Below are positions 1 to 64,000 of a DNA stretch of 64,000 nucleotides, in pieces. The stretch's first letter is position 1, and each line of letters begins with the position of its first letter. The notes beneath the pieces were generated by a model. That model ran no database searches, was not told the origin of the DNA, and was given only the letters and a program-made list of their open reading frames with translations. Location: NCBI GenBank assembly GCA_016840035.1, contig JAEOTC010000068.1, positions 19,128 through 83,127 on the forward strand, given 5' to 3'. The position numbers were made by a program, and so were the translations under genes. The stretch comes from Candidatus Hodarchaeota archaeon (GTDB taxonomy: Archaea > Asgardarchaeota > Heimdallarchaeia > Hodarchaeales > Hodarchaeaceae).

Positions 1-615
1 GAGATAAATATCACCAAGTTCACTTAAAGCAATAACAAAATTTCCTGCTAAGCTATCAATCGGTAGATCCATCCTCACTGAGTCATTAAGCACTTTAGAT
101 ACTGTAGGTTCAAGAGTGGTAGTAATTGTTTCATCTGGAGTTTCCATCTCCTTTACAACCTGAGAAATTTGTGAATGTTGTTGCTCGTTAGGATCGTGAA
201 TAAGAAAAGAGGGAATGTAATCATCTTCCATTTCGGATGGGAGTTTAGGCCGAAGTTCTTGCTTTTTGAGTTCTCTCTCTCTTGGAGAAACCTCTCCAAG
301 TGTATATTTATGCCCCTCTTGCAGTAAAACTTCCGGAATTACATCAGTTTTATTAATTTCAACTTTAAATCCTCCTCCTATTCTTAAGCTTGAACTAGGC
401 AAAGAAAAACCGCTTTTTGCAATGGATTGAACTCTTCGTTCAATGATCTTCTTTGTAATTAGGGAAAGCTCACTAGGTATGGAAACAGTAATTGTTTCTG
501 TTCCCTCATCGATTTTAAGAACTGCTTCATCATCAGTAGGACGATTTTTTTTGTCTAGAAGAACAAAACCATCTGTTGTCCAGACACAGGTGACGACTAT
601 GTCCTTGGCGGTCAT
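1..615 (-). CDS. hypothetical protein, N-terminal part only (ORF runs off the left edge of the window)
   Basis: Not in the supplied ORF track. I checked all 205 minus-strand triplets: ATG at 615-613 and no stop down to position 1. The protein begins MTAKDIVVTCVWTTDGFVLLDKKNRPTDDEAVLKIDEG. No family recognised. Confidence 0.7.
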   Translation of the reverse strand, partial: MTAKDIVVTCVWTTDGFVLLDKKNRPTDDEAVLKIDEGTETITVSIPSELSLITKKIIERRVQSIAKSGFSLPSSSLRIGGGFKVEINKTDVIPEVLLQEGHKYTLGEVSPRERELKKQELRPKLPSEMEDDYIPSFLIHDPNEQQHSQISQVVKEMETPDETITTTLEPTVSKVLNDSVRMDLPIDSLAGNFVIALSELGDIYL

Positions 616-622
616 AATACTT

Positions 623-627
623 CCTCC
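623..627 (-). promoter_or_regulatory. Shine-Dalgarno-like GGAGG, 7 nt upstream of the ATG at 615
   Basis: Plus-strand cctcc at 623-627 reads GGAGG on the minus strand. It overlaps the TAG stop (627-629) of the upstream gene, which suggests translational coupling. The same GGAGG with a 7-nt spacer precedes the TTG start at 2397 (2405-2409). Confidence 0.5.
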
Positions 628-1475
628 TAATCTTCGTCTTCATCCCTGAGAATTTTTAGAGCTTCACGAAGAGAAAGTGATAACATATCATCTTCTTCAT
701 CGCTCTTTTCCCCACTATCCTCTTTAGCAAGTAACATATCACTTAGTGAGGAGGAAGGTTCGGTAGGAGCTGATGTTTCAAGTCCACTGGCTTGTAATGC
801 TTCATCCAATGCAGATAGTTTATCAGGAGTTTCAATTACTGGAACTGATGTAGGAGTTGGTTCAGGTTGAATAGGTCTTGGTGCTGGGATTGGATCGGGC
901 ATGACAGGTTGGGGTGTTGGTATTTCCGGGATGACTGGTTCTGGTTCAGGTTGTGGGATAACAGGAGTTCGTGGTTCAGGAGTTGGAGTAGAGGTCGGTG
1001 TGGATATTGGTTGAGAACCCTCGAGAAAGTCCTCTAAAGGATTAGCTGGTTCGGGTACTGGTTGAACTGGTTGGACTGGCTGGATAGGCTGAACTGGTGT
1101 GTCGCCTACAAAGTCTTCCAACGGATTAGCGACAGTTTGAATACCAATCTTTGCTTCAAGATTCCCTTTTGTCCCTGTAAGGAATGCAAGATATTTCGGG
1201 ATATCATTTAATTCGACCCATTTCTTCACAGATAATTTGGCCATATCTCTAACTCCTTCCCAATATTTAGGTGGTTGTCCCTCTTGATCCACAGGAATAG
1301 AAATTCCTAGTCTTTGACCGAGAGCTGAACTAATTTTAGATTCGGCTTTAGTTTGAATCTGTGTTAAAAAATCATTCATATTATGTGTTTGTTGCGACGT
1401 ATGAAGGTGACTTGCAATTTGAAGAACTAGATCTAAGGATTCTATAGCGGCCTCAATATATATTTTGTCGATCAT
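627..1475 (-). CDS. hypothetical protein: helical N-domain, ~100-aa proline-rich linker, acidic C-terminal amphipathic helix
   Basis: 282-aa ORF. Residues ~115-216 are P/V/Q/E/T-rich (TPVQPIQPVQPVQPVPEP, PEPRTPVIPQPEPEPVIPEIPTPQP). The motif ANPLEDF occurs twice. The protein ends SDEEDDMLSLSLREALKILRDEDED. Confidence 0.75.
   Translation of the reverse strand: MIDKIYIEAAIESLDLVLQIASHLHTSQQTHNMNDFLTQIQTKAESKISSALGQRLGISIPVDQEGQPPKYWEGVRDMAKLSVKKWVELNDIPKYLAFLTGTKGNLEAKIGIQTVANPLEDFVGDTPVQPIQPVQPVQPVPEPANPLEDFLEGSQPISTPTSTPTPEPRTPVIPQPEPEPVIPEIPTPQPVMPDPIPAPRPIQPEPTPTSVPVIETPDKLSALDEALQASGLETSAPTEPSSSLSDMLLAKEDSGEKSDEEDDMLSLSLREALKILRDEDED
1056..1097 (-). repeat. imperfect 9-nt tandem repeat inside the CDS, encoding (P-V/I-Q)n
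   Basis: Plus-strand units tgg-ttg-aac / tgg-ttg-gac / tgg-ctg-gat / agg-ctg-aac decode on the minus strand to PVQPIQPVQPVQPV. It is a coding repeat, not a CRISPR array. Confidence 0.7.
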
Positions 1476-1689
1476 TTTAATTCATTTTCCTTATGTAATT
1501 TGCAATTTTGGTAATTCTTTTGCTAATCCATACATAATTATTTCAAATCATTTAATATATGAAATTCCCATTTAAAAAACTAATTTTTCCCGTTGTAAAT
1601 TTAAAATCGTAAATTTCCCTATATTTTACAAAAGCTTTTGTTACAGTAATCTCTTTCAGCTTTTTATGTAATAACCATCGAAATATATT

Positions 1690-2397
1690 CTAATGGTCAT
1701 CTACATATTCCTTAGCTTCTGTAAAATCCCGTGCATCGATTCTATCAGGGAGATCATTACCCCAAGAGCACCGAAGGTCAATTTGGATATCAGTTTGCAC
1801 ACCATAGATAGGGATTGTGCCGAGATTTCTCATGCGTGAGATTAAAGCAATTGTTACAACATCTCCGACTTCAACATTATATTCTTCTGCCACTTCCATG
1901 GTGTAGTCAAATGCAGCTTCAAGGTTTTCCCCAGTTGAGATGATATCTTCTACAAATAGAATTGAAACATTCTCATCCATGTAATCAGCAAATTTCTCCT
2001 CAAATGCGGGATCACGATACTCCTCAAATATACTTTCATCTTCAAAATCTCGGGCTTCAGTCTGGGGTTTGAAGTATGTCCAAACAAAATCATCAATTTT
2101 GTTTTCTATTAAATCTATTAACTGATATCCCCCTCGTGAAACGAAGATGACTAACCATCTTTTCTTCTCAAATTTAGGATATAGGAGTTTCCAATCTTGT
2201 TCAGCCCAATTCGCTAAGTCAGTAAATGGTAAGATCTGAGCACCTTCATCTGGAGGATAAGGACCTGAATCGTAGATGTACAGTATCAGAGCTTTTTCCA
2301 ACCCCTCCAAAATTTCTTTGTAAGCCTTTTTTGCTGCAGGGTCTTTCTTAAGAATATCTGGGATTTCAACTTCCTTTTTACTGAGGAAAAAAACCAA
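1690..2397 (-). CDS. divergent type I phosphoribosyltransferase-like domain protein
   Basis: PRPP-loop-like motif VSILFVEDIISTGENL (hydrophobic run, acidic pair, xxTGxx). TTG start with GGAGG 7 nt upstream. The N-terminal ~90 aa and an acidic insert are unrecognised. Confidence 0.6.
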   Translation of the reverse strand: MVFFLSKKEVEIPDILKKDPAAKKAYKEILEGLEKALILYIYDSGPYPPDEGAQILPFTDLANWAEQDWKLLYPKFEKKRWLVIFVSRGGYQLIDLIENKIDDFVWTYFKPQTEARDFEDESIFEEYRDPAFEEKFADYMDENVSILFVEDIISTGENLEAAFDYTMEVAEEYNVEVGDVVTIALISRMRNLGTIPIYGVQTDIQIDLRCSWGNDLPDRIDARDFTEAKEYVDDH

Positions 2398-2913
2398 ACC
2401 TAAGCCTCCGAATTTTCGCTTTCTCTCTTCGATTAGTGTTTTGATTGAGGAATCGTTTATATTTAATGTCCGAATTTCATTAGAAACGTTGTTTCAATCA
2501 AGTAACGAAAGATTAGTCTAATTCTTTTAAAGCTGTGCAAATCACAAATGATAATTTTCTCTTTATTGAAAAGGAATAAAAACTGGGGAGGATGGCGTCT
2601 AATTCTGATTAAAAACCTGAATAGCTAAAAAACCGTCTTCTCATGATTGTAGAAAAAAATTGTTGATCTAAAATTGGACTCGTAAACCGACTTCGTTCCC
2701 CACTTCTAGAATATTCTCCATACATATTTTTAGAACAGAAAATTTCTTTAATGAGAAATCTAGTGGATTAGTAAGTAGAAAGTCTAATTTTAAATATATT
2801 AATAGAAATGGTATTGAAAAGAAACACATACAAAATTCAGAAGCATTAATAATATGGTTTTTCTATATTTTAGCTAGCATCAAATTTAGTGACTTTTTAC
2901 GAAAATTAATTCA

Positions 2914-4317
2914 ATGATAATACAATCTACAAATTTACAAACCCAGAGTGGAGTACAAAAAAAAATGTCTTTTGTAAATGAACTTTTTGAACGTCTAAGT
3001 AAATCTAATAGTGCTAACGAAGTCCAAACAGCGCTAGCATCACTTACAAATATTCAAGATCCAATTCAAAGAACCAAAGCAGCACGGGAAACACTTCAAC
3101 TTATCCAATCTTATGGAAAGGAGTTGGATGAAAAGGGGCAGTTCAAAAATGCAGCATATCAGTATTACTCGGGCTCTCAAGTTGTTAAGAACTTCTTAAA
3201 TGATCCTAGTCTCGAGTATCAATGGTTAGTCGCATCTGCAAAAGCGTTAGCCAATGCCTCTCAGGAACATATCACATGGGATGATCTGATTGGTGGTGCG
3301 GCATGTATGACCATTTCATCATTATTGCGGATAATAACAGGAGATTGGGATGTAAATAGTCATCTTGATGAGTTCATCAAAGCCAATGATTTTTCGGTTA
3401 ATCAGGCGGCAACGGCGTGTCTTTATATACCCTACAACTTAGTTACTGCCATAAATAAGACAAATCCCAATCCACAATTGTTACAGCAAGCATCAGATTT
3501 TACTGAACAGTACTTAATGACTTCAAAACCCGCAGCTATGTTTTCAGAGGGAATAAAGCGAGCACTTGAATTAACACGTCAGATGTTAATGGAAAATACA
3601 AAATTTCCCTCAGTTAAAGCAATGTTTGAGTATCACACAGACATTATCTTTGCAGAGAATTTCCCATTCTCTATAAAGCTCGAAAATATTGGTGAAGGAG
3701 TTGCTTTCAATATTTCTACTTCTATTAATATTCCATCAAACCTTACTATCGTATCGGGTCAAAACAGAATTTATAAAGAACAGCTTCAACCAGGGGAGCT
3801 TTCAGAGGAGCAGTTTACACTTGTATGTCCATCAGGAGAAGGAAATGAAGAAATTTCAATTGAAATTCCTGTATTTGCAGAATTTGCTGATATTCTTGGA
3901 AATAAGAATTCTCTTTCCCTTGGGACGGCAATCTTTCCAATTAGAGCAATAAAAAAAGGTGATAAATTAACCGAGAAGCTGAATCAGATCCAGACCAATC
4001 TTCAAAAATATGTCACCCCATTCGAATCTTCGGAACATCTTGAGGTGAAACCAATAATAGATAGCATGAAGTCGATCATTGAAAATCTTATTACATCAAC
4101 AGAAAACAGAATTACCAATGGAGATTTTAAAAGCGCGGAAGCAGAATTGGGACAGTTAAATCAAATTCAAGTATTCTTTGACCCTCTTACTAGCTTTCTA
4201 GCTGACTATCAGAATCATAGTCTTGATACAGTGAATAATCTAAAGAAGATTCACGAACAGAGTAAGGATTTGGTGAATTCAATAAAACAAATTGAGAATC
4301 GCCTTCAAACTGGTTAA
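2914..4317 (+). CDS. hypothetical protein (helical N-region, beta-sandwich-like middle, coiled-coil C-terminus)
   Basis: 467-aa ORF. An ATG at 2965 (MSFVNELF) is the more likely start. The middle segment FSIKLENIGEGVAFNISTSINIPSNLTIVSG...ISIEIPV looks like a CARDB/NEW3-type beta-sandwich. The last ~110 aa are heptad-like. Confidence 0.6.
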   Translation: MIIQSTNLQTQSGVQKKMSFVNELFERLSKSNSANEVQTALASLTNIQDPIQRTKAARETLQLIQSYGKELDEKGQFKNAAYQYYSGSQVVKNFLNDPSLEYQWLVASAKALANASQEHITWDDLIGGAACMTISSLLRIITGDWDVNSHLDEFIKANDFSVNQAATACLYIPYNLVTAINKTNPNPQLLQQASDFTEQYLMTSKPAAMFSEGIKRALELTRQMLMENTKFPSVKAMFEYHTDIIFAENFPFSIKLENIGEGVAFNISTSINIPSNLTIVSGQNRIYKEQLQPGELSEEQFTLVCPSGEGNEEISIEIPVFAEFADILGNKNSLSLGTAIFPIRAIKKGDKLTEKLNQIQTNLQKYVTPFESSEHLEVKPIIDSMKSIIENLITSTENRITNGDFKSAEAELGQLNQIQVFFDPLTSFLADYQNHSLDTVNNLKKIHEQSKDLVNSIKQIENRLQTG

Positions 4318-4321
4318 AAAT

Positions 4322-5587
4322 TTAATATAGAAATCCTCTAACGAAACTCAGGAGTAAATGAGGAGAGATTTTTAATCCATTACCTAGTATTTTGGGATTT
4401 AGGCTGTAACGTATTAAACCCTCACCATGCAGGTCAATACTCGTTGTTTCCAAATATGTACCAATTTGAGTATCTTTAGCAATTTGGATAACATCATTCC
4501 AGATATTATCGGGCAAATAAGACATCGATCTTCGAAGATACTTCATAATGCTTAGATCTGGTTCAAAATATGACCGCCATTGATTTTGATATTCTCTACA
4601 ACCCTGGAAGGCTGTTAAATCTCCTGAAAGTATCTTGCTAGCATACTTTCCAGCCAATCTTCCACAAAATCCTCCGATGTTCACTCCCCCTCCCGTTGTT
4701 GCTTTAGTTTGCCCTGCTGCATCTCCAACAACCATGAATTGGTGTGAATAAGTTTTTTTTATCGGTCCAGACGCAGGTACAAACCCACCATAGGAATTAA
4801 CTAACTTTGCTTTCTTAGTTCGAATTTTCATTAATGCATGCTTTTGTAAAAATTTTTTTAAATAAGAACGAGTCTTTCCTGAGTGTATTGGACTAATAGC
4901 AACTCCAATTCGGGCCGATTCTTCATTTAACGGAATAAACCAACCAAAAAATCCTGGGGCAATATCAGTTCCAAAGTATAATTCTGAACAATCCGATTCA
5001 AAATCAACAACATTAGATAAATCAAACTGAATAGCAGGAAAAAGCCATTTGTTGTTTGTTCCTTGTAGCCCAATAGATCTTACTAATCGAGCTCTAGAGC
5101 CCTCAGCAGATATAAGAATGTCACATGAAAATGTCTTCAGTTTTTTTCCGTGCTTAATCAACAATTTCCATTTGTTTTGATGAAAAGATATTTGTTTTAC
5201 CGAATGGCCCATGAAATATGTTGATCCTAGGTTTTCAGAGCACGTTGCTAAATATTTGTCGAAATTAGGACGATTTAGAACAACAAGTGAATCACGTTTT
5301 CGGTTAATTTGGAAATAGGTGTTATTTGGGGCATAGAAACGCGCCTTTTTAACCTCGTTTTCCACAAGATTCTTTCGAATAAAACTTTGTTTTAATCCTA
5401 AATCAAGTAATCCATCTAATGCGATCAATCCAGAGCAGTGAGATGGCTTTCCAATTTGATTGTGTTCTTCAAAAATAGCTATTGATGATTCTGAAGTTTC
5501 ACTTGTTGCTTGTTGACCAGCTAAAGATCCTGAAGGCCCTGCTCCAATTATGGCAATCTCAAAGTTCGTCTGTTCCCTTATAACCAT
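4322..5587 (-). CDS. geranylgeranyl reductase family FAD-dependent oxidoreductase
   Basis: N-terminal dinucleotide-binding motif IAIIGAGPSGSLAG and a later VVGDAAGQTKATTGGGV motif. The length of 421 aa is typical of archaeal GGR-family enzymes. Confidence 0.85.
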   Translation of the reverse strand: MVIREQTNFEIAIIGAGPSGSLAGQQATSETSESSIAIFEEHNQIGKPSHCSGLIALDGLLDLGLKQSFIRKNLVENEVKKARFYAPNNTYFQINRKRDSLVVLNRPNFDKYLATCSENLGSTYFMGHSVKQISFHQNKWKLLIKHGKKLKTFSCDILISAEGSRARLVRSIGLQGTNNKWLFPAIQFDLSNVVDFESDCSELYFGTDIAPGFFGWFIPLNEESARIGVAISPIHSGKTRSYLKKFLQKHALMKIRTKKAKLVNSYGGFVPASGPIKKTYSHQFMVVGDAAGQTKATTGGGVNIGGFCGRLAGKYASKILSGDLTAFQGCREYQNQWRSYFEPDLSIMKYLRRSMSYLPDNIWNDVIQIAKDTQIGTYLETTSIDLHGEGLIRYSLNPKILGNGLKISPHLLLSFVRGFLY

Positions 5588-5660
5588 TTGAGGACAACCA
5601 TAGAAAACAAAAAGAAAGGAGATAGGAGATAATCAGTTTGGGTTATTATCTCCTAATACT

Positions 5661-8600
5661 CTAAAAAAGGTTTTTGATCCTTCTTTCAATTACAAAAGGA
5701 GTTAGACGGACTCTATCTGAAGTGTAGTTAATAGATTTTCCTGATAATTCTCCAATTGAGAATAGTGGATCCATAATCATGGCTCCCGCTCCACCAGCAA
5801 GTGTAGTGTATGCAAAGTTCACTATTCTGCTATTGTAGATTGAATCGCCATAATAGAAGATACCTCTTGTCCTATCTTGATTCCATCGTGAATCATAATC
5901 ACGCTCTGTGTAATACCAAACTGTCCAAGTGCCAGCAACGAGTTCTTCTGCCCCTAATTGTTCCGTCACGAATTCAACAGGCCCATAAGTATTACCTCCA
6001 ATTTGCATATAGACATGAATGACTACTGAATCTGTAGGATCAAGATTATAGTTGGAGGCCAGAACCCAAGTTCCAGATTGTAAACCACTGCCATCTGCAG
6101 TTCTAAATACCTGTGCAGCATTACCGACACTGATCTGAGTCATGGTTGTATCTGCTTCTCTTACCCAGACTTGAATGTACCAATACACAGTTTGTGAACC
6201 AGACCAGCGATCCCCTCTCTCATTAAGAGTCTGGAAACCAGTTGATTGAGTAGCTCCCAGCTGTTGATCAGATCGCATAAATCTATCTTCAGTTACTGTT
6301 TGAAACGTTGTAATTGGGGTACTAAACTCTACTATCGGGTTATCAGTATCATCAGAGTATCCTGATGAAGTACCTGCTGCAAAAGTATATCCAAGGTTCA
6401 CCGTAACATTCATATCATTAAGATTGAAATATCCTCCACTACTATTGGCATATGTTAACGTTAGAGTAGTTGTTTTACCAATATCAATACCAATGGTATT
6501 ATCTAGGGCAGCTTGATAGCCACTGACTCCTTCAGAAGGACTTGATGTATTTATCCATCGTGGATCAATTCCTGTAATATCTGTACCATTAGCATCTATT
6601 TGGATTAATCTTGGACTTCCTATATATACACCTTTAGTATTGTCAGAGAGACTGGTAGTTATGTTAGTAATAATAGCATTAGCCTCTGTATCCCCAGTGA
6701 ACAGACTATGTATGTCAAATGACAGAATATGCGAAGAGCTTCCCCAAACACTCACTGAATCAGAAACATATTGGAAAGAAGGTTCATTTGCAGCTGAAAC
6801 ATCAACATTTCTGACAATTGTATTAATCTGTCCAGCATCATCAATAGCTTCAACACGAATTGACACAGTTGTTAGTTGTGAAAAGTTGCCTCCACTGATA
6901 ATTTCTTCCCAAACACCCGTTTCACCTATTGATGAATCACCAACTGTATGAGTCATATCATAAGGAGAACTCCAACTTGCAACACCAATTTTATAACTTA
7001 ATCTAACTGTACCTGTTTCAGAAATGAATCTCTCTGTACTGAATGACGGATCATTATCATCAACAACCACTCGTACGGACACATCTTGACCGGGACCAGT
7101 GGGGGAAGATATTGTAGGATTAAAACTCACACTCGGTGCATATCGATCAAGAATAGTTATATGATAAGGAGAGCTTGCTGACCCATCATTTGTGTTGCCA
7201 GAGGGATCTGTTGCATTAATATAATAATCTATACCATCTATTGTGACATTTGTAACTGGAATCGAAAATGTCCATGTATCTTCCGATTGCGAGACAAAAT
7301 TTTCAACCTGCCATTGGTCAGGGATAAGTAATCCAGTATCATTTCCTTCTCGCCAAACAAGATTTACTTGATCAACTGTATCCTCATCTTCCACTGTGAC
7401 TGATAGAGAAATAACTGGGGGTTGATCGGAATTGTATTGTAATTCAGTTACTGGAGTATGCGCAGTAATATCAGGCATTGTAGTATCTAAGACACCTGCA
7501 TCATTCGTACCAGAAATTGCCAGGTTATCGTCATCATCAATTGCTGCAAGATAGTAAGTGAGATTATTTTCAAGTGCATCAGAATTTACAAATCCAGCTG
7601 GTATGTTACCGTGCCATACGTCTCCTGCAGATTCCGCCATTGCAATTGAAGAATATTCTAAGCTTGAATCATTTAATTTGTAATAGATGAAAGCGGCTGA
7701 GACACTGGATACATCAGATCCCGAATCTGTAATCGTAGCTGATACTTGGAACGATTGACCCACTTCTGCAAGATCATCTCCGTTTTTAGTACTTGATCCA
7801 GCAACATCACTAATAATTGGCTCGACATAATCATTATCGATAATGAAGTTAAGATTGGTAGAATGAGTGGCAGATAAACCAGCATAGTCATAAACGGTCA
7901 TACGTACTGAATACTGACCATTATCTCGTCCCTCCGCAGTATCATTAACTGTATTCCATTGCCATCTCCAAGCCGGACTCGATATTGTCTTTGTAAGGTT
8001 AAGAGTGCCAAATTCATCAAAAATTTCATATGTAACATTCTTTATTTCAGAATAATCAAATACTGATTGTGGACCGAGTTGGAAGGTCCGTCGAATCTTT
8101 CCATTCGTTCCTATTGTGGAAGGGGGAGTAATTTCGGGCCGATCTTTAGGTATATCCATTTCTTCTTCGTTGACAACCGTTTCACGTGTGGTGTCAAGAA
8201 TAGTCCCATCATCGGCTGTTACCGTCATTCTGTAAAAAATTCTATCATCATAATTCTCTACTGGTATTTGAAATCTGATGGTGAATTCTTCATCAAATGT
8301 CATTGGGTCCATAACATAAGGATTACTTATGGAAACATCTTGAAGACTTACTGCATCTGTAATCTGAGTCCAAGGGCCTGCAGATGTAGCTCCATAGTAA
8401 ATTGCTAATTCTGTTAATTCAATTTCTCCAGTTCCTCCGTTTTTTAGGAAAACTGATCCTTTTCCATATCCTACTCCTTCATCCAAGGTTTTTGTGTATG
8501 AATCATCATAGACGACAAAAGCATCAATTAATTCTAAATCACTCTTCGCTTCCATTAAGGGTAGTACAACAATAAAAATTGCCGCCACAGCAGCAACTGC

Positions 8601-8678
8601 AAGGCCAATTAATAGAATAACAGCTATAACTGGTGAGATAGCTCGTTTCTTTCGATTATAATAACCATCAATTATCAA
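5661..8678 (-). CDS. large secreted/surface protein with archaeal class III (type IV pilin-like) signal peptide
   Basis: The N-terminus NRKKRA|ISPVIAVILLIGLAVAAVAAIFIVVL matches the [KR]-[GA]|[ILV]SP pre-pilin peptidase site followed by a hydrophobic helix. The remaining ~950 aa are T/S/D/N-rich and beta-rich with many N-x-S/T sequons. TTG start. Confidence 0.85.
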   Translation of the reverse strand: MIIDGYYNRKKRAISPVIAVILLIGLAVAAVAAIFIVVLPLMEAKSDLELIDAFVVYDDSYTKTLDEGVGYGKGSVFLKNGGTGEIELTELAIYYGATSAGPWTQITDAVSLQDVSISNPYVMDPMTFDEEFTIRFQIPVENYDDRIFYRMTVTADDGTILDTTRETVVNEEEMDIPKDRPEITPPSTIGTNGKIRRTFQLGPQSVFDYSEIKNVTYEIFDEFGTLNLTKTISSPAWRWQWNTVNDTAEGRDNGQYSVRMTVYDYAGLSATHSTNLNFIIDNDYVEPIISDVAGSSTKNGDDLAEVGQSFQVSATITDSGSDVSSVSAAFIYYKLNDSSLEYSSIAMAESAGDVWHGNIPAGFVNSDALENNLTYYLAAIDDDDNLAISGTNDAGVLDTTMPDITAHTPVTELQYNSDQPPVISLSVTVEDEDTVDQVNLVWREGNDTGLLIPDQWQVENFVSQSEDTWTFSIPVTNVTIDGIDYYINATDPSGNTNDGSASSPYHITILDRYAPSVSFNPTISSPTGPGQDVSVRVVVDDNDPSFSTERFISETGTVRLSYKIGVASWSSPYDMTHTVGDSSIGETGVWEEIISGGNFSQLTTVSIRVEAIDDAGQINTIVRNVDVSAANEPSFQYVSDSVSVWGSSSHILSFDIHSLFTGDTEANAIITNITTSLSDNTKGVYIGSPRLIQIDANGTDITGIDPRWINTSSPSEGVSGYQAALDNTIGIDIGKTTTLTLTYANSSGGYFNLNDMNVTVNLGYTFAAGTSSGYSDDTDNPIVEFSTPITTFQTVTEDRFMRSDQQLGATQSTGFQTLNERGDRWSGSQTVYWYIQVWVREADTTMTQISVGNAAQVFRTADGSGLQSGTWVLASNYNLDPTDSVVIHVYMQIGGNTYGPVEFVTEQLGAEELVAGTWTVWYYTERDYDSRWNQDRTRGIFYYGDSIYNSRIVNFAYTTLAGGAGAMIMDPLFSIGELSGKSINYTSDRVRLTPFVIERRIKNLF

Positions 8679-8960
8679 TAATGAGTCTCTCCATTAGATT
8701 AATCATAAAGTGCAAAACTATAATTTCTGCTTATTTCTTATAAGTTTCCATAAGAATAAATTTGAATTAAATAATTGATAGTTAAACGCTATAAAAGAAT
8801 TTTGAAACCCATTTTTGCTGGGAGACCTCTCACGGATTAGATTTTAGTTCTAGGGCTTTTTCAATTCAAAAAGTATCACAAGTGGTGAAAAGAAAAAGCA
8901 ATTTGAAATAGTTATTCCAATCTTCCTTCCCTCGTTGGTATATTTAATTAACTTCTGAGA

Positions 8961-10646
8961 ATGATCATCTTGTCTTCAAACTTTAGCAATCTTCTTGAAT
9001 TATATCGTTTAGCCGCCACTGGCAATCCGAATGAACTTACTCAAGAGTTCTGGGGAGATATTCCCTCAACATATTTAGAATTAAGGAAAAAGACGGTAAT
9101 TCGTCAACAAAATTTGAAGTTTACTGAATTTCTAGATAATGTAGAGGAATTTCGTAGAATTGCCCTTGATCATAACCGTAAACTTGGAACCTTAACATCT
9201 TCTGTCAAAGAGTCCTTAGATAATCTTGGGTCAGGGATGATTGATGTAGGCCATCAACCATTAATCTTTGGCGGGTCCTCATTTCTTATGAATAAAGTCT
9301 CTCTAGCAGAATGGATTGGGAAATTTCTTGGACTCAGTACTCTCTTTTATATTGGTGATCACGATTCTATCCAGAATGAATTAACTGTTACACGTTTTCC
9401 CCAAGCAAATTCTTCCTCTGGTTTACTCATTACTCCCCTATCATGGAATGTGCCTGATAATACTCCTATGCATACTGTACCAATACCTTCGGAAAAGTGG
9501 CGAATGGATAGCAAGATAAAGATTCAAGAAAATCTGCGGTTGCTTATGAAGTATGCTAAAATATTACCTCATAATAGGATTTTAATGTTAGAACGGTTTG
9601 AATCATGGTTTGATATTATAAATGATTCTGCACTCGCTGCAGAAGATTTCTCATTTTGGAGTCAAAAAATTTGGAGTACTCTTTTAGTAGTAAGAAATAA
9701 TCTACAAATCTTCTTAACCCCCTCTAGCAATGAAAGATATAGAAAATTAATCAGACCTGCATTCGAATATTTATTAACAGAGGAGAATAGAAGAAAATAT
9801 ATTGATACTCTAAATTTAATATATGAAAAAATCATTAAGATGAACCTTTCTCCTGGTTTACCCCTCCGAGAAAGTGATTACGTTCCTTTCTTTTTGGAAT
9901 GCTTGAAATGTAAAACTAAGACAAGGGTAGAACTAAAAGTTTCCCAGGTAGGTTCGCTTGAGGGACAGTGTTCATCGTGTAATGAGAATTATTCATTTTC
10001 TTACAATTCAAATCACCCAGACCTTACTGAAATTGAAACAAATCTTACTCCGCGTTCTGATTCTCGTGCGATGGTGAATAACATCACTTTTCCAATACTT
10101 GTTCATGTAGGTGGTGGGGGAGAAACACAGTACTATTCAGCTGTAATTCCTGCCATGAGAAGACTAAATATTGAACCACCCATTCTGATCAGGTCAAATA
10201 GATTATATTATTCTACACCCTGGGGACATAAATCAGCTTCTGATTCAGATAATTTACAGCGAAGGGAGAGAATATTCGATATATTCAAATCTTATAATGA
10301 AGGAGATAACATTTCTGTAAAACAAAAGGCTTTAGAAGCAATGAGAGTTCATTTGGAAGATGAATTTCAAGAGAATAATAAGATTTTAGAAGATTCCAAT
10401 CGTGAATTAAGAGAAAATCAATTTGATAAAAACTTACGAAGAAAAATACGAAATTTGGAACTTATGCTGTCTCATAATTATGGTCGTTTCACTCAAGGCA
10501 AGAATATTCAAGAAGTATCTTGGAATTGGTTAGATCTTGCAATATTAACTGGTATTCAAAATCTAAGTAACACTTTTCAACGACAAATAAGTGAAAAGTC
10601 GTATCCTGGATTTACTTGGTATGTTAACACGGGAAAATTTACTTGA
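8961..10646 (+). CDS. BshC-like (DUF2317 family) putative ligase with inserted zinc ribbon
   Basis: VGHQPLIFGGSSFLMNKV ... FYIGDHDSIQNE resembles the BshC motifs GGQQAGLLTGPLYTIHK ... FWVAGEDHDLDE. HVGGGGETQYY resembles IAGPGEINYW. An inserted CLKCKTK...CSSCNENY zinc ribbon and a C-terminal coiled coil are present. The match is made from memory only. Confidence 0.5.
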   Translation: MIILSSNFSNLLELYRLAATGNPNELTQEFWGDIPSTYLELRKKTVIRQQNLKFTEFLDNVEEFRRIALDHNRKLGTLTSSVKESLDNLGSGMIDVGHQPLIFGGSSFLMNKVSLAEWIGKFLGLSTLFYIGDHDSIQNELTVTRFPQANSSSGLLITPLSWNVPDNTPMHTVPIPSEKWRMDSKIKIQENLRLLMKYAKILPHNRILMLERFESWFDIINDSALAAEDFSFWSQKIWSTLLVVRNNLQIFLTPSSNERYRKLIRPAFEYLLTEENRRKYIDTLNLIYEKIIKMNLSPGLPLRESDYVPFFLECLKCKTKTRVELKVSQVGSLEGQCSSCNENYSFSYNSNHPDLTEIETNLTPRSDSRAMVNNITFPILVHVGGGGETQYYSAVIPAMRRLNIEPPILIRSNRLYYSTPWGHKSASDSDNLQRRERIFDIFKSYNEGDNISVKQKALEAMRVHLEDEFQENNKILEDSNRELRENQFDKNLRRKIRNLELMLSHNYGRFTQGKNIQEVSWNWLDLAILTGIQNLSNTFQRQISEKSYPGFTWYVNTGKFT

Positions 10647-10690
10647 ACACTCTTTATCCATTAGAGATCTTATACAAAGAGGACCAATTC

Positions 10691-11947
10691 TTATACTTCT
10701 TTCTGTAAAAGCTTTCCTAGAATTTCCATCCCTTCTAAGATCATCTGCGATGAGACAAAAGAGAAGCTGATTCGCATCCCATTGGTTTTAATTCTATTAC
10801 CGTGTAGTTTTGAGTCTCCTGCATTGACAGAATATCCCTTAATCGGGTAAAAAGCGGCTCCTGGAACATATAAAACATTATTTGGAATAGCTTTTTCCTC
10901 CATGAACTTTCTCGAATCGAATGATTCTTTTTCCATCTGAAACCAGAAGAAAAATCCTCCTGTTGGGGTAGAGCTAAATCCATTTGATGGAAAATGCGCA
11001 TCCATCATTTTTTTCATTGAATCTCTTCGCTTTTTATAAATTTTCAAATTGTCTCCGAGTACATTGTCAATATGATACTTGTAGTATATCTCGAGCATTT
11101 TCTGAGTAAACGAAGGAGTACAAAGATCAAGATAACCTTTATCCTTAATAACCGGAGTCATGATCTCTTTTGGAAGGATAGAATAGCCAAGTCTAAGAAC
11201 AGCAGCTTCTTTACTGCTTGTACGAAGATAGGCAACCCATTTATTTTCTGGATCATATTTTTTTATCGGAGGGGGGATTTTTCCAAATTGTATTTCTCTA
11301 TATGCTGCGTCTTCAATTAGAAGGATCTCATGTTCCACAGCAAGATCAAAAAGAGCTTTTCGCCGCTTCTCTGGTAAAGTTGTACCTTTCGGATTGTCAG
11401 AATCGGAAACAACATAGATTGCTTTTGGTAACCGATTTAACTCTTTTTTACACACTTTAATTGCTTTTTCTACATGTTCAGGGATTACTCCATCCATATC
11501 AGAAGGAACGGTTAGAACACTTCCCCCAAGTTTAGTAACTGGGACAACAAATCCGAGGTAAGATGGTCTTGCCATTACAATTACATCTTTAGGACGAAGA
11601 AGAGTATCAAGGAGAGCATATAACATCTGTTGAGAACCAGTTGTAATTAGAATGTCATCAGGACCCCGAGGTATATTTATTCCATCAATTCTCTTCATTC
11701 TCTCTCCAAGAACTTCTTTCAGAGATCGTAGTCCACTTGTTGGTCCATAATTTAAAATATCAATACCAGTTGTGTCAAGATTATCTGCAATCTGACGTAA
11801 TATTGCTTTGAACGCATCAATAGGTAAACTTCCAGGTTTACCACCACCGAAGTAATATTTTACATTATAGAGAAGGAGTCTACGGATTTCACTTTCAGGG
11901 ACGATATCTGTCCATTCAGCTAAATTCTCATAATAAGGGGGAACCAT
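10691..11947 (-). CDS. PLP-dependent aminotransferase, class I/II (ARO8 / 2-aminoadipate aminotransferase-like)
   Basis: YFGGGKPGSLPIDAF near the N-terminus. PLP-lysine context TSSKEAAVLRLGYS. 418 aa. Confidence 0.85.
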   Translation of the reverse strand: MVPPYYENLAEWTDIVPESEIRRLLLYNVKYYFGGGKPGSLPIDAFKAILRQIADNLDTTGIDILNYGPTSGLRSLKEVLGERMKRIDGINIPRGPDDILITTGSQQMLYALLDTLLRPKDVIVMARPSYLGFVVPVTKLGGSVLTVPSDMDGVIPEHVEKAIKVCKKELNRLPKAIYVVSDSDNPKGTTLPEKRRKALFDLAVEHEILLIEDAAYREIQFGKIPPPIKKYDPENKWVAYLRTSSKEAAVLRLGYSILPKEIMTPVIKDKGYLDLCTPSFTQKMLEIYYKYHIDNVLGDNLKIYKKRRDSMKKMMDAHFPSNGFSSTPTGGFFFWFQMEKESFDSRKFMEEKAIPNNVLYVPGAAFYPIKGYSVNAGDSKLHGNRIKTNGMRISFSFVSSQMILEGMEILGKLLQKEV

Positions 11948-12568
11948 ATAGATGTACTTCCTATTTACAGATAAGAACGCTTATTATCCTATTTTTCCTA
12001 GACATGTATCTTGGTTCTCCAAGAATACAACACTTTTTTGAGATGTTTGACGTAGAATTAGATAATCTAACATGGATGGAGGATCATTATTATCTAAAAT
12101 TTATAACCTTATCGAACATAGGGGTCGAGTTGAGATGGGAAATTCTCCTTTTCTGTGTAATTTCAGTGAATTACATCCTAGAAGAAGATAGAAAAACTCA
12201 TTCACGTTGAAGAAGAGAAGTTTAAGCAATTCTGTTAAAATTAAATCGGGAAAGATGGTATGATTTGAAAAGACGAATCAATTTGAAGCCACACAAATTT
12301 ACTTTTTCTTAAAATCGCAGAATGATAACGCTCCCCTTATATGAAAATTGATGCTTTTTTACTAATCTCTCATGGTTTAGTAGAAAAACTCGTCATTAAT
12401 TTAATTCGAGTATCTATTGATGATCAAACCAGCAATAAGAATTTAAAATATATTTGAGATCGAAGTGCATTGAACTCTACTAAGTTATTTGATCAACTGA
12501 ATAACAAGCAATCATGAGGAGAAATTCACTCATTGTAGGTGAGATTCTTATCCTAGATTGGATGGTTT

Positions 12569-14491
12569 TTGATAATAATGGAAAAAACGATAGAAAAGCT
12601 ACTAAAACAAGCGATTCAACAGCAAATGGAGATTGAACCAGACATTGGTGAGCTAATTCACTATTCAATAGAAATCCCTCCTACTTTTGATTTCGGGGAA
12701 CGATCCACAAATATCGCGTTCAAATTAGCTAAAATCTTAAAGAAATCTCCAATGAAAATAGCAGAGGAATTATCAAATGAAATTAACCAAAATATAGATA
12801 ATAAATCGCTTATTGTAAAAACAGAATCAGTAAAAGGATATATTAATTTCTTTATCAATTTTAAACCCTTCTTTCGCCAATTATACACTCGAATTAAAAA
12901 AGAGGGAGAGAAGTATGGAGAGAACACTGATGGGAATGGAAAAAGAATTATTGTTGAACATACTTCAATTAATCCTGTTAAGCCTCTTCATATCGGTAAT
13001 TTAAGAAACGCACTTCTTGGTGATTGTGTTGCTAGAATATATAAGCGTAACGGATGGGAGGTTGAAGTTCAAAATCTTATTGATGATTTTGGCCGTCAAG
13101 TAGCCACCTTAATTTGGGGAATTCTCAAAGGTCATCATCTCGAAGTTGTTCGTGAAATCGATGACAAATATGATGTTTGGTTGGGAAAAGTTTATTCTCA
13201 CTGCAATAAAATTCTCGATGAAGAGGATATGTGGGATGAAGTAGACAATGTAATGATAGAAATGCGTCATAATCCTGAAATGTACAGGTTTATGAGGAAC
13301 ATTTGTCAAACGTGTGTAGATAGCAATTTAGAAACTGCATGGAGATTTGGAGTTACATATAATTATTTAGTTTGGGAGTCCGATATTTCACGTTCTGGAA
13401 TATGGGAGGAAACACTTCCATTATTAGAAAAAAGCCCATTTTTTCATTGGGAAAAGGAAGGACCAGATGCAGGTTGTTTTGTTGCCAATCTTGGAGTTTT
13501 AGATGAATTCAAAGACAAAAAAAATCCCAGCAAAGTATTCGTTCGCTCAAATGGAATCCCTACATACGTGGCCCATGATGTTGCTCTCCAATTATGGAAA
13601 TTTGGGTTAGCAAAGGCTAATCTTACAAGTAGGAGTCTGATGAAACAAAGAAATGAGGCTGAAGAGTTAAGAGATTTATGGACTAGTACAGATTATGTTG
13701 TTTCAGGGGAGAAGGATAAGAAATTTGGAAAAACTGACCGAGTGTGTAACGTAATAGGGGTGGAACAGAATTTTCTGCAAGAAATTGTACGTTACTCGCT
13801 GAAACTCCTCTCATTAGAAAATGAGTTTGAAAATTCATATCATCTGTCGTATAAACATGTATCTGCTCCTCATGCACGATTTTCAGGGAGAACTGGAAAT
13901 TGGCTTCAAGAAAGAGCATGGGCTGATGCTGTATTTGAAGATACATATGCTGTAGCCTTCAAAGCTATTACCAAAAAAAGGCCAGATTTAGATGAGAATC
14001 CAATTAAGAGAGAAAAGATTGTAAATAGTATTACATCCGCAGCAATACGATATTGGTTAATTAAATTCTCGAAGGAAACTGAGATAAAATTTCGTATTGA
14101 AGATGCTACATCTCTTGAAGGGGACACAGGCCCCTTTTTGATGTATTCAACCGTCCGAGCTTCAAAGATTATGTCAAAACTTCCAAAAATCAAGTCTTCT
14201 TCATATCATGGTACTTTTAAGATTACCAAAAATGAAAAGAATCTCATCTTACAGCTATACCGTTGTCCAGAGATAGTTCGAAGCTCTGCAGAGTCATTTC
14301 AACCGTTAATAATAGCAAAATATGCCTATGATCTTGCTTCATCTTTCAATCGATTTTATGAAACTTCTCGAGTTATTAATGCAGAATCTACGAGCTTGAA
14401 ACATTTTCGTGGCTCCCTAGTTCAAATTTTTCTCATCACCATGCAAAATTTACTCCATATCTTAGGAATACCAATTGTAGATGAAATGTGA
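12569..14491 (+). CDS. argS: arginine--tRNA ligase
   Basis: Class I HIGH region HTSINPVKPLHIGNLRNALLGD. ArgRS-type N-terminal additional domain and C-terminal anticodon-binding (DALR-like) region. The ATG at 12578 is a plausible true start. Confidence 0.95.
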   Translation: MIIMEKTIEKLLKQAIQQQMEIEPDIGELIHYSIEIPPTFDFGERSTNIAFKLAKILKKSPMKIAEELSNEINQNIDNKSLIVKTESVKGYINFFINFKPFFRQLYTRIKKEGEKYGENTDGNGKRIIVEHTSINPVKPLHIGNLRNALLGDCVARIYKRNGWEVEVQNLIDDFGRQVATLIWGILKGHHLEVVREIDDKYDVWLGKVYSHCNKILDEEDMWDEVDNVMIEMRHNPEMYRFMRNICQTCVDSNLETAWRFGVTYNYLVWESDISRSGIWEETLPLLEKSPFFHWEKEGPDAGCFVANLGVLDEFKDKKNPSKVFVRSNGIPTYVAHDVALQLWKFGLAKANLTSRSLMKQRNEAEELRDLWTSTDYVVSGEKDKKFGKTDRVCNVIGVEQNFLQEIVRYSLKLLSLENEFENSYHLSYKHVSAPHARFSGRTGNWLQERAWADAVFEDTYAVAFKAITKKRPDLDENPIKREKIVNSITSAAIRYWLIKFSKETEIKFRIEDATSLEGDTGPFLMYSTVRASKIMSKLPKIKSSSYHGTFKITKNEKNLILQLYRCPEIVRSSAESFQPLIIAKYAYDLASSFNRFYETSRVINAESTSLKHFRGSLVQIFLITMQNLLHILGIPIVDEM

Positions 14492-15567
14492 TCTTATTAA
14501 AAGGAGAAAAGACAATGATAGAAATAAGAAAATCCTCCATTATTCTATATGGTGCAACTCTTCTCGTTTTACTTATCATAGTGGTTTTCATTAACCCAAC
14601 GAATCTTATCAATAGTTTTTTCCAAATAGGATTCTGGGGCGCTGTTCTATTAAGTCTTCTTTATGCTTTTGACTTAATTGTGCGTACATATAGATGGAAA
14701 TTGCTTTTAATAGCACAAGGAGTTCATTTACCTCTGTCTTCATTAATTATGCCCGTTTGTTCAGCATTGGCAATTAATCTTTTTACAATTGCTCGTGCAG
14801 GGGAAACTGTTAGAATTGTGTCATTAAAACGGAATAATGATGTAAAATACTCCGATTCAATATCCTCCATTGTTATTGAGCAGGTTTTAAGCATAATAGG
14901 ATTACTTATTGTTGTAACGGCAAGTTTATTTCTAATAAATTTCTCTTCTCAAGCAGAAGAGAGTTCCAAACTAATAAATCAGTTAATTCTTCTACTTTTC
15001 GTCGTTTCAGGAGGAGGGCTTTTACTTATTATTATAATTCTTGTGAAACCAAATTTTGTGTACAGGATACTTGATTTCTTTCCCGAATTTCTTAGAGATA
15101 AATTAACTTCAGCATTTGAGGCCTTTACTCGTGGTCTTACCGATTTACGAACTCAACCATCCCTCCTTATCCAAGCAATTATCACTTCATCTGCAATTTG
15201 GGCAATCGAAGGTGTGATGCTTTACATTATTGCTTTATCAGTTTTTCCAACCTTTAATCTGATTGATCTTCCTTGGGTAATTGCCGCATCATGTGTTGGT
15301 AACATAACTTTCATAATTCCTATTCTTCCAGGAGCTATGGGGGAATATGAGGTTGTAATTGGCTTAGTCCTGATAAATTCACCTCATTTTGTTGGAATTA
15401 ACGTAACTGATGCTGCTGCTCCAGCGTTTATAGATCGTATTGTAAAATCACTATTCCTTGGAATAGTAGGAGGATATGCAACTTTACAGCTTGGTGGTAC
15501 AGAGCTCTTAAAATATAGAAAAAAATATACAGAACTCGAAAGATATAAGGAAATAGAACAGACCTAG
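14488..15567 (+). CDS. flippase-like / LPG-synthase-TM (UPF0104) family integral membrane protein
   Basis: About 8 predicted TM helices, with RTYRWKLLL after TM2. The start codon overlaps the argS stop (ATGA at 14488-14491). Confidence 0.6.
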   Translation: MILLKGEKTMIEIRKSSIILYGATLLVLLIIVVFINPTNLINSFFQIGFWGAVLLSLLYAFDLIVRTYRWKLLLIAQGVHLPLSSLIMPVCSALAINLFTIARAGETVRIVSLKRNNDVKYSDSISSIVIEQVLSIIGLLIVVTASLFLINFSSQAEESSKLINQLILLLFVVSGGGLLLIIIILVKPNFVYRILDFFPEFLRDKLTSAFEAFTRGLTDLRTQPSLLIQAIITSSAIWAIEGVMLYIIALSVFPTFNLIDLPWVIAASCVGNITFIIPILPGAMGEYEVVIGLVLINSPHFVGINVTDAAAPAFIDRIVKSLFLGIVGGYATLQLGGTELLKYRKKYTELERYKEIEQT

Positions 15568-15675
15568 ATAATACAAAATTCAGAATTCAAAATATTGACT
15601 AACCATGATTTATTTGAAGAAATTCAATTTGATATACTGGATGAATAAACACTGAGCCCAATTCAAGAAATAAAT

Positions 15676-16740
15676 GTGTCAAGAAGAGTTGCTTTTGGAG
15701 TAAATGCAATTGAAAGATTAGCGACAATTTTTGAGGATTTAGGTATAAATAAATTACATATATTCAGTGGATGTACTAAAACAAAGGAAATTACCGAGAA
15801 ATTAGTGATACCACAGATTTCTGAGGGTATTGAATTTGATTTTACACCTTTACCACATAACGCTGACCTATCTTATTTAAAAAAAATTGCGAATAGAATC
15901 GACCCTTTACAGACTTATCTCATTGCAGTTGGAGGAGGCACAGTAATAGACTTCGTTAAACTACTTGCTAACATGTCAAATACAGAATACATTGCTGTTC
16001 CTACAAACGCAAGCCATGATGGCTTCTCTAGCCCTTATATTAACTTTTTATTAAGAACTCAAGTTGATCAATTCTTCAAAAAAGAACTTTCACAAATATA
16101 CAAACCCATTTCACCATTAGCAATAGTAGGAGACACTACAATGATTAGTAAAGCTCCTAGAGATTCTTTAAAGGCCGGTGTTGGAGATATATTATCTAAA
16201 TGGGTTGCAGTTGAGGATTGGAAGCTAGCGAACAGGTTAAAAGGCGAAGATTACGATATCTATGCCGCATCATTTTCAGAAATGACTGCTACCATGGTAG
16301 AGGAACGAATAAATGCGTTGGGGAAGAATTTTTTTGGCGAAAAGGGTGTTAGAGCATTAATTAAAGCTCTAGGAAGTAGTGGAGTTGCGATGTGTATTGC
16401 AGGATCCTCCCGTCCCGCAAGCGGATCAGAGCACCTCGTAAGTCACGCATTGGATATGCTATCTTCTGAGTACGATTTCCATGTATTACATGGTCATCAA
16501 ACTGGGATCAGCTCGATTTTGATGATGTATTTACACGGAGGAGATTGGAAACGCATTCAAGAATCACTAAAGAAAGTTTCTGCTCCCTTAACATTACGTG
16601 AATTAGGGATAGATAGGGATATAATGTTATTAGCGTTACAAAAAGCGCAAAACATACGTCCTGAAAGATATACGGTTCTCTCGGAAGGCTTAACAAAATC
16701 TGCTGCTGAAAATGCCATCGAGATGACCGGAATTGATTAA
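15676..16740 (+). CDS. egsA: glycerol-1-phosphate dehydrogenase [NAD(P)+]
   Basis: IAVGGGTVIDFVKLLA, PTNASHDGFSSPY and GSEHLVSHALD motifs of the archaeal G1PDH / iron-alcohol-dehydrogenase-like fold. 354 aa. Confidence 0.9.
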   Translation: MSRRVAFGVNAIERLATIFEDLGINKLHIFSGCTKTKEITEKLVIPQISEGIEFDFTPLPHNADLSYLKKIANRIDPLQTYLIAVGGGTVIDFVKLLANMSNTEYIAVPTNASHDGFSSPYINFLLRTQVDQFFKKELSQIYKPISPLAIVGDTTMISKAPRDSLKAGVGDILSKWVAVEDWKLANRLKGEDYDIYAASFSEMTATMVEERINALGKNFFGEKGVRALIKALGSSGVAMCIAGSSRPASGSEHLVSHALDMLSSEYDFHVLHGHQTGISSILMMYLHGGDWKRIQESLKKVSAPLTLRELGIDRDIMLLALQKAQNIRPERYTVLSEGLTKSAAENAIEMTGID

Positions 16741-16742
16741 AT

Positions 16743-17522
16743 TTGACTATTCATATTTCGGGGATAGATGAAACAGGAAGAGGAAGTGTAGTAGGACCTT
16801 TAATCATTGTAGGCTTGTCAATTGAAAAACAACAAAGCATTATTCTCAAAGATATGGGTGTTAAGGATTCGAAGTTGTTCTCTGGATTAACAGGAAGGAA
16901 AAAAAGAAGTAAACTCGCAGAAAAGATACAGCAAATCGCGCAAGAAGTTATAGTAGTGGAAGTTCCCTCTTCAGAAATTGACATTGTATTGGGAAATAGA
17001 CCTAAAGATAATTTAAATTTATTAGAACTAAGAAATTTTAGTAAGCTTCTACTAGAGTTGAATGCTGAAGAAATCTTTATTGATACGATATCTTCACCTC
17101 AATACTCTCTAACACAGATAAAGACAATAATTCACTCTAATGACTCGAGGTATCACTTCAAACGGATTGATTCAGATAAAGACAAAATTGAATCGGTTTT
17201 AAGAAGGGGAAAATCATCAAAGAGGATTATAATTGAGAAAAAAGCCGATTCTAAACACATGGTCGTTGCAGCAGCTTCATGTGTCGCTAAACACTTGAGG
17301 GATGAAAGGTTACGCGATATTGAGAAGGTTTGGGGCCTTCCAGACCTAATTCTTGGTCAGGGATATCCTAATATAAAAGATCATAATTTAATTCGATTCC
17401 TTCAAGAATATAAAACCGAAATTCGAAAGAAAACGTTCCCCTTTATTAGGTATCAATGGGATTGGGAATGTTTACAACAAATTTTAAAACAACCGAGAAA
17501 AAAACTAGATCGATTTCTTTAA
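16743..17522 (+). CDS. rnhB: ribonuclease HII
   Basis: GIDETGRGSVVGPLIIVG catalytic N-terminus, followed by KADSKHMVVAAASCVAK. TTG start 2 nt after the egsA stop. Confidence 0.9.
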   Translation: MTIHISGIDETGRGSVVGPLIIVGLSIEKQQSIILKDMGVKDSKLFSGLTGRKKRSKLAEKIQQIAQEVIVVEVPSSEIDIVLGNRPKDNLNLLELRNFSKLLLELNAEEIFIDTISSPQYSLTQIKTIIHSNDSRYHFKRIDSDKDKIESVLRRGKSSKRIIIEKKADSKHMVVAAASCVAKHLRDERLRDIEKVWGLPDLILGQGYPNIKDHNLIRFLQEYKTEIRKKTFPFIRYQWDWECLQQILKQPRKKLDRFL

Positions 17523-17578
17523 CAAAAATTGAAACTAATCCTATTAATTTATATAATTAATAATTTGGATGGATAGAA

Positions 17579-18955
17579 ATGATTGAAAGTATCTTTCGTA
17601 CCTATGATATTCGTGGGAAATTCCCTAAGGAAATATCATTGGAAACAGTGGTAAAAATTGGAAAAGCCTTCGGAACAAAGTTCGGAATGAATAAAAACGT
17701 AATTATTGGAGGCGATGTTCGCCTTTCTACACCGATCATTAAAACTGCACTTTCGATGGGTTTATTAGAGGTTGGGTGCAACGTGAAAGATATCGGAATT
17801 TGTACTACTCCCACAATATACTATTTATCCGTAGAAAATTCTTCTGTGGACTTCGGGATAATGATAACAGCAAGTCATAATCCCATCAACTATAATGGAA
17901 TAAAGGTTTGTGACGAAAATGGTGTTTCTTTTCATATCAGAAATTTCTTTAGTGAAATAAAAGACATAATAATCCAGAATGGTTATAGGGTGACTAATCC
18001 TTTTGCTTTTGGACAGACTTCAATTTTAGATCAAGTAAGCTCGGATCAGTATTGGAAATATCAGAATACCCATTTTTCTCCAAGTAAACCTGTAAAAATC
18101 GTTGTAGATATTGGAAATGGGACTTGTTACCCAATTCTTCAACTTCTAAAGAAAAATGAGATGCAGGTTAACGCATTGCATTCAGAACCTGATGGCAATT
18201 TCCCTGTTATGATCCCTGATCCTGCTAAACCAAAGTGCTTGAAATATATAATTGAGACCATAAATCAAACTTCTTACGATATAGGTATCGGTTATGATGC
18301 AGATGGAGATCGCGTGGGATTCGTCGATGAAAAAGGTACCATAGTTAAACCTGATCAGATAATAATGCTATTTGGAAGGAGTTTATTGGAAAGTGTACCA
18401 GGTGGGAAAATTTTAATTGATATTAAAACTTCAAAAGCTACCTACGAATATTTAAAAGAACTAGGTGCAAAGGTAGAATATACACGTGTTGGTCATTCTT
18501 GGATTCATGAAAAACTTGTAAAAGAAGGTGCAATTTTTGCTGGAGAGTTGAGTGGTCACTATTATTTCGGAGAGGAGTACTTTGGCTTCGATGATGCAAT
18601 TTATTCCTCGTTAAAAATGATTGAAATTGTTTCTTCCTTGGAAAATTCATTCTCTGAAGAAATCGTCCGTCTACCTATGTTTCATACATCAGATGAAGTT
18701 AGAATACCCTGTGGTGATGATATTAAGACTAGTGTAGTTAAGAAAGTCAAAGAACGATTATTAAAAGAAGCTCAGAAGTGCATCACCATTGATGGTGTAC
18801 GTGCTGAATTTGACGATGGTTGGGTATTAGCTCGAGAGAGTGGAACTGAACCAGTCATATCTGTTCGTGCAGAGGCTGATACGAAGCAAAAACTTGAGTA
18901 TTACTCAAAATATATTGAGGAAATTGTTTCCTCTGAAATCGATAAATTTACCTAA
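17579..18955 (+). CDS. phosphoglucomutase/phosphomannomutase family (phosphohexomutase)
   Basis: Active-site serine loop ITASHNPINYNGIK, metal loop GYDADGDRVGF and sugar loop GELSGHYYF. Confidence 0.9.
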   Translation: MIESIFRTYDIRGKFPKEISLETVVKIGKAFGTKFGMNKNVIIGGDVRLSTPIIKTALSMGLLEVGCNVKDIGICTTPTIYYLSVENSSVDFGIMITASHNPINYNGIKVCDENGVSFHIRNFFSEIKDIIIQNGYRVTNPFAFGQTSILDQVSSDQYWKYQNTHFSPSKPVKIVVDIGNGTCYPILQLLKKNEMQVNALHSEPDGNFPVMIPDPAKPKCLKYIIETINQTSYDIGIGYDADGDRVGFVDEKGTIVKPDQIIMLFGRSLLESVPGGKILIDIKTSKATYEYLKELGAKVEYTRVGHSWIHEKLVKEGAIFAGELSGHYYFGEEYFGFDDAIYSSLKMIEIVSSLENSFSEEIVRLPMFHTSDEVRIPCGDDIKTSVVKKVKERLLKEAQKCITIDGVRAEFDDGWVLARESGTEPVISVRAEADTKQKLEYYSKYIEEIVSSEIDKFT

Positions 18956-18981
18956 AAATTCTTTTAGGAAAAGAGACTATT

Positions 18982-19203
18982 TTGGGAATATATCTTTTTT
19001 ACGAATTAAAAGAGGTTAATAAATTGTATGACCTATTAATTGGCTCTTTGCTCATCATTATCGGATTATTAATAGCAGTAGGTTTGGGAGGCACAATGAG
19101 TGATGCAACGGCTGCATTTTACTACATTATTGGATTCCTTATTGCTTTCGCAGGTTTAGGTTTGTTATTGAAATATCGAAAATCCACTCAAGGAAGAGAA
19201 TAA
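18982..19203 (+). CDS. small membrane protein (2 TM), hypothetical
   Basis: Two hydrophobic helices (LLIGSLLIIIGLLIAVGLGG and FYYIIGFLIAFAGLGLLL). The ATG at 19027 may be the true start. Confidence 0.4.
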   Translation: MGIYLFYELKEVNKLYDLLIGSLLIIIGLLIAVGLGGTMSDATAAFYYIIGFLIAFAGLGLLLKYRKSTQGRE

Positions 19204-19223
19204 GAAATATTACCATCGGAGAG

Positions 19224-21830
19224 CTACTTAGGAATTTCTAACTTATCTATTAAGAGAGTAATTTTATTTTCACTTTTTTTCTCATTTATAGCTTTCATTA
19301 TCCTCTGGATTCCCTCAAGCTCATGGATTATTCCATTCAAAAACGAAAGAATATCCCCTGGATAAACGAGAAGTTCAAAATAAGAAAAACTCCTCGAAAT
19401 CTGTACTATATTTTTTCCCTCAAGTCGTTTGTTAACAATATATCTGCCAATCTGCTCTGATCCATGTTGACAAAATGGATTTTCTGGGCATGCACAGGTG
19501 AAGAAATTCTGAGTCCATTTTGCAAAGGTTGACAAACACCATTTATTTAGCTCTGTTGCCTCCTTTCCTTTAAGAGTAGCGCTCATCACATCTAAAACAG
19601 GACTATTGATCAAGCGTGTAGAGAACCTCATATGATATGTTTTCTCAAGATAAGAATGAAGCTTCTTTGACAAATAGACATTCTGAGGTTGGTTCATTTC
19701 TAGGGCAATTGATAGAAAATGTTCTTTTCTTCTAATTAATGAAACAATGTTGATTATTTTTTCGGGGGAAAAGAAAGAAAGAGTCCCAGCCTTTCCTAGA
19801 GGAGTAACTTCCAAATATCGTTGTTTATCCTCGAAAACTATAGAAATCAACGATTTCCGAATTAGGTTGTTCGTAATTTGCATGAAATTATGATTTGCAG
19901 TTCCTATCATATTCTCATATATCTTTTTAACCTCAGAAGGCAGTATCCTAGGCTTAATTGAGCATAATGATATTATTTGCTCTGCACAAGCGTTTTCATC
20001 GTAATCAGGGGAAATTGGGGTAAGATCCGAATTTACTAACTCCAATGCAATTTCAACTTCAGATTTGGAATCCATTGTAGAAACAGACTCCCCTAAACAG
20101 AGAAAAACAGCATATCCACGATCGTGTTTTCCCAGTCTTCCTGCTCTTCCAATCATCTGTGTGAAAGTATTCGGATCCAGTATTTGATTCCCCATCAACA
20201 TTGATTCAAATATGACTTGAGAAGCAGGAAAATCTACACCTGCTCCTAATGCATATGTTGCAACAATTGCTGTACATTTTCCTGAAGAGAAATCAGTCTC
20301 GATTTGTTTCCGAAGTGTATAAGACAGACCTGAGTGGTAAGCTTGAGCATTTTTTAAACCAGATTCACGTAAATATTCTGATATTTCATTTGTTTTTCTT
20401 CTTGAATTTGTAAAAACGATCGTTTGCCCTTTATAACCGAATCTTGATTTTCTTTTTAGCTCTGTTTGAATTAAAATGGTTATTTGTCGAAGTTTTTCAT
20501 GTGTACTTCTGGATATTAATAAATGTTGTTCTAACGGAATTGGTCTATGATCTACCGTTACTAATTTTAATGAAAGATCATTTGCAAATTGGATAGGATT
20601 TCCAATAGTTGCAGAAAGGCCTATAATTTGAACGTTCTTTGAATAAGACCGAATTTTTGCCTGTAAGCAATCTAACATTGGTCCCCTATCTGGATCGGCT
20701 AATGTTTGAATTTCATCAATTACGATACAACCAATGTCATTGAAATTAATTTGTCCTCCACGAATTAAGAGGTCTAATCCTTCATACGTTGCAATAACAA
20801 TATCTGATTTATGAATGGAAAATCGAGTTTGATAAAACGTTTTTTTTTCTTTTATAGTGTTAAATATGCGAGATCTTCCAGTACGAATTCCTACTTGATA
20901 CTTGTCCCCATAGCTTTTCTTAAACTCCTCATATTTTGTATTCGCTAAAGCGACCAGAGGTACAACAAAGATGAATTTCTTTTTCTTTTTTACTGTTGAA
21001 ATTCCAGCAATTTCTCCTATTAGAGTTTTTCCCGCGCTGGTATTCGCAATAATTAGTATATCCCTATTTCTGAGTAATCCATTCTTTAAAGCTTCGTTTT
21101 GAATAGGAAGTAGGTCCTTTATTCCCCTTTTTAGGAAATTTTTCTTTAAGTCATTATCAATTTGAGAACTTTTTACTGATTGTGGATCAGAAGCTGGACT
21201 TCGTGTATCTGCTCTCTTTATTAATGTTAGATCACTCAGATTCGCATTTCCTTGCGTTAATGTCTCCGTGACTGGATGTATGTCATGAAAGCGATCCAAA
21301 ATTGACACTGCATATTTTCTAAATCCAGGATTACCTAGTAAGTTAATTTTTTTCGATTCTAATTCTTTCTCTAATTCTTGTAGTGCACAATTTTTGCATA
21401 TTTCGCGATCATATGCTTTGTAGTTTCCTTTAGGTTTTAACAATGATATTTTTTCTGTAAACAAGCAGAAAGGGCAGAAATTTCGTTCAGAAAATTTAAC
21501 TGAAAGATTAAAATCATTGCTAAACTGAATTAATCCATCTTTTTCCTTTTTAGGAAGATCTTTGGTTAGAAAAACATATTTTGATTTTGAAAGAATCTCT
21601 TGAATAGTATTTTCAGGAGGGGATGCTTTCCATTTACCATGTTCCTCCCAAAAAATTTGCTGTGGACGCCATAGTTTCTCTCTTTTGTAATAATATTTAA
21701 TTTTTCCTTTAAGGCGAGGTTTCCTTTGAATGAGCTTACCTTTTGAAAATCCTAAGATCTGGAGGGTATTTTCTTGCTTGGATGGAGCGAATATGACTGT
21801 ATAAAATAATGAATTCGGAAACATGTTCAT
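19224..21830 (-). CDS. superfamily II DEAD/DEAH-box helicase (Ski2/Hel308-like core) with ~240-aa Cys-rich N-terminal extension
   Basis: Motif I ANTSAGKT, motif II VIDEIQ, motif III LSAT and motif VI QMIGRAGRLG. N-terminal CPFC...CKNC and C-terminal CACPENPFC cysteine clusters. Confidence 0.85.
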   Translation of the reverse strand: MNMFPNSLFYTVIFAPSKQENTLQILGFSKGKLIQRKPRLKGKIKYYYKREKLWRPQQIFWEEHGKWKASPPENTIQEILSKSKYVFLTKDLPKKEKDGLIQFSNDFNLSVKFSERNFCPFCLFTEKISLLKPKGNYKAYDREICKNCALQELEKELESKKINLLGNPGFRKYAVSILDRFHDIHPVTETLTQGNANLSDLTLIKRADTRSPASDPQSVKSSQIDNDLKKNFLKRGIKDLLPIQNEALKNGLLRNRDILIIANTSAGKTLIGEIAGISTVKKKKKFIFVVPLVALANTKYEEFKKSYGDKYQVGIRTGRSRIFNTIKEKKTFYQTRFSIHKSDIVIATYEGLDLLIRGGQINFNDIGCIVIDEIQTLADPDRGPMLDCLQAKIRSYSKNVQIIGLSATIGNPIQFANDLSLKLVTVDHRPIPLEQHLLISRSTHEKLRQITILIQTELKRKSRFGYKGQTIVFTNSRRKTNEISEYLRESGLKNAQAYHSGLSYTLRKQIETDFSSGKCTAIVATYALGAGVDFPASQVIFESMLMGNQILDPNTFTQMIGRAGRLGKHDRGYAVFLCLGESVSTMDSKSEVEIALELVNSDLTPISPDYDENACAEQIISLCSIKPRILPSEVKKIYENMIGTANHNFMQITNNLIRKSLISIVFEDKQRYLEVTPLGKAGTLSFFSPEKIINIVSLIRRKEHFLSIALEMNQPQNVYLSKKLHSYLEKTYHMRFSTRLINSPVLDVMSATLKGKEATELNKWCLSTFAKWTQNFFTCACPENPFCQHGSEQIGRYIVNKRLEGKNIVQISRSFSYFELLVYPGDILSFLNGIIHELEGIQRIMKAINEKKSENKITLLIDKLEIPK

Positions 21831-21863
21831 TAGAATGAGTATTGTTGCTAGTAAAAAAGCAAA

Positions 21864-22397
21864 GTGTTAAAAAATATGAGTTCTTCCTTATGTTCAAAGA
21901 TACATCAGAATGAGGAGATAAACTTGCCAATTTGTTCTAAATGTGGATCTTATTATAGCGAAGCTTCATGCACATTCTGTACGCCTGATGATTCCCCTAA
22001 ATCCCCTGTATCAACAGTAAATGTCGAAGAAAAGAGTTCAGTGAGATTGATAGACCCACTTGAGTTGCTTGATTCAATCGAAAAAACTGAAGCTGAATTT
22101 AACGAATTAAATGAAGTTAAAACCGCGGAACTAAAGGAATTAGAAACTGAGGTCTCTACACTTCAAGAGAGAGAGAAAGAGATATTATTAGAAATAGAAC
22201 CCCTGAACTCACAAATTTCACAACTTGAATCTTCTCTTAAGGAGAAAGAGGAAGAAATCGTTACTCTAACTGGTAATAGTCAGAGTCTGCTAGAAGAAAC
22301 AAATGCACTTAAAGCAAGAATTCTTAGTCTTGAGACTAATAAGGTTGCATTGAATGAAGAAGTTAATGAGTTAAAAAACACCCTTGGAGTGGAATAG
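21864..22397 (+). CDS. zinc-ribbon + coiled-coil protein (paralog 1)
   Basis: PICSKCGSYYSEASCTFCTP followed by ~120 aa of heptad-rich E/K/L sequence. The likely true start is the TTG at 21924, preceded by GAGGAG (21912-21917). Confidence 0.7.
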   Translation: MLKNMSSSLCSKIHQNEEINLPICSKCGSYYSEASCTFCTPDDSPKSPVSTVNVEEKSSVRLIDPLELLDSIEKTEAEFNELNEVKTAELKELETEVSTLQEREKEILLEIEPLNSQISQLESSLKEKEEEIVTLTGNSQSLLEETNALKARILSLETNKVALNEEVNELKNTLGVE

Positions 22398-22399
22398 AA

Positions 22400-22888
22400 G
22401 TGCCCAAATGTCTGAAATGTGGTTCATATTATATTCGTGCGCCGTGTCCTGTTTGTTCCCCACCTGGAGTGGGACAACTAATTGAAGATTCAAAGGAAGC
22501 TAAAGGAAAATCAGTTGAGGAACTCCAGACAGAGCTAGAAACTCTTTCCGCAAAATTCAAGAGTCAAGAAACCGAATACGATCAGAAAATAAGAGATGTG
22601 AAGACGCAAATACACTCATTAGAGGATCAGAATCAAAGCCACGAAGTTAGTAAAATCAATTTGAATGAGAAGATTTCAAATTTACAAAAAGAAATCGAAA
22701 TGAAAGGAGTAAAAGTGGAGGAAGTTAAGAAAAATATTGAAAACCTATACTCTGAAAAATCAACGGCTTCAGGAAAAATTGCTACATTGGAAACAGAAAT
22801 AGTAAACGTAAAATCGACAATTCAGTCCTTAAACGAGAGAATTCAAGAAAAAAAGAAACTGGACGAAGAGCAAATAGGTACCGAGTAG
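22400..22888 (+). CDS. zinc-ribbon + coiled-coil protein (paralog 2)
   Basis: MPKCLKCGSYYIRAPCPVCSP followed by a coiled coil. GTG start 2 nt after the stop of paralog 1, with GGAGTGG upstream. Confidence 0.7.
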   Translation: MPKCLKCGSYYIRAPCPVCSPPGVGQLIEDSKEAKGKSVEELQTELETLSAKFKSQETEYDQKIRDVKTQIHSLEDQNQSHEVSKINLNEKISNLQKEIEMKGVKVEEVKKNIENLYSEKSTASGKIATLETEIVNVKSTIQSLNERIQEKKKLDEEQIGTE

Positions 22889-22971
22889 AGAATAGCTTTG
22901 AATTATAAGCTCTAAGGCAAGAGATAATTTTCTTTCTACAGAGAGAACTAATGATGGTAATGGGAAGATAG

Positions 22972-23358
22972 ATGGAAAAGCTAGCTCAATTCGAGAGATC
23001 TTTTGCCTCTTATGACATAACTACAATCATCTATTCAAAAAAAAATGGATTGGTTGTTGATATCCTAACTCCGAATGAACATTTGGGTGGTGTTGGAGTC
23101 GGAATTCCGTATACACGAAAAAATGGCGCTAAATCAGCAAATTTTCATTGTATTGCGTTTCCAGCTCATCGTGATTCCGAACTAGCTGGACGATTAGCCC
23201 AGACCATGGCTAAATACACAGAACTACCTGTAATAGTTCTTCTTGGGATTCACATTCCTGACATCACAGAAGCAGAAATTACTGATCTAACAGAATTTTT
23301 CTTAGGTTGGTTCAAAGAAATTGGTTCTAATTTGAATGAGAATTTCTCCTCAAATTGA
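22972..23358 (+). CDS. small alpha/beta protein, tentatively LpdD-like (prenylated-flavin chaperone-like) domain
   Basis: GLVVDILTPNEHLGGVGVG ... FPAHRDSELAGRLAQTMAKY ... LLGIHIPDITEAEI resembles LpdD LLIVVTGGTNPHIGDV ... FPSHDGRFHKD ... AGIHVNQITKAQI, as I recall it. Confidence 0.35.
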   Translation: MEKLAQFERSFASYDITTIIYSKKNGLVVDILTPNEHLGGVGVGIPYTRKNGAKSANFHCIAFPAHRDSELAGRLAQTMAKYTELPVIVLLGIHIPDITEAEITDLTEFFLGWFKEIGSNLNENFSSN

Positions 23359-26300
23359 AATACAGCAGGGTAACGAAAGTAACCGTCATAATCAGTATTA
23401 ACGCTTCATGAAGCTCAATGATAGGATCGGGAGTAAGAGTAGATACAATCTTAAATCCAGGATCCAAATCACCAATTTTTAGATTCGGGGAAATACCAGT
23501 TGAGGTATATACAGAGATTGTATAGGTATTAGGAGTTAAACTTGCAGGAGGAATTGATAACACATAGATATGGGTATTGTTCTCCTTAATTGCTGATGTG
23601 ATACTCGGAAGAGATTGATTAAGTCTTCCAATCTTTCCTTTAATATCTAATATGCCGTAAAGATTGATATTTGGGACTGGAATATTGGAGAACTCTGAAT
23701 TAACTACCTCAAAGGAGATTGAGATAACAGAGGCGGTATCAATTGCATAGACTGGCAATCCATCCGAATTGTTGAGGCTATAATATTCTACATTAGTAAT
23801 GGCATAATTTCCAGAGAGAGTAAGATTGAAGCTCATTTGTTTTAAAGGATCAGATGGATCTCGTAAATCGACATATGAGTTGTTCCATTTGGTTTTAATC
23901 TTAAATCGTGTTCTAAAAGTTGTTTCAGGAAGGTTCGGATTAATAGATGCACTCATGTAGACAGATTCATTTACTTGTCTAATTTTAAAGAGTTGTATAA
24001 ATTTTAAATCCTCAGATACATTCACAAGTCCTCCAATTATATCTATATTTGCATCAGTAATATTGTAGATTCCTGAAGGTGTGGAGATCCCTACTACGGT
24101 AGTAGTATTGAGAGTTTCACCGTAATATATAGTATAGCCCTCTGACACAGAGATATCTTTTCGTTGATCTGTTTCAATAGTTGTCTGGTATAAGACTGGA
24201 GTTCCTCCTATCTGAATTTGAGAAAGTGTACTGTTCGAAATCTTGTCAATCTGATAGGAGGAGGAAGTATTCCAGCTTAATTTTACAGTCAGATTATAAT
24301 GACCTGTAAGATACTGGATTGGACAGATTTCATTGATACTTGTATAAGTATTTCCAGATACATAAGATAAGTTAACATTGAAGGTTTCTGTCTGAGTTTC
24401 ATTGCTGATAAAAAGCAGTGATGCGTTCGCATTGGATGTGAAAAAACCATTTGTATATTCCAGTGAAACATTAAGATTCATCGGTAAACCTGGATAGTAT
24501 ATAGGTAATTTAGATATATTTACTAGTCTTACATTACCAGATACATCTAAAAGAAAATTTGTCTCTAAAACTGTGAAAGAATTATTGAATCTTAATTCTA
24601 AGTCCCATGTGCCTAGAAGTGAATCATTTGCAAAGGGAATTTCAAATTTAAAGGAGGTAGTTGTTTGGTTCAACGGTTCATAAACGAGTAAAATGCTAGT
24701 TTCACTATTTGGTGAAGTAATATTTGCAGATAAGCTTCCTGTGGTAATATTCAATGTTTCATAAGTGATTACAGATCTATTTTGATAGTACACTGTTGCA
24801 TTCAATGTTACACCTGGTTTAATCAATGTAGTGCCAAAATCATACCTTGGTGCATAACCTACCATAACAGTAGAGTTCTTTAGATAGACCGGAGAACGAA
24901 TAACAGGTAAATTTCGAATAGAAAGATGATTAACAACTTTGTGAGACCCCAAAGTCCAGTTGAAAACTCCATTACTATCATTTTCTATATCGACCGTGTA
25001 TTTAGCACTAGACTCTCTCGTGAATACTTCATTATTTTCTGAATAGGAGGGATGTGTTATTTCCCAATTATCTATCGTTGTTGTTAAACTTAGGGAACCA
25101 TGAGATTTGAAATCAAAAAGCTTCATCCCTAGATCGAATGATGAAATCTCTCCTTGAATAAGATAGTTGGATTGATTAATTCTCTGGTTTGATTGATAAT
25201 ATCCTGTTGTTAAATCAAGATCGATTGACTCAAATACTGAAAGGGATAGTAGATATACTAACGAAGCATAATAAGTGTCATGAATGTTTATACGATTATT
25301 GCTATTTGGATCTGAATATGTGACGTTATTTGGCCCAAATCCACCAATATCCAATGTTTCAGATGTAATATACGTTCTATTTTCTCGTTTCAAGAATTGA
25401 GAAGAATTGACGAAATTTAATGCCTCTGTATGGTCAATGTCATCTGTTAAGTTAAGTAAATGACTAATTGCATAAACTATACCCGTTTCTTTTATTGTAG
25501 CATCTTCGTCGAAACCATACCCTCCTTTGGTCATCCCTGAATCTTTAAGTAACGTGGGTAACCAAGATTGTATCGGGATTTGGTAATCAATCAAGGTTTC
25601 TGGTAAAACAATTCCCAATATCTTTGAAAAATTTTCAAGAACTTCAATTGCTTTAAGAGCATACCAAGTTTCTTCTATCGGAGTCTGAAAGCTTGTATTA
25701 TCATGAAAATATGTAGTATCAATCAAAAAACTGTTAATAAAATTAAAAATATTCAATGAATAATTTGTCATAAAGTCTAGAATGGTTTGATTTACTACAG
25801 GTGTGATTGCGGGGGCTTTCACTTCGTGAATGACATTGTAAATCAGATTTAAAATCGATAATGCCTGAGATGTTGTTTTTAGACTTGGCTTTTGGTTTTT
25901 CTCAAAGAATCCATATTCGTCTAAGTTAAATGCATTCAAGATTGTGTAATTCATAATATCAGGTGTAATCGGATTTAATTGAAGTGTCAATTCGTCCATT
26001 AACCAAAGAGTATTAACAACTCCGAATGTTCCTTCAATAGACGGATTGGAAACAATAGGACTAAGTCGATATCCTCCTGATCCACTCTCATCTTTTAAAT
26101 CAATAGTTAGTTTGTTAGCTATAGCTACTTCATAATCTTGCCATTTTGAGAAAAATTGATAATAATCTAAACCGAAAATTCGTAATACTGCCAAAGCTTC
26201 ATAGGTAGCGATAGATGTTGAGAACCCGTCGACTGACTCAAAGAAGATTGCTTCAGTAGTATCGTAGAGACTGTTAATATAATCTGCTAATGATTCCACA

Positions 26301-26521
26301 TCAAATGAATAGTTGCCAATAAAATTTTTTTCAGCTAACACACTATACGAAATCTCTGAGGGAAATGATTCTTCTAATTTTTCGTTTGATGTTTGTTGGT
26401 ATTCGTTCAATGAAGCGGTGGGACTGGATAGAATAGTTAAAGGACCGATCATTAAAATAATGATAAATGCTCCTTCTACCATTTTCCGATATCTATTAAA
26501 TTTGATTCTACGGATATGCAT
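23327..26521 (-). CDS. giant membrane-anchored surface protein: N-terminal alpha/alpha-toroid-like repeats + beta-rich region + C-terminal TM anchor
   Basis: The track ORF extends to 26635, but the ATG at 26521 (MHIRRIKFNRYRKMVEGAFIIILMIGPLTILSS) gives a signal-anchor. About 6 repeats have a G-G-[FY]...T..AL..L pattern (SGGYRLSP..., KGGYGFDED..., IGGFGPNN...). Dozens of N-x-S/T sequons. C-terminal TM ALILIMTVTFVTLLYF followed by a basic tail. Confidence 0.75.
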   Translation of the reverse strand: MHIRRIKFNRYRKMVEGAFIIILMIGPLTILSSPTASLNEYQQTSNEKLEESFPSEISYSVLAEKNFIGNYSFDVESLADYINSLYDTTEAIFFESVDGFSTSIATYEALAVLRIFGLDYYQFFSKWQDYEVAIANKLTIDLKDESGSGGYRLSPIVSNPSIEGTFGVVNTLWLMDELTLQLNPITPDIMNYTILNAFNLDEYGFFEKNQKPSLKTTSQALSILNLIYNVIHEVKAPAITPVVNQTILDFMTNYSLNIFNFINSFLIDTTYFHDNTSFQTPIEETWYALKAIEVLENFSKILGIVLPETLIDYQIPIQSWLPTLLKDSGMTKGGYGFDEDATIKETGIVYAISHLLNLTDDIDHTEALNFVNSSQFLKRENRTYITSETLDIGGFGPNNVTYSDPNSNNRINIHDTYYASLVYLLSLSVFESIDLDLTTGYYQSNQRINQSNYLIQGEISSFDLGMKLFDFKSHGSLSLTTTIDNWEITHPSYSENNEVFTRESSAKYTVDIENDSNGVFNWTLGSHKVVNHLSIRNLPVIRSPVYLKNSTVMVGYAPRYDFGTTLIKPGVTLNATVYYQNRSVITYETLNITTGSLSANITSPNSETSILLVYEPLNQTTTSFKFEIPFANDSLLGTWDLELRFNNSFTVLETNFLLDVSGNVRLVNISKLPIYYPGLPMNLNVSLEYTNGFFTSNANASLLFISNETQTETFNVNLSYVSGNTYTSINEICPIQYLTGHYNLTVKLSWNTSSSYQIDKISNSTLSQIQIGGTPVLYQTTIETDQRKDISVSEGYTIYYGETLNTTTVVGISTPSGIYNITDANIDIIGGLVNVSEDLKFIQLFKIRQVNESVYMSASINPNLPETTFRTRFKIKTKWNNSYVDLRDPSDPLKQMSFNLTLSGNYAITNVEYYSLNNSDGLPVYAIDTASVISISFEVVNSEFSNIPVPNINLYGILDIKGKIGRLNQSLPSITSAIKENNTHIYVLSIPPASLTPNTYTISVYTSTGISPNLKIGDLDPGFKIVSTLTPDPIIELHEALILIMTVTFVTLLYFNLRRNSHSN

Positions 26522-26681
26522 TTCTCTTTCACGCCGAGTAATGACTTGAATACTGAAACTTAGACAGAAGGAGAAGGATTTCTTTGAAAATATTATCCTT
26601 TCGGAAAATACGTTTACATGACTCAATATTTTCAAAAGAAGCCATTAAAGCGAAAATTCTAAATGAGAATTCTCACCTCGT

Positions 26682-27110
26682 TTGAATGACGAATTACGCA
26701 TATTTAGGTTGAAATTTACGATGGGTAGAAATCTAGAGGATCAAATGCGATTATCAATGAGAGGGATATTGTCGAAACAAATGATAGCAGGAGGAGAAAA
26801 AAACAGGGTTATTGCATCATTTGTAAGTGATGATAATGGCTTTCCTTTAACGGGAATGAAAAAATCTGGAGATTCCATTATTGATATGGATTCGAAAGAA
26901 TTTGAGCAAATATCTGCATTAATTCCTCAAATTTGGGGTGCAACTGATGGCTCTACTAGAGATTTAGAATTATTAAGTTTGAAAGATAGTTCAATAAATC
27001 ACATAACAGTGGGTTTTAAAGATGAAAACGATTCCACTCCAAACTTCGAGTTATTGATTGCACGTCTAGATGAATTATACATATCTTCCCTCTTTAAATC
27101 AAGAAAATAG
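26682..27110 (+). CDS. Roadblock/LC7 (MglB-like) domain protein, tentative
   Basis: VIASFVSDDNGFPLTG ... ISALIPQIWGATDG ... INHITVGF ... FELLIARLD fits the alpha-beta-beta...alpha Robl_LC7 pattern (V.ga.lvd.dGlpla). 142 aa. Confidence 0.5.
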   Translation: MNDELRIFRLKFTMGRNLEDQMRLSMRGILSKQMIAGGEKNRVIASFVSDDNGFPLTGMKKSGDSIIDMDSKEFEQISALIPQIWGATDGSTRDLELLSLKDSSINHITVGFKDENDSTPNFELLIARLDELYISSLFKSRK

Positions 27111-27118
27111 GTGTCTAC

Positions 27119-28369
27119 ATGTCAAAAGCAGAAGTAGCGGCTAAAATTGTAGAAATTCAAAAACACAAGAAAAAAACCATAAACGTTGCATTCGATAAAA
27201 GTCAGAAAATAAGGAGTGCAATTAAAAAACATAGAAAGAAAATTCTTGAGGATACGCAAAAGCTAATTACAGAAACAGATCCTCAACTCACAGAGGAGGG
27301 GGTTCAAAAAATCACGAAAAAGGGGAAAATTTATTTTAGATCTCTCAAAGCATTTAATCCCTTCCTTCATTTCATTGATTCGGAATTATCGAAACTAAAG
27401 ATTCCAAAAGTGAAGAAAAAATTAACATCTTCAGAACTAAATCAGTTTGTAAGAAATCTATCAAGAATGGTGAATGACATCAATAAGGAAAAAGCACAGG
27501 TAGATGCGGTTATGGGGCTTGATTTCATGCTGAAAAAGCGAGGAATTTATGCTGCCTTCTCAAAAATAACTTCTGAGCTGAATAATATTCGTGATTTACA
27601 AAAAGAAGAGTATTCCGTTGTCAAAGCAATTGAAGATTTGGAATCGATTATTCGAGACATAGAAAATATACAGGAGAAAACTGAACAGCTAGAGGGGGAG
27701 AAATCTGACCTGGAGGCAGAGCTTAAATTAGTTGAAGAAGCCCTTAGTAAAAAAGAAGAAATAAGAACAGCTCTAGTTACAAATCCATTAATTAGTAATT
27801 CTCGACAACGGGGAATCAGGATGACTGAACTCGAAATCGAAATGGGTACGCATTTGAACTCCTTTAAGAAAATTTTTAAGAAATATGCTCGTGAGGTACA
27901 AAGAGGAAGCATTTCAGGAGAATTTGGTCTTGTAAATACTGCTTTGAGTTATCAAGAAAATCCAGTCCAGAAGTTCCTAGAAGAACCAGACAACAACCCC
28001 GAAATTTCTGCACTAATGGAAGAGCTCATCACAGTCGGAGAAAAAAATTTACACCTTAAACAAAAGAATATTAGTAATCTGAGTAAGGCCTTAAAAAAGA
28101 TTCAAGAAGGAAAGTTGAATATTCAAAAGAATGAATGGCATGACTTGAAGCAGAAAAAAAACCGAGATGATGAATCTGCTGACTTTAAAAAAATAAATGG
28201 GGAGCTTATTGAGTGTGAGGATGAGATAAATAGTATAGAGGAAAAAATATCGGGAATAAACGAGACTGTTTCTCTGAAGTTACGCGAACTCGCAAACCTT
28301 TCGGAATCTTTAGAAAGTAGACAAAATCGCTCTCTGGAGATTACTGAAGAAGTTATGAATCAACCATAA
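27119..28369 (+). CDS. coiled-coil protein, unknown function
   Basis: 416 aa, K/E/L/I-rich with long heptad stretches. It starts 8 nt after the Roadblock-like gene. Confidence 0.7.
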   Translation: MSKAEVAAKIVEIQKHKKKTINVAFDKSQKIRSAIKKHRKKILEDTQKLITETDPQLTEEGVQKITKKGKIYFRSLKAFNPFLHFIDSELSKLKIPKVKKKLTSSELNQFVRNLSRMVNDINKEKAQVDAVMGLDFMLKKRGIYAAFSKITSELNNIRDLQKEEYSVVKAIEDLESIIRDIENIQEKTEQLEGEKSDLEAELKLVEEALSKKEEIRTALVTNPLISNSRQRGIRMTELEIEMGTHLNSFKKIFKKYAREVQRGSISGEFGLVNTALSYQENPVQKFLEEPDNNPEISALMEELITVGEKNLHLKQKNISNLSKALKKIQEGKLNIQKNEWHDLKQKKNRDDESADFKKINGELIECEDEINSIEEKISGINETVSLKLRELANLSESLESRQNRSLEITEEVMNQP

Positions 28370-28447
28370 CCTAAATTGAGTAATCTTCTCCCTCATATAT
28401 TTGGTTTTTATTTGCGTTTTTTCTCCTTACTCAATTCTCAAGTAGGT

Positions 28448-30976
28448 TTATAATCCTATATAGCTGTTTTGTTCTCCTCTATTGAATAATTTTAAAGAGA
28501 GAATGTTTCCGATTCCCATCTCACTTCTGAGGTTGAAGAAGTAAAATGGATAATTGAAAACTAGGGCATCGATTTTATTGGGTGTTAAGCTCTTTGAGGT
28601 GCGTCCCTCTTGAAATTCAATTAAATCATCATTAATAGACAGGATTTTTGCTGGCGAACCGATATCAAAATCTTCTTTGTCATAGAGCGTAAACGACTCA
28701 TTTAGCTGCTGTAACCTTGAAAAGAAATGTCGTTCAATCTCCCAAGAACGAGTCTTTATCATCTGAATCTGTGGGGGTAAGTCAATAATGAGATCGCTAC
28801 CTTTTAATTCATATTCAACGTGTTTTTCATCAGTCATCAAAAATGTCGAAGTTTGAAAACTATCAAGAAGATTTGCTTCTTTTAAGATCCAGGGTTGTAC
28901 ACTTCCTTTTTTATATAAAAACCAGTAGCTAGAATTCTCAAAAGCTGTTAAGTTTAGGCCAATTGACTTAGAAGTGACTTTCTTACTGTTTAAGGCGAAG
29001 ATATACTTTTTAAACTTTCCATTTTTAATATCGACTCCTTTAAGAACAACTCTCTTCCCAGATTTTAGAAAATACTCTTGATTGGGATCAGCGAGAACGA
29101 AATCAAAATCACTTTTGTTAATATTGATTCTAGAACTAGATTCATCAGAAAATTCCACTTCAAACTCAATGGGTGATACAATATTCTCAGTTATCTTATA
29201 ACCAACAATCTTTCCCCAGAATGCCTCGTGCTTCTTTAATTTTGGTTTAGCTAAGACAAAATGATTTAGGTATTTTTTTGCAGATTCTTCTTCATATGTA
29301 ATTTCTAAGTAGTCGTCAATTGATCCAAAGTCTCGTATATACTTCGTTGACAAGAGTCGAGCCATTTCTGAATGAGATTCCTGTAATTTCTTAATGGATC
29401 GCCCTCTGAATCCAGGAAGTAATAAAGTCCAAATCATAAGACCTGCTCTAATCGCTCCAATGGAATGATCAACCTGCATGGCTATTCTAATCGATGTAAG
29501 GGGATGTGAAGCTATCAAATTCATAAAGCAAGTCATTCGACTTGGTGATAAATTATGATACAAGTAGTAAGCCTGATCGCCCATAAATCGGATATTCTCA
29601 TCTCTTGATCGTTTTTTCCCAGTCATCAACTGTGTGTTAAAACCGATTTCCCCTGCGATACCATAATAAAATCCTTCGAGACGATATAAGGACTCTGCTA
29701 ATTCAATTCCATAACCCTTTTCTCGCGTTATTCTGTCAGCTTGTCCCTCTAGCATCTTTACAAATGTCAACAAGAAGGCAAAAAGACCAATGTTTAGTAA
29801 CCAGAATGATAAGAAATCCCATGTTTGTTCTCCTAGAAAGACATATTCCCAATAAGTTGATGGTGCCTTGATAATGAGCTTAAAGATTAGTTCAAATGCT
29901 GTGATACCCAATAATATCAATGTATGCTTTCTTTGGACGTGAGCAAGTTCATGTGCAGTTATCCCTCGGATTTCTGCATCTGTGAATTGGTCCAAATCGG
30001 AGGCAATATAAGCGATCCGCTGATCAAACCATGGGCCGAAGGCAAAAGCATTTAATATTGGTGCCTGAACAATCCCAATACTGCGTATCGGTGTATCTAT
30101 TTTTGATTGTACCTCTGTCACAATCTTCTGTACTCTTTCATCATTTAATGGCTTGATTCCGTATAGGAAAGTCAATAGGTAACCTGAAATTAAGTAAATA
30201 AAACAATTAACCAGGAAGATTGCTGGGTACTTTACAATATCTGGAAGATCCAATTGGGTAAGTACGAGAATTGCTACCAAGTATAAGACAACATATGTCA
30301 TCTGGGGACTAATAAAGCGCGTTACTACAATGAATTTCCTACCAAAGAGAAGAAATGCTGTAAAAACCATGACCCAGATAATTAAATTATATCCAATTCC
30401 TATAAAGAATTGCTGAATCTCAATTGCACTACTAAATCCGATTGAAACAAGAAAATTTTTAATTGATACACCTAAAGTTGGTAAACCTTTTGTTGTTATA
30501 AATCCGATAGCAACCATGATAAAGAAGAATCCGTAGCTTACCGTAAAGGTCGCCATCATTCGTACCCATATTGGATTCTCACGAACTTCAAAAGTACCAA
30601 TGACCATTAAACCCATGATACCAGCTAACCCTGATAATAACATATCTCCTGTAAGAGCAAATAATCCAGTCCCTAGAAATCCAATTGCGGATAATTCCAT
30701 GATATCGGGATAAGATCGATATTTCATGTATTTCCGTAATTCTAAAAGGAAAACTATGAGAAGTACAACTGAAATAACACCAAATATAATTCGTTCTGTT
30801 GAAAAAGAGTCTAATAGACTCATTAGATCCATTTGTGATAACACTATCGCTTTCACCTTAGTAGAAAAGCCCAGCAGGGAGTTTGGATGTAAATATGCCA
30901 TTAATCCTACAATATAAATGCCTACTGAACAGTTCTTCACACTACAACCTTGACACGAAATTATAAATAATGTCAT
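28448..30976 (-). CDS. M48-family (HtpX/Ste24-like) zinc metalloprotease, polytopic, with ~330-aa C-terminal cytoplasmic extension
   Basis: HEXXH motif GITAHELAHVQRKH flanked by multiple TM helices. The start is uncertain; the ATG at 30832 (MDLMSLLD) is plausible. Confidence 0.75.
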   Translation of the reverse strand: MTLFIISCQGCSVKNCSVGIYIVGLMAYLHPNSLLGFSTKVKAIVLSQMDLMSLLDSFSTERIIFGVISVVLLIVFLLELRKYMKYRSYPDIMELSAIGFLGTGLFALTGDMLLSGLAGIMGLMVIGTFEVRENPIWVRMMATFTVSYGFFFIMVAIGFITTKGLPTLGVSIKNFLVSIGFSSAIEIQQFFIGIGYNLIIWVMVFTAFLLFGRKFIVVTRFISPQMTYVVLYLVAILVLTQLDLPDIVKYPAIFLVNCFIYLISGYLLTFLYGIKPLNDERVQKIVTEVQSKIDTPIRSIGIVQAPILNAFAFGPWFDQRIAYIASDLDQFTDAEIRGITAHELAHVQRKHTLILLGITAFELIFKLIIKAPSTYWEYVFLGEQTWDFLSFWLLNIGLFAFLLTFVKMLEGQADRITREKGYGIELAESLYRLEGFYYGIAGEIGFNTQLMTGKKRSRDENIRFMGDQAYYLYHNLSPSRMTCFMNLIASHPLTSIRIAMQVDHSIGAIRAGLMIWTLLLPGFRGRSIKKLQESHSEMARLLSTKYIRDFGSIDDYLEITYEEESAKKYLNHFVLAKPKLKKHEAFWGKIVGYKITENIVSPIEFEVEFSDESSSRININKSDFDFVLADPNQEYFLKSGKRVVLKGVDIKNGKFKKYIFALNSKKVTSKSIGLNLTAFENSSYWFLYKKGSVQPWILKEANLLDSFQTSTFLMTDEKHVEYELKGSDLIIDLPPQIQMIKTRSWEIERHFFSRLQQLNESFTLYDKEDFDIGSPAKILSINDDLIEFQEGRTSKSLTPNKIDALVFNYPFYFFNLRSEMGIGNILSLKLFNRGEQNSYIGL

Positions 30977-31028
30977 TTTTCTCCTTGAATGCAGTTAGAT
31001 ATTCAAAAAGTTGCTGTGTGATGTATAA

Positions 31029-31910
31029 GTGAAAGGTTCCTCCAAACCTGAATGGATTCGAGCGAAGCTTCCAACGGAGACGAAATTTAAAGAAGTAAAT
31101 AAGCTAATCGACGGTCAAGGGCTTCATACTGTTTGTAAAGAAGCGTTTTGTCCGAATAGAACAGAATGCTGGGAATCTGGAACCGCAACATTCTTGTTAA
31201 TGGGTTCTTATTGCACCAGAGCCTGTAAATTTTGTGATGTGGAAACAAGAAATCCTCACCAATTTCTAGATGAAGAAGAACCAAGGAAATTGGCTGAAGC
31301 GGTTAACGAACTTAATCTCAAATTCACTGTTCTTACATCTGTTACAAGGGATGATCTCCCAGATGGGGGTGCTGAACATCTTGCGAAGTGTATTAGGATG
31401 ATAAAGCGGAAAAATCCTACAACATTAGTGGAAATTCTTATACCAGATTTTAAGGGGAATATTCTTTCATTAAAGAAAATAATCGAGGCTAAACCAGAAG
31501 TAATAGGCCATAATATTGAAACCACAGAAATTTTGACACCAAAAATACGCGATCGAAGAGCAAAATATCAACAATCATTATTTGTCCTGAAGACAATTAA
31601 AGAAATAGACTCCACAATTTTAACAAAATCTTCATTAATGTTAGGCTTTGGAGAAACTGATGAACAAATTTTCTCTTCACTCAATGACCTAAAACGAGCC
31701 AATGTGGATATAGTTACTTTAGGTCAATACCTTCAACCTTCCAGAAAAGCTCTTCCAGTTCAAGAGTATGTGGAACCAAGTGAGTTTGTATATTGGGAAA
31801 AAATCGCTCAAAAAATCGGATTTTCGGCCGTTGTATCTGGACCTCTAGTAAGAAGTTCCTATCAAGCAGGAATACAATATTCTAAAGTCAAACAACTCTC
31901 GAAGGAATGA
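31029..31910 (+). CDS. lipA: lipoyl synthase
   Basis: Auxiliary cluster motif CKEAFCPNRTEC and radical-SAM motif CTRACKFCDV. C-terminal RSSY motif (VRSSYQA). GTG start. Confidence 0.95.
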   Translation: MKGSSKPEWIRAKLPTETKFKEVNKLIDGQGLHTVCKEAFCPNRTECWESGTATFLLMGSYCTRACKFCDVETRNPHQFLDEEEPRKLAEAVNELNLKFTVLTSVTRDDLPDGGAEHLAKCIRMIKRKNPTTLVEILIPDFKGNILSLKKIIEAKPEVIGHNIETTEILTPKIRDRRAKYQQSLFVLKTIKEIDSTILTKSSLMLGFGETDEQIFSSLNDLKRANVDIVTLGQYLQPSRKALPVQEYVEPSEFVYWEKIAQKIGFSAVVSGPLVRSSYQAGIQYSKVKQLSKE

Positions 31911-32237
31911 ATCAAAACGAGATCGAAAAATACTATGAATACAATATGAAAGATTTTTGAGCTCTTTCATTAATTGGAATAGACTAAGACTGTTTCTGCG
32001 GATTCACTAGTAAAACCTTCCTTAAATCGAATATTCTAACTAGATATAAAAAGTCGCATCTCGATTTTCATATCGACATTTAAAAGAAAGATATGTCTGG
32101 AATCTGAAAATGGGAATATTACGAAAACTATTCAGAGTATTTGTCATGCTTGTACAAGATTAAATAGAATTAAAATGATCGGAACATTTCTCTAGATAGG
32201 CATTAAAATCTAAAATTGGGTGTTGGTTCGATTAGGA

Positions 32238-33239
32238 ATGAGTCAGGGAAATCATGTTAACCATCAAAAATGTCCAGAGTGCGGAGCAGTCGATAATATA
32301 GTTTCTGATCCTAGATCGGGTCAATGGATTTGTGCGTGTTGTGGGGTTGTGGTAGACTCTTTAATGTTTGATCAAGGTCCTGAATGGAGAGCTTATGATT
32401 ACCAAGAGGAACAGGATCGTTCTAGAGGAGGCTCACCATTATCACTACTTCAACCTGATTTTGGAATAAAAACTCAGATTAGTAAATCAAGAAAAGACGG
32501 GAAAGGGAGAAAACTATCATCAAATAAGAGATTAGCGTACAATCGATTAACAAATGTCGATAATCATGCCCATGAAAGCGAGATTCGAAACTTAAGAATA
32601 GCTCTGAGAGAACTTAAAAGACTAAGAAGCCAGATGGAGTTACCAGAAAGAACAGCTCAAATGGCAAGTTCATATTATAGGCAATGTCTTAAGAAAAATT
32701 TGATTCGTGGCCGTTCGATTGATGGAATGATAGCAGCAAGTCTCTATCTTGCTTGTCGAAAAACTAAAATTCCCCTCACACTTAAGGATGTCTCCATCAA
32801 TGCAAATGTATCTGCAAAAGAGCTAGGTCGATGTGTTAGGACAATTATCCAACACCTAAGAACAAAACCTGACTCTGGAAGACACGAAGCTCTAATTCAT
32901 CGCTTGGGAGAAGAATTATCACTTTCCATGCCCACCCGTATGATTGCGGTGAAAATTGCTGTAAAAACACGAGAATGTGGGATAACAGTAGGTAAAAACC
33001 CAATGTCGATCGCTGCAGCGTGCCTCTATATTGCTGGTGTTAAAACAGGGGAACGCCGAACTCAACAACAGATTGCTCGTGCGGCTAAAACGACTCCAGT
33101 TACTATTAGAAATCGGTTCAAAGAAATTGTACGAATTCTAGGAATGGATGATATTGAAGTGAAACGTGGAGCTGCTGCAATTCCTGTTTTTATTGAAGAT
33201 CCGCGGGCGTTGTTAAGCTCGACTCAAAATGCGTTTTAA
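32238..33239 (+). CDS. tfb: transcription initiation factor IIB (TFB)
   Basis: N-terminal zinc ribbon CPECG...CACCG and two cyclin-fold repeats (GRSIDGMIAASLYLACR and NPMSIAAACLYIAG). The track ORF starts at GTG 32220. I prefer the ATG at 32238. Confidence 0.95.
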   Translation: MSQGNHVNHQKCPECGAVDNIVSDPRSGQWICACCGVVVDSLMFDQGPEWRAYDYQEEQDRSRGGSPLSLLQPDFGIKTQISKSRKDGKGRKLSSNKRLAYNRLTNVDNHAHESEIRNLRIALRELKRLRSQMELPERTAQMASSYYRQCLKKNLIRGRSIDGMIAASLYLACRKTKIPLTLKDVSINANVSAKELGRCVRTIIQHLRTKPDSGRHEALIHRLGEELSLSMPTRMIAVKIAVKTRECGITVGKNPMSIAAACLYIAGVKTGERRTQQQIARAAKTTPVTIRNRFKEIVRILGMDDIEVKRGAAAIPVFIEDPRALLSSTQNAF

Positions 33240-33296
33240 AATATCCCTCTACTCTTTTTCTCTCGGTAAATCAAGTACTGTTCTCAATTCAGTATT

Positions 33297-34568
33297 TTAT
33301 GTTGAAATCCTGTTCGTTGTTTTTGTCTTATGTTCGAAAATTAAAAATCCAAGTACTAATCCAATCGTGTGAAATACGAGAAGAAAAATCCCCATTAAAG
33401 CATTATCTGAAGCTAAAAGTAGCAGATATGCATTTAAAAACTCAAAAACAAGAATGAGTATCGTATTCCGAATAAGGGGGTTTCTATATTCCGTGATGTT
33501 AAGGTGAATGTTTAAATTCAAATTTTTATTCCCTTTAATGATAATTCCAGCCAATCGTCCAAGAATAATTATTGATATTATTATAAGAAGGAGGAAAGCA
33601 ATTATTAGTAAAATATCCAGAAATTTCATTATTTCTGGGGTAGAAATTCCCAATTGGGCTAAAAGCGAAAATATATTCCACAGAGAATGGAGAAGAAAAG
33701 AAAAGAATAATCCATATCTGTAATATATGAGTGCAAGGATAATTCCAAGGAAGAATACCACAAAAAGATGCTCAATAGTATACCTGAGCGACCCATTCTG
33801 TAAATCTGCTGGTAAGTGATTAAGACTAAAGATAACACTACTCAGAAATACAACTGGATATTTCGAGGGAATCCTCTCTTCTAGAAATGAAATCACATGT
33901 TGACGGAATACGATTTCTTCAAATAAGGGGCCAATAATTATCACTAGAAGAGAAAATAAGAGTTTTATAAGATTATTTGCGAAATAATCATCATATGGAG
34001 TTGAATATGCTGGTGGAACAGAGAAGAAATCAAGGAAATGTTCAAGAAGCGTGAGAAAGATCTCTAAAAGCCCTAGTGAAGTAAGAAAGATAATCCCCGT
34101 CAATAATACTATCCTTTGTTTATTTTTCACAGGCCTAATCTTCTTAACAGTAAATGGAACTATTTTAACCAAAAGAATAACGAAGACTAAATCTGATATA
34201 ATTGTAATAATGAGGGTGAGTAAATTTAATAATTCGGCATCACTAGATATCTTGAAAGGTAAGAAAAGAATAATGACAATACTCGTGATAGATTGAATAA
34301 TAAAGTAAGAAGAAAAGATGAATATTATCAATAAGCTTGAATCGAATGGAAGAAGACGTGTAATAAACCAAGGTGTTGAATTATGTGGTGAAAGTTGTGC
34401 ATCAAATGCATGAGGAGTGTGACAAGTTGGACATGCTAATAAATCATAATTATACCTATTATTACAATTCTCACAGGAAATAGTCCTTTCTATCTTCCCC
34501 CCACAAAAGATACAATAATTTTTATAAGGAATTTCATTACCACAATGAGGACATAAAACCTTAGACAT
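33297..34568 (-). CDS. CPBP-family (CAAX protease-like) intramembrane glutamic protease with N-terminal double zinc ribbon
   Basis: CPHCG...CIFCGG and CENC...CPTCH at the N-terminus. CPBP motifs LFEEIVFRQ, FSLNHL and HSLWN. About 8 or more TM helices. Confidence 0.8.
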   Translation of the reverse strand: MSKVLCPHCGNEIPYKNYCIFCGGKIERTISCENCNNRYNYDLLACPTCHTPHAFDAQLSPHNSTPWFITRLLPFDSSLLIIFIFSSYFIIQSITSIVIILFLPFKISSDAELLNLLTLIITIISDLVFVILLVKIVPFTVKKIRPVKNKQRIVLLTGIIFLTSLGLLEIFLTLLEHFLDFFSVPPAYSTPYDDYFANNLIKLLFSLLVIIIGPLFEEIVFRQHVISFLEERIPSKYPVVFLSSVIFSLNHLPADLQNGSLRYTIEHLFVVFFLGIILALIYYRYGLFFSFLLHSLWNIFSLLAQLGISTPEIMKFLDILLIIAFLLLIIISIIILGRLAGIIIKGNKNLNLNIHLNITEYRNPLIRNTILILVFEFLNAYLLLLASDNALMGIFLLVFHTIGLVLGFLIFEHKTKTTNRIST

Positions 34569-34721
34569 AGAAGGATCAACTAATGTTATATAAAGAGAGT
34601 TCCGCTATAAAGGTATTGGTTTAGGAAACGTATTAAATATAACGCTTAAAATTGAGATCGAAAGGTTCATTCTTCTACACGTCCGAAGACTTCGTATTAC
34701 TTAAACGAAGAGGGTATTTCA

Positions 34722-35729
34722 GTGCTACAACAATTTATTGACGAAGAAATAATGGAAAATTTGTCTAATCAGCTCAATTCAGCAATTGAGGGACTTGAAA
34801 GTCCGACGAAAGATCGGATTCGAGAATTCATTCTTTCTACAAAGGGTAAACAATTGCGTCCTGCTCTTATCGCAGTTACTACAAAACTTCTATCTCAAAA
34901 TACAGATTCAGAGGAATCACGATTAGCTCGGGCTTATAGATTTGCTGTTGTGATTGAACTATTACATAACATGACTCTGATTCATGATGATTTAATCGAT
35001 AATGCTCCCATACGTCGTGGAAAAGATGCTTTTCATATCCGGCATGGCGCTGATCGGGCTTTACATGATGGCGATGTACTTCATGCCTATGCCTTAACCT
35101 TAATCAAAGATGATCCTGCAGGTCTTAAGCTAGTTGTTGATTATGCATATCAGGTTGGTTTAGGTAATGCAATAGAACTTGAAGATAGGCTTGATCAGAA
35201 TTTTGAATTTGATATGTCGCGTATCATAAAAATCATGGAATACAAAACTGCTGTAGTATTCGCTGGATGCGTAAGATTGGGGTGTTTAGCTGCAAACCGG
35301 GAAGACCTTTTTACTGAAGAATTGAACAAAGCTATATGTGCAGCTGGAATTGCATTTCAGATTCAAGATGATTATTTAGATATCCTCGGCAATCCTGAGG
35401 AATTTGGGAAGATACAATTCTGGGACATTCAGGAATCAAAACGAAACCTTTTCCTATATTTCTCGATGAAAACGCCCTCCTCCTCAAAGATCAAAGAAAT
35501 TTTTAACAAAGATATCGGAAAGAAGAGCGAGGAAGATATTAAAATCGTTTTAGAAGCGTTTGGTAAAATTCAAGATAAGGTAAAGGAAGTACGCGACCAA
35601 TATGCAAAAATTGCCATCGATGGTTTAAAAGCGATTCAGACCAACATCAATGAAGATGATTATCAAGCTGAAGAATTAATAGAGTTCTTATTAATCCTAA
35701 CGAAATATCTAATTGAACGCAGTAAATAA
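34722..35729 (+). CDS. polyprenyl diphosphate synthase (trans-IPPS, GGPP synthase-like)
   Basis: First aspartate-rich motif LIHDDLID and second motif QIQDDYLD. GTG start. Confidence 0.9.
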   Translation: MLQQFIDEEIMENLSNQLNSAIEGLESPTKDRIREFILSTKGKQLRPALIAVTTKLLSQNTDSEESRLARAYRFAVVIELLHNMTLIHDDLIDNAPIRRGKDAFHIRHGADRALHDGDVLHAYALTLIKDDPAGLKLVVDYAYQVGLGNAIELEDRLDQNFEFDMSRIIKIMEYKTAVVFAGCVRLGCLAANREDLFTEELNKAICAAGIAFQIQDDYLDILGNPEEFGKIQFWDIQESKRNLFLYFSMKTPSSSKIKEIFNKDIGKKSEEDIKIVLEAFGKIQDKVKEVRDQYAKIAIDGLKAIQTNINEDDYQAEELIEFLLILTKYLIERSK

Positions 35730-35755
35730 CCGCGAATATTTATCCAACAAACGGA

Positions 35756-36613
35756 TTGGCTCAAATGAGCAAACATAAGGATATTCATAAGTATACAATA
35801 GAATTTACGGAAAATTTCTGGATAAATTTGTTAGAAGTTGCTGGACATGGAAACGTAAAACAATTTATTATCCAAGCTCTTAAAGTAGCGTTAGAAGCTA
35901 GAACAATAAAATCATTAATCCTCTGTGGAGGAAAAGGAACGGGATTTCGACCTTTATCTGTTGCAACTCCCGCTGTTATGCTTCCAATTGGATATAAACC
36001 GATTCTCGAATATTCTATTGATCTTTTAAGGAAACATGCACTAACTGAAGTATTTCTGTCCGTTGGTTACAGAAAAGACCACATACAACACCTTTTTTCG
36101 GAGAAAGAGTTCCCAGGTGTTAATATTGGGTTCATTTCGGAGGAAGATCCATTAGATACTGCAGGTGCAGTACTAAATGCAAAAAAACAATTCAAATCTA
36201 CATTTTTAGTTATGAATGGAGATCTAATTACAAATATTGATTTGAACAAACTACTCGAATTTCACCGTAGTGTGGTAAAAAAGGGGGGGATAGCTACTAT
36301 GTTCGTGTTAGAACAGGAAAACAGTCAAGTGGAAATTGATTCCGATAGTAATCAGATAACAACATTTGTTAATAGTAGGAAGAAGGGTTTTAATTTTGTG
36401 AATGCAGGTGTATATATATTTGAGCCTGAACTTTTTCCTTATATCGATAAAGAAGTCTCCTCACTAGAGAAAGACATTTTTCCAGTATTAAGTAATGAAG
36501 GATTGATATATGGTTATCTTCCTGAAACGCAAGTTTATTGGAAACATATCAATTCACCAGAAAAATACCAAGAGGGATGGGCTGATTTTCTTTCTGGAAA
36601 ACTAGATTTTTAA
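35756..36613 (+). CDS. sugar-1-phosphate nucleotidylyltransferase with short N-terminal extension
   Basis: LILCGGKGTGFRPLS (GxGxRxxPL signature) and NAGVYIFEP. The N-terminal ~50 aa (NVKQFIIQALKVALE) are possibly ribbon-helix-helix-like. Confidence 0.85.
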   Translation: MAQMSKHKDIHKYTIEFTENFWINLLEVAGHGNVKQFIIQALKVALEARTIKSLILCGGKGTGFRPLSVATPAVMLPIGYKPILEYSIDLLRKHALTEVFLSVGYRKDHIQHLFSEKEFPGVNIGFISEEDPLDTAGAVLNAKKQFKSTFLVMNGDLITNIDLNKLLEFHRSVVKKGGIATMFVLEQENSQVEIDSDSNQITTFVNSRKKGFNFVNAGVYIFEPELFPYIDKEVSSLEKDIFPVLSNEGLIYGYLPETQVYWKHINSPEKYQEGWADFLSGKLDF

Positions 36614-36664
36614 CTTTACATCGAGTTACTCTCCCAAACCAGTATTATTCAGGGAAATTGCTCA

Positions 36665-38191
36665 ATGCTAATATTAAGAAGGGTTACTTTTGTTTTAGAC
36701 TTTCTAGCATATACTGTACTTGTTTTTATACCCTTTTATGTGATGATATGCGTTATCGAAATTTTTAATACATCAAACATCTCTATAATTCTCTTTAATA
36801 TGTTATTACTAATTATAGAAGTAATAGGATTAACATTTTCATATTATCTTATTAGTATGATTTCAGGATCGATTTTCTTTAGAACCTCAGGACGAACGTT
36901 TGAGAAGAACGCGAAAGAGGAGCCTTTTTTCAGTGTTATTGTGCCTTCACACGGAACTCCTTATTCAATCCTAGAACAGACTCTCATTGGGGTTCTTAAC
37001 TTTGATTATGGAAATTATGAGTTGATAGTTAGCGATAATGGAAAGCTCCCAGATGTGACAAAAAAACTCAGAAAGTTCTGCGTCCAAAATAATATTGACT
37101 ATTATCACAAAAAAGATGAGAGGGGATTTAAAGCTGGGAATATTAATGCAGTATTCACCTATACGAAGGGAGATTATATTGTTATTCTTGATTCAGATCA
37201 TATCCCAGTTTCGAACCTGCTCCGAAAATTTGTATCAGTAATAAAAGATCCTAATATTGGTTTCGTCCAAGCAAAGGTTTCTTATCGAAATGTAAATCGA
37301 ATGTATCAAAAAGCAAACTCATTTTTATATTCTCAATTCTATGAAGTTATCGAAGCAGCGAAAGATAGACACGGTATGGTACTATTCAACGGTACAACAG
37401 GATGTTTTCGAAGATCGGTATTAGAAGAGATAGGAGGATTTGCTGAAGATACTCTGATTGAAGATATCGATACTTCAATGCAAATAATTGCGCGTGGGTA
37501 TGAAGGCCGATTCATTAATTTTATTGGATCTTATGGACTCGTTCCAGCATCAGCTAAAGCTCAAATCTCCCAACTATGGAGATGGACTCATGGAGCATGT
37601 AACATCCTTCGGATCAGATTAAATCTAATACTCTCGACTCCACACATTGGATTTTTGAAGAAATTTGAATTGATATTGAATGCTATGGCTTTTTTTTCGG
37701 GAATAAGTATAGTGTTCTTCTTTAGCTTACTGGCTCTCATGATTTATCTTGATGTCCCAATTCTCCGACCCTCTTTCTTTTTGATGAACGCTTTGTATTT
37801 GATGCCACTTCTTGTTAGCACTTCTTTTTCAATAATTACAATACTTACTATTATATGGGAAGACAAAAAAGACCATTTTGTAATTAGAATGCTCCATCTA
37901 ATTCCTTATTACCTATTTTCTTTGGGTTCATTTCTTTTTCTTATATCTGGAGTAATTGAGGGATTATTACTTTATAATACTCCCAAGAGCGAATCTAGTG
38001 TCTGGGATAGGCAGTTTAATATCCTGAGAAATTCACTTCTGGCTATATTGTATACAGGACTGATAGTGTTGCTTACACTATACTCCCTACCCAATGAATT
38101 CTCATTCTTCATTCTTGGAGGAACTATTTCCTGGGTGTTTGCACCTATAATGTTAATTTGGGAGGAATTTTTTCCCCCAGATAAGGAATAA
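36665..38191 (+). CDS. processive family-2 glycosyltransferase (cellulose/chitin/hyaluronan synthase-like), polytopic
   Basis: D,D,D,QxxRW signature: VSDNG, ILDSDH, LIEDID and QLWRW. TM helices lie on both sides of the catalytic domain. Confidence 0.85.
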   Translation: MLILRRVTFVLDFLAYTVLVFIPFYVMICVIEIFNTSNISIILFNMLLLIIEVIGLTFSYYLISMISGSIFFRTSGRTFEKNAKEEPFFSVIVPSHGTPYSILEQTLIGVLNFDYGNYELIVSDNGKLPDVTKKLRKFCVQNNIDYYHKKDERGFKAGNINAVFTYTKGDYIVILDSDHIPVSNLLRKFVSVIKDPNIGFVQAKVSYRNVNRMYQKANSFLYSQFYEVIEAAKDRHGMVLFNGTTGCFRRSVLEEIGGFAEDTLIEDIDTSMQIIARGYEGRFINFIGSYGLVPASAKAQISQLWRWTHGACNILRIRLNLILSTPHIGFLKKFELILNAMAFFSGISIVFFFSLLALMIYLDVPILRPSFFLMNALYLMPLLVSTSFSIITILTIIWEDKKDHFVIRMLHLIPYYLFSLGSFLFLISGVIEGLLLYNTPKSESSVWDRQFNILRNSLLAILYTGLIVLLTLYSLPNEFSFFILGGTISWVFAPIMLIWEEFFPPDKE

Positions 38192-38200
38192 AACAAATTT

Positions 38201-38803
38201 TTACTCGGTCAAAAATCTATACCGACTTGCACCAATGAAATGAGCAATTCTAATCGCTTCAGGTATAGTTCCAACCGCAGTACATTTTTTTATGAGTTGG
38301 TAAGCATTTGTTAATGTTATACCAGCCATTTGTAAGTATAAACGCGGTTTTATTTGGACTTCTTGTGGCTCTCCTGCCCTTTTCATTGAATCCCAACGGA
38401 CTTGACTATCGCTGAAAACTTTCTCAAGTGCAGAATGGATTTTTTCAAAATTTGGAAATCTCCTAAGGACAACAATGACTGGTATCTGTGTCATTTTCCA
38501 AAGAAGGTGTATGTCAATGACTCCAAAGCCTGCAATAGTGATTCCCTGAAGTAGAATGGCTCTGATTTGGTCTTTATGTGAGCTGTCTAAGATCATATCT
38601 GACAGAACATTTGTCGCCTGTGGATCGTCTCTTTCAAGCTCATTTTGAATGATACCATCTACATAAGCCGCCCCTTTCATTACAACTCCAAAGACAGGTA
38701 TTTTTTCATTATTTGTCGAGAAACGGTCAAATCCCCCGTCATCAATTCCGATGATAGGGGTTTTTGACTTAATGCTTCGCCATTGTCTGATGGATTCAAA
38801 CAC
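38201..38803 (-). CDS. UPF0215 / DUF99 family protein (predicted endonuclease-like fold)
   Basis: IIGIDDGGF, ILLQGITIAGFGVIDI, PVIVVLRR and IPEAIRIAHFIG match the conserved archaeal DUF99 blocks. Confidence 0.85.
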   Translation of the reverse strand: MFESIRQWRSIKSKTPIIGIDDGGFDRFSTNNEKIPVFGVVMKGAAYVDGIIQNELERDDPQATNVLSDMILDSSHKDQIRAILLQGITIAGFGVIDIHLLWKMTQIPVIVVLRRFPNFEKIHSALEKVFSDSQVRWDSMKRAGEPQEVQIKPRLYLQMAGITLTNAYQLIKKCTAVGTIPEAIRIAHFIGASRYRFLTE

Positions 38804-38835
38804 TTTTTCCCGTGCAACCTCAATTCAAAATATAT

Positions 38836-39021
38836 TCAATATGAATCTCGAGATTGGGCAATAAATGCGTTTCCACGAAGACTCCAAAGCTCATCTTTCA
38901 GCATGTCACGGATAGCAAATCTTATGGCTTCACTTCGATTTGGATATCTACCCGTCCTTACTAGCTCATCAAGGCCACTAACCTGATCGTTTGGTAGATG
39001 CACTGTGATTAATTTCATCAT
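38836..39021 (-). CDS. CopG/Arc/MetJ ribbon-helix-helix DNA-binding protein
   Basis: KLITVHLPNDQVSGLDELVRTGRYPNRSEAIRFAIRDML is a classic beta-strand/helix/helix RHH pattern. It lies directly upstream of DUF99. Confidence 0.85.
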   Translation of the reverse strand: MMKLITVHLPNDQVSGLDELVRTGRYPNRSEAIRFAIRDMLKDELWSLRGNAFIAQSRDSY

Positions 39022-39621
39022 TATTCATTCAACCTCTTTCAATGTTATACACTTAATCAGGTCTTTTCGCTTTAAAAGAGACATAATTCTGGGGTAATAT
39101 CCCCGTCATTCGCAGGTAGTACAGCGAGCTGGTACACGATTTTGTCCAGAATTATTGGGATTCAAAGATTAATCTCATTCGATTCCTGTTATGAATCAAA
39201 TTTGATCGAATTACCCTTATTTCCACATGAAAGACTACGTTTAAGAATAAATCTATTTTAGATAAATCGAATGTCGAAGTAATCTATTTATTATACTTCT
39301 GTTGCTGTTTAATTTGTTTTAAAAGGATTTGAATCAATCTTTCACTTAATCATAAATTGCTTTAGTTCTACAACCGTATCGACTCATTAGTACTTTCCCG
39401 AATGCTTTTATGAGAGGTGCACCAATTCCTAGTACATCGTTAATCGTGAAGAATCTGAAGGGATATCGAATAATTTTCATGTTTTTAAATTAAAAACTCA
39501 ATTCCTCTAGTGGTGATGAAATACAGCTTCTTATGGAAAGTTCACTGGTTCATTTACTCCTAGAATAATTATTCGTGCCCCAGATTTTAATTTGACTTAG
39601 TTGTTTACAATGTGATATTCT

Positions 39622-42600
39622 ATGACTCTAGTTTCTAACGTCCAAAAAGATGAAATAGATAGAAAAGCACCGTTCCTAACCCCTAACGCCATGACTGTCT
39701 TAGAAAAACGATATTTGCTTCAAAATGATAGAGGGGAAATCATAGAAACTCCCATACAGCTATTTTCACGTGTAGCAAAATCAATTGCCGCTAATGAGTC
39801 ACGATATGGGCTTGATTCCTCTGAAATAGAGAAAAAGTTCTATGATATGATGGTTAACTTTGAATTTTTACCTAATAGTCCTACACTAATGAATGCAGGG
39901 ACAAAAATTAATCAATTATCTGCATGTTTTGTATTGCCTGTAGAAGATGATATGACATCTATTTTTCAAGCAATAAAAAATGCTGCAGTAATTCATAAGT
40001 CAGGCGGAGGTTGTGTTGCAAAGGGAACACGAGTTTTCACTTCATTTTGTGGTGTCGAAAAAATCGATACAATTTACAATCATTTTTCAAAAAAAATTGA
40101 CCCAATTTTTGAGGAGAATGCTGAGATAATTGATATATCAAATAAACAAGTGACAACTTTATCATTTGATCCACAAAGCGGTGAGATCATTTCAAAACCC
40201 ATTTCAAAACTATGGAAATATAGAATCGATGCTAAATCAACTGTTAAGATAACTACAGAAGGGAAAAATTACATTTCAACTAGCAATTGGCATCCCTTTT
40301 TTGTCTGGAATGGAAGAGAGATTAGTGAAAAAAGAGCTGATGAGTTAAAAATAGGAGAATATTTGATAACCCCTAATAAAAGTGGGATCAAGAATTGGCC
40401 CTATAAAGCTTATCAAGTAATAAATGGGATCAAGTTAGATGAGAAATTTGCTTATCTAATCGGATTGTTTCAGACAGATGGATCGTTAAATCGTTTTAAG
40501 AATACCGTGACAGGGTGGGAGGGGCTTCGTCTTCGTTTTTTCTCTACTGATAATAAACTGCTTGAAGAATATAATACAATTCTAGAACAGATTACTGGTA
40601 ATAAATACTCTATTCAGACTGATAAGAGAACTCTGCAGGGAAGTCGTATCCCTTTAAAATCTATAACTTGTTATGATTCAAAATTAAATGGAGCGATTGA
40701 AATAGCTAATAGAGGATTGGTTGGGAGTAAATCAAAGAGAGTACGCATACCAGAGCAAATTTTTAAATCACCCATTACCGTAATTTATGCATATATTGCA
40801 GCTGTTTTAGATGGGGATGGTCATGTCACCAAAAAAGAGAAAAAGATCCAATTTTCAACTGGTAGTAAAGAATTTAGTGAAGATCTAAGATCATTACTAT
40901 CAGCGTTGGGAATTAAATCAAGATTTCGTGAGAGATTGGAGACAAGAATTAAACGACAGAGCCTTACTTATGAAATAACTATTAGCGGGATAGGGAATTT
41001 TCATTCGATATCTGAGAAAATACTCAAATATCTTATTGTAGATGAAAAAAGAGAACGGATTGAATCGTATCTGAAGAGACAGCATTCTTCCGAATCATGC
41101 CCGATCTCTTTTGTGATAATTGAACCATTTCTTAATAAAGCGGGGATTGAAACAGTTAATACAGAAATTTGGAGAAAATCTATTCAAATAGGGAAGAATA
41201 AATTCTTTTTAGGACGATGGAAAGAAAAGAATAGGATTAATGTAGTGAAAGTTGTAGAGTTAATAAAGGAACTTCTCATCGGATATAAAGATTCATTCAA
41301 TGAAACGGAAATTAAATTTTTATACAAATTAACCAGAATACTTCCCTCACTTACCTCTATTATTGATATTTCTTCTGGAGAGGAGGTAGAATTCTACGAT
41401 TTTACAGTTAAAGATACAAATAATTACCTCGCAGGAAATGGATTATTCTACATTGTTCATAATACAGGATTCGCTTTTTCTCGACTCAGACCTACTAATG
41501 ACAAAGTTCAAACAACTGGAGGAGTGGCATCTGGGCCAATTTCTTTTATGACCGTTTTTAACTCTGCAACTGAAATAATTAAGCAAGGAGGAAGAAGGCG
41601 TGGAGCAAACATGGGTGTATTGCGAGTCGATCATCCTGATATACTTGAGTTCATTGAATGTAAACAGGATCTAGAGACTTTAAATAATTTTAATATTTCA
41701 GTAGGATTAACGGAAGACTTTATGCAAGCTGTTTTATCAAATTCCGATTACCCTCTCATAAATCCTAGAAATAACGAGACTACTGGTAAATTAAATGCCC
41801 GAACTGTCTTTGACAGAATCGTCCAAATGGCACATAATTCTGGTGAACCAGGAATATTATTTTTAGATCGAATCAATGCCGCAAATCCTACTCCTAAAAT
41901 CAGTAAAATCGAAGCAACCAATCCTTGCCTTACTGGCAACACGTTAATAGCTACAGCCGATGGAAGGACTTCAGTTCCCATAAAAATTCTTGCTGAAGAA
42001 TCAAAAGACGTTCCTGTATTTACTGAAGATAATCAGGGGAAAATTGCCATTAGATATATGAGAAGACCGAGATTAACAAGAAAAAATGTACCTGTGTACA
42101 AAATAACACTAGATTCAGGAGAGAATATTAAAACCACTGCTAACCATCGGTTTTATTTGAGAGATGGCACTCAGAAGAGAACGGATGAATTAAATCCCGG
42201 AGATAGTTTGCATGTTTTGACTAAAGTGTATCAGTACCAAAGAGGTAAATATTCTGTTAATCCTCATAAGAAATATGTACGAATGTACAACCGAGGGCAT
42301 TCAGATAAATCAGAACATACAGTTCTAGCCAAATTTTTCCATAATAATGATATAGAAATACCTGAAGGTTATGTTGTTCATCATATTGATTTTAATTCTG
42401 AAAATAATCATCCTTCAAATCTAGAAATCATGACTTCAGAGGAACATAATTCATTACACAACTTATCTAAAAAAGGAAATAGAAATCCAATTTTTAAAAT
42501 AAAATCAGATCCAGATAAATGGGAAGAATACAAGGCAAAAAATCCGTTTTATCACCCTACTGGAGAGAACAATCCAAGATACGGTGTGAAAGTAACAGAA

Positions 42601-44784
42601 GAAACAAAGAAGAGAATCGGAAAATCACGGAAGAAGTCATACGAAGATAATCCAGTACAAATCCAAGTTCTTTCCGAAATCGCACGAAAGAATTGGAATG
42701 ATCCTGATTATGTTGATAAAACGCAAAAAGGTTTTCTACGAAAAGCACAAGTAAAATTGAAAGAATGTCAGCAACAAACAGATCTGAAATGCTCTTTAAA
42801 TGGAAACAGCGTTATGGTTGAGAAGACCTGTGAGTATTGTGGGAAAAACTTTCATATTAGCTTCAGTAAGAGAGAGATTAGTTCGTGTAGAAAAGAGTGT
42901 TTTATGGATTTCTTCAATGAGAATGAGGAAATGATTCAGAAACGGACACGAGGAGTAAGACGTACCTACCAGATACAATCTAAGGAAAAACGTGAAAACC
43001 AGCTACAGTGTTTTATTGATTTAAAGAGAAAATTAAACCGTGATCCCTTGAAAAAGGAATGGGAGAACCAATGCAAAAAATCTTCAATACCCTATAGATT
43101 AGGAACAGAATTCGGCTTTAAAACTTATACTGAACTCAAAAATTCAGCCCTCATGTACAATCATACAGTTCTCGCTGTAGAATTATGTGGGGATGAGGAT
43201 GTATACAATGGGACAGTTGATGATTTTCATAATTTTTTCATAGGTGGGTTTAAAGAAGAAAAAACAGGAAAAGAAAGAATAAAATTCGTCAAAACTCAGA
43301 ACTGCGGTGAGCAACCCTTATTACCATATGAATCGTGCAATTTGGGCTCAATAAACCTTGGAAAGATGGTTAAAACTGATTCCACTCAGACTTATGGATA
43401 TAGCATAGATTTTGAGAGGTTAGAACAGATTACTCGACTTTCAGTGAAATTTTTAGACAATGTGATTGATCTTTCCACTTTTCCACTACCAGAAATAGAA
43501 GAAATGACAAAATCTAACCGTAAAATTGGACTTGGAGTGATGGGTTTCGCAGATCTACTAATCAAATTAGGAATCTCCTATGATTCACTGGAGGGTCTCG
43601 GAATCGCGAAAAAAGTGATGAAATTTATTCATCAAACTGCACTTCAAGCATCACAAGATTTGGCAAAAGAAAGAGGTTCATTTCCAAATTTTCCAGAAAG
43701 TACGTTGGCCGATCACTACACGATGATGAGGAATGCAACATTAACTACTTTAGCGCCTACAGGGACTATTTCAATTATTGCGGGATGTTCCAGTGGAATA
43801 GAACCTTTATTCATGTTAACCTATGAAAGACGAGTTCTTGATGATGATATTCTGGTTGAAGGATATCCATTTTTTGTGGAGAAAGCAAAACGATTGGGCT
43901 TTTACTCACAGGACCTGATGAAACAGGTGGCATTGACTGGTTCAATCTCAGAAATTGAAGAAATACCCGAGGATATCAAAAAAGTCTTCGTCACGGCACA
44001 TGATATAACGCCCGAGGCCCATGTGAGAATGCAGGCTGTTTTTCAAGGATCTGGTGTAGATAATGCTGTCTCGAAGACAATTAATTTTCCTCACGAGGCC
44101 TCTTTAGAAGATATACAACAAGCCTACCTCCTTGCATATGAATTGGGGTGTAAGGGCATAACCGTTTATCGTTCAGGTTCCCGCGCTTATGATGTACTGT
44201 CAAAGAAAGGAACGAATGAAGAATCCAGTGTTGTTGCTGAACCAATTAAAATTAAAAAACCGCGACAAAGACCCAATGTCACTCAAGGAATTACTGAACG
44301 AATAAGAGTTGGTTGTGGGACAAATTTATTTATTACAATCAACGAAGATGAAGAAGGTCTAACAGAACTGTTTTTATCCTTGGGTAAATCAGGAGGATGT
44401 GTAGCTTCTCATATTGAGGCGATGGGAAGGCTCATTTCATTGACACTACGTAGTAGAATTGATCCTGAAGAAATTATTTTACAATTAAAAGCGATCAGAT
44501 GTCCTTCACCGACTTTCGGACCAGAAGGACCAGTCCTTTCATGTGCTGATGCAGTTGCTAAATCCGTCGAAAGGTTTATCGAACAATATAGTCAAAATGG
44601 GAACGAAAAAAATTCTGTCAATGAGGGACAAAAAGATGTTAAAGAGTATGGTGACCCAGAAACGCTTTATTTAACTCATACAACATCAGGATTACGACCA
44701 GAATGTCCAGAGTGTGGTAATATTGTGGAACATAGTGAAGGGTGCATTCTTTGTCGGGTTTGTGGATATTCCAAGTGTGGATAA
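39622..44784 (+). CDS. nrdJ: adenosylcobalamin-dependent (class II) ribonucleoside-di/triphosphate reductase, interrupted by two inteins
   Basis: N-terminal NAMTVLEKRYL. KSGGG|intein|TGFAFSRLRP. ATNP|intein|CGEQPLLPYESCNLGSINL (thiyl-radical Cys loop). C-terminal CPECG...CRVCG zinc ribbon. 1720 aa in total, 777 aa of extein. Confidence 0.95.
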   Translation: MTLVSNVQKDEIDRKAPFLTPNAMTVLEKRYLLQNDRGEIIETPIQLFSRVAKSIAANESRYGLDSSEIEKKFYDMMVNFEFLPNSPTLMNAGTKINQLSACFVLPVEDDMTSIFQAIKNAAVIHKSGGGCVAKGTRVFTSFCGVEKIDTIYNHFSKKIDPIFEENAEIIDISNKQVTTLSFDPQSGEIISKPISKLWKYRIDAKSTVKITTEGKNYISTSNWHPFFVWNGREISEKRADELKIGEYLITPNKSGIKNWPYKAYQVINGIKLDEKFAYLIGLFQTDGSLNRFKNTVTGWEGLRLRFFSTDNKLLEEYNTILEQITGNKYSIQTDKRTLQGSRIPLKSITCYDSKLNGAIEIANRGLVGSKSKRVRIPEQIFKSPITVIYAYIAAVLDGDGHVTKKEKKIQFSTGSKEFSEDLRSLLSALGIKSRFRERLETRIKRQSLTYEITISGIGNFHSISEKILKYLIVDEKRERIESYLKRQHSSESCPISFVIIEPFLNKAGIETVNTEIWRKSIQIGKNKFFLGRWKEKNRINVVKVVELIKELLIGYKDSFNETEIKFLYKLTRILPSLTSIIDISSGEEVEFYDFTVKDTNNYLAGNGLFYIVHNTGFAFSRLRPTNDKVQTTGGVASGPISFMTVFNSATEIIKQGGRRRGANMGVLRVDHPDILEFIECKQDLETLNNFNISVGLTEDFMQAVLSNSDYPLINPRNNETTGKLNARTVFDRIVQMAHNSGEPGILFLDRINAANPTPKISKIEATNPCLTGNTLIATADGRTSVPIKILAEESKDVPVFTEDNQGKIAIRYMRRPRLTRKNVPVYKITLDSGENIKTTANHRFYLRDGTQKRTDELNPGDSLHVLTKVYQYQRGKYSVNPHKKYVRMYNRGHSDKSEHTVLAKFFHNNDIEIPEGYVVHHIDFNSENNHPSNLEIMTSEEHNSLHNLSKKGNRNPIFKIKSDPDKWEEYKAKNPFYHPTGENNPRYGVKVTEETKKRIGKSRKKSYEDNPVQIQVLSEIARKNWNDPDYVDKTQKGFLRKAQVKLKECQQQTDLKCSLNGNSVMVEKTCEYCGKNFHISFSKREISSCRKECFMDFFNENEEMIQKRTRGVRRTYQIQSKEKRENQLQCFIDLKRKLNRDPLKKEWENQCKKSSIPYRLGTEFGFKTYTELKNSALMYNHTVLAVELCGDEDVYNGTVDDFHNFFIGGFKEEKTGKERIKFVKTQNCGEQPLLPYESCNLGSINLGKMVKTDSTQTYGYSIDFERLEQITRLSVKFLDNVIDLSTFPLPEIEEMTKSNRKIGLGVMGFADLLIKLGISYDSLEGLGIAKKVMKFIHQTALQASQDLAKERGSFPNFPESTLADHYTMMRNATLTTLAPTGTISIIAGCSSGIEPLFMLTYERRVLDDDILVEGYPFFVEKAKRLGFYSQDLMKQVALTGSISEIEEIPEDIKKVFVTAHDITPEAHVRMQAVFQGSGVDNAVSKTINFPHEASLEDIQQAYLLAYELGCKGITVYRSGSRAYDVLSKKGTNEESSVVAEPIKIKKPRQRPNVTQGITERIRVGCGTNLFITINEDEEGLTELFLSLGKSGGCVASHIEAMGRLISLTLRSRIDPEEIILQLKAIRCPSPTFGPEGPVLSCADAVAKSVERFIEQYSQNGNEKNSVNEGQKDVKEYGDPETLYLTHTTSGLRPECPECGNIVEHSEGCILCRVCGYSKCG
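40012..41463 (+). mobile_element. intein 1 (484 aa) with LAGLIDADG homing endonuclease
   Basis: Starts CVAKGTRV (block A), has SNWHPFF (block B), and ends FYIVHN followed by Thr+1. LAGLIDADG motifs YLIGLFQTDGSL (about 40447-40485) and YIAAVLDGDGHV (about 40792-40827). Boundaries were mapped codon by codon and are in frame. Confidence 0.9.
41926..43302 (+). mobile_element. intein 2 (459 aa) with HNH-type endonuclease region
   Basis: Starts CLTGNTLIATADG (block A) with TANHRFY (block B). HNH motif VVHHIDFNSENNHPSNLEIMTSEEHNSLHN (about 42373-42462). NUMOD3-like NPRYGVKVTEETKKRIGKS. CEYCG...CRKEC. Block F VYNGTVDDFHNFFIGG. Ends VKTQN followed by Cys+1 of NPCGEQ. Confidence 0.85.
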
Positions 44785-45198
44785 GTTGTTAAAACTCAGG
44801 ATCCTCTAATGTAATGTCATAAAGGCTTTTATCGTCAAATTGCATGCTTTTTCTTCTGGTGATGCTTTATTTTAGTACATAGACGCACTAATGTATTCTA
44901 TATTATTTCTATGAAATAAAATGTGTGATAAAGACAATTTATCTAAGTTTTATGTATAAGATTACACATCAAAGCGTTTTATCGGAATCTAGTGTAACAA
45001 TATGCATAGTTAAATTAATAGGATAAAGTAATTGCTTATATGACTCTGCTTACTCGCTAAACAGAATGAACTATCAAATGTGAGTGATATAAGTAAGAAA
45101 GAGTATGTCGGAACTTCCTTTCAGGAAGAAGATTCAATATAGACAACGAAAAATTAAGTTAGAATATGTTACCAACTACCCAGATGTAAAAGGATTGT

Positions 45199-46113
45199 AT
45201 GAAAATGAAATGGACAGATCTCGAAGCACCTAAATCTGCAATGGCCACTTTGAATCGTGTTTCGGGAATCACATTATGGGAAGAAATGGTACGAGACCGT
45301 AGAGATTTCTGTTTGTCTAAATGTCAAAACAACAAAGTTGTCAATATGTTAAGACCAAAATGCACGGATCGTCGCTATTTGGATGTCTTACTGCTAAAAC
45401 GTGAAACTAAAAAAAATATGCCTATGTTTTGCTACTCTCAAAGGATAAAGGGTTTATTACGTTCATTTCAAGAAGGGGAATTTTTATTACCTGACGTTTA
45501 TATTTATTTAGACGATTATTGGAAGATCATTCATGAAAAACAGGCAAAAGCTAGAAGAACAGCATCTGATTTTCTGAAACGAACAATTATCAAGGGAAAA
45601 GAAGTCTTACCAATGGGAAATGTGGATCAACTCATTGAAACGCATTTTGTAAGAGGGCAAATCTTCTGTCTATGGCCTAAACTTGATCTATGTCTTGTAA
45701 ATGCACAAGAAACAAGTATTCATAGTTTAAAAATGCTCAGTTCCATCGTAGAGACCCTTGCTGAATCGTATGGTTTAGATATCGATCTTATGATAGAGGG
45801 TAATTTTGCCGAACTTCGGTTCCAAAACTTAGTGATTGGGGATCCCAGTCTAGTAGAAGCTGAATTAGAGAAATCCACATCTTTTACTGGATATTCTGAA
45901 GATGAAATTTGGGCTGAGATCAATTTACCTTCAGATTTTGAAGAAGAAGGATCTGACTTTAAAGTAAAGGACCTTCATCTAATTTTCCAAACAGTGGACC
46001 GGGTAGTTGAATTAGGAGAGCAGGATGCATCACAAAAAACAGAAGAAGTAGAGGTTCAAGTTGACGATATACCTATTGAAGTAAATAAGGAATCAAAAAT
46101 TAGAAAAACTTGA
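45199..46113 (+). CDS. hypothetical protein with acidic C-terminal tail
   Basis: 304-aa ORF with no recognised motif. The C-terminal ~70 aa are E/D-rich (SDFEEEGSDF, EEVEVQVDDIPIEV). Confidence 0.55.
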   Translation: MKMKWTDLEAPKSAMATLNRVSGITLWEEMVRDRRDFCLSKCQNNKVVNMLRPKCTDRRYLDVLLLKRETKKNMPMFCYSQRIKGLLRSFQEGEFLLPDVYIYLDDYWKIIHEKQAKARRTASDFLKRTIIKGKEVLPMGNVDQLIETHFVRGQIFCLWPKLDLCLVNAQETSIHSLKMLSSIVETLAESYGLDIDLMIEGNFAELRFQNLVIGDPSLVEAELEKSTSFTGYSEDEIWAEINLPSDFEEEGSDFKVKDLHLIFQTVDRVVELGEQDASQKTEEVEVQVDDIPIEVNKESKIRKT

Positions 46114-46220
46114 CGATATCCAGATTCCTTTCTTCTGAATTTTTATCTTATAGGAGAATTAGGTTTTAAATAAGAGAAAAAATTAGTTTCTCTGAACCTC
46201 CTTAAAAGGGTCTGAAGTTA

Positions 46221-48146
46221 ATGTTTGCTATCCAAAAGAAAGACGGTTTAGGGCGTATAGGTACTCTCATAACAACCCATGGGAAAATTTCCACTCCTGT
46301 TTTATTACCTGTTGTTAATCCAAACAAGCAAGAGATTACTCCGTCTGATATGGTCAAATGTGGGGCTGAGGCATTCATTACGAATTCATATTTATTATAT
46401 CGAAACCTTACAAATAGAGAATTTGCACTAAAACAAGGATTACATAGATTAATTGATTTTAATGGCCCCATAATGACTGATTCAGGTGCATTTCAGCTCA
46501 TGGAGTATGGGGAAGTATCAATCACTAATCCATTGATTACGACGTTTCAAGAACAGATCCATAGTGATATAGGAGTGTTTTTGGATATACCAACAAAACA
46601 GGTAGAGTATGAGAAAGTCAAGTCTACGTTGAAAACAACACTAATCAGAGCTGATGAACATATTCAATGTCGAGATCCCTCGAGTAAAATTTTATGGGCG
46701 GGACCTATTCAAGGTGGAGAATTCTTAGACTTAGTTGAAGAATCGAGCAAGGAAATGGCGCAAAAAGCTTTTTCTGTCCATCCGCTTGGCTCTGTCGTCC
46801 CTTATTTAGAACGTTATAATTTTGATATCGTAATAAAGATGATATTGACGGCAAAACAGCATCTCCCTCTAAATCGCCCTATCCATCTTTTCGGTGCTGG
46901 ACATCCGATGTTTTTTGCCATCTCCGTTTTTCTTGGAATTGATATGTTCGATTCTGCAGCGTACTTCCTATATGCAAGAAAGGGGCGGTATTTAACTCCA
47001 TTTGGTACTCATTATTTGAGTGATCTTCAGTACTTTCCTTGTTCCTGTAGTGTATGCTTATCTTATAAAGTAAAAGAGTTACAGCAACTTGATCATACGA
47101 CTAAAACCCACTTATTGGCAAAACACAATCTGAATGTCAGCTTCGAGGAAATTCAAAGAGTTAAACAAGCTATAATTGAGGGAAGATTAACTGAACTGGT
47201 TTTATCTCGGACAATGAATCATCCCTCTCTAGCTCGGTTGATACCTATTCTATTTGATCATTCTACTTCCACGTTTATTGAACCATTTACCCCAATCTCC
47301 TCAAATAGAGCAAAATTGTTTACCCATCCAGTGTCTAAGATACATCCACAAATTATACGATATAAACATAGAGTTCTCGAGAGGTTTTTTACCTGGAGTT
47401 CTCAACTGGTTTTGGCACGTGACTATCGTAAGATACGATCAACCAGGGATTTTCAAGTAGTAAAAATTTCCCCGTTATTTGGGGTAATTCCAGATGAATT
47501 ACAAGGAGTTTTTCCACTTGTTCAGCATGAAAGAATACCTATGGATTTTACTGAACAGGATATAAGATTTATAGAGAATTTTATTGAGAAATATAAGCTA
47601 AAGTTTCAAGAAATACGTCTTCATTCAGATTTGGGAATTCAGAGTGAGATCCTTAAATCATTTGAAATTAAGGACAAGGAAAAGAAATCTTCCAAACCTT
47701 CAGACCTGATAAAGCTTAAGGCCTTGATAGATTTCCAATTTGGATCTGGAGCTCACAATGTTTTTGATGAAATGCCTGTTTCTGTTAATCGTTCACCAAA
47801 AACCGGAATTTTAAGAAATTTCATGCATAATGACAAAATAATTGGCACAATTAGACCAACAGATTTTTCGATTGTTCCCTCAAAGATGTTTGCTGCAAAA
47901 CTATTAGAGTTTATCCCCTCCCCAAAGTTACGAGTAATTGCAACTAATGATAGTATTCCTTTTATCGCTAAGAATAAGGATCTTTTGGCAAAGTTCGTAA
48001 CATCTGCAGATCCAAACATCAAAAGTGGTGAGGAAGTTTTCATTATGGATGAGAAAAATAATTTTATCAATTCTGGTCGAGCCCATTTATCTGCAGCTGA
48101 AATGATTCAGTTTGACCATGGAATTGCTGTGAGAGTTCGAAGATAA
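46221..48146 (+). CDS. tgtA: archaeosine tRNA-guanine transglycosylase (ArcTGT) with C-terminal PUA domain
   Basis: KDGLGRIGTLITTHGKISTPVLLPVVNPN, DSGAFQL and zinc site CSCSVC. 641 aa, consistent with TGT + C1/C2 + PUA. Confidence 0.95.
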   Translation: MFAIQKKDGLGRIGTLITTHGKISTPVLLPVVNPNKQEITPSDMVKCGAEAFITNSYLLYRNLTNREFALKQGLHRLIDFNGPIMTDSGAFQLMEYGEVSITNPLITTFQEQIHSDIGVFLDIPTKQVEYEKVKSTLKTTLIRADEHIQCRDPSSKILWAGPIQGGEFLDLVEESSKEMAQKAFSVHPLGSVVPYLERYNFDIVIKMILTAKQHLPLNRPIHLFGAGHPMFFAISVFLGIDMFDSAAYFLYARKGRYLTPFGTHYLSDLQYFPCSCSVCLSYKVKELQQLDHTTKTHLLAKHNLNVSFEEIQRVKQAIIEGRLTELVLSRTMNHPSLARLIPILFDHSTSTFIEPFTPISSNRAKLFTHPVSKIHPQIIRYKHRVLERFFTWSSQLVLARDYRKIRSTRDFQVVKISPLFGVIPDELQGVFPLVQHERIPMDFTEQDIRFIENFIEKYKLKFQEIRLHSDLGIQSEILKSFEIKDKEKKSSKPSDLIKLKALIDFQFGSGAHNVFDEMPVSVNRSPKTGILRNFMHNDKIIGTIRPTDFSIVPSKMFAAKLLEFIPSPKLRVIATNDSIPFIAKNKDLLAKFVTSADPNIKSGEEVFIMDEKNNFINSGRAHLSAAEMIQFDHGIAVRVRR

Positions 48147-48266
48147 ATTGGATTAATTTAGGGTAAAGTGTGAATAATTTTTTGATTACAGTCCTGAAGG
48201 AGGAAAATGGCAAAATGTTAGCTTTTATATTACCACTCGGAATGTTGCTTAAAGGAGGAAAAACCT

Positions 48267-49196
48267 TTGCCCCAAAGAACCAGAAGGAAAAATTTGCTGG
48301 AAATTTCAAACCAGCCCGAACTCTGGATATTCAGTAATTCATTATCAGAAAAATGGATAACTGAAGATGATCTCAAAAATCCGTTCTTTGAACGACAAGT
48401 AACAATGCCTATCTCGCTCCCTTCTGGCACTGCCATATTTAAGATTGAATCTGATGGGACTCAGGGTGATGTCATCTCTTTTTCAGTAGCTCATTCTTCC
48501 GAAATTCATCTCTTCCAGCTTTTGGATCTCTCTCAAGCATCAGAATTTAAACAAAGAGTCTTATCATTTGTAAACACTGTTTATAATGAGAATTTCGATT
48601 TTTTTAGTTATTTGCAGCCGTATTTTTTACCAAAATTAAGGGAATTTGGAGTAATGGACATTCTTGGAGAATCATCAATCCAGGATTTAGCAAATTACGG
48701 GGTAAAATCGAGAATTCTGCAACGGATATCAGATCCTATTCAGGGTTATGAAGTCCCCCAATATTGGCGTGTGAATAGAAGTCTCATAACTTTAGTAAAA
48801 ACTGATATACATAATGAAAAGAGAATTAACTCCCTTCGATCCACTATCTGTGACCGGTTAGCAAAGCATGCAGTAATAGAAAGTCTCCGGTGCTCTGTTA
48901 TTGCATTAAAACATTATGCCGATCTACTTGATGGAATGACCTCTGAATCGAAGATAGAATATGCAGATGAATACTTGGAGCTTGCAGAGGGTTTATATCA
49001 GTTAGGAGAATATCAAGATTCGGCTGTGTTTTATTCCAAATGCCTTTCTCATTCAAACTTTGAAAATAAATCAGAAGACGTTAGGAACAACATTTTAGCT
49101 GCTCTAAAATCTTCTATAGAACAATTAGAACCCCAAGAGTTCCTTGAATATGCATTATTTGCAGCTCGAGTAGCCCGTGGATATGAGGAGAAATAA
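48267..49196 (+). CDS. hypothetical protein (C-terminal TPR-like helices)
   Basis: 309-aa ORF with a TTG start; the true start is uncertain. The C-terminal YLELAEGLYQLGEYQDSAVFYSKCL looks like a TPR-like repeat. Confidence 0.5.
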   Translation: MPQRTRRKNLLEISNQPELWIFSNSLSEKWITEDDLKNPFFERQVTMPISLPSGTAIFKIESDGTQGDVISFSVAHSSEIHLFQLLDLSQASEFKQRVLSFVNTVYNENFDFFSYLQPYFLPKLREFGVMDILGESSIQDLANYGVKSRILQRISDPIQGYEVPQYWRVNRSLITLVKTDIHNEKRINSLRSTICDRLAKHAVIESLRCSVIALKHYADLLDGMTSESKIEYADEYLELAEGLYQLGEYQDSAVFYSKCLSHSNFENKSEDVRNNILAALKSSIEQLEPQEFLEYALFAARVARGYEEK

Positions 49197-49220
49197 TTTT
49201 CAATAATTCATTGAAAGCTA

Positions 49221-49940
49221 TCATTTGAGGATTTGATCGAATAAATTCAACTCAAGAATCTTAGAACCGTAGAAGATTTCAGCATACGTGCATCCAACAA
49301 GGGAACCGAAATATCGCCCCATGCCTTCGATCCATGCTATTATTGGTGGATTATAAGATGGATGGGCTCTAAATTGCGATTCATAAGCGAGTAAGGCCTT
49401 TTTCTTAGTTTCAAAATGTTTACTAATATCAACTGTAAATTGTAGTGGTTGAGTTTGAGAAAATAATTCACGAGCTGTATAATAGTAAAACACGTTTTCT
49501 ATACGCCATGGCTCTAATCCATCAAATGAATGCTCCCATTTTGATAATCTACTATAAAAAATAGCTGCGTCGAATATCAGTTGACTCTGATAATGATCAG
49601 GAGATGCCCCTGGAGTCATACCCTGCATTCCAATGACAATTTTTGGTTTCATTTTGCGAAATACTTTAGCAAGTTTCATACGTGCTTCAATATTGTCTAG
49701 GAGTGTTCTATTTGGTAGATCAAGAGTAACTCGTTCTATTCCCAAAATCTTTGCCGCTTTTAAGGATTCATCAATACGAACTTGTGGATCATCGTTAAAA
49801 GGAGTTGGTTCACCGTTTGTTAGGTCTATAATTGCTATTTGATAGCCCATTTCCGATAGTAATGCCAGTGTACCCCCACAACCAATTTCTGCATCATCAG
49901 GATGAGGTGAAACTGCAATTAAATCAAAATTATTGCTCAT
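49221..49940 (-). CDS. PIG-L / LmbE family N-acetylglucosaminyl deacetylase
   Basis: IAVSPHPDDAEIGCGGTLA zinc-binding motif and a downstream SPDHYQ (HxDH-like) motif. Confidence 0.85.
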   Translation of the reverse strand: MSNNFDLIAVSPHPDDAEIGCGGTLALLSEMGYQIAIIDLTNGEPTPFNDDPQVRIDESLKAAKILGIERVTLDLPNRTLLDNIEARMKLAKVFRKMKPKIVIGMQGMTPGASPDHYQSQLIFDAAIFYSRLSKWEHSFDGLEPWRIENVFYYYTARELFSQTQPLQFTVDISKHFETKKKALLAYESQFRAHPSYNPPIIAWIEGMGRYFGSLVGCTYAEIFYGSKILELNLFDQILK

Positions 49941-50196
49941 AAGACCATTCTATCCTTGGATTCCTACAAGATTGACTAAAGTAAAAAACTACTCTACATC
50001 AATTATGGCTTTCACATAAAAATCGTGTAATATGATATACGCTAAAAATAACATCTGAATATCATTTAATATAGAAAGATAAGATCCTTCCAGAATTTAG
50101 CATTCCTTTTTAAGTAGAAGGATAATAAGAAAATCGACCGACAAGTGAGATAAGTGTTAGGAATTTGGTACCTTTCCCAGCAATTTATCGTTCTAA

Positions 50197-50949
50197 GTGA
50201 TTCTTAGTCTTTATTTCAAAGTAAAAATTTTCGAGGAACATTCATTGAGTCAAGAAGAAGAACTAGTGTTTGAAGAGTCGCAACAAGGGATCAAAATTGT
50301 TATCTGGGGACCAACGTTGGCAGGGAAAACCACAGCTTTAAGTTTATTCCATGCAATCAAGAAAAAAGAAGATCCTGAGAGTGTTTATAACTTTTTAAAA
50401 CTTGAAGATAAAGCTACAGAAAGAACTATTGGCTTTGACCAAGCTACGTTCGGTTTAGGAGGAGGTCCAGGTAAGGGATTCAAGTACCATCTTTTTACAA
50501 CACCTGGGCAAGACAGATTTAAATCTATGAGGAAGATTGTCATTAATGGACTTCATGGATTAATTGTTGTTATTGATTCGGAAAAAGCCCGATGGGAAGA
50601 GAATAGGGACAGCTTAAAAGAACTTTTTGAAGTCTCTGGAGATAAAATATACTCCGGAGATATAAAAATTGCCATAATGCTAAATAAAATGGATTTACCT
50701 GTTGAATCTCGTATCAGTGCTGCAGATGTTGGTAGATTAATGATCGAGGCAGGTGTCTCTGATAAATTACGGGATACTTTCGCAAGTACGTTTGAAGTAA
50801 GCTGCTTAGATGCCTTGAGCGCTTTACGTGATGCATGGAATAAGGGAGAATGGAATCCCAAGCAACGCCCTCAGGCGGTACAGAGAATTATTCAACCTAT
50901 TCAAATGGTAATTCGTGATATCCTAATTTCAGAACTCCAAAAACGTTGA
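50197..50949 (+). CDS. MglA-type small GTPase (Ras-superfamily, TRAFAC)
   Basis: G1 GPTLAGKT. G3 TTPGQ, with Thr in place of the Ras Asp as in MglA TVPGQ. G4 NKMD. G5-like VSCLD. GTG start. Confidence 0.85.
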   Translation: MILSLYFKVKIFEEHSLSQEEELVFEESQQGIKIVIWGPTLAGKTTALSLFHAIKKKEDPESVYNFLKLEDKATERTIGFDQATFGLGGGPGKGFKYHLFTTPGQDRFKSMRKIVINGLHGLIVVIDSEKARWEENRDSLKELFEVSGDKIYSGDIKIAIMLNKMDLPVESRISAADVGRLMIEAGVSDKLRDTFASTFEVSCLDALSALRDAWNKGEWNPKQRPQAVQRIIQPIQMVIRDILISELQKR

Positions 50950-51151
50950 ATAAATTATCTGGAGTGCTACTGGAACTTATTTTTGAATTTCTTGAGAACT
51001 TCCTCGACAAAAATAATATTATACCGTTTTTATCATTTAGGAATAATACATTTTTAGGTTGAATTTGTGAAGTTTGCAATAGATTCAGATTCGATATCAA
51101 TTTTGACGACTTACACTTAATTAATATCTAAGTATCTCTTGAGGACTAATA

Positions 51152-53038
51152 ATGAAGAAAAATAGACTACAGGAAATTATTGAGGGTCGCCATAAACTTG
51201 AAGAAAAGGAGAGATTACGGTTAGACCTCAAACCTTCTGAAATTCCTAGTTTACTAAAAGGAGAGGCCGCTTTATCCCCTACTACAAAAGCGGGGTGGCA
51301 AACCGAGGGTATTATACGCGCAATTATTTCAAACCTCCATAATGGAAAAAATTGGGAAGAGCTTTTCATTTATGGGGGTAGTGGAAAAGCGATGAGGAAT
51401 TGGAAGGCCTTTTACGAAACCATCGACATGCTAAAATCTTTGGAGACAAATGAAACCCTTTTTATGCAATCTGGAGTACCTTATGGAAAAACCATAACTC
51501 ACGAATTTGCCCCACGGTGTGTTGTGACAAATTCAGTCATTGTTCCGAACTGGACACAGTCCTTTCAAGAAATGGTTGACGCAGGACTGACAGTTTATGG
51601 TCAAATGACTGCAGGAAGTTGGATTTTTATTGGATTACAAGGGATAATCCAGGGGACATATGAAACAATGATTGAAGCAATAAAATCCGCTGAAACAGCA
51701 GTTAACTTTAGTAAATTAAATTCATTTGAACAAAAAATCATCGTTACCGCGGGCCTTGGTCTAATGGGAGGAGCTCAAGCCTTAGCCATTAAAATGACTG
51801 GAAAAATCGCGCTTATTGCCGAGATTGACCCCTCAAATCTAGATCGGATGTACAACGAAGGCCGAGAAAAAGGAATCCCATATCTAGATATCAAGGTTAC
51901 TTCTATCGAAGAGGGTGTAAAACTTGCACAGAAGTATGCGGAAAAAGATGAACCAACCTCTATTGGAATATTATGTAATGCCGTGGATTTGCTTGACTAT
52001 TTACTAAAGTATGAAATTACTCCTCATGTTCTTACTGACCAAACTTCAGCACATGATATGTTAAATGGATATGTTCCCTCTGGTATGTCTTTTGCAGAAG
52101 CAGTGGCCCTTAGAAAATCTAATCCTCAAAACTATAAAAAATTAGCCTTTAAAACAGTAAAAAAGCATGTAGAACTAATGGTAGAGCTACAGAAAAGAGG
52201 ATCGGAAACATTTGATTATGGAAATAATATTCGGACACAAGCGTTTAAGGGGGGCTATGGTAATGCTTACGATTTTTCAGGCTTTGTTCCAAATTATATA
52301 AGGCCATTGTTTTGTGAAGGAAAAGGACCATTTAGATGGGCCGCTTTATCTAACAATCCAGAAGACATTTTGACAACTGATAAATATGCTAAAATGCTTT
52401 TTCATGACGATTCAATGCTAGTTAAATGGATCAACCTCGCGTCAGAGTATATTCCTTTTGAGAAAGGCCTACCCGCACGAGTATTTTGGGCAGGTTACAA
52501 AGGTAGAGCAGCATTTGGTATGTTGTTAAATAAACTGTATGCCGATAAACTGATAGATGCACCCGTAATAATAGGTAGAGATCATTTAGATGGAGGATCT
52601 GTAGCAAGTCCTTTTAGAGAAACTGAAGGGATGAAGGATGGATCAGATGCGATAGGTGATTATCCAGTACTGAACCTTTTGGGAAATTCTCTTTCTGGTG
52701 CAACATGGGTGAGCTATCATGGAGGAGGAGGAGTCGGGGTCGGATATTCCCTTCATGCTGGACAGGTATGTGTTGCTGATGGTACTCAAATTTCACAGGA
52801 ACGATTATTTAGAGTACTTACTTGGGATCCTATGTCAGCAATATTGCGTCATGCGGCTGCAGGGTACGATAAATCTATTCAGATTGCAAGAACAAACGGA
52901 ATCATCGTTCCTGGAATCACCGAAACAAAATTTGTTGATTATAGACAATTATATGAAGAATTGATTTCAAAAGTCAAGGAACGTACTGGAATAAGTTTAT
53001 TTCCCCCCTCAGACAACATCAATTTTCAGATCCTTTAG
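51152..53038 (+). CDS. hutU: urocanate hydratase
   Basis: Long collinear identity blocks with bacterial urocanase: YGQMTAGSWIFIGLQGIIQGTYET, TDQTSAHD, FDYGNNIR, GFVPNYIRPLFCEGKGPFRWAALS, IGRDHLDGGSVASPFRETEGMKDGSDAI. Confidence 0.95.
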   Translation: MKKNRLQEIIEGRHKLEEKERLRLDLKPSEIPSLLKGEAALSPTTKAGWQTEGIIRAIISNLHNGKNWEELFIYGGSGKAMRNWKAFYETIDMLKSLETNETLFMQSGVPYGKTITHEFAPRCVVTNSVIVPNWTQSFQEMVDAGLTVYGQMTAGSWIFIGLQGIIQGTYETMIEAIKSAETAVNFSKLNSFEQKIIVTAGLGLMGGAQALAIKMTGKIALIAEIDPSNLDRMYNEGREKGIPYLDIKVTSIEEGVKLAQKYAEKDEPTSIGILCNAVDLLDYLLKYEITPHVLTDQTSAHDMLNGYVPSGMSFAEAVALRKSNPQNYKKLAFKTVKKHVELMVELQKRGSETFDYGNNIRTQAFKGGYGNAYDFSGFVPNYIRPLFCEGKGPFRWAALSNNPEDILTTDKYAKMLFHDDSMLVKWINLASEYIPFEKGLPARVFWAGYKGRAAFGMLLNKLYADKLIDAPVIIGRDHLDGGSVASPFRETEGMKDGSDAIGDYPVLNLLGNSLSGATWVSYHGGGGVGVGYSLHAGQVCVADGTQISQERLFRVLTWDPMSAILRHAAAGYDKSIQIARTNGIIVPGITETKFVDYRQLYEELISKVKERTGISLFPPSDNINFQIL

Positions 53039-53104
53039 AATTGCATCCAACTAAAGAATTAATTACTACAAATTACTTGAAATATTTAATCAGAAGGGTT
53101 CACA

Positions 53105-53569
53105 ATGGACAATCTAACACAAGAATCACCGTCAATCTCTCAGTGGATATCAAAGCACAAAGGAATTACTTTCTCATTAGGATTTGGTATAATATTCACA
53201 GGTATAGAAGTACTCTCAATTTTTGGATTCGACATAACCACTAGTGGCCCAATGTTGGTTATGATGCAAACTATTCTGTTAATAATCATCTTCTTTGGGA
53301 TGATGATTTTTATCTATAATTTTGGATACTTAGTAATCATGTTGACCGTTGATGAGGGTTTAAATGATGAGGAAGTAATTTTACTTAAGTGGATATTACG
53401 TAGAGCTGCATTGATATCGGTAGGATGGTTTGTTGGTGTTATTGTATTGATGTTAACCTTGAGTGATCAACCGTATTTATTAGCTGGAATGAATTGTCTT
53501 CTATTAGCCTTATTATTCATTATTCTTAGGAAAGGTGAGAATCCTTTAGTTGAAGGAGTCTCAATTTAA
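53105..53569 (+). CDS. membrane protein (4 TM), hypothetical
   Basis: 154-aa ORF with four hydrophobic helices. It ends 32 nt upstream of the AAA+/vWA gene. Confidence 0.5.
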   Translation: MDNLTQESPSISQWISKHKGITFSLGFGIIFTGIEVLSIFGFDITTSGPMLVMMQTILLIIIFFGMMIFIYNFGYLVIMLTVDEGLNDEEVILLKWILRRAALISVGWFVGVIVLMLTLSDQPYLLAGMNCLLLALLFIILRKGENPLVEGVSI

Positions 53570-53601
53570 CTTTCCCTCCTCTATTGTTGGAAATGTAATG
53601 T

Positions 53602-56559
53602 ATGGTTGATCCTAAAGGAAAATCACAGGAAATTTTTGAAGTACAACTATCATTTTCAGATTTTATAGGAAATCATTCATTGAAACTTCTCCTCATTCTT
53701 CTAGCAATCGACCCATCCTTGAGTGGAATGATTATTAAGGGGAATACAGGGACTGGTAAATCATTAATTCTTAAATTATTCAGGCAACTCAAAATACCCG
53801 CTGTTTTTCATAGGGATTGTGATTTTAACTGCTCTCCTAATAGTGAAACTTTGTGTGAAGAATGTAGTAGCGAAATTTTATTATCCCATACTAATAATAT
53901 CAAGAGTTCTCATGTTCCCATTATTAAGATGCCTGTTTATACCTCACTCGATAATTTAATTGGGAATCTCGATTTGCAATTCGATTTCCGTCCTGGTATG
54001 CTTGGGAAGGCTAATAATGGATATTTAATTGTTGACGATTTTCATTTACTTACAGAAGAAACAAAAGCTGTTCTTTTGAATATATGGCAAAGAAAAGTAA
54101 ACTCTGTTCAGAGGAATACTGTCTCCTTAGAACACCCCAGTAATTTTTGTTTGATATCTACATACAATCCAGTATTCTATGATAAAGAACCCAGCTGGAT
54201 GGATAGGTTTGCTTTTTCTTTCCCCCTACATTATGACCAGACTGTTGAGACTCATCTTGATATCATGAATCAAAACCTATACAAAGAAGATGCACAAGAG
54301 ATTGCACACATAGAGGAAATATATGACGAAAATTCTTCCCTTATAAAGGAAATCATCCGTTCTCGTAAGCTATTGGGTAAAGTATCGATTTCTTCTGATC
54401 TTGTTTTGTTTATCGCGAAAATTTGCAGTTTCAAAGGTCTAGATGGCGTAAGAGCCGATATTTCGTTTGTAAAAGGAGCAAAAGCTCTAGCTAGCTTTCA
54501 CAATCGGACCTATGTGACTAAGGAAGACATTTTATTTCTTATCGCGCCTGTTTTATCCCATCGTTTGTCAACTAGGGGCCTTAATGAATTGATGGAATCA
54601 TTAGATGGCATGCAGGCTAGTGAAAGAGTTGAATCTAGGAAGAAAGGTTTGAAGCAGGAATTGACAAGTGATTTTCCTCAAAAAAAGGGTAAAACATTCT
54701 CTTTTTTCTCAATAGTAGAAAAAATAATTCCATTTATTAGTATACTTTTCATTTCTTTTGTTATTAGTGCTTTACTCGTTAGATTTTTTTTTACACCTAG
54801 AGTGTTCATGTTTATTTTTGGTATTTTATCTTTATGGGGTTTTGGCTCCTTTTTGCTTTACATTTTGGTACGGAGACGCAAAAAATTGTTACTCCAATAC
54901 AGAAAGAAAGAAGATCAGCAAGATCAACCCCCTGATGTAAGTTCCTTTTCAAAAGTAAAATCTCTACGTTTAACAGAAACGACAAAAGAAGAAACTCGAG
55001 AGTTCAAGAAGAAACCTGAGCTTGATATTGAGGAAGATAAATCTACTCGTGGAAAAATTTTTCGATTTATAGGACTTCAAAAACGAAGAGGGATGATTAC
55101 TTTATCACAGAACCAAAGATATTGGATTTATATTTATGGAATCTTCATGATTTTCATTAGTATCATTCTTTACACAATTTTGATAATATACCTACCTGCA
55201 GAAATATGGGTTGCTATTTTATTCCTACTTCTCTGCCTTTTAACAATAGGATTCCTCCAACAATACAATCAGGAAAAATGGAGAATCAGACGAGTGGCAG
55301 ATGTTGGGGCATCAGCTGAAGAAACTAGTACCATGATAGATGGAGAGGGAATTGGCTCTCATATATCTCCAACAAAGAATCAAAATCGAGATTACAATTT
55401 AATGGAAGAATATGGGAGAAATATATGGCGAAAATTATCTAATTTAAACATGGTTCATCCTGAAACGGAAAAAAATGTGAAAAATCGACTGTTATTAGAT
55501 ACCAAGTCAGAAGGTACACACAAATCAATATCGAGAATAACTGGTGAAAGATTACCACAGGAAAGAGGACTAATCGATACGAAATTTCGATATCAGGCTG
55601 GTAAACGAGCTTTAAGTCTAAGTTCATCTCAAACAGGACGAATTGTCGGAAGTAAACCTTTCAAGGAATCTCCTAAGAATATTCATATAATGGCAACTAT
55701 AATGAATGCCTTAAGACATCAGAAACGCAGAAAATTAAGGGATTCAACAAAAAAGATTGAGATTAAGCTAGCAGATGTTCATGAAAAAGTGTACTGTGCA
55801 CGAGTGTCAGCTACAATAATTTTCGTGCTTGATCTATCTGAATCTATTATGAATGTAATCAATACTGTTTCAGCTTCAGTAAATTGGCTAAGTAGACAAG
55901 CGTATTTATATCGTGATAGGGTAGGCCTTGTAGTTTTACAAAAAACACAGGCAAAGGTGATACAGGCTCCAACTTCAAACCTAAATTTAGTGAAGCGAAA
56001 ATTACAAGAATTAGAAGTATCCGGATCCACTCCTTTACCCTCAGGTATACAAAAATCGTTAGATTTAATCCGGATTGATCGTATCAGAAGCAATGATGAA
56101 ACTATTCCGATGATAGTACTAATAACTGATGGTGCTTCAAATATCCCACTTTTAACAGATCCTATAACAGGAATTAAACGAGATAAACCAATTTCATCCC
56201 TTGGTATCGATTTGGCTATCAAAATGTCCATAAATGATTGTCTTATACTTGGACAACAGATAAAAAAAGACAAGATATCATTGGTAATTTTCAGCACGAA
56301 TACTCAAGGAATGTATTTATTACAAAAATATCCTGGGAGGGGACAACAAACCCCTTCACAATTTTTGGATACACTTATGAAAACATCAGACTTTTTCCAA
56401 GGAAAACAATTTATTCACCTTTGGTCTTACACATTACTAAAAACGATGCAAAATATCACAGGAGGGCATTTATTTTTTCTAACAAAAGAATTTATAGATA
56501 ATAATTTTGAAACGTTAAGAATAGCACGATCTAAAATTATAGCTAGTATAAACGGGTGA
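53602..56559 (+). CDS. ChlI/ChlD-like AAA+ domain - transmembrane linker - vWA (MIDAS) domain fusion protein
   Basis: FSDFIGNHSLKLLLILLAIDPSLSGMIIKGNTGTGKS parallels BchI [38 protein letters not shown]. Walker B reads YLIVDDFHLL (D in place of E). WMDRFA is present. About 4 TM helices are encoded at about 54720-55260. The C-terminal vWA has an intact MIDAS (VLDLSES, GSTPL, ITDGASN). Confidence 0.8.
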   Translation: MVDPKGKSQEIFEVQLSFSDFIGNHSLKLLLILLAIDPSLSGMIIKGNTGTGKSLILKLFRQLKIPAVFHRDCDFNCSPNSETLCEECSSEILLSHTNNIKSSHVPIIKMPVYTSLDNLIGNLDLQFDFRPGMLGKANNGYLIVDDFHLLTEETKAVLLNIWQRKVNSVQRNTVSLEHPSNFCLISTYNPVFYDKEPSWMDRFAFSFPLHYDQTVETHLDIMNQNLYKEDAQEIAHIEEIYDENSSLIKEIIRSRKLLGKVSISSDLVLFIAKICSFKGLDGVRADISFVKGAKALASFHNRTYVTKEDILFLIAPVLSHRLSTRGLNELMESLDGMQASERVESRKKGLKQELTSDFPQKKGKTFSFFSIVEKIIPFISILFISFVISALLVRFFFTPRVFMFIFGILSLWGFGSFLLYILVRRRKKLLLQYRKKEDQQDQPPDVSSFSKVKSLRLTETTKEETREFKKKPELDIEEDKSTRGKIFRFIGLQKRRGMITLSQNQRYWIYIYGIFMIFISIILYTILIIYLPAEIWVAILFLLLCLLTIGFLQQYNQEKWRIRRVADVGASAEETSTMIDGEGIGSHISPTKNQNRDYNLMEEYGRNIWRKLSNLNMVHPETEKNVKNRLLLDTKSEGTHKSISRITGERLPQERGLIDTKFRYQAGKRALSLSSSQTGRIVGSKPFKESPKNIHIMATIMNALRHQKRRKLRDSTKKIEIKLADVHEKVYCARVSATIIFVLDLSESIMNVINTVSASVNWLSRQAYLYRDRVGLVVLQKTQAKVIQAPTSNLNLVKRKLQELEVSGSTPLPSGIQKSLDLIRIDRIRSNDETIPMIVLITDGASNIPLLTDPITGIKRDKPISSLGIDLAIKMSINDCLILGQQIKKDKISLVIFSTNTQGMYLLQKYPGRGQQTPSQFLDTLMKTSDFFQGKQFIHLWSYTLLKTMQNITGGHLFFLTKEFIDNNFETLRIARSKIIASING

Positions 56560-56566
56560 ACTTTGA

Positions 56567-57418
56567 TTGGGAAAACAGATAATAAGCCTTCCTAAGCAAC
56601 TTTATCGACAAGGAGAACTCATTCAAGTAAGAATCCAATACTCACCGTCAGATTTTCCTATCCAGAAATGTGATATCAAATTAATTGGAAAAGAGAAAGT
56701 AGAATTCACCTTCCAATCTTTTACAGGTAAAAAAGGATTTCAACCAATTTGGGGTCTATTACTTCCGAGTAAACATTTTTATCAGGAAACCATTTTTTTA
56801 GATGAGCCCGTTGAGCTCGAGATATCGGGAAAAAGTCATGATGTAGCTGAAATCGAAATCCCCCTCAATGCCATACCTTCGTATTACGGAGAAAATGGAA
56901 AAGTAACATATTTTGTTCAAGTACGGTATGAAAGTATGACAAGAGTTGAAAAGAAAGGTGAAGTCCAAATTCTGATCGACTCAGACTATCAAACCAAAAA
57001 ACAACGAGATACAGTTAATATAGGGTCAGGAAGTATAGTAATTGACCATCTAAGTCCCTTACTTATTAATCAGGAAAACCGCATTTTAATCAATACAGAG
57101 GAAATAAAGACCCCTATTCGATTGATGTTGACAGGACAAGAAACGGTGACAGCATCAGGTGTTACAATTAATAATCCAGTTAAAGAAGTTCCACTTGGGC
57201 AATTTTTTTCAAAGGAAGACATTACTGACTTTCAAATGAAGTTTATCATCCCATCAGGATATCAACAGAGTTTCGAGGGGCTGCATACACGACTTGAATA
57301 CTCAATAGAGGTTCAGTCGGTACATTTGCTATCTCGATTTGGGATTAAACGCGAAAAAATTCGGACAATCTCCCGAATACCAGTCCGTGTAGAAGAAGGA
57401 ACGCAAATTAATCAATAG
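56567..57418 (+). CDS. arrestin-fold (arrestin/Vps26/Spo0M-like) two-lobed protein, tentative
   Basis: LYRQGELIQVRIQY...CDIKLIGKEKVEF resembles the arrestin_N opening. Each half ends with an arrestin-like P-S-[YF]-x-G...Y strand motif: IPSYYGENGKVTYFVQVRYE (about 56874) and IPSGYQQSFEGLHTRLEYSIEVQ (about 57247). TTG start 7 nt after the vWA gene. Confidence 0.55.
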   Translation: MGKQIISLPKQLYRQGELIQVRIQYSPSDFPIQKCDIKLIGKEKVEFTFQSFTGKKGFQPIWGLLLPSKHFYQETIFLDEPVELEISGKSHDVAEIEIPLNAIPSYYGENGKVTYFVQVRYESMTRVEKKGEVQILIDSDYQTKKQRDTVNIGSGSIVIDHLSPLLINQENRILINTEEIKTPIRLMLTGQETVTASGVTINNPVKEVPLGQFFSKEDITDFQMKFIIPSGYQQSFEGLHTRLEYSIEVQSVHLLSRFGIKREKIRTISRIPVRVEEGTQINQ

Positions 57419-57464
57419 ATTCGATTCCTTGCGTAGTCCAAACGCTAAGTGAAAAAAATGACTC

Positions 57465-57953
57465 TTGCGACACATTAAAAATAGAAATGCAAAGATATTG
57501 GTTTACATGTTACGACGAGAATTAGAACCTATCTTAGATGACATCATTAATTGGAGCATAAGAATAATTGGAATTAGTGTCGTAATCTCAATTTTAAGTA
57601 TTTTTATCACTGTAGATTTATCGGAATCCAGTACCTCATTTATTGAGATTTTTATCCTATCTGTCAGTAATTTTTCATTTTTTCTTGGCATGCTCGCAAT
57701 CTGTGCTGGATTGTTAATAGTATTTTTCAAAAGACCTGAAGGATCAGGTTCTTCCATAAGAAACAAAGAGGAGTTTATACCAATATATAAGAAAGGACGA
57801 AGAAAAACTCCTGTTTCTCAATTAGAGAAGAAAATTCATTCAAACTCTAAAACATCTTCCAAGCGTGATCTAAAATTAATACTTAGTGGTATTATCTCAG
57901 TTGCATTTGCAATAATTATATGGATTGGCTACTCGGTTATTATTCTGATCTGA
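57465..57953 (+). CDS. membrane protein (3-4 TM), hypothetical
   Basis: 162-aa ORF with hydrophobic helices separated by a basic loop (KKGRRKTPVSQLEKK). Confidence 0.5.
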   Translation: MRHIKNRNAKILVYMLRRELEPILDDIINWSIRIIGISVVISILSIFITVDLSESSTSFIEIFILSVSNFSFFLGMLAICAGLLIVFFKRPEGSGSSIRNKEEFIPIYKKGRRKTPVSQLEKKIHSNSKTSSKRDLKLILSGIISVAFAIIIWIGYSVIILI

Positions 57954-57963
57954 TTCCTTGTGT

Positions 57964-58713
57964 TTAAGGTTGGAATAACGAAAAGGCAATCAATACTGGA
58001 AGAGGAGCAAGGCATAAGGCAATGAGAATCGCATAGGCGTTTCTAAGATCTTTATTCCTGTTGAAAAATAAATAAATAGATACAATTGACTTTTCCAAAA
58101 ATAAAATCAAAAGGTAATTGTGAAGAACAGAATCTAATAAAGTAATTGCACGCAATTCTAGTTCTTCACCATTAAATCTAGTATGCCAAGGTGAGATAGG
58201 TTCAAGACCAGAATCTAGAATTGATAATACACTTCCATCATCGAACTCGACTTCTACCCAAGCATGCCATTTACCGATAAGTACATAACTATCGTACCCT
58301 CTTAAAATAAGAAGTGAACATGCTACAATTGCTAGTCCATCACAATCATCTGATCCGCTTTTTAAAACCTCTGAAATACTTGGCCGGTAATCCCAGGACA
58401 AATAATTTATGATATCTTCGTTATATGTTATTCGTTGGCGTATAAACCTGCCTACAGCGTAAACTTCTAATGCCTCAGGATCAGTTGGGTATGAAGACAG
58501 AGCTAAGAAATCATTCGCAAAGTAGTATTCAAACTCATAATTTAAAACCTGAATTTGAGGATCTTGGGGTTGAATTGAATCTGTAAGAGCAATTCGATGA
58601 TTTACCTGATCAGACCAAGCAAGGGGATTGGGTGTAAACCCTGTGAATAGATAAATTATAGTAAGGAGTCCTGCAACAAGTAGTTCTTTATGTGAAATAA
58701 TTCGAGGACTCAT
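57964..58713 (-). CDS. transglutaminase-like (papain-fold Cys-His-Asp) membrane protein
   Basis: Catalytic-core pattern GSDDCDGLAIVACSLLILRGY ... GKWHAWVEVEF ... ILDSG. An N-terminal TM helix and C-terminal TM helices. Confidence 0.8.
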   Translation of the reverse strand: MSPRIISHKELLVAGLLTIIYLFTGFTPNPLAWSDQVNHRIALTDSIQPQDPQIQVLNYEFEYYFANDFLALSSYPTDPEALEVYAVGRFIRQRITYNEDIINYLSWDYRPSISEVLKSGSDDCDGLAIVACSLLILRGYDSYVLIGKWHAWVEVEFDDGSVLSILDSGLEPISPWHTRFNGEELELRAITLLDSVLHNYLLILFLEKSIVSIYLFFNRNKDLRNAYAILIALCLAPLPVLIAFSLFQP

Positions 58714-58935
58714 TGTTAATACTTCTTAGGATTAAAATTATTAAAATCTTCTTAAGCGAAATAATGATCTTTTTGTCTAAATGTCTGTCATTTCATCTAA
58801 TAGCTTAGAAATCTATATCAATCTTTATCTTAGTGCAATCTGTTCGGAAAGGAAACTATTTCCATATAATTTATATTAATTTCTTCGTTTGTGAAGTAAA
58901 CGGAATATTCCTATTTGGAACAACCAATAATAATG

Positions 58936-60939
58936 CTATTGAACACGGTTACCCTTTTCATCCTCGGAGTTGTCTTTCTCAAGAATTTGGGTCACATTTT
59001 CAGCTGCTTTTTTCCTTGATGCGATAAATCGATCTTTGGAAATTTGATCTAATCGATCAACCATAGGTTGTGTCAATAAAGTCCTTGAAGGTATACTCTC
59101 CTGTAGAGTGTGAACTTTTCCCTGATAATAAACTGTTGTGAGGAAAAAGAAAAGCATTCCGATAAAAAATAATGGGAGAATATCATAATGTTCTGGTTTA
59201 CTTTGAAAGCGGTTTAAACTACTATCAAAACTCAAGAGATCTATGTAAAAATCTTTTGTTAAAGAATATGCAGCCCTATAATTCATCTTATTGTACTCAT
59301 TGAGGATGTCGTTATATGAAGCGTTCAAATACAGGAGATAGGTTTGAAGATTAGGATTATAGGTTATGGAGTCAATTCTCTGATATGCATTATTAATTTT
59401 GAATAAAGATGCTTGAAGTAATGTATCGATTTGTCCACGTTGGATATTATCCTTTGCAAAAATACTAAACTTCGAAGCATGAGTATAATAAGTCATAGGA
59501 TCATTTACGAAATTTCCAATCATCCCAAATTGAAACGGATGCATTAAAGCAATTTGATGTCCAAGCTCATGAATTATAGTTTGGGTTAATCCTTGTAAGG
59601 GTTGAGGATTCGATCGATTATTTCCATATGTCAAACCATAGTCGTGACTGATGATGGTTAATGGAATATCATTTGTACCTCTTAATGCGATTCCTAAAAG
59701 GCCTGGTTCCATCTTCGCCTTTTCTGGAATAGCGAAAGTCGCATTGTCAAACAAAAAAGCGAATGTTTGAAAATGAGAGGTATAAAACGCTTTATATTCC
59801 TGTTCAAAATAACGAGAAGATTCTGTATAAAGTTTATAGTACATTGGTAAGAGATCTACAGAATATTCCCAACGTGAATTTTTATTAAATTCTCCCCAAT
59901 GGACTGTTGAATCTTGAACTTCATTGTAAAGATCTGGTATATCAGAAAGGTTAACAAATCTGACTGAAGCTTCAATATTATACCATGGAAGTATATCTCT
60001 AAACACTTCTTCAATGAGGGTGGTGTTAACAGTCCAATCAAGATCTGATGTTGGAATTCCAGTTAAGTTGTTGAGGACTAGAATGTCGAATGCATAGTGA
60101 AGTCCTGTATCGAAGTCACCCATAGGGGTTAAAGGTTTATAAACAAAATCCTGAACCCAGAGGTTTCTCTCAATTTCATATATCCATTCAGCGAGATATT
60201 CTGCTAGTCTATTTCGTCCATATGGAGTATTAAGATTATATAATGATGTCAACTCTTGAATGGTACTATTCTGTCCACTATCTCGTAGGACATAAGAATC
60301 TGCTGATAGATCAAGGTAATACAATCTTTCTTGATTCCCATATCCGATCATATAGTTCCGCCCAAAAGGAGCACCAGAATCTGGATCGATATATGTCTCA
60401 TTATACCAATGCTGTTTGTATTCTGTATCATCGAGATTAGAGAAATTTCCTATTATTAGGCTATATCCAGGGATAGGAACTTCCCCCGTCAGTTGACCAT
60501 AATTATCAGCTAACCATTCAAGAGTATCACTGGCCGAGATATATTTTCCTGTGTCGCTAGTGCCATCAGAATGGTTTATAGTGTCTGGTATAGCAGTGGC
60601 ATTCAAGAATGTAAAAAATGAGGTGTCAAAATTAGTGGGAGCGAGTTCATAAGTATGATTTACAAAGAATAGTTTTTCAGTGTAGTCTTGATCGAAATAA
60701 CTATACACATTTTGTTCAAGCAGTGATTCAGCAAGAGGATTTTGAGGAGTACCAAGAATGGAGCTCATAATGGCGTGATCGAATCCTGTGAATATAATTC
60801 TCGATCTTATTGTACTTGATTGGTAAGGAAAATTAGGTATAGTATAATAATCAGCTGCAACTGGGGTAATATCGATTGTAGCATTAATCAATATTAGAAG
60901 AAGGCCTATAAATACAATTTTTTTTCGATTTGAATTCAT
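58936..60939 (-). CDS. membrane-anchored extracellular zinc metalloprotease, metzincin-like
   Basis: HELGHQIALMH (HExxHxxAxxH) followed by a possible Met-turn DPMTYY. Signal-anchor MNSNRKKIVFIGLLLILINA from the ATG at 60939 (the track ORF extends to 61092). C-terminal TM ILPLFFIGMLFFFLTTVYY. Confidence 0.7.
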   Translation of the reverse strand: MNSNRKKIVFIGLLLILINATIDITPVAADYYTIPNFPYQSSTIRSRIIFTGFDHAIMSSILGTPQNPLAESLLEQNVYSYFDQDYTEKLFFVNHTYELAPTNFDTSFFTFLNATAIPDTINHSDGTSDTGKYISASDTLEWLADNYGQLTGEVPIPGYSLIIGNFSNLDDTEYKQHWYNETYIDPDSGAPFGRNYMIGYGNQERLYYLDLSADSYVLRDSGQNSTIQELTSLYNLNTPYGRNRLAEYLAEWIYEIERNLWVQDFVYKPLTPMGDFDTGLHYAFDILVLNNLTGIPTSDLDWTVNTTLIEEVFRDILPWYNIEASVRFVNLSDIPDLYNEVQDSTVHWGEFNKNSRWEYSVDLLPMYYKLYTESSRYFEQEYKAFYTSHFQTFAFLFDNATFAIPEKAKMEPGLLGIALRGTNDIPLTIISHDYGLTYGNNRSNPQPLQGLTQTIIHELGHQIALMHPFQFGMIGNFVNDPMTYYTHASKFSIFAKDNIQRGQIDTLLQASLFKINNAYQRIDSITYNPNLQTYLLYLNASYNDILNEYNKMNYRAAYSLTKDFYIDLLSFDSSLNRFQSKPEHYDILPLFFIGMLFFFLTTVYYQGKVHTLQESIPSRTLLTQPMVDRLDQISKDRFIASRKKAAENVTQILEKDNSEDEKGNRVQ

Positions 60940-61168
60940 TTTGGGTACACACCAATTCTTGGTGAATAAATTTTCTCTTTTATCTGAATCTGAGATACCA
61001 TGAAGGTTGTTACAGAAAATCTTTGGAATATGAAAAGTTTCACTGATCTGGCAGGATAATCTTAGCTCGATGACTGCTTCAACTAGTACCAATGTTCACC
61101 AAAAAAGGAGTGAAAGAAAAACTCGTGTGAGTTAAAGAGTTTTCTAAGGTTTTTATCCTGACATTTCA

Positions 61169-62173
61169 CTAGTAGCTGTAGTCTGAACCTCCTAATGGGA
61201 AGTGACATGCAATGAAGTGATCTGGAGCAATTTCTTCCAATGGAGGGTCTTCTCGTGAACAAATACCCTTCGCATACATGCATCTAGGAGAGAACCGACA
61301 TCCAGGGGGTGGGAAGATAGGACTAGGGACATCTCCACGGAGAACAAGTCGATCCATCTTTCTCTGAAGATCTAAACTTGGAACAGCTGAAATTAATGCT
61401 TCGGTATACGGATGGGCAAAATTACGGAAGAGTTCCTCAGTTGGAGCTTTTTCGACAATTTTTCCAACATACATTACAGCAACTTCTTGTGTTAAATGCC
61501 GAACAACTCCCAGATCGTGCGCCACAACTAGATAGGTTAGACTAAATTCCTTCTGAAGATCTTGAAGGAGATTCAGTATTTGTGCTTGAATTGATACATC
61601 TAGCGCTGATACAGGTTCATCGGCAACAACAAATTTTGGATTCAGTGCTAGGGCGCGAGCGACTCCAATTCTTTGACGCTGTCCCCCGGAAAACTCATGG
61701 GGAAAACGATAGTAATGGTCAGGAGCAAGTCCTACTGTCTTAAGGAGGTTAAACACGATTTCTGACCGTTCAGTTGCATTTGCAACTCCATGAACCTCTA
61801 GAGGTTCACCGATTATGTCTCCTACACTCATTCGTGGGTCTAAAGAGGAATAGGGGTCTTGGAAAATAATCTGCATATCTTTTCTTAATCGTCTAAGTTT
61901 TCGTCCTCGAAGCCGAGTTATATCCTGTTCTTCAAATATGATTTGACCTTCAGTAGCATTATATAACCTTAAAATACATCGTGCAGTAGTAGTTTTACCA
62001 CAACCTGATTCTCCTACAAGACCAAGGGTGCTTCCTCTTTTGATTTTAAAGCTTACATCATCCACAGCTCTTAGTGTGAGAGTATCAGAAGAAAAGAGGC
62101 CTTTTGATACTTCAAAGTACATTTTTAAGTTATTTACTTCAAGTATTGTTTCTGGTTCCATAGTTGTTTTCAC
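61169..62173 (-). CDS. oligopeptide/dipeptide ABC transporter ATP-binding protein (OppF/DppF-like)
   Basis: Walker A GESGCGKTT, signature FSGGQRQR, Walker B VVADEP and the Opp C-terminal domain HPYTEALISAVP. Confidence 0.95.
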   Translation of the reverse strand: MKTTMEPETILEVNNLKMYFEVSKGLFSSDTLTLRAVDDVSFKIKRGSTLGLVGESGCGKTTTARCILRLYNATEGQIIFEEQDITRLRGRKLRRLRKDMQIIFQDPYSSLDPRMSVGDIIGEPLEVHGVANATERSEIVFNLLKTVGLAPDHYYRFPHEFSGGQRQRIGVARALALNPKFVVADEPVSALDVSIQAQILNLLQDLQKEFSLTYLVVAHDLGVVRHLTQEVAVMYVGKIVEKAPTEELFRNFAHPYTEALISAVPSLDLQRKMDRLVLRGDVPSPIFPPPGCRFSPRCMYAKGICSREDPPLEEIAPDHFIACHFPLGGSDYSY

Positions 62174-62175
62174 TC

Positions 62176-63156
62176 CTAGCTATATAGATGACATGATACA
62201 AGATGTCCTGGTTCAAATTCGAATGTTTCTGGATATGCTTCTCGACATTTGGACATTGCTTTTGAGCAACGAGGATGAAAAGGACAACCTGTGGGAGGAT
62301 TGATTAAGTCAGGTACATCTCCTGGAATTGGTACAAGACGCTCGCGTCTCTGTGAGATTTTCGGTATTGATGCATGTAGTCCAAGAGTGTAAGGATGCTT
62401 TGGATTCTCAAAAATGTGTTCAACCAGGCCGAACTCGACAATTCTCCCTGCGTACATAACTGCGACTTTTTGACACAGCTCTACAACTAATCCTAAATTG
62501 TGAGTAATTAGGATGAGTGATGTCTGAATCTCTTCCATCAAGTTTGCCATGATTTCTAAAATCTGGGCTTGAATGGTAACATCTAAAGCTGTGGTCGGTT
62601 CATCGGCAATCAGTAGGCTTGGATTGCAGGAAAGTGCCATCGCAATTCCAACTCGTTGGCGCATTCCACCACTGAGCTGATGAGGGTAGTTTTCAACTCG
62701 ATCTCGTGGATTAGGGAGACTCACCAAACTGAAATAGTCAATGACTTTTTCTAATATTTCATGTTTTGTTAGATTTTGATGTAGCGCAATTGCCTCAGAA
62801 ACCTGCTCTCCAACAGTTAGAACTGGATTGAGAGAGGTCATAGGATCTTGGAAAATCATTGAAATTCGATTTCCACGAATTGCACGCATTTCAGCAGTTG
62901 AAATCTGATTAGAACCTAAGAGTTCAATTCCATCAAACTCAACAACCCCGCTCTCAATCTTCCCCGGGGGTGAAGGTATCAATCGCATTAGTGAGAGAGC
63001 AGAGACACTTTTTCCACAGCCTGATTCACCGACAAGACCTAGGCTTTCACTACGATTTATCGAGTAAGTTACTCCATTAACCGCTTTTACTACACCTTTC
63101 TTAGTATAGAAATATGTTCTAAGATCATTGACATCAAGTAAAGTTCCAGTTGCCAT
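62176..63156 (-). CDS. oligopeptide/dipeptide ABC transporter ATP-binding protein (OppD/DppD-like)
   Basis: Walker [10 protein letters not shown], signature LSGGMRQR, Walker B LIADEP and [12 protein letters not shown]. Confidence 0.95.
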
Positions 63157-63161
63157 AGTGA

Positions 63162-64000
63162 TTACACATCCGTTGTTCGTGGATCTAAAACGTCACGAAG
63201 CCAATCTCCAATCAGATTAAATCCTAAAACGACAATAAATATTGCGAATCCAGGCCAAAACATAACATGAGGAGCATGGAAGAAGTATAAACGAGCACTG
63301 TTCATATCACCACCCCAGTCTGGCTGTCCTGGGCGTGCACCCAAACCAATAAAACTAAGGCCAGCTGTACTCATTATTGCTCCACCAATCCCCATTGTTG
63401 CATAAACCAGAACAATAGGGAATACATTTGGAAGGATATGTTTCCGAATAATCCGTACCTCGTTCGAACCTGTTGCTCGTGCTGCTTCAATGAAATCCAT
63501 TTCTCTAACAGAAAGGACCGATCCACGAAGGATTCGCGCATAACCTGGGATGCCCATAAAACCTACAAAAAACATGGCTATAAACAAGGTATACCTTCCT
63601 GCAGGGTTCCAAGGTTGATCGCTGAGCGCAGCCACAATTATAAGCAGCATGAAGAAACTTGGAATTGACATCCACGCATCAACTACTCGCATTAGGATAT
63701 TATCTACTGTTCCACCAAGATATCCAGAAACAGAGCCTAACAATATCCCTCCAAACAAGCCCACAGTTATTGATAACACACCCGCAAATAATGCACTCCG
63801 TGCTCCATAGATAATTCTTGATAAAATATCTTCTCCAGCCCAATTAGTTCCAAGGATTAAAGGAAAAGTTTTATTGTCCGCAAACGTTTGATCGCCTGTT
63901 ACCGTTGTCAAGGGTTCGGCAAATTGGGGCATTCCGTCCCAATAATCATCCTGGGTTGGATGATAAGGAGCGATCACTTCTCCAAATACTGCTGTGATTA
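63162..64000 (-). CDS. ABC transporter permease (OppC/DppC-like), N-terminus beyond the right edge
   Basis: The BPD-transport inner-membrane component pattern includes EAARATGSNEVRIIRKHILPN. The reading frame stays open through 64000 (..ITAVFGEVIAPYHP), so the track's ATG at 63977 is probably internal. Confidence 0.9.
   Translation of the reverse strand, partial: ITAVFGEVIAPYHPTQDDYWDGMPQFAEPLTTVTGDQTFADNKTFPLILGTNWAGEDILSRIIYGARSALFAGVLSITVGLFGGILLGSVSGYLGGTVDNILMRVVDAWMSIPSFFMLLIIVAALSDQPWNPAGRYTLFIAMFFVGFMGIPGYARILRGSVLSVREMDFIEAARATGSNEVRIIRKHILPNVFPIVLVYATMGIGGAIMSTAGLSFIGLGARPGQPDWGGDMNSARLYFFHAPHVMFWPGFAIFIVVLGFNLIGDWLRDVLDPRTTDV

Follow-up and report, generated by a model that had tools for sequence, protein, structure and literature searches.

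MIDAS domains such as those of integrin-I, Rea1/midasin and ChlD clamp partner proteins by an acidic residue. In true ChlD/BchD the AAA+ module is degenerate, and such proteins need a ChlI partner. We analyzed a 64-kb stretch of DNA (the window) whose host, described in an earlier note as Asgard-like, is confirmed as a Hodarchaeales (Asgard) genome. At one locus in the window, a ChlD-like protein is encoded together with an arrestin-fold protein and two small membrane proteins, tmA and tmB (Table 1). A literature search found no paper describing this ChlD-like/arrestin/small-TM combination, in agreement with the earlier note, and PADLOC gave no matches of note to a known defense system. The ChlD-like/arrestin pairing appears to be undescribed, and is built from known parts. 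Judging from the sequences, we tentatively propose, at slightly less than an even chance, that the four genes form a Hodarchaeales-specific operon whose products assemble into a complex at the membrane's cytoplasmic face.

Table 1. Genes at the locus and domains of the ChlD-like protein, in window coordinates.
Feature	Position	Strand	Description
hutU, urocanate hydratase	51152..53038	+	TIGR01228, 652 bits
tmA, small membrane protein	53105..53569	+	ORF of 154 aa, ATG start
ChlD-like protein	53602..56559	+	ORF of 985 aa, ATG start
AAA+ module, ChlI/ChlD class	53602..54651	+	Residues 1-350; NCBIfam, Pfam, PDB ChlI, motif alignment
TM hairpin 1	54697..54873	+	Residues ~366-424; hydropathy, conserved alignment position
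Inter-hairpin loop	54874..55116	+	Residues ~425-505; predicted cytoplasmic; conserved
TM hairpin 2	55117..55269	+	Residues ~506-556; hydropathy and alignment
vWA domain	55804..56301	+	Pfam VWA_2, PDB BchD vWA (46 bits), invariant columns
Arrestin-fold protein	56567..57418	+	ORF of 283 aa, TTG start
tmB, mechanical ORF	57465..57953	+	162 aa, TTG start
tmB, likely extent	57507..57953	+	148 aa, ATG start
Transglutaminase-like protein	57964..58713	-	ORF of 249 aa, ATG start
Met-zincin-like neighbor	58936..61092	-	718 aa, membrane-anchored, HExxH motif

The sequence matches exactly the earlier description of four co-directional ORFs spaced by 32, 7 and 46 nt, with a transglutaminase-like gene converging on them at a distance of 10 nt, measured between the convergent stop codons. 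The third spacing applies to the mechanical ORF; tmB probably starts at the ATG at 57507, leaving an 88-nt gap to the arrestin gene, because every ortholog aligns from that Met and because a stop codon interrupts the upstream extension in L001, the closest ortholog. All five ORFs are real genes, each being conserved at the protein level across further genomes: seven for the ChlD-like and transglutaminase-like genes (eight including the window's genome), and eight each for tmA, the arrestin-fold gene and tmB (nine in all).

The ChlD-like protein consists, in order, of an AAA+ module, a TM hairpin, a conserved 80-residue loop, a second TM hairpin, a ChlD-type pre-vWA segment and a vWA domain with a MIDAS. 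Pfam matches were to Mg_chelatase (26 bits, GA 20.3), AAA_lid_2 (47 bits, GA 22.7) and VWA_2 (35.7 bits, GA 27), and PDB profile matches were to ChlI (187 bits) and the BchD vWA domain (46 bits), upholding the earlier assignment of the ATPase to the ChlI/ChlD class rather than to MoxR. When aligned with canonical relatives, the AAA+ module has an intact Walker A (GxxGxGKS) and retains sensor-2 GxRADI. Walker B is DD, not DE, and hence lacks its Glu; the TEDR, VEREG and NPEEGELRPQ motifs and the sensor-1 region are lost, and the arginine-finger position is Lys in six of the eight orthologs. The motifs are degenerate in all ChlD-like orthologs, while close relatives retain DE, TEDR, VEREG, NPEEGELRPQ and LDRF. 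This degeneracy of the catalytic motifs suggests that the protein is probably a pseudo-ATPase, a property shared with true ChlD. Thus, of the earlier term "membrane ATPase", the membrane anchoring stands and the ATPase activity is doubtful.

Hydropathy and ortholog alignment bear out the view that the AAA+ module is joined to the vWA domain through a transmembrane region, with four hydrophobic segments (residues ~366-395, 399-424, 506-531 and 535-556). K/R-rich segments flank these four segments on the same side, and the AAA+ module, the vWA domain and the inter-hairpin loop are all predicted to be cytoplasmic, the topology being based solely on hydropathy and the positive-inside rule. The loop is rich in Ser/Thr and acidic residues, with the consensus SSFSxVKxFR...TKE...LDxEEDxSxxGKIxRFxGLQxxxG and invariant columns at S448, F449, S450, V452, K453, R456, E463, E478, S481, G484, K485, I486, F489, G491, Q493 and G497. 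A conserved RRVADxGASxxETS segment lies just after the second hairpin. The vWA domain is the most conserved region of the protein and almost invariant; its MIDAS is complete (D744-L-S746-E-S748, T810, D843), with the DxSxS, T and D invariant across orthologs.

We considered whether the 985-aa protein is a divergent ChlD/CobT-like subunit of a class I metal chelatase, with ChlI and ChlH/CobN encoded elsewhere and the neighboring genes irrelevant, which we judge distinctly improbable. Its degenerate AAA+ module fits true ChlD/BchD, and its top NCBIfam matches were TIGR02442 (putative cobaltochelatase, 339 bits), BchD-ChlD (253 bits) and BchI-ChlI; however, each scored below its own cut-off, the first two far below equivalog cut-offs of 779 and 499.55. 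Four TM segments and a conserved loop replace the Pro-rich/acidic linker of true ChlD, and a family that is fast-evolving and confined to one order is unlike a core cofactor-synthesis enzyme. Consistent with the earlier note, which reported no ChlH/CobN in the window, a scan of all window ORFs of at least 840 aa detected no CobN-like ORF, and neither CobN/ChlH nor a stand-alone ChlI was found in the window or within ~10 kb at any ortholog locus. This search covered the window and the ortholog loci rather than the full genome, and ChlI-like proteins are encoded in Asgard genomes beside a paralogous TM-anchored ChlD, both of which leave room for a distant partner. TM-linked ChlI/ChlD fusions are common among the nearest archaeal relatives, such that this architecture is not unique to the locus; neither CobN nor arrestin genes were found near these relatives in other archaea, and the lack of CobN neighbors argues further against a chelatase subunit.

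The 283-aa protein had been called arrestin-like, and Pfam, AF2 and Foldseek all place it in the arrestin clan. It matches Pfam Arrestin_N at 30 bits (GA 24.9), and Arrestin_N and Arrestin_C were detected in 10 and 9, respectively, of the 11 members of its family. The AF2 model is two-lobed with a pLDDT of 73, and is of moderate quality, with one of five models confident and a global TM-score of 0.3-0.36. Foldseek top matches for the model were TXNIP, Vps26, ARRD-6 and visual arrestin, with E-values from 1e-11 to 1e-8. A highly conserved loop, EKVEFxxQSxxGKKGFxPxW, lies outside the model.

Hydropathy indicates ~4 TM segments in tmA, for which a Pfam search returned no family. Alignments across nine genomes show an invariant DEGLN[DE]EE loop and C-terminal tail [RK/RQ]GENPL[TV]EG, both predicted to be cytoplasmic; the N-terminus, loop 2 and C-terminus together contain seven K+R residues, versus none in the other loops. 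tmB has three TM segments and a basic loop, predicted to be cytoplasmic, with a conserved FxPKY motif. Matches of tmB to SUR7/PalI were weak and sub-threshold, and were seen in three of nine members.

Every one of the eight genomes with a ChlD-like gene keeps the order tmA, ChlD-like, arrestin, tmB, which persists at 36-77% protein identity. Intergenic gaps across orthologs are 22-32 nt from tmA to the ChlD-like gene, mostly 0-18 nt from there to the arrestin gene, and mostly 3-31 nt from the arrestin gene to tmB. Because the second of these gaps is so short, translation of the arrestin gene is probably coupled to that of the ChlD-like gene. The earlier note had proposed synteny among orthologs as a check; gene order and tight spacing are conserved, but the orthologs offer little independence, since all loci are from one order, with no family member found beyond Hodarchaeales, and the module lies in a ~17-kb stretch (TGT, PIG-L, Arf-like GTPase, hutU ... 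Opp) that is colinear in the eight genomes. Independent evidence from synteny is therefore thin, and weaker than it appears.

The gene order could thus be inherited rather than selected, and little rearrangement in this region might leave four products with unrelated functions side by side, an explanation we consider unlikely, though less so than a chelatase subunit. In addition to the shared TGT-to-Opp block, housekeeping neighbors are 74-97% identical, indicating that the genomes are fairly close. By contrast, the gaps are very short and conserved despite ~40% protein identity, and the four genes all run in one direction, with strand switches among the flanking genes. A paralogous Asgard cluster also pairs a TM-anchored ChlD-like gene with genes for a soluble ~260-aa protein and a small polytopic membrane protein. 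One genome (L017) bears on both sides. There the ChlD-like gene is almost entirely gone; an in-frame remnant ends 2 nt before the arrestin start, which may reflect translational coupling, and tmA, the arrestin gene and tmB are retained, adjacent and intact. These three stay together despite an IS605 element upstream and a downstream flank in which hutH and an M20 peptidase gene replace the transglutaminase-like and zincin-like genes and Opp. Unless the deletion is recent, tmA, the arrestin-fold protein and tmB would not strictly need the ChlD-like gene.

The earlier note included the transglutaminase-like protein in the module, on the model of MoxR + vWA/DUF58 + TgpA and Bat operons. The 249-aa protein is a candidate Cys protease with one N-terminal and two C-terminal TM segments and DDCDG and KWHxWxE motifs. 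Its Transglut_core match (18.3 bits) is below the Pfam GA of 23 and was seen in three of eight members, and LapG matches had E-values of 0.0013 (NCBIfam) and 0.13 (PDB 4u65). That this membrane protease acts with the AAA+/vWA protein would accord with an invariant catalytic-triad Cys and His (Asp in most orthologs), with convergence on tmB across gaps of 3-110 nt in eight genomes, and with an ATTGCAY motif upstream of both tmA and the transglutaminase-like gene in most orthologs, although the window shows no enrichment of ATTGCAY (19 observed versus 12.3 +/- 3.3 expected). However, the gene is encoded on the opposite strand and has an upstream region of its own, 140-320 nt long, and its domain is predicted to be extracytoplasmic, as in LapG-type proteases, whereas the AAA+, vWA and arrestin domains are predicted to be cytoplasmic. 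Moreover, L017 lacks the gene and has tmA, arrestin and tmB, the ATPase falls outside the MoxR class, and neither a DUF58 nor a BatA-type protein is present. We regard a five-gene module as the least probable of the explanations considered. Along the minus strand, Opp ABC transporter genes, also seen at orthologous loci, come first, followed by the met-zincin-like gene, whose orthologs have weak Reprolysin, M43 and M10 matches, and then by the transglutaminase-like gene. The transglutaminase-like gene probably belongs to this separate set, for extracytoplasmic proteolysis and peptide uptake. Given its topology, this grouping and its absence from L017, it is probably outside the module, and the MoxR/vWA/TgpA analogy does not carry over.

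Yeast alpha-arrestins control amino-acid permeases, and the arrestin-fold protein might by analogy control small membrane proteins of histidine, urocanate or peptide uptake. hutU lies directly upstream of tmA, 51-85 nt away and co-directional, at nine of nine loci, and may be on the same transcript; in L017, hutH directly follows tmB, and the module there is therefore inside a hutU...hutH pair. The other neighbors comprise candidate extracellular proteases, an M20 peptidase and the Opp transporter. Most orthologs nonetheless have an AT-rich TATA-like box ~25-35 nt ahead of the tmA start, suggesting a separate promoter; hutH is absent from the 64-kb window, and tmA and tmB, at 150 aa each with ~4 and 3 TM segments, are unlike any known transporter. 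Resting on guilt by association, this link seems improbable, only slightly less so than a five-gene module. The constant position beside hutU and genes for peptide uptake hints at a role in amino-acid or peptide nutrition.

In the proposed membrane complex, the AAA+ part would serve as a nucleotide-binding oligomerization and regulatory module, as in true ChlD, and not as a motor. The working part would be the MIDAS, which would clamp a partner protein by an acidic residue; tmA offers the best candidate ligands, in its DEGLN[DE]EE loop or its GENPLxEG tail. The role of soluble adaptor would fall to the arrestin-fold protein, whose binding site could be on the ChlD-like protein, at the Ser/Thr/acidic loop, or on tmB, at the basic FxPKY loop. 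With a pseudo-ATPase, MIDAS clamping and an arrestin adaptor, the whole complex would serve small membrane proteins as a nucleotide-gated scaffold or adaptor, and would not be a metal chelatase. Hodarchaeales are Asgard archaea close to eukaryotes, and the ChlD-like/arrestin pairing would be the first genomic-context clue to the role of an archaeal arrestin.

The five ORFs that the earlier note had read as one candidate membrane module were all recovered in place, with gaps of 32, 7 and 46 nt between the four genes on the forward strand and 10 nt between the convergent stop codons of tmB and the transglutaminase-like gene. The start of tmB most likely lies at the ATG at 57507 rather than at the TTG from which the gene was called, because this methionine is where the alignment of every ortholog begins, and in the closest ortholog a stop codon interrupts the extension upstream of it. 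Orthologous loci were found in MAGs labelled Candidatus Hodarchaeota, Heimdallarchaeota B3_Heim and Candidatus Hodarchaeum mangrovi, all of them Asgard archaea of the order Hodarchaeales, which some analyses place as the sister of eukaryotes, a position that is debated (PMC10307638, PMC12222021). A scan for sigma-70 promoters and intrinsic terminators, which is not applicable to an archaeon, returned counts equal to those in shuffled sequence. PADLOC matched no defence system among the module proteins; its sole match, of tmB to a generic 2TM-effector, was marginal (E = 0.0066).

Features of the window and of related loci, with the range of protein identity between orthologs and the window
Feature	Locus	Position	Strand	Length	Identity to window	Remarks
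1005-aa ORF	window	5661-8678	-	1005 aa
1102-aa ORF	window	23327-26635	-	1102 aa
Ribonucleotide reductase, large subunit	window	39622-44784	+	1720 aa
Arf/Ras-like small GTPase	window	50197-50949	+	250 aa	84-97%	Arf, 32.5 bits
hutU	window				74-88%
ATTGCAY near hutU	window	53039-53046
tmA	window	53105-53569	+	154 aa	47-77%
ChlD-like	window	53602-56559	+	985 aa	42-68%
Arrestin-fold	window	56567-57418	+	283 aa	36-68%	TTG start
tmB, as called	window	57465-57953	+	162 aa	32-62%	TTG start
Transglutaminase-like	window	57964-58713	-	249 aa	44-82%
ATTGCAY near transglutaminase-like gene	window	58833-58840	-
Zincin-like	window	58936-61092	-	718 aa		N-terminal signal-anchor, C-terminal TM segment, HELGHQIALMH (HExxH)
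Paralogous Asgard cluster	L010	1452-7874
Paralogous Asgard cluster	L020	5906-12332
IS605 OrfB (TnpB-like) element	L017	3038-4300
ChlD-like remnant	L017	8732-8992

Gene order was the same in eight genomes (that of the window and those of the orthologous loci L001-L004 and L007-L009): PIG-L on the reverse strand, then the Arf-like GTPase, hutU, tmA, the ChlD-like gene, the arrestin-fold gene and tmB, followed on the reverse strand by the transglutaminase-like, zincin-like and Opp genes. Synteny, on which the earlier note had staked its proposal, is thus kept, but all eight genomes belong to one order, and because they are fairly closely related, long-range colinearity alone could be enough to explain it. 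The likeliest of four rival explanations is that the order was inherited and that the module genes have no functional link to one another. Two observations go beyond plain colinearity. The first is the tight spacing within the module, with gaps of 22-32 nt between tmA and the ChlD-like gene, mostly 0-18 nt between the latter and the arrestin-fold gene that follows it, and mostly 3-31 nt between the arrestin-fold gene and tmB, so that in Hodarchaeales the arrestin-fold gene lies directly behind a ChlD-like MIDAS gene and between two genes for small membrane proteins. The second comes from L017, a metagenomic variant locus (SDBT01006609.1), in which tmA, the arrestin-fold gene and tmB are adjacent and intact despite a changed downstream flank, where hutH and an M20 peptidase gene stand in place of the transglutaminase-like, zincin-like and Opp genes; an IS605 OrfB element lies upstream. 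The ChlD-like gene of L017 is reduced to its last ~68 codons, which are in frame, 53% identical to the nearest ortholog, and stop 2 nt ahead of the arrestin start. Such a remnant is consistent with translation of the arrestin gene being coupled to that of the ORF ahead of it. Unless the deletion happened recently or reflects misassembly, L017 further shows that tmA, the arrestin-fold gene and tmB can be maintained in the absence of the ChlD-like protein. Scans of genomes and metagenomes with the arrestin alignment recovered Hodarchaeales-type loci only, and no independent lineage.

The ATPase class that had been assigned to the 985-aa protein, ChlI/ChlD, was confirmed: Mg_chelatase, AAA_lid_2 and VWA_2 all scored above their curated Pfam gathering thresholds (GA), and a profile search of the PDB matched ChlI at 187 bits (residues 11-331) and the vWA domain of BchD at 46 bits (residues 739-851). 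An exact-match look-up of the protein returned no record. The domain order is a ChlI-class AAA+ with its AAA lid, a linker, and a vWA domain with a complete MIDAS, the metal site of that domain. The proposed fusion through a transmembrane region was also borne out, since four TM segments and a conserved loop were located within the ~390-residue linker. Hydropathy places the hydrophobic segments at residues ~366-395, 399-424, 506-531 and 535-556, as two hairpins with very short turns that are flanked by Lys/Arg-rich stretches. The positive-inside rule predicts a cytoplasmic location for the AAA+ domain, for the loop of 80 residues between the hairpins and for the vWA domain. Among orthologs, the loop is conserved and rich in Ser, Thr and acidic residues (SSFSxVKxFR...TKE...LDxEEDxSxxGKIxRFxGLQ), and the vWA domain is the best-conserved region, with MIDAS residues D744, S746, S748, T810 and D843 invariant.

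Alignment of the Hodarchaeal 985-aa family with canonical relatives showed that Walker A and the sensor-2 Arg (GxRADI) are retained. By contrast, Walker B reads DD in all orthologs and DE in nearly all relatives, TEDR, VEREG and the sensor-1/NPEEGELRPQ region are missing, the arginine finger (LDRF) is replaced by Lys in six of the eight orthologs, and the beta-hairpin insert is shortened by seven residues. The protein does not carry the motif set of an active ChlI-type AAA+ (Walker A/B, sensor-1, arginine finger and sensor-2), and from these motifs we infer that its AAA+ domain probably binds nucleotide but hydrolyses it poorly. The AAA+ domain of a genuine ChlD is in that same state, and this likeness bears on the second most probable rival, that the 985-aa protein is the D subunit of a chelatase whose other subunits are encoded elsewhere in the genome. 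Like ChlD/BchD and the proteins of TIGR02442, it joins a ChlI-class AAA+ through a linker to a vWA domain with a MIDAS; it also has the GKRAxxxxxxxGRxxG...H..ATxxxA segment that precedes the vWA domain in ChlD/BchD, and its AAA+ is catalytically degenerate, as in ChlD. However, the ChlD/BchD linker is soluble and Pro-rich/acidic, in place of the four TM segments and the loop, and the Walker B DD sets the 985-aa protein apart. Its scores were far under the NCBIfam equivalog cut-offs: 339.1 bits against 779.45 for TIGR02442 (single-chain ChlI-ChlD 'putative cobaltochelatase'), 253 bits against 499.55 for TIGR02031 (BchD-ChlD), and 173 bits for BchI-ChlI. Moreover, the neighbours of its gene encode the arrestin-fold and small membrane proteins, with no ChlI or ChlH/CobN gene nearby. 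The reported absence of ChlH/CobN from the 64-kb window held up in a scan of its five ORFs of at least 840 aa (pilin-like, the 1102-aa ORF, an intein-bearing ribonucleotide reductase, a helicase and an M48 peptidase), none of which was CobN-like, and it extends to the orthologous loci, where neither ChlH/CobN nor ChlI was found within ~10 kb. The window likewise contained no ChlI gene. Among these long ORFs, the ribonucleotide reductase large subunit is split by intein sequences with splicing domains and LAGLIDADG and HNH homing-endonuclease domains. The 1102-aa ORF had no Pfam match at E ≤ 0.001, and the 1005-aa ORF had only weak matches, to the archaeal type IV pilin N-terminal domain and DUF7289.

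When 1.84 billion representative sequences were searched exhaustively with HMMER, only about four full-length members of the 985-aa family emerged, together with fragments. The next tier consists of ChlI-ChlD fusions of 740-1060 aa, scoring 280-355 bits; in ~19 of the best 45, the linker has 2-8 hydrophobic segments, and the canonical catalytic motifs are retained. Named TM-linked relatives came from MAGs of Methanomethylicia, Bathyarchaeota and Asgard archaea. These archaeal fusions, including an Asgard paralog of 1060 aa, have the domain order of the 985-aa protein and are its nearest relatives, but they keep the Walker B DE, TEDR, NPEEGELRPQ and LDRF, which the Hodarchaeal family does not. 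Most appear to be orphan genes (those of Methanomethylicia, the Bathyarchaeia type and one further metagenomic relative), and the inspected neighbourhoods contained no CobN gene and no adjoining arrestin-fold gene. In a rough neighbour-joining tree of AAA+ domains, the Hodarchaeal family sits on a long branch with its sister group not settled. Judged from these comparisons, the TM-linked ChlI-ChlD architecture is apparently a wider, uncharacterised archaeal theme, of which the 985-aa family would be a fast-evolving, ATPase-degenerate branch.

A paralogous Asgard cluster (L010, L020 and also L011, in Promethearchaeota- and Hermodarchaeota-labelled MAGs) begins with a stand-alone ChlI-like AAA+ protein (347 aa), followed by a multi-TM ChlD-like protein (1063-1066 aa) with a canonical Walker B, a 259-aa soluble protein without a Pfam match, a 171-aa polytopic membrane protein and, on the opposite strand, an Arf-like GTPase. 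It parallels the module in make-up, and a Hodarchaeota homolog (P0023) exists. The 259-aa protein showed no detectable relationship to the arrestin family (hhalign probability of 0.2%). The module, too, has an Arf-like GTPase gene in its vicinity, two genes ahead of tmA, and that of the paralogous cluster is within 3 kb; because Asgard genomes carry many such GTPases, this proximity may be chance.

We found the 283-aa protein to be arrestin-like, as had been proposed. The window protein matched Arrestin_N at 30 bits (GA 24.9), and its L017 ortholog matched Arrestin_C at exactly the GA (27.7 bits). Among 11 family members, Arrestin_N was matched in 10, Arrestin_C in 9 (both at E ≤ 0.1) and Rgp1 in 7, and the Spo0M and Vps26 profiles were absent from the profile results. 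A sequence search of the PDB with the arrestin profile gave no significant match; only the fold search succeeded. The AF2 model, for which six sequences were aligned, shows only beta structure, arranged in two lobes (pLDDT 73); just one of the five models was confident. In a Foldseek search of the PDB with this model, the first 50 matches were all members of the arrestin clan (E values of 1e-11 to 1e-7 over ~310 columns), led by TXNIP, Vps26A/B/C, ARRD-6, and visual and beta-arrestins including arrestin-1, with global TM-scores of just 0.3-0.36, so that the match covers the individual lobes and not how they are oriented to each other. The model, of moderate quality, points to an arrestin-clan fold. 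As in eukaryotic arrestins, there are two beta-sandwich lobes, each with an IPxS(Y/F)...Y.[IV]E signature; unlike them, the protein is short and has no C-terminal tail, and no PPxY motif, a hallmark of alpha-arrestins, is visible in its sequence. A strongly conserved, family-specific segment at residues 43-70 (EKVEFxxQSxxGKKGFxPxW), unmodelled by AF2, may serve as an interaction loop. Lists of Asgard eukaryotic signature proteins already include arrestin- and Vps26-like proteins (10.1101/2021.04.02.438162; 10.1101/2025.11.06.686947; PMC10307638), and prokaryotic arrestin-like Spo0M proteins are known (PMC2515105). A literature search found no paper linking an arrestin-like protein with a ChlD/vWA protein.

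The two small membrane proteins matched no Pfam family at threshold. tmA has about four TM segments, and its invariant DEGLN[DE]EE loop and GENPL[TV]EG tail are predicted to be cytoplasmic because all Lys and Arg residues are confined to the N-terminus, the second loop and the C-terminus. tmB has three TM segments and a basic, predicted cytoplasmic loop with a conserved FxPKY. Matches to SUR7/PalI in 3 of 9 tmB orthologs (L002, L007 and L017; best E = 1.9e-4, 21.6 bits against a GA of 29.6) are confined to hydrophobic segments and are therefore probably compositional; weak matches of tmB to MARVEL, claudin and tetraspanin were put down to composition as well. In fungi, PalI acts with the arrestin PalF. 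The fungal Pal/Rim system (arrestin PalF/Rim8 with PalH/Rim21 and PalI/Rim9) resembles the module in pairing an arrestin-fold protein with small multi-pass membrane proteins, but tmB has three TM segments rather than four, and the cluster has no gene for a 7-TM receptor, ESCRT or ubiquitin.

The least likely of the four rivals is the five-gene version put forward in the earlier note, in which the transglutaminase-like protein belongs to the module. This protein is a neighbour in all eight genomes; its Cys124 (DDCDG) and His150 (KWHxWxE) are invariant, and most orthologs have the Asp. Its assignment has weak sequence support, and a single-sequence AF2 model reached a pLDDT of just 34: Transglut_core scored 18.3 bits against a GA of 23 and was matched in 3 of 8 family members, and matches to LapG were weak (NCBIfam, E = 0.0013; PDB 4u65, E = 0.13). 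It resembles LapG and bacterial transglutaminase-like proteinases in its catalytic Cys and His and in its predicted extracytoplasmic location, but it is anchored by three TM segments (one N-terminal, two C-terminal), and all matches are under family thresholds. Because of the charge distribution, its catalytic domain is predicted to lie outside the cell. Upstream of its gene, on the same strand, is the zincin-like 718-aa gene, preceded by the Opp transporter genes in an arrangement conserved in Hodarchaeales. The 718-aa protein had no Pfam match, and its orthologs match Reprolysin, M43 and M10 (met-zincin) weakly; its large domain is predicted to be exposed outside the cell, making it a candidate surface protease feeding peptide uptake. 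Based on predicted topology, the zincin-like and Opp neighbours, and absence from L017, we assigned the transglutaminase-like gene to a separate set for extracellular proteolysis and peptide uptake, and not to the module. The analogy to MoxR/vWA/TgpA systems that had been drawn is not supported. Such systems (RavA-ViaA, CbbQ-O, NorQ-D, CoxD-E, Bat/TgpA) also combine an AAA+ with a vWA/MIDAS partner, and their target is a further protein or complex; here, however, the AAA+ is ChlI-class and fused to the vWA domain, with no Pfam match to a MoxR family and a weak one to AAA_5, no DUF58 or BatA-type protein is present, and the transglutaminase-like gene is on the opposite strand and appears unlinked.

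A third rival, of intermediate rank between the chelatase and five-gene readings, is that the module is a nutrient-linked regulator. A role in amino-acid nutrition is hinted at because the module always lies beside hutU, beside hutH in L017, and near peptide-uptake genes; this evidence is association only. In the window and at the equivalent positions of L001-L009, ATTGCAY stands directly behind hutU in 5 of 8 orthologs and, in all 8, 60-150 nt ahead of the start of the transglutaminase-like gene. The sequence is not enriched in the window (19 observed, 12.3 ± 3.3 expected), and these copies could be sites of a shared regulator, or chance.

Overall, the observation made in the earlier note stands, and its interpretation does so in part. 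Domain content, predicted topology, conservation pattern and operon-like spacing of the four-gene module are directly supported. In the mechanism that we propose, the ChlD-like protein would form oligomers on the cytoplasmic side of the membrane by means of its pseudo-AAA+ domain, and nucleotide binding may gate assembly. In Rea1/midasin and integrin I-domains, metal coordination at the MIDAS is completed by an acidic residue of a protein ligand; similarly, the MIDAS of the ChlD-like protein might clamp an acidic motif of a partner, for which tmA is the best candidate. Rea1/midasin also carries its AAA+ module and MIDAS in one polypeptide, but the likeness to Rea1 and integrins is one of domain classes only, the 985-aa protein being membrane-anchored and its AAA+ single, ChlI-class and probably inactive. 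The arrestin-fold subunit, in turn, would bind to one of two loops, the Ser/Thr/acidic one of the ChlD-like protein or the basic one of tmB.

Taken as a whole, the sequences indicate that the module is a new arrangement of known kinds of parts, confined to one order, and its function we infer from comparative evidence within that order. We know of no eukaryotic counterpart to an arrestin that shares its operon with small membrane proteins and a vWA protein of the ChlD type. It is conceivable, at long odds, that in Hodarchaeales, which are among the nearest known archaeal kin of eukaryotes, the arrestin/Vps26-fold protein is already a membrane-protein adaptor; it would be brought to a membrane-anchored, chelatase-D-derived MIDAS scaffold, or receive cargo from it, with cargo read via cytoplasmic loops or tails of the small membrane proteins. 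If true, arrestin-type cargo adaptors would have had a forerunner in prokaryotes, on a ChlD-like AAA+/vWA partner that eukaryotes do not use. To our knowledge, the locus offers the first testable context clue and partner set for an Asgard arrestin-fold protein. Because TM-linked ChlI-ChlD fusions occur in several phyla, none near CobN, our data also suggest that archaeal 'Mg-chelatase subunit D' annotations hide an uncharacterised family of membrane proteins. If the four proteins of the module form a complex, the arrestin fold would have been tied to membrane proteins before eukaryotes, and the ChlI/ChlD scaffold would have a use other than in chelatases.
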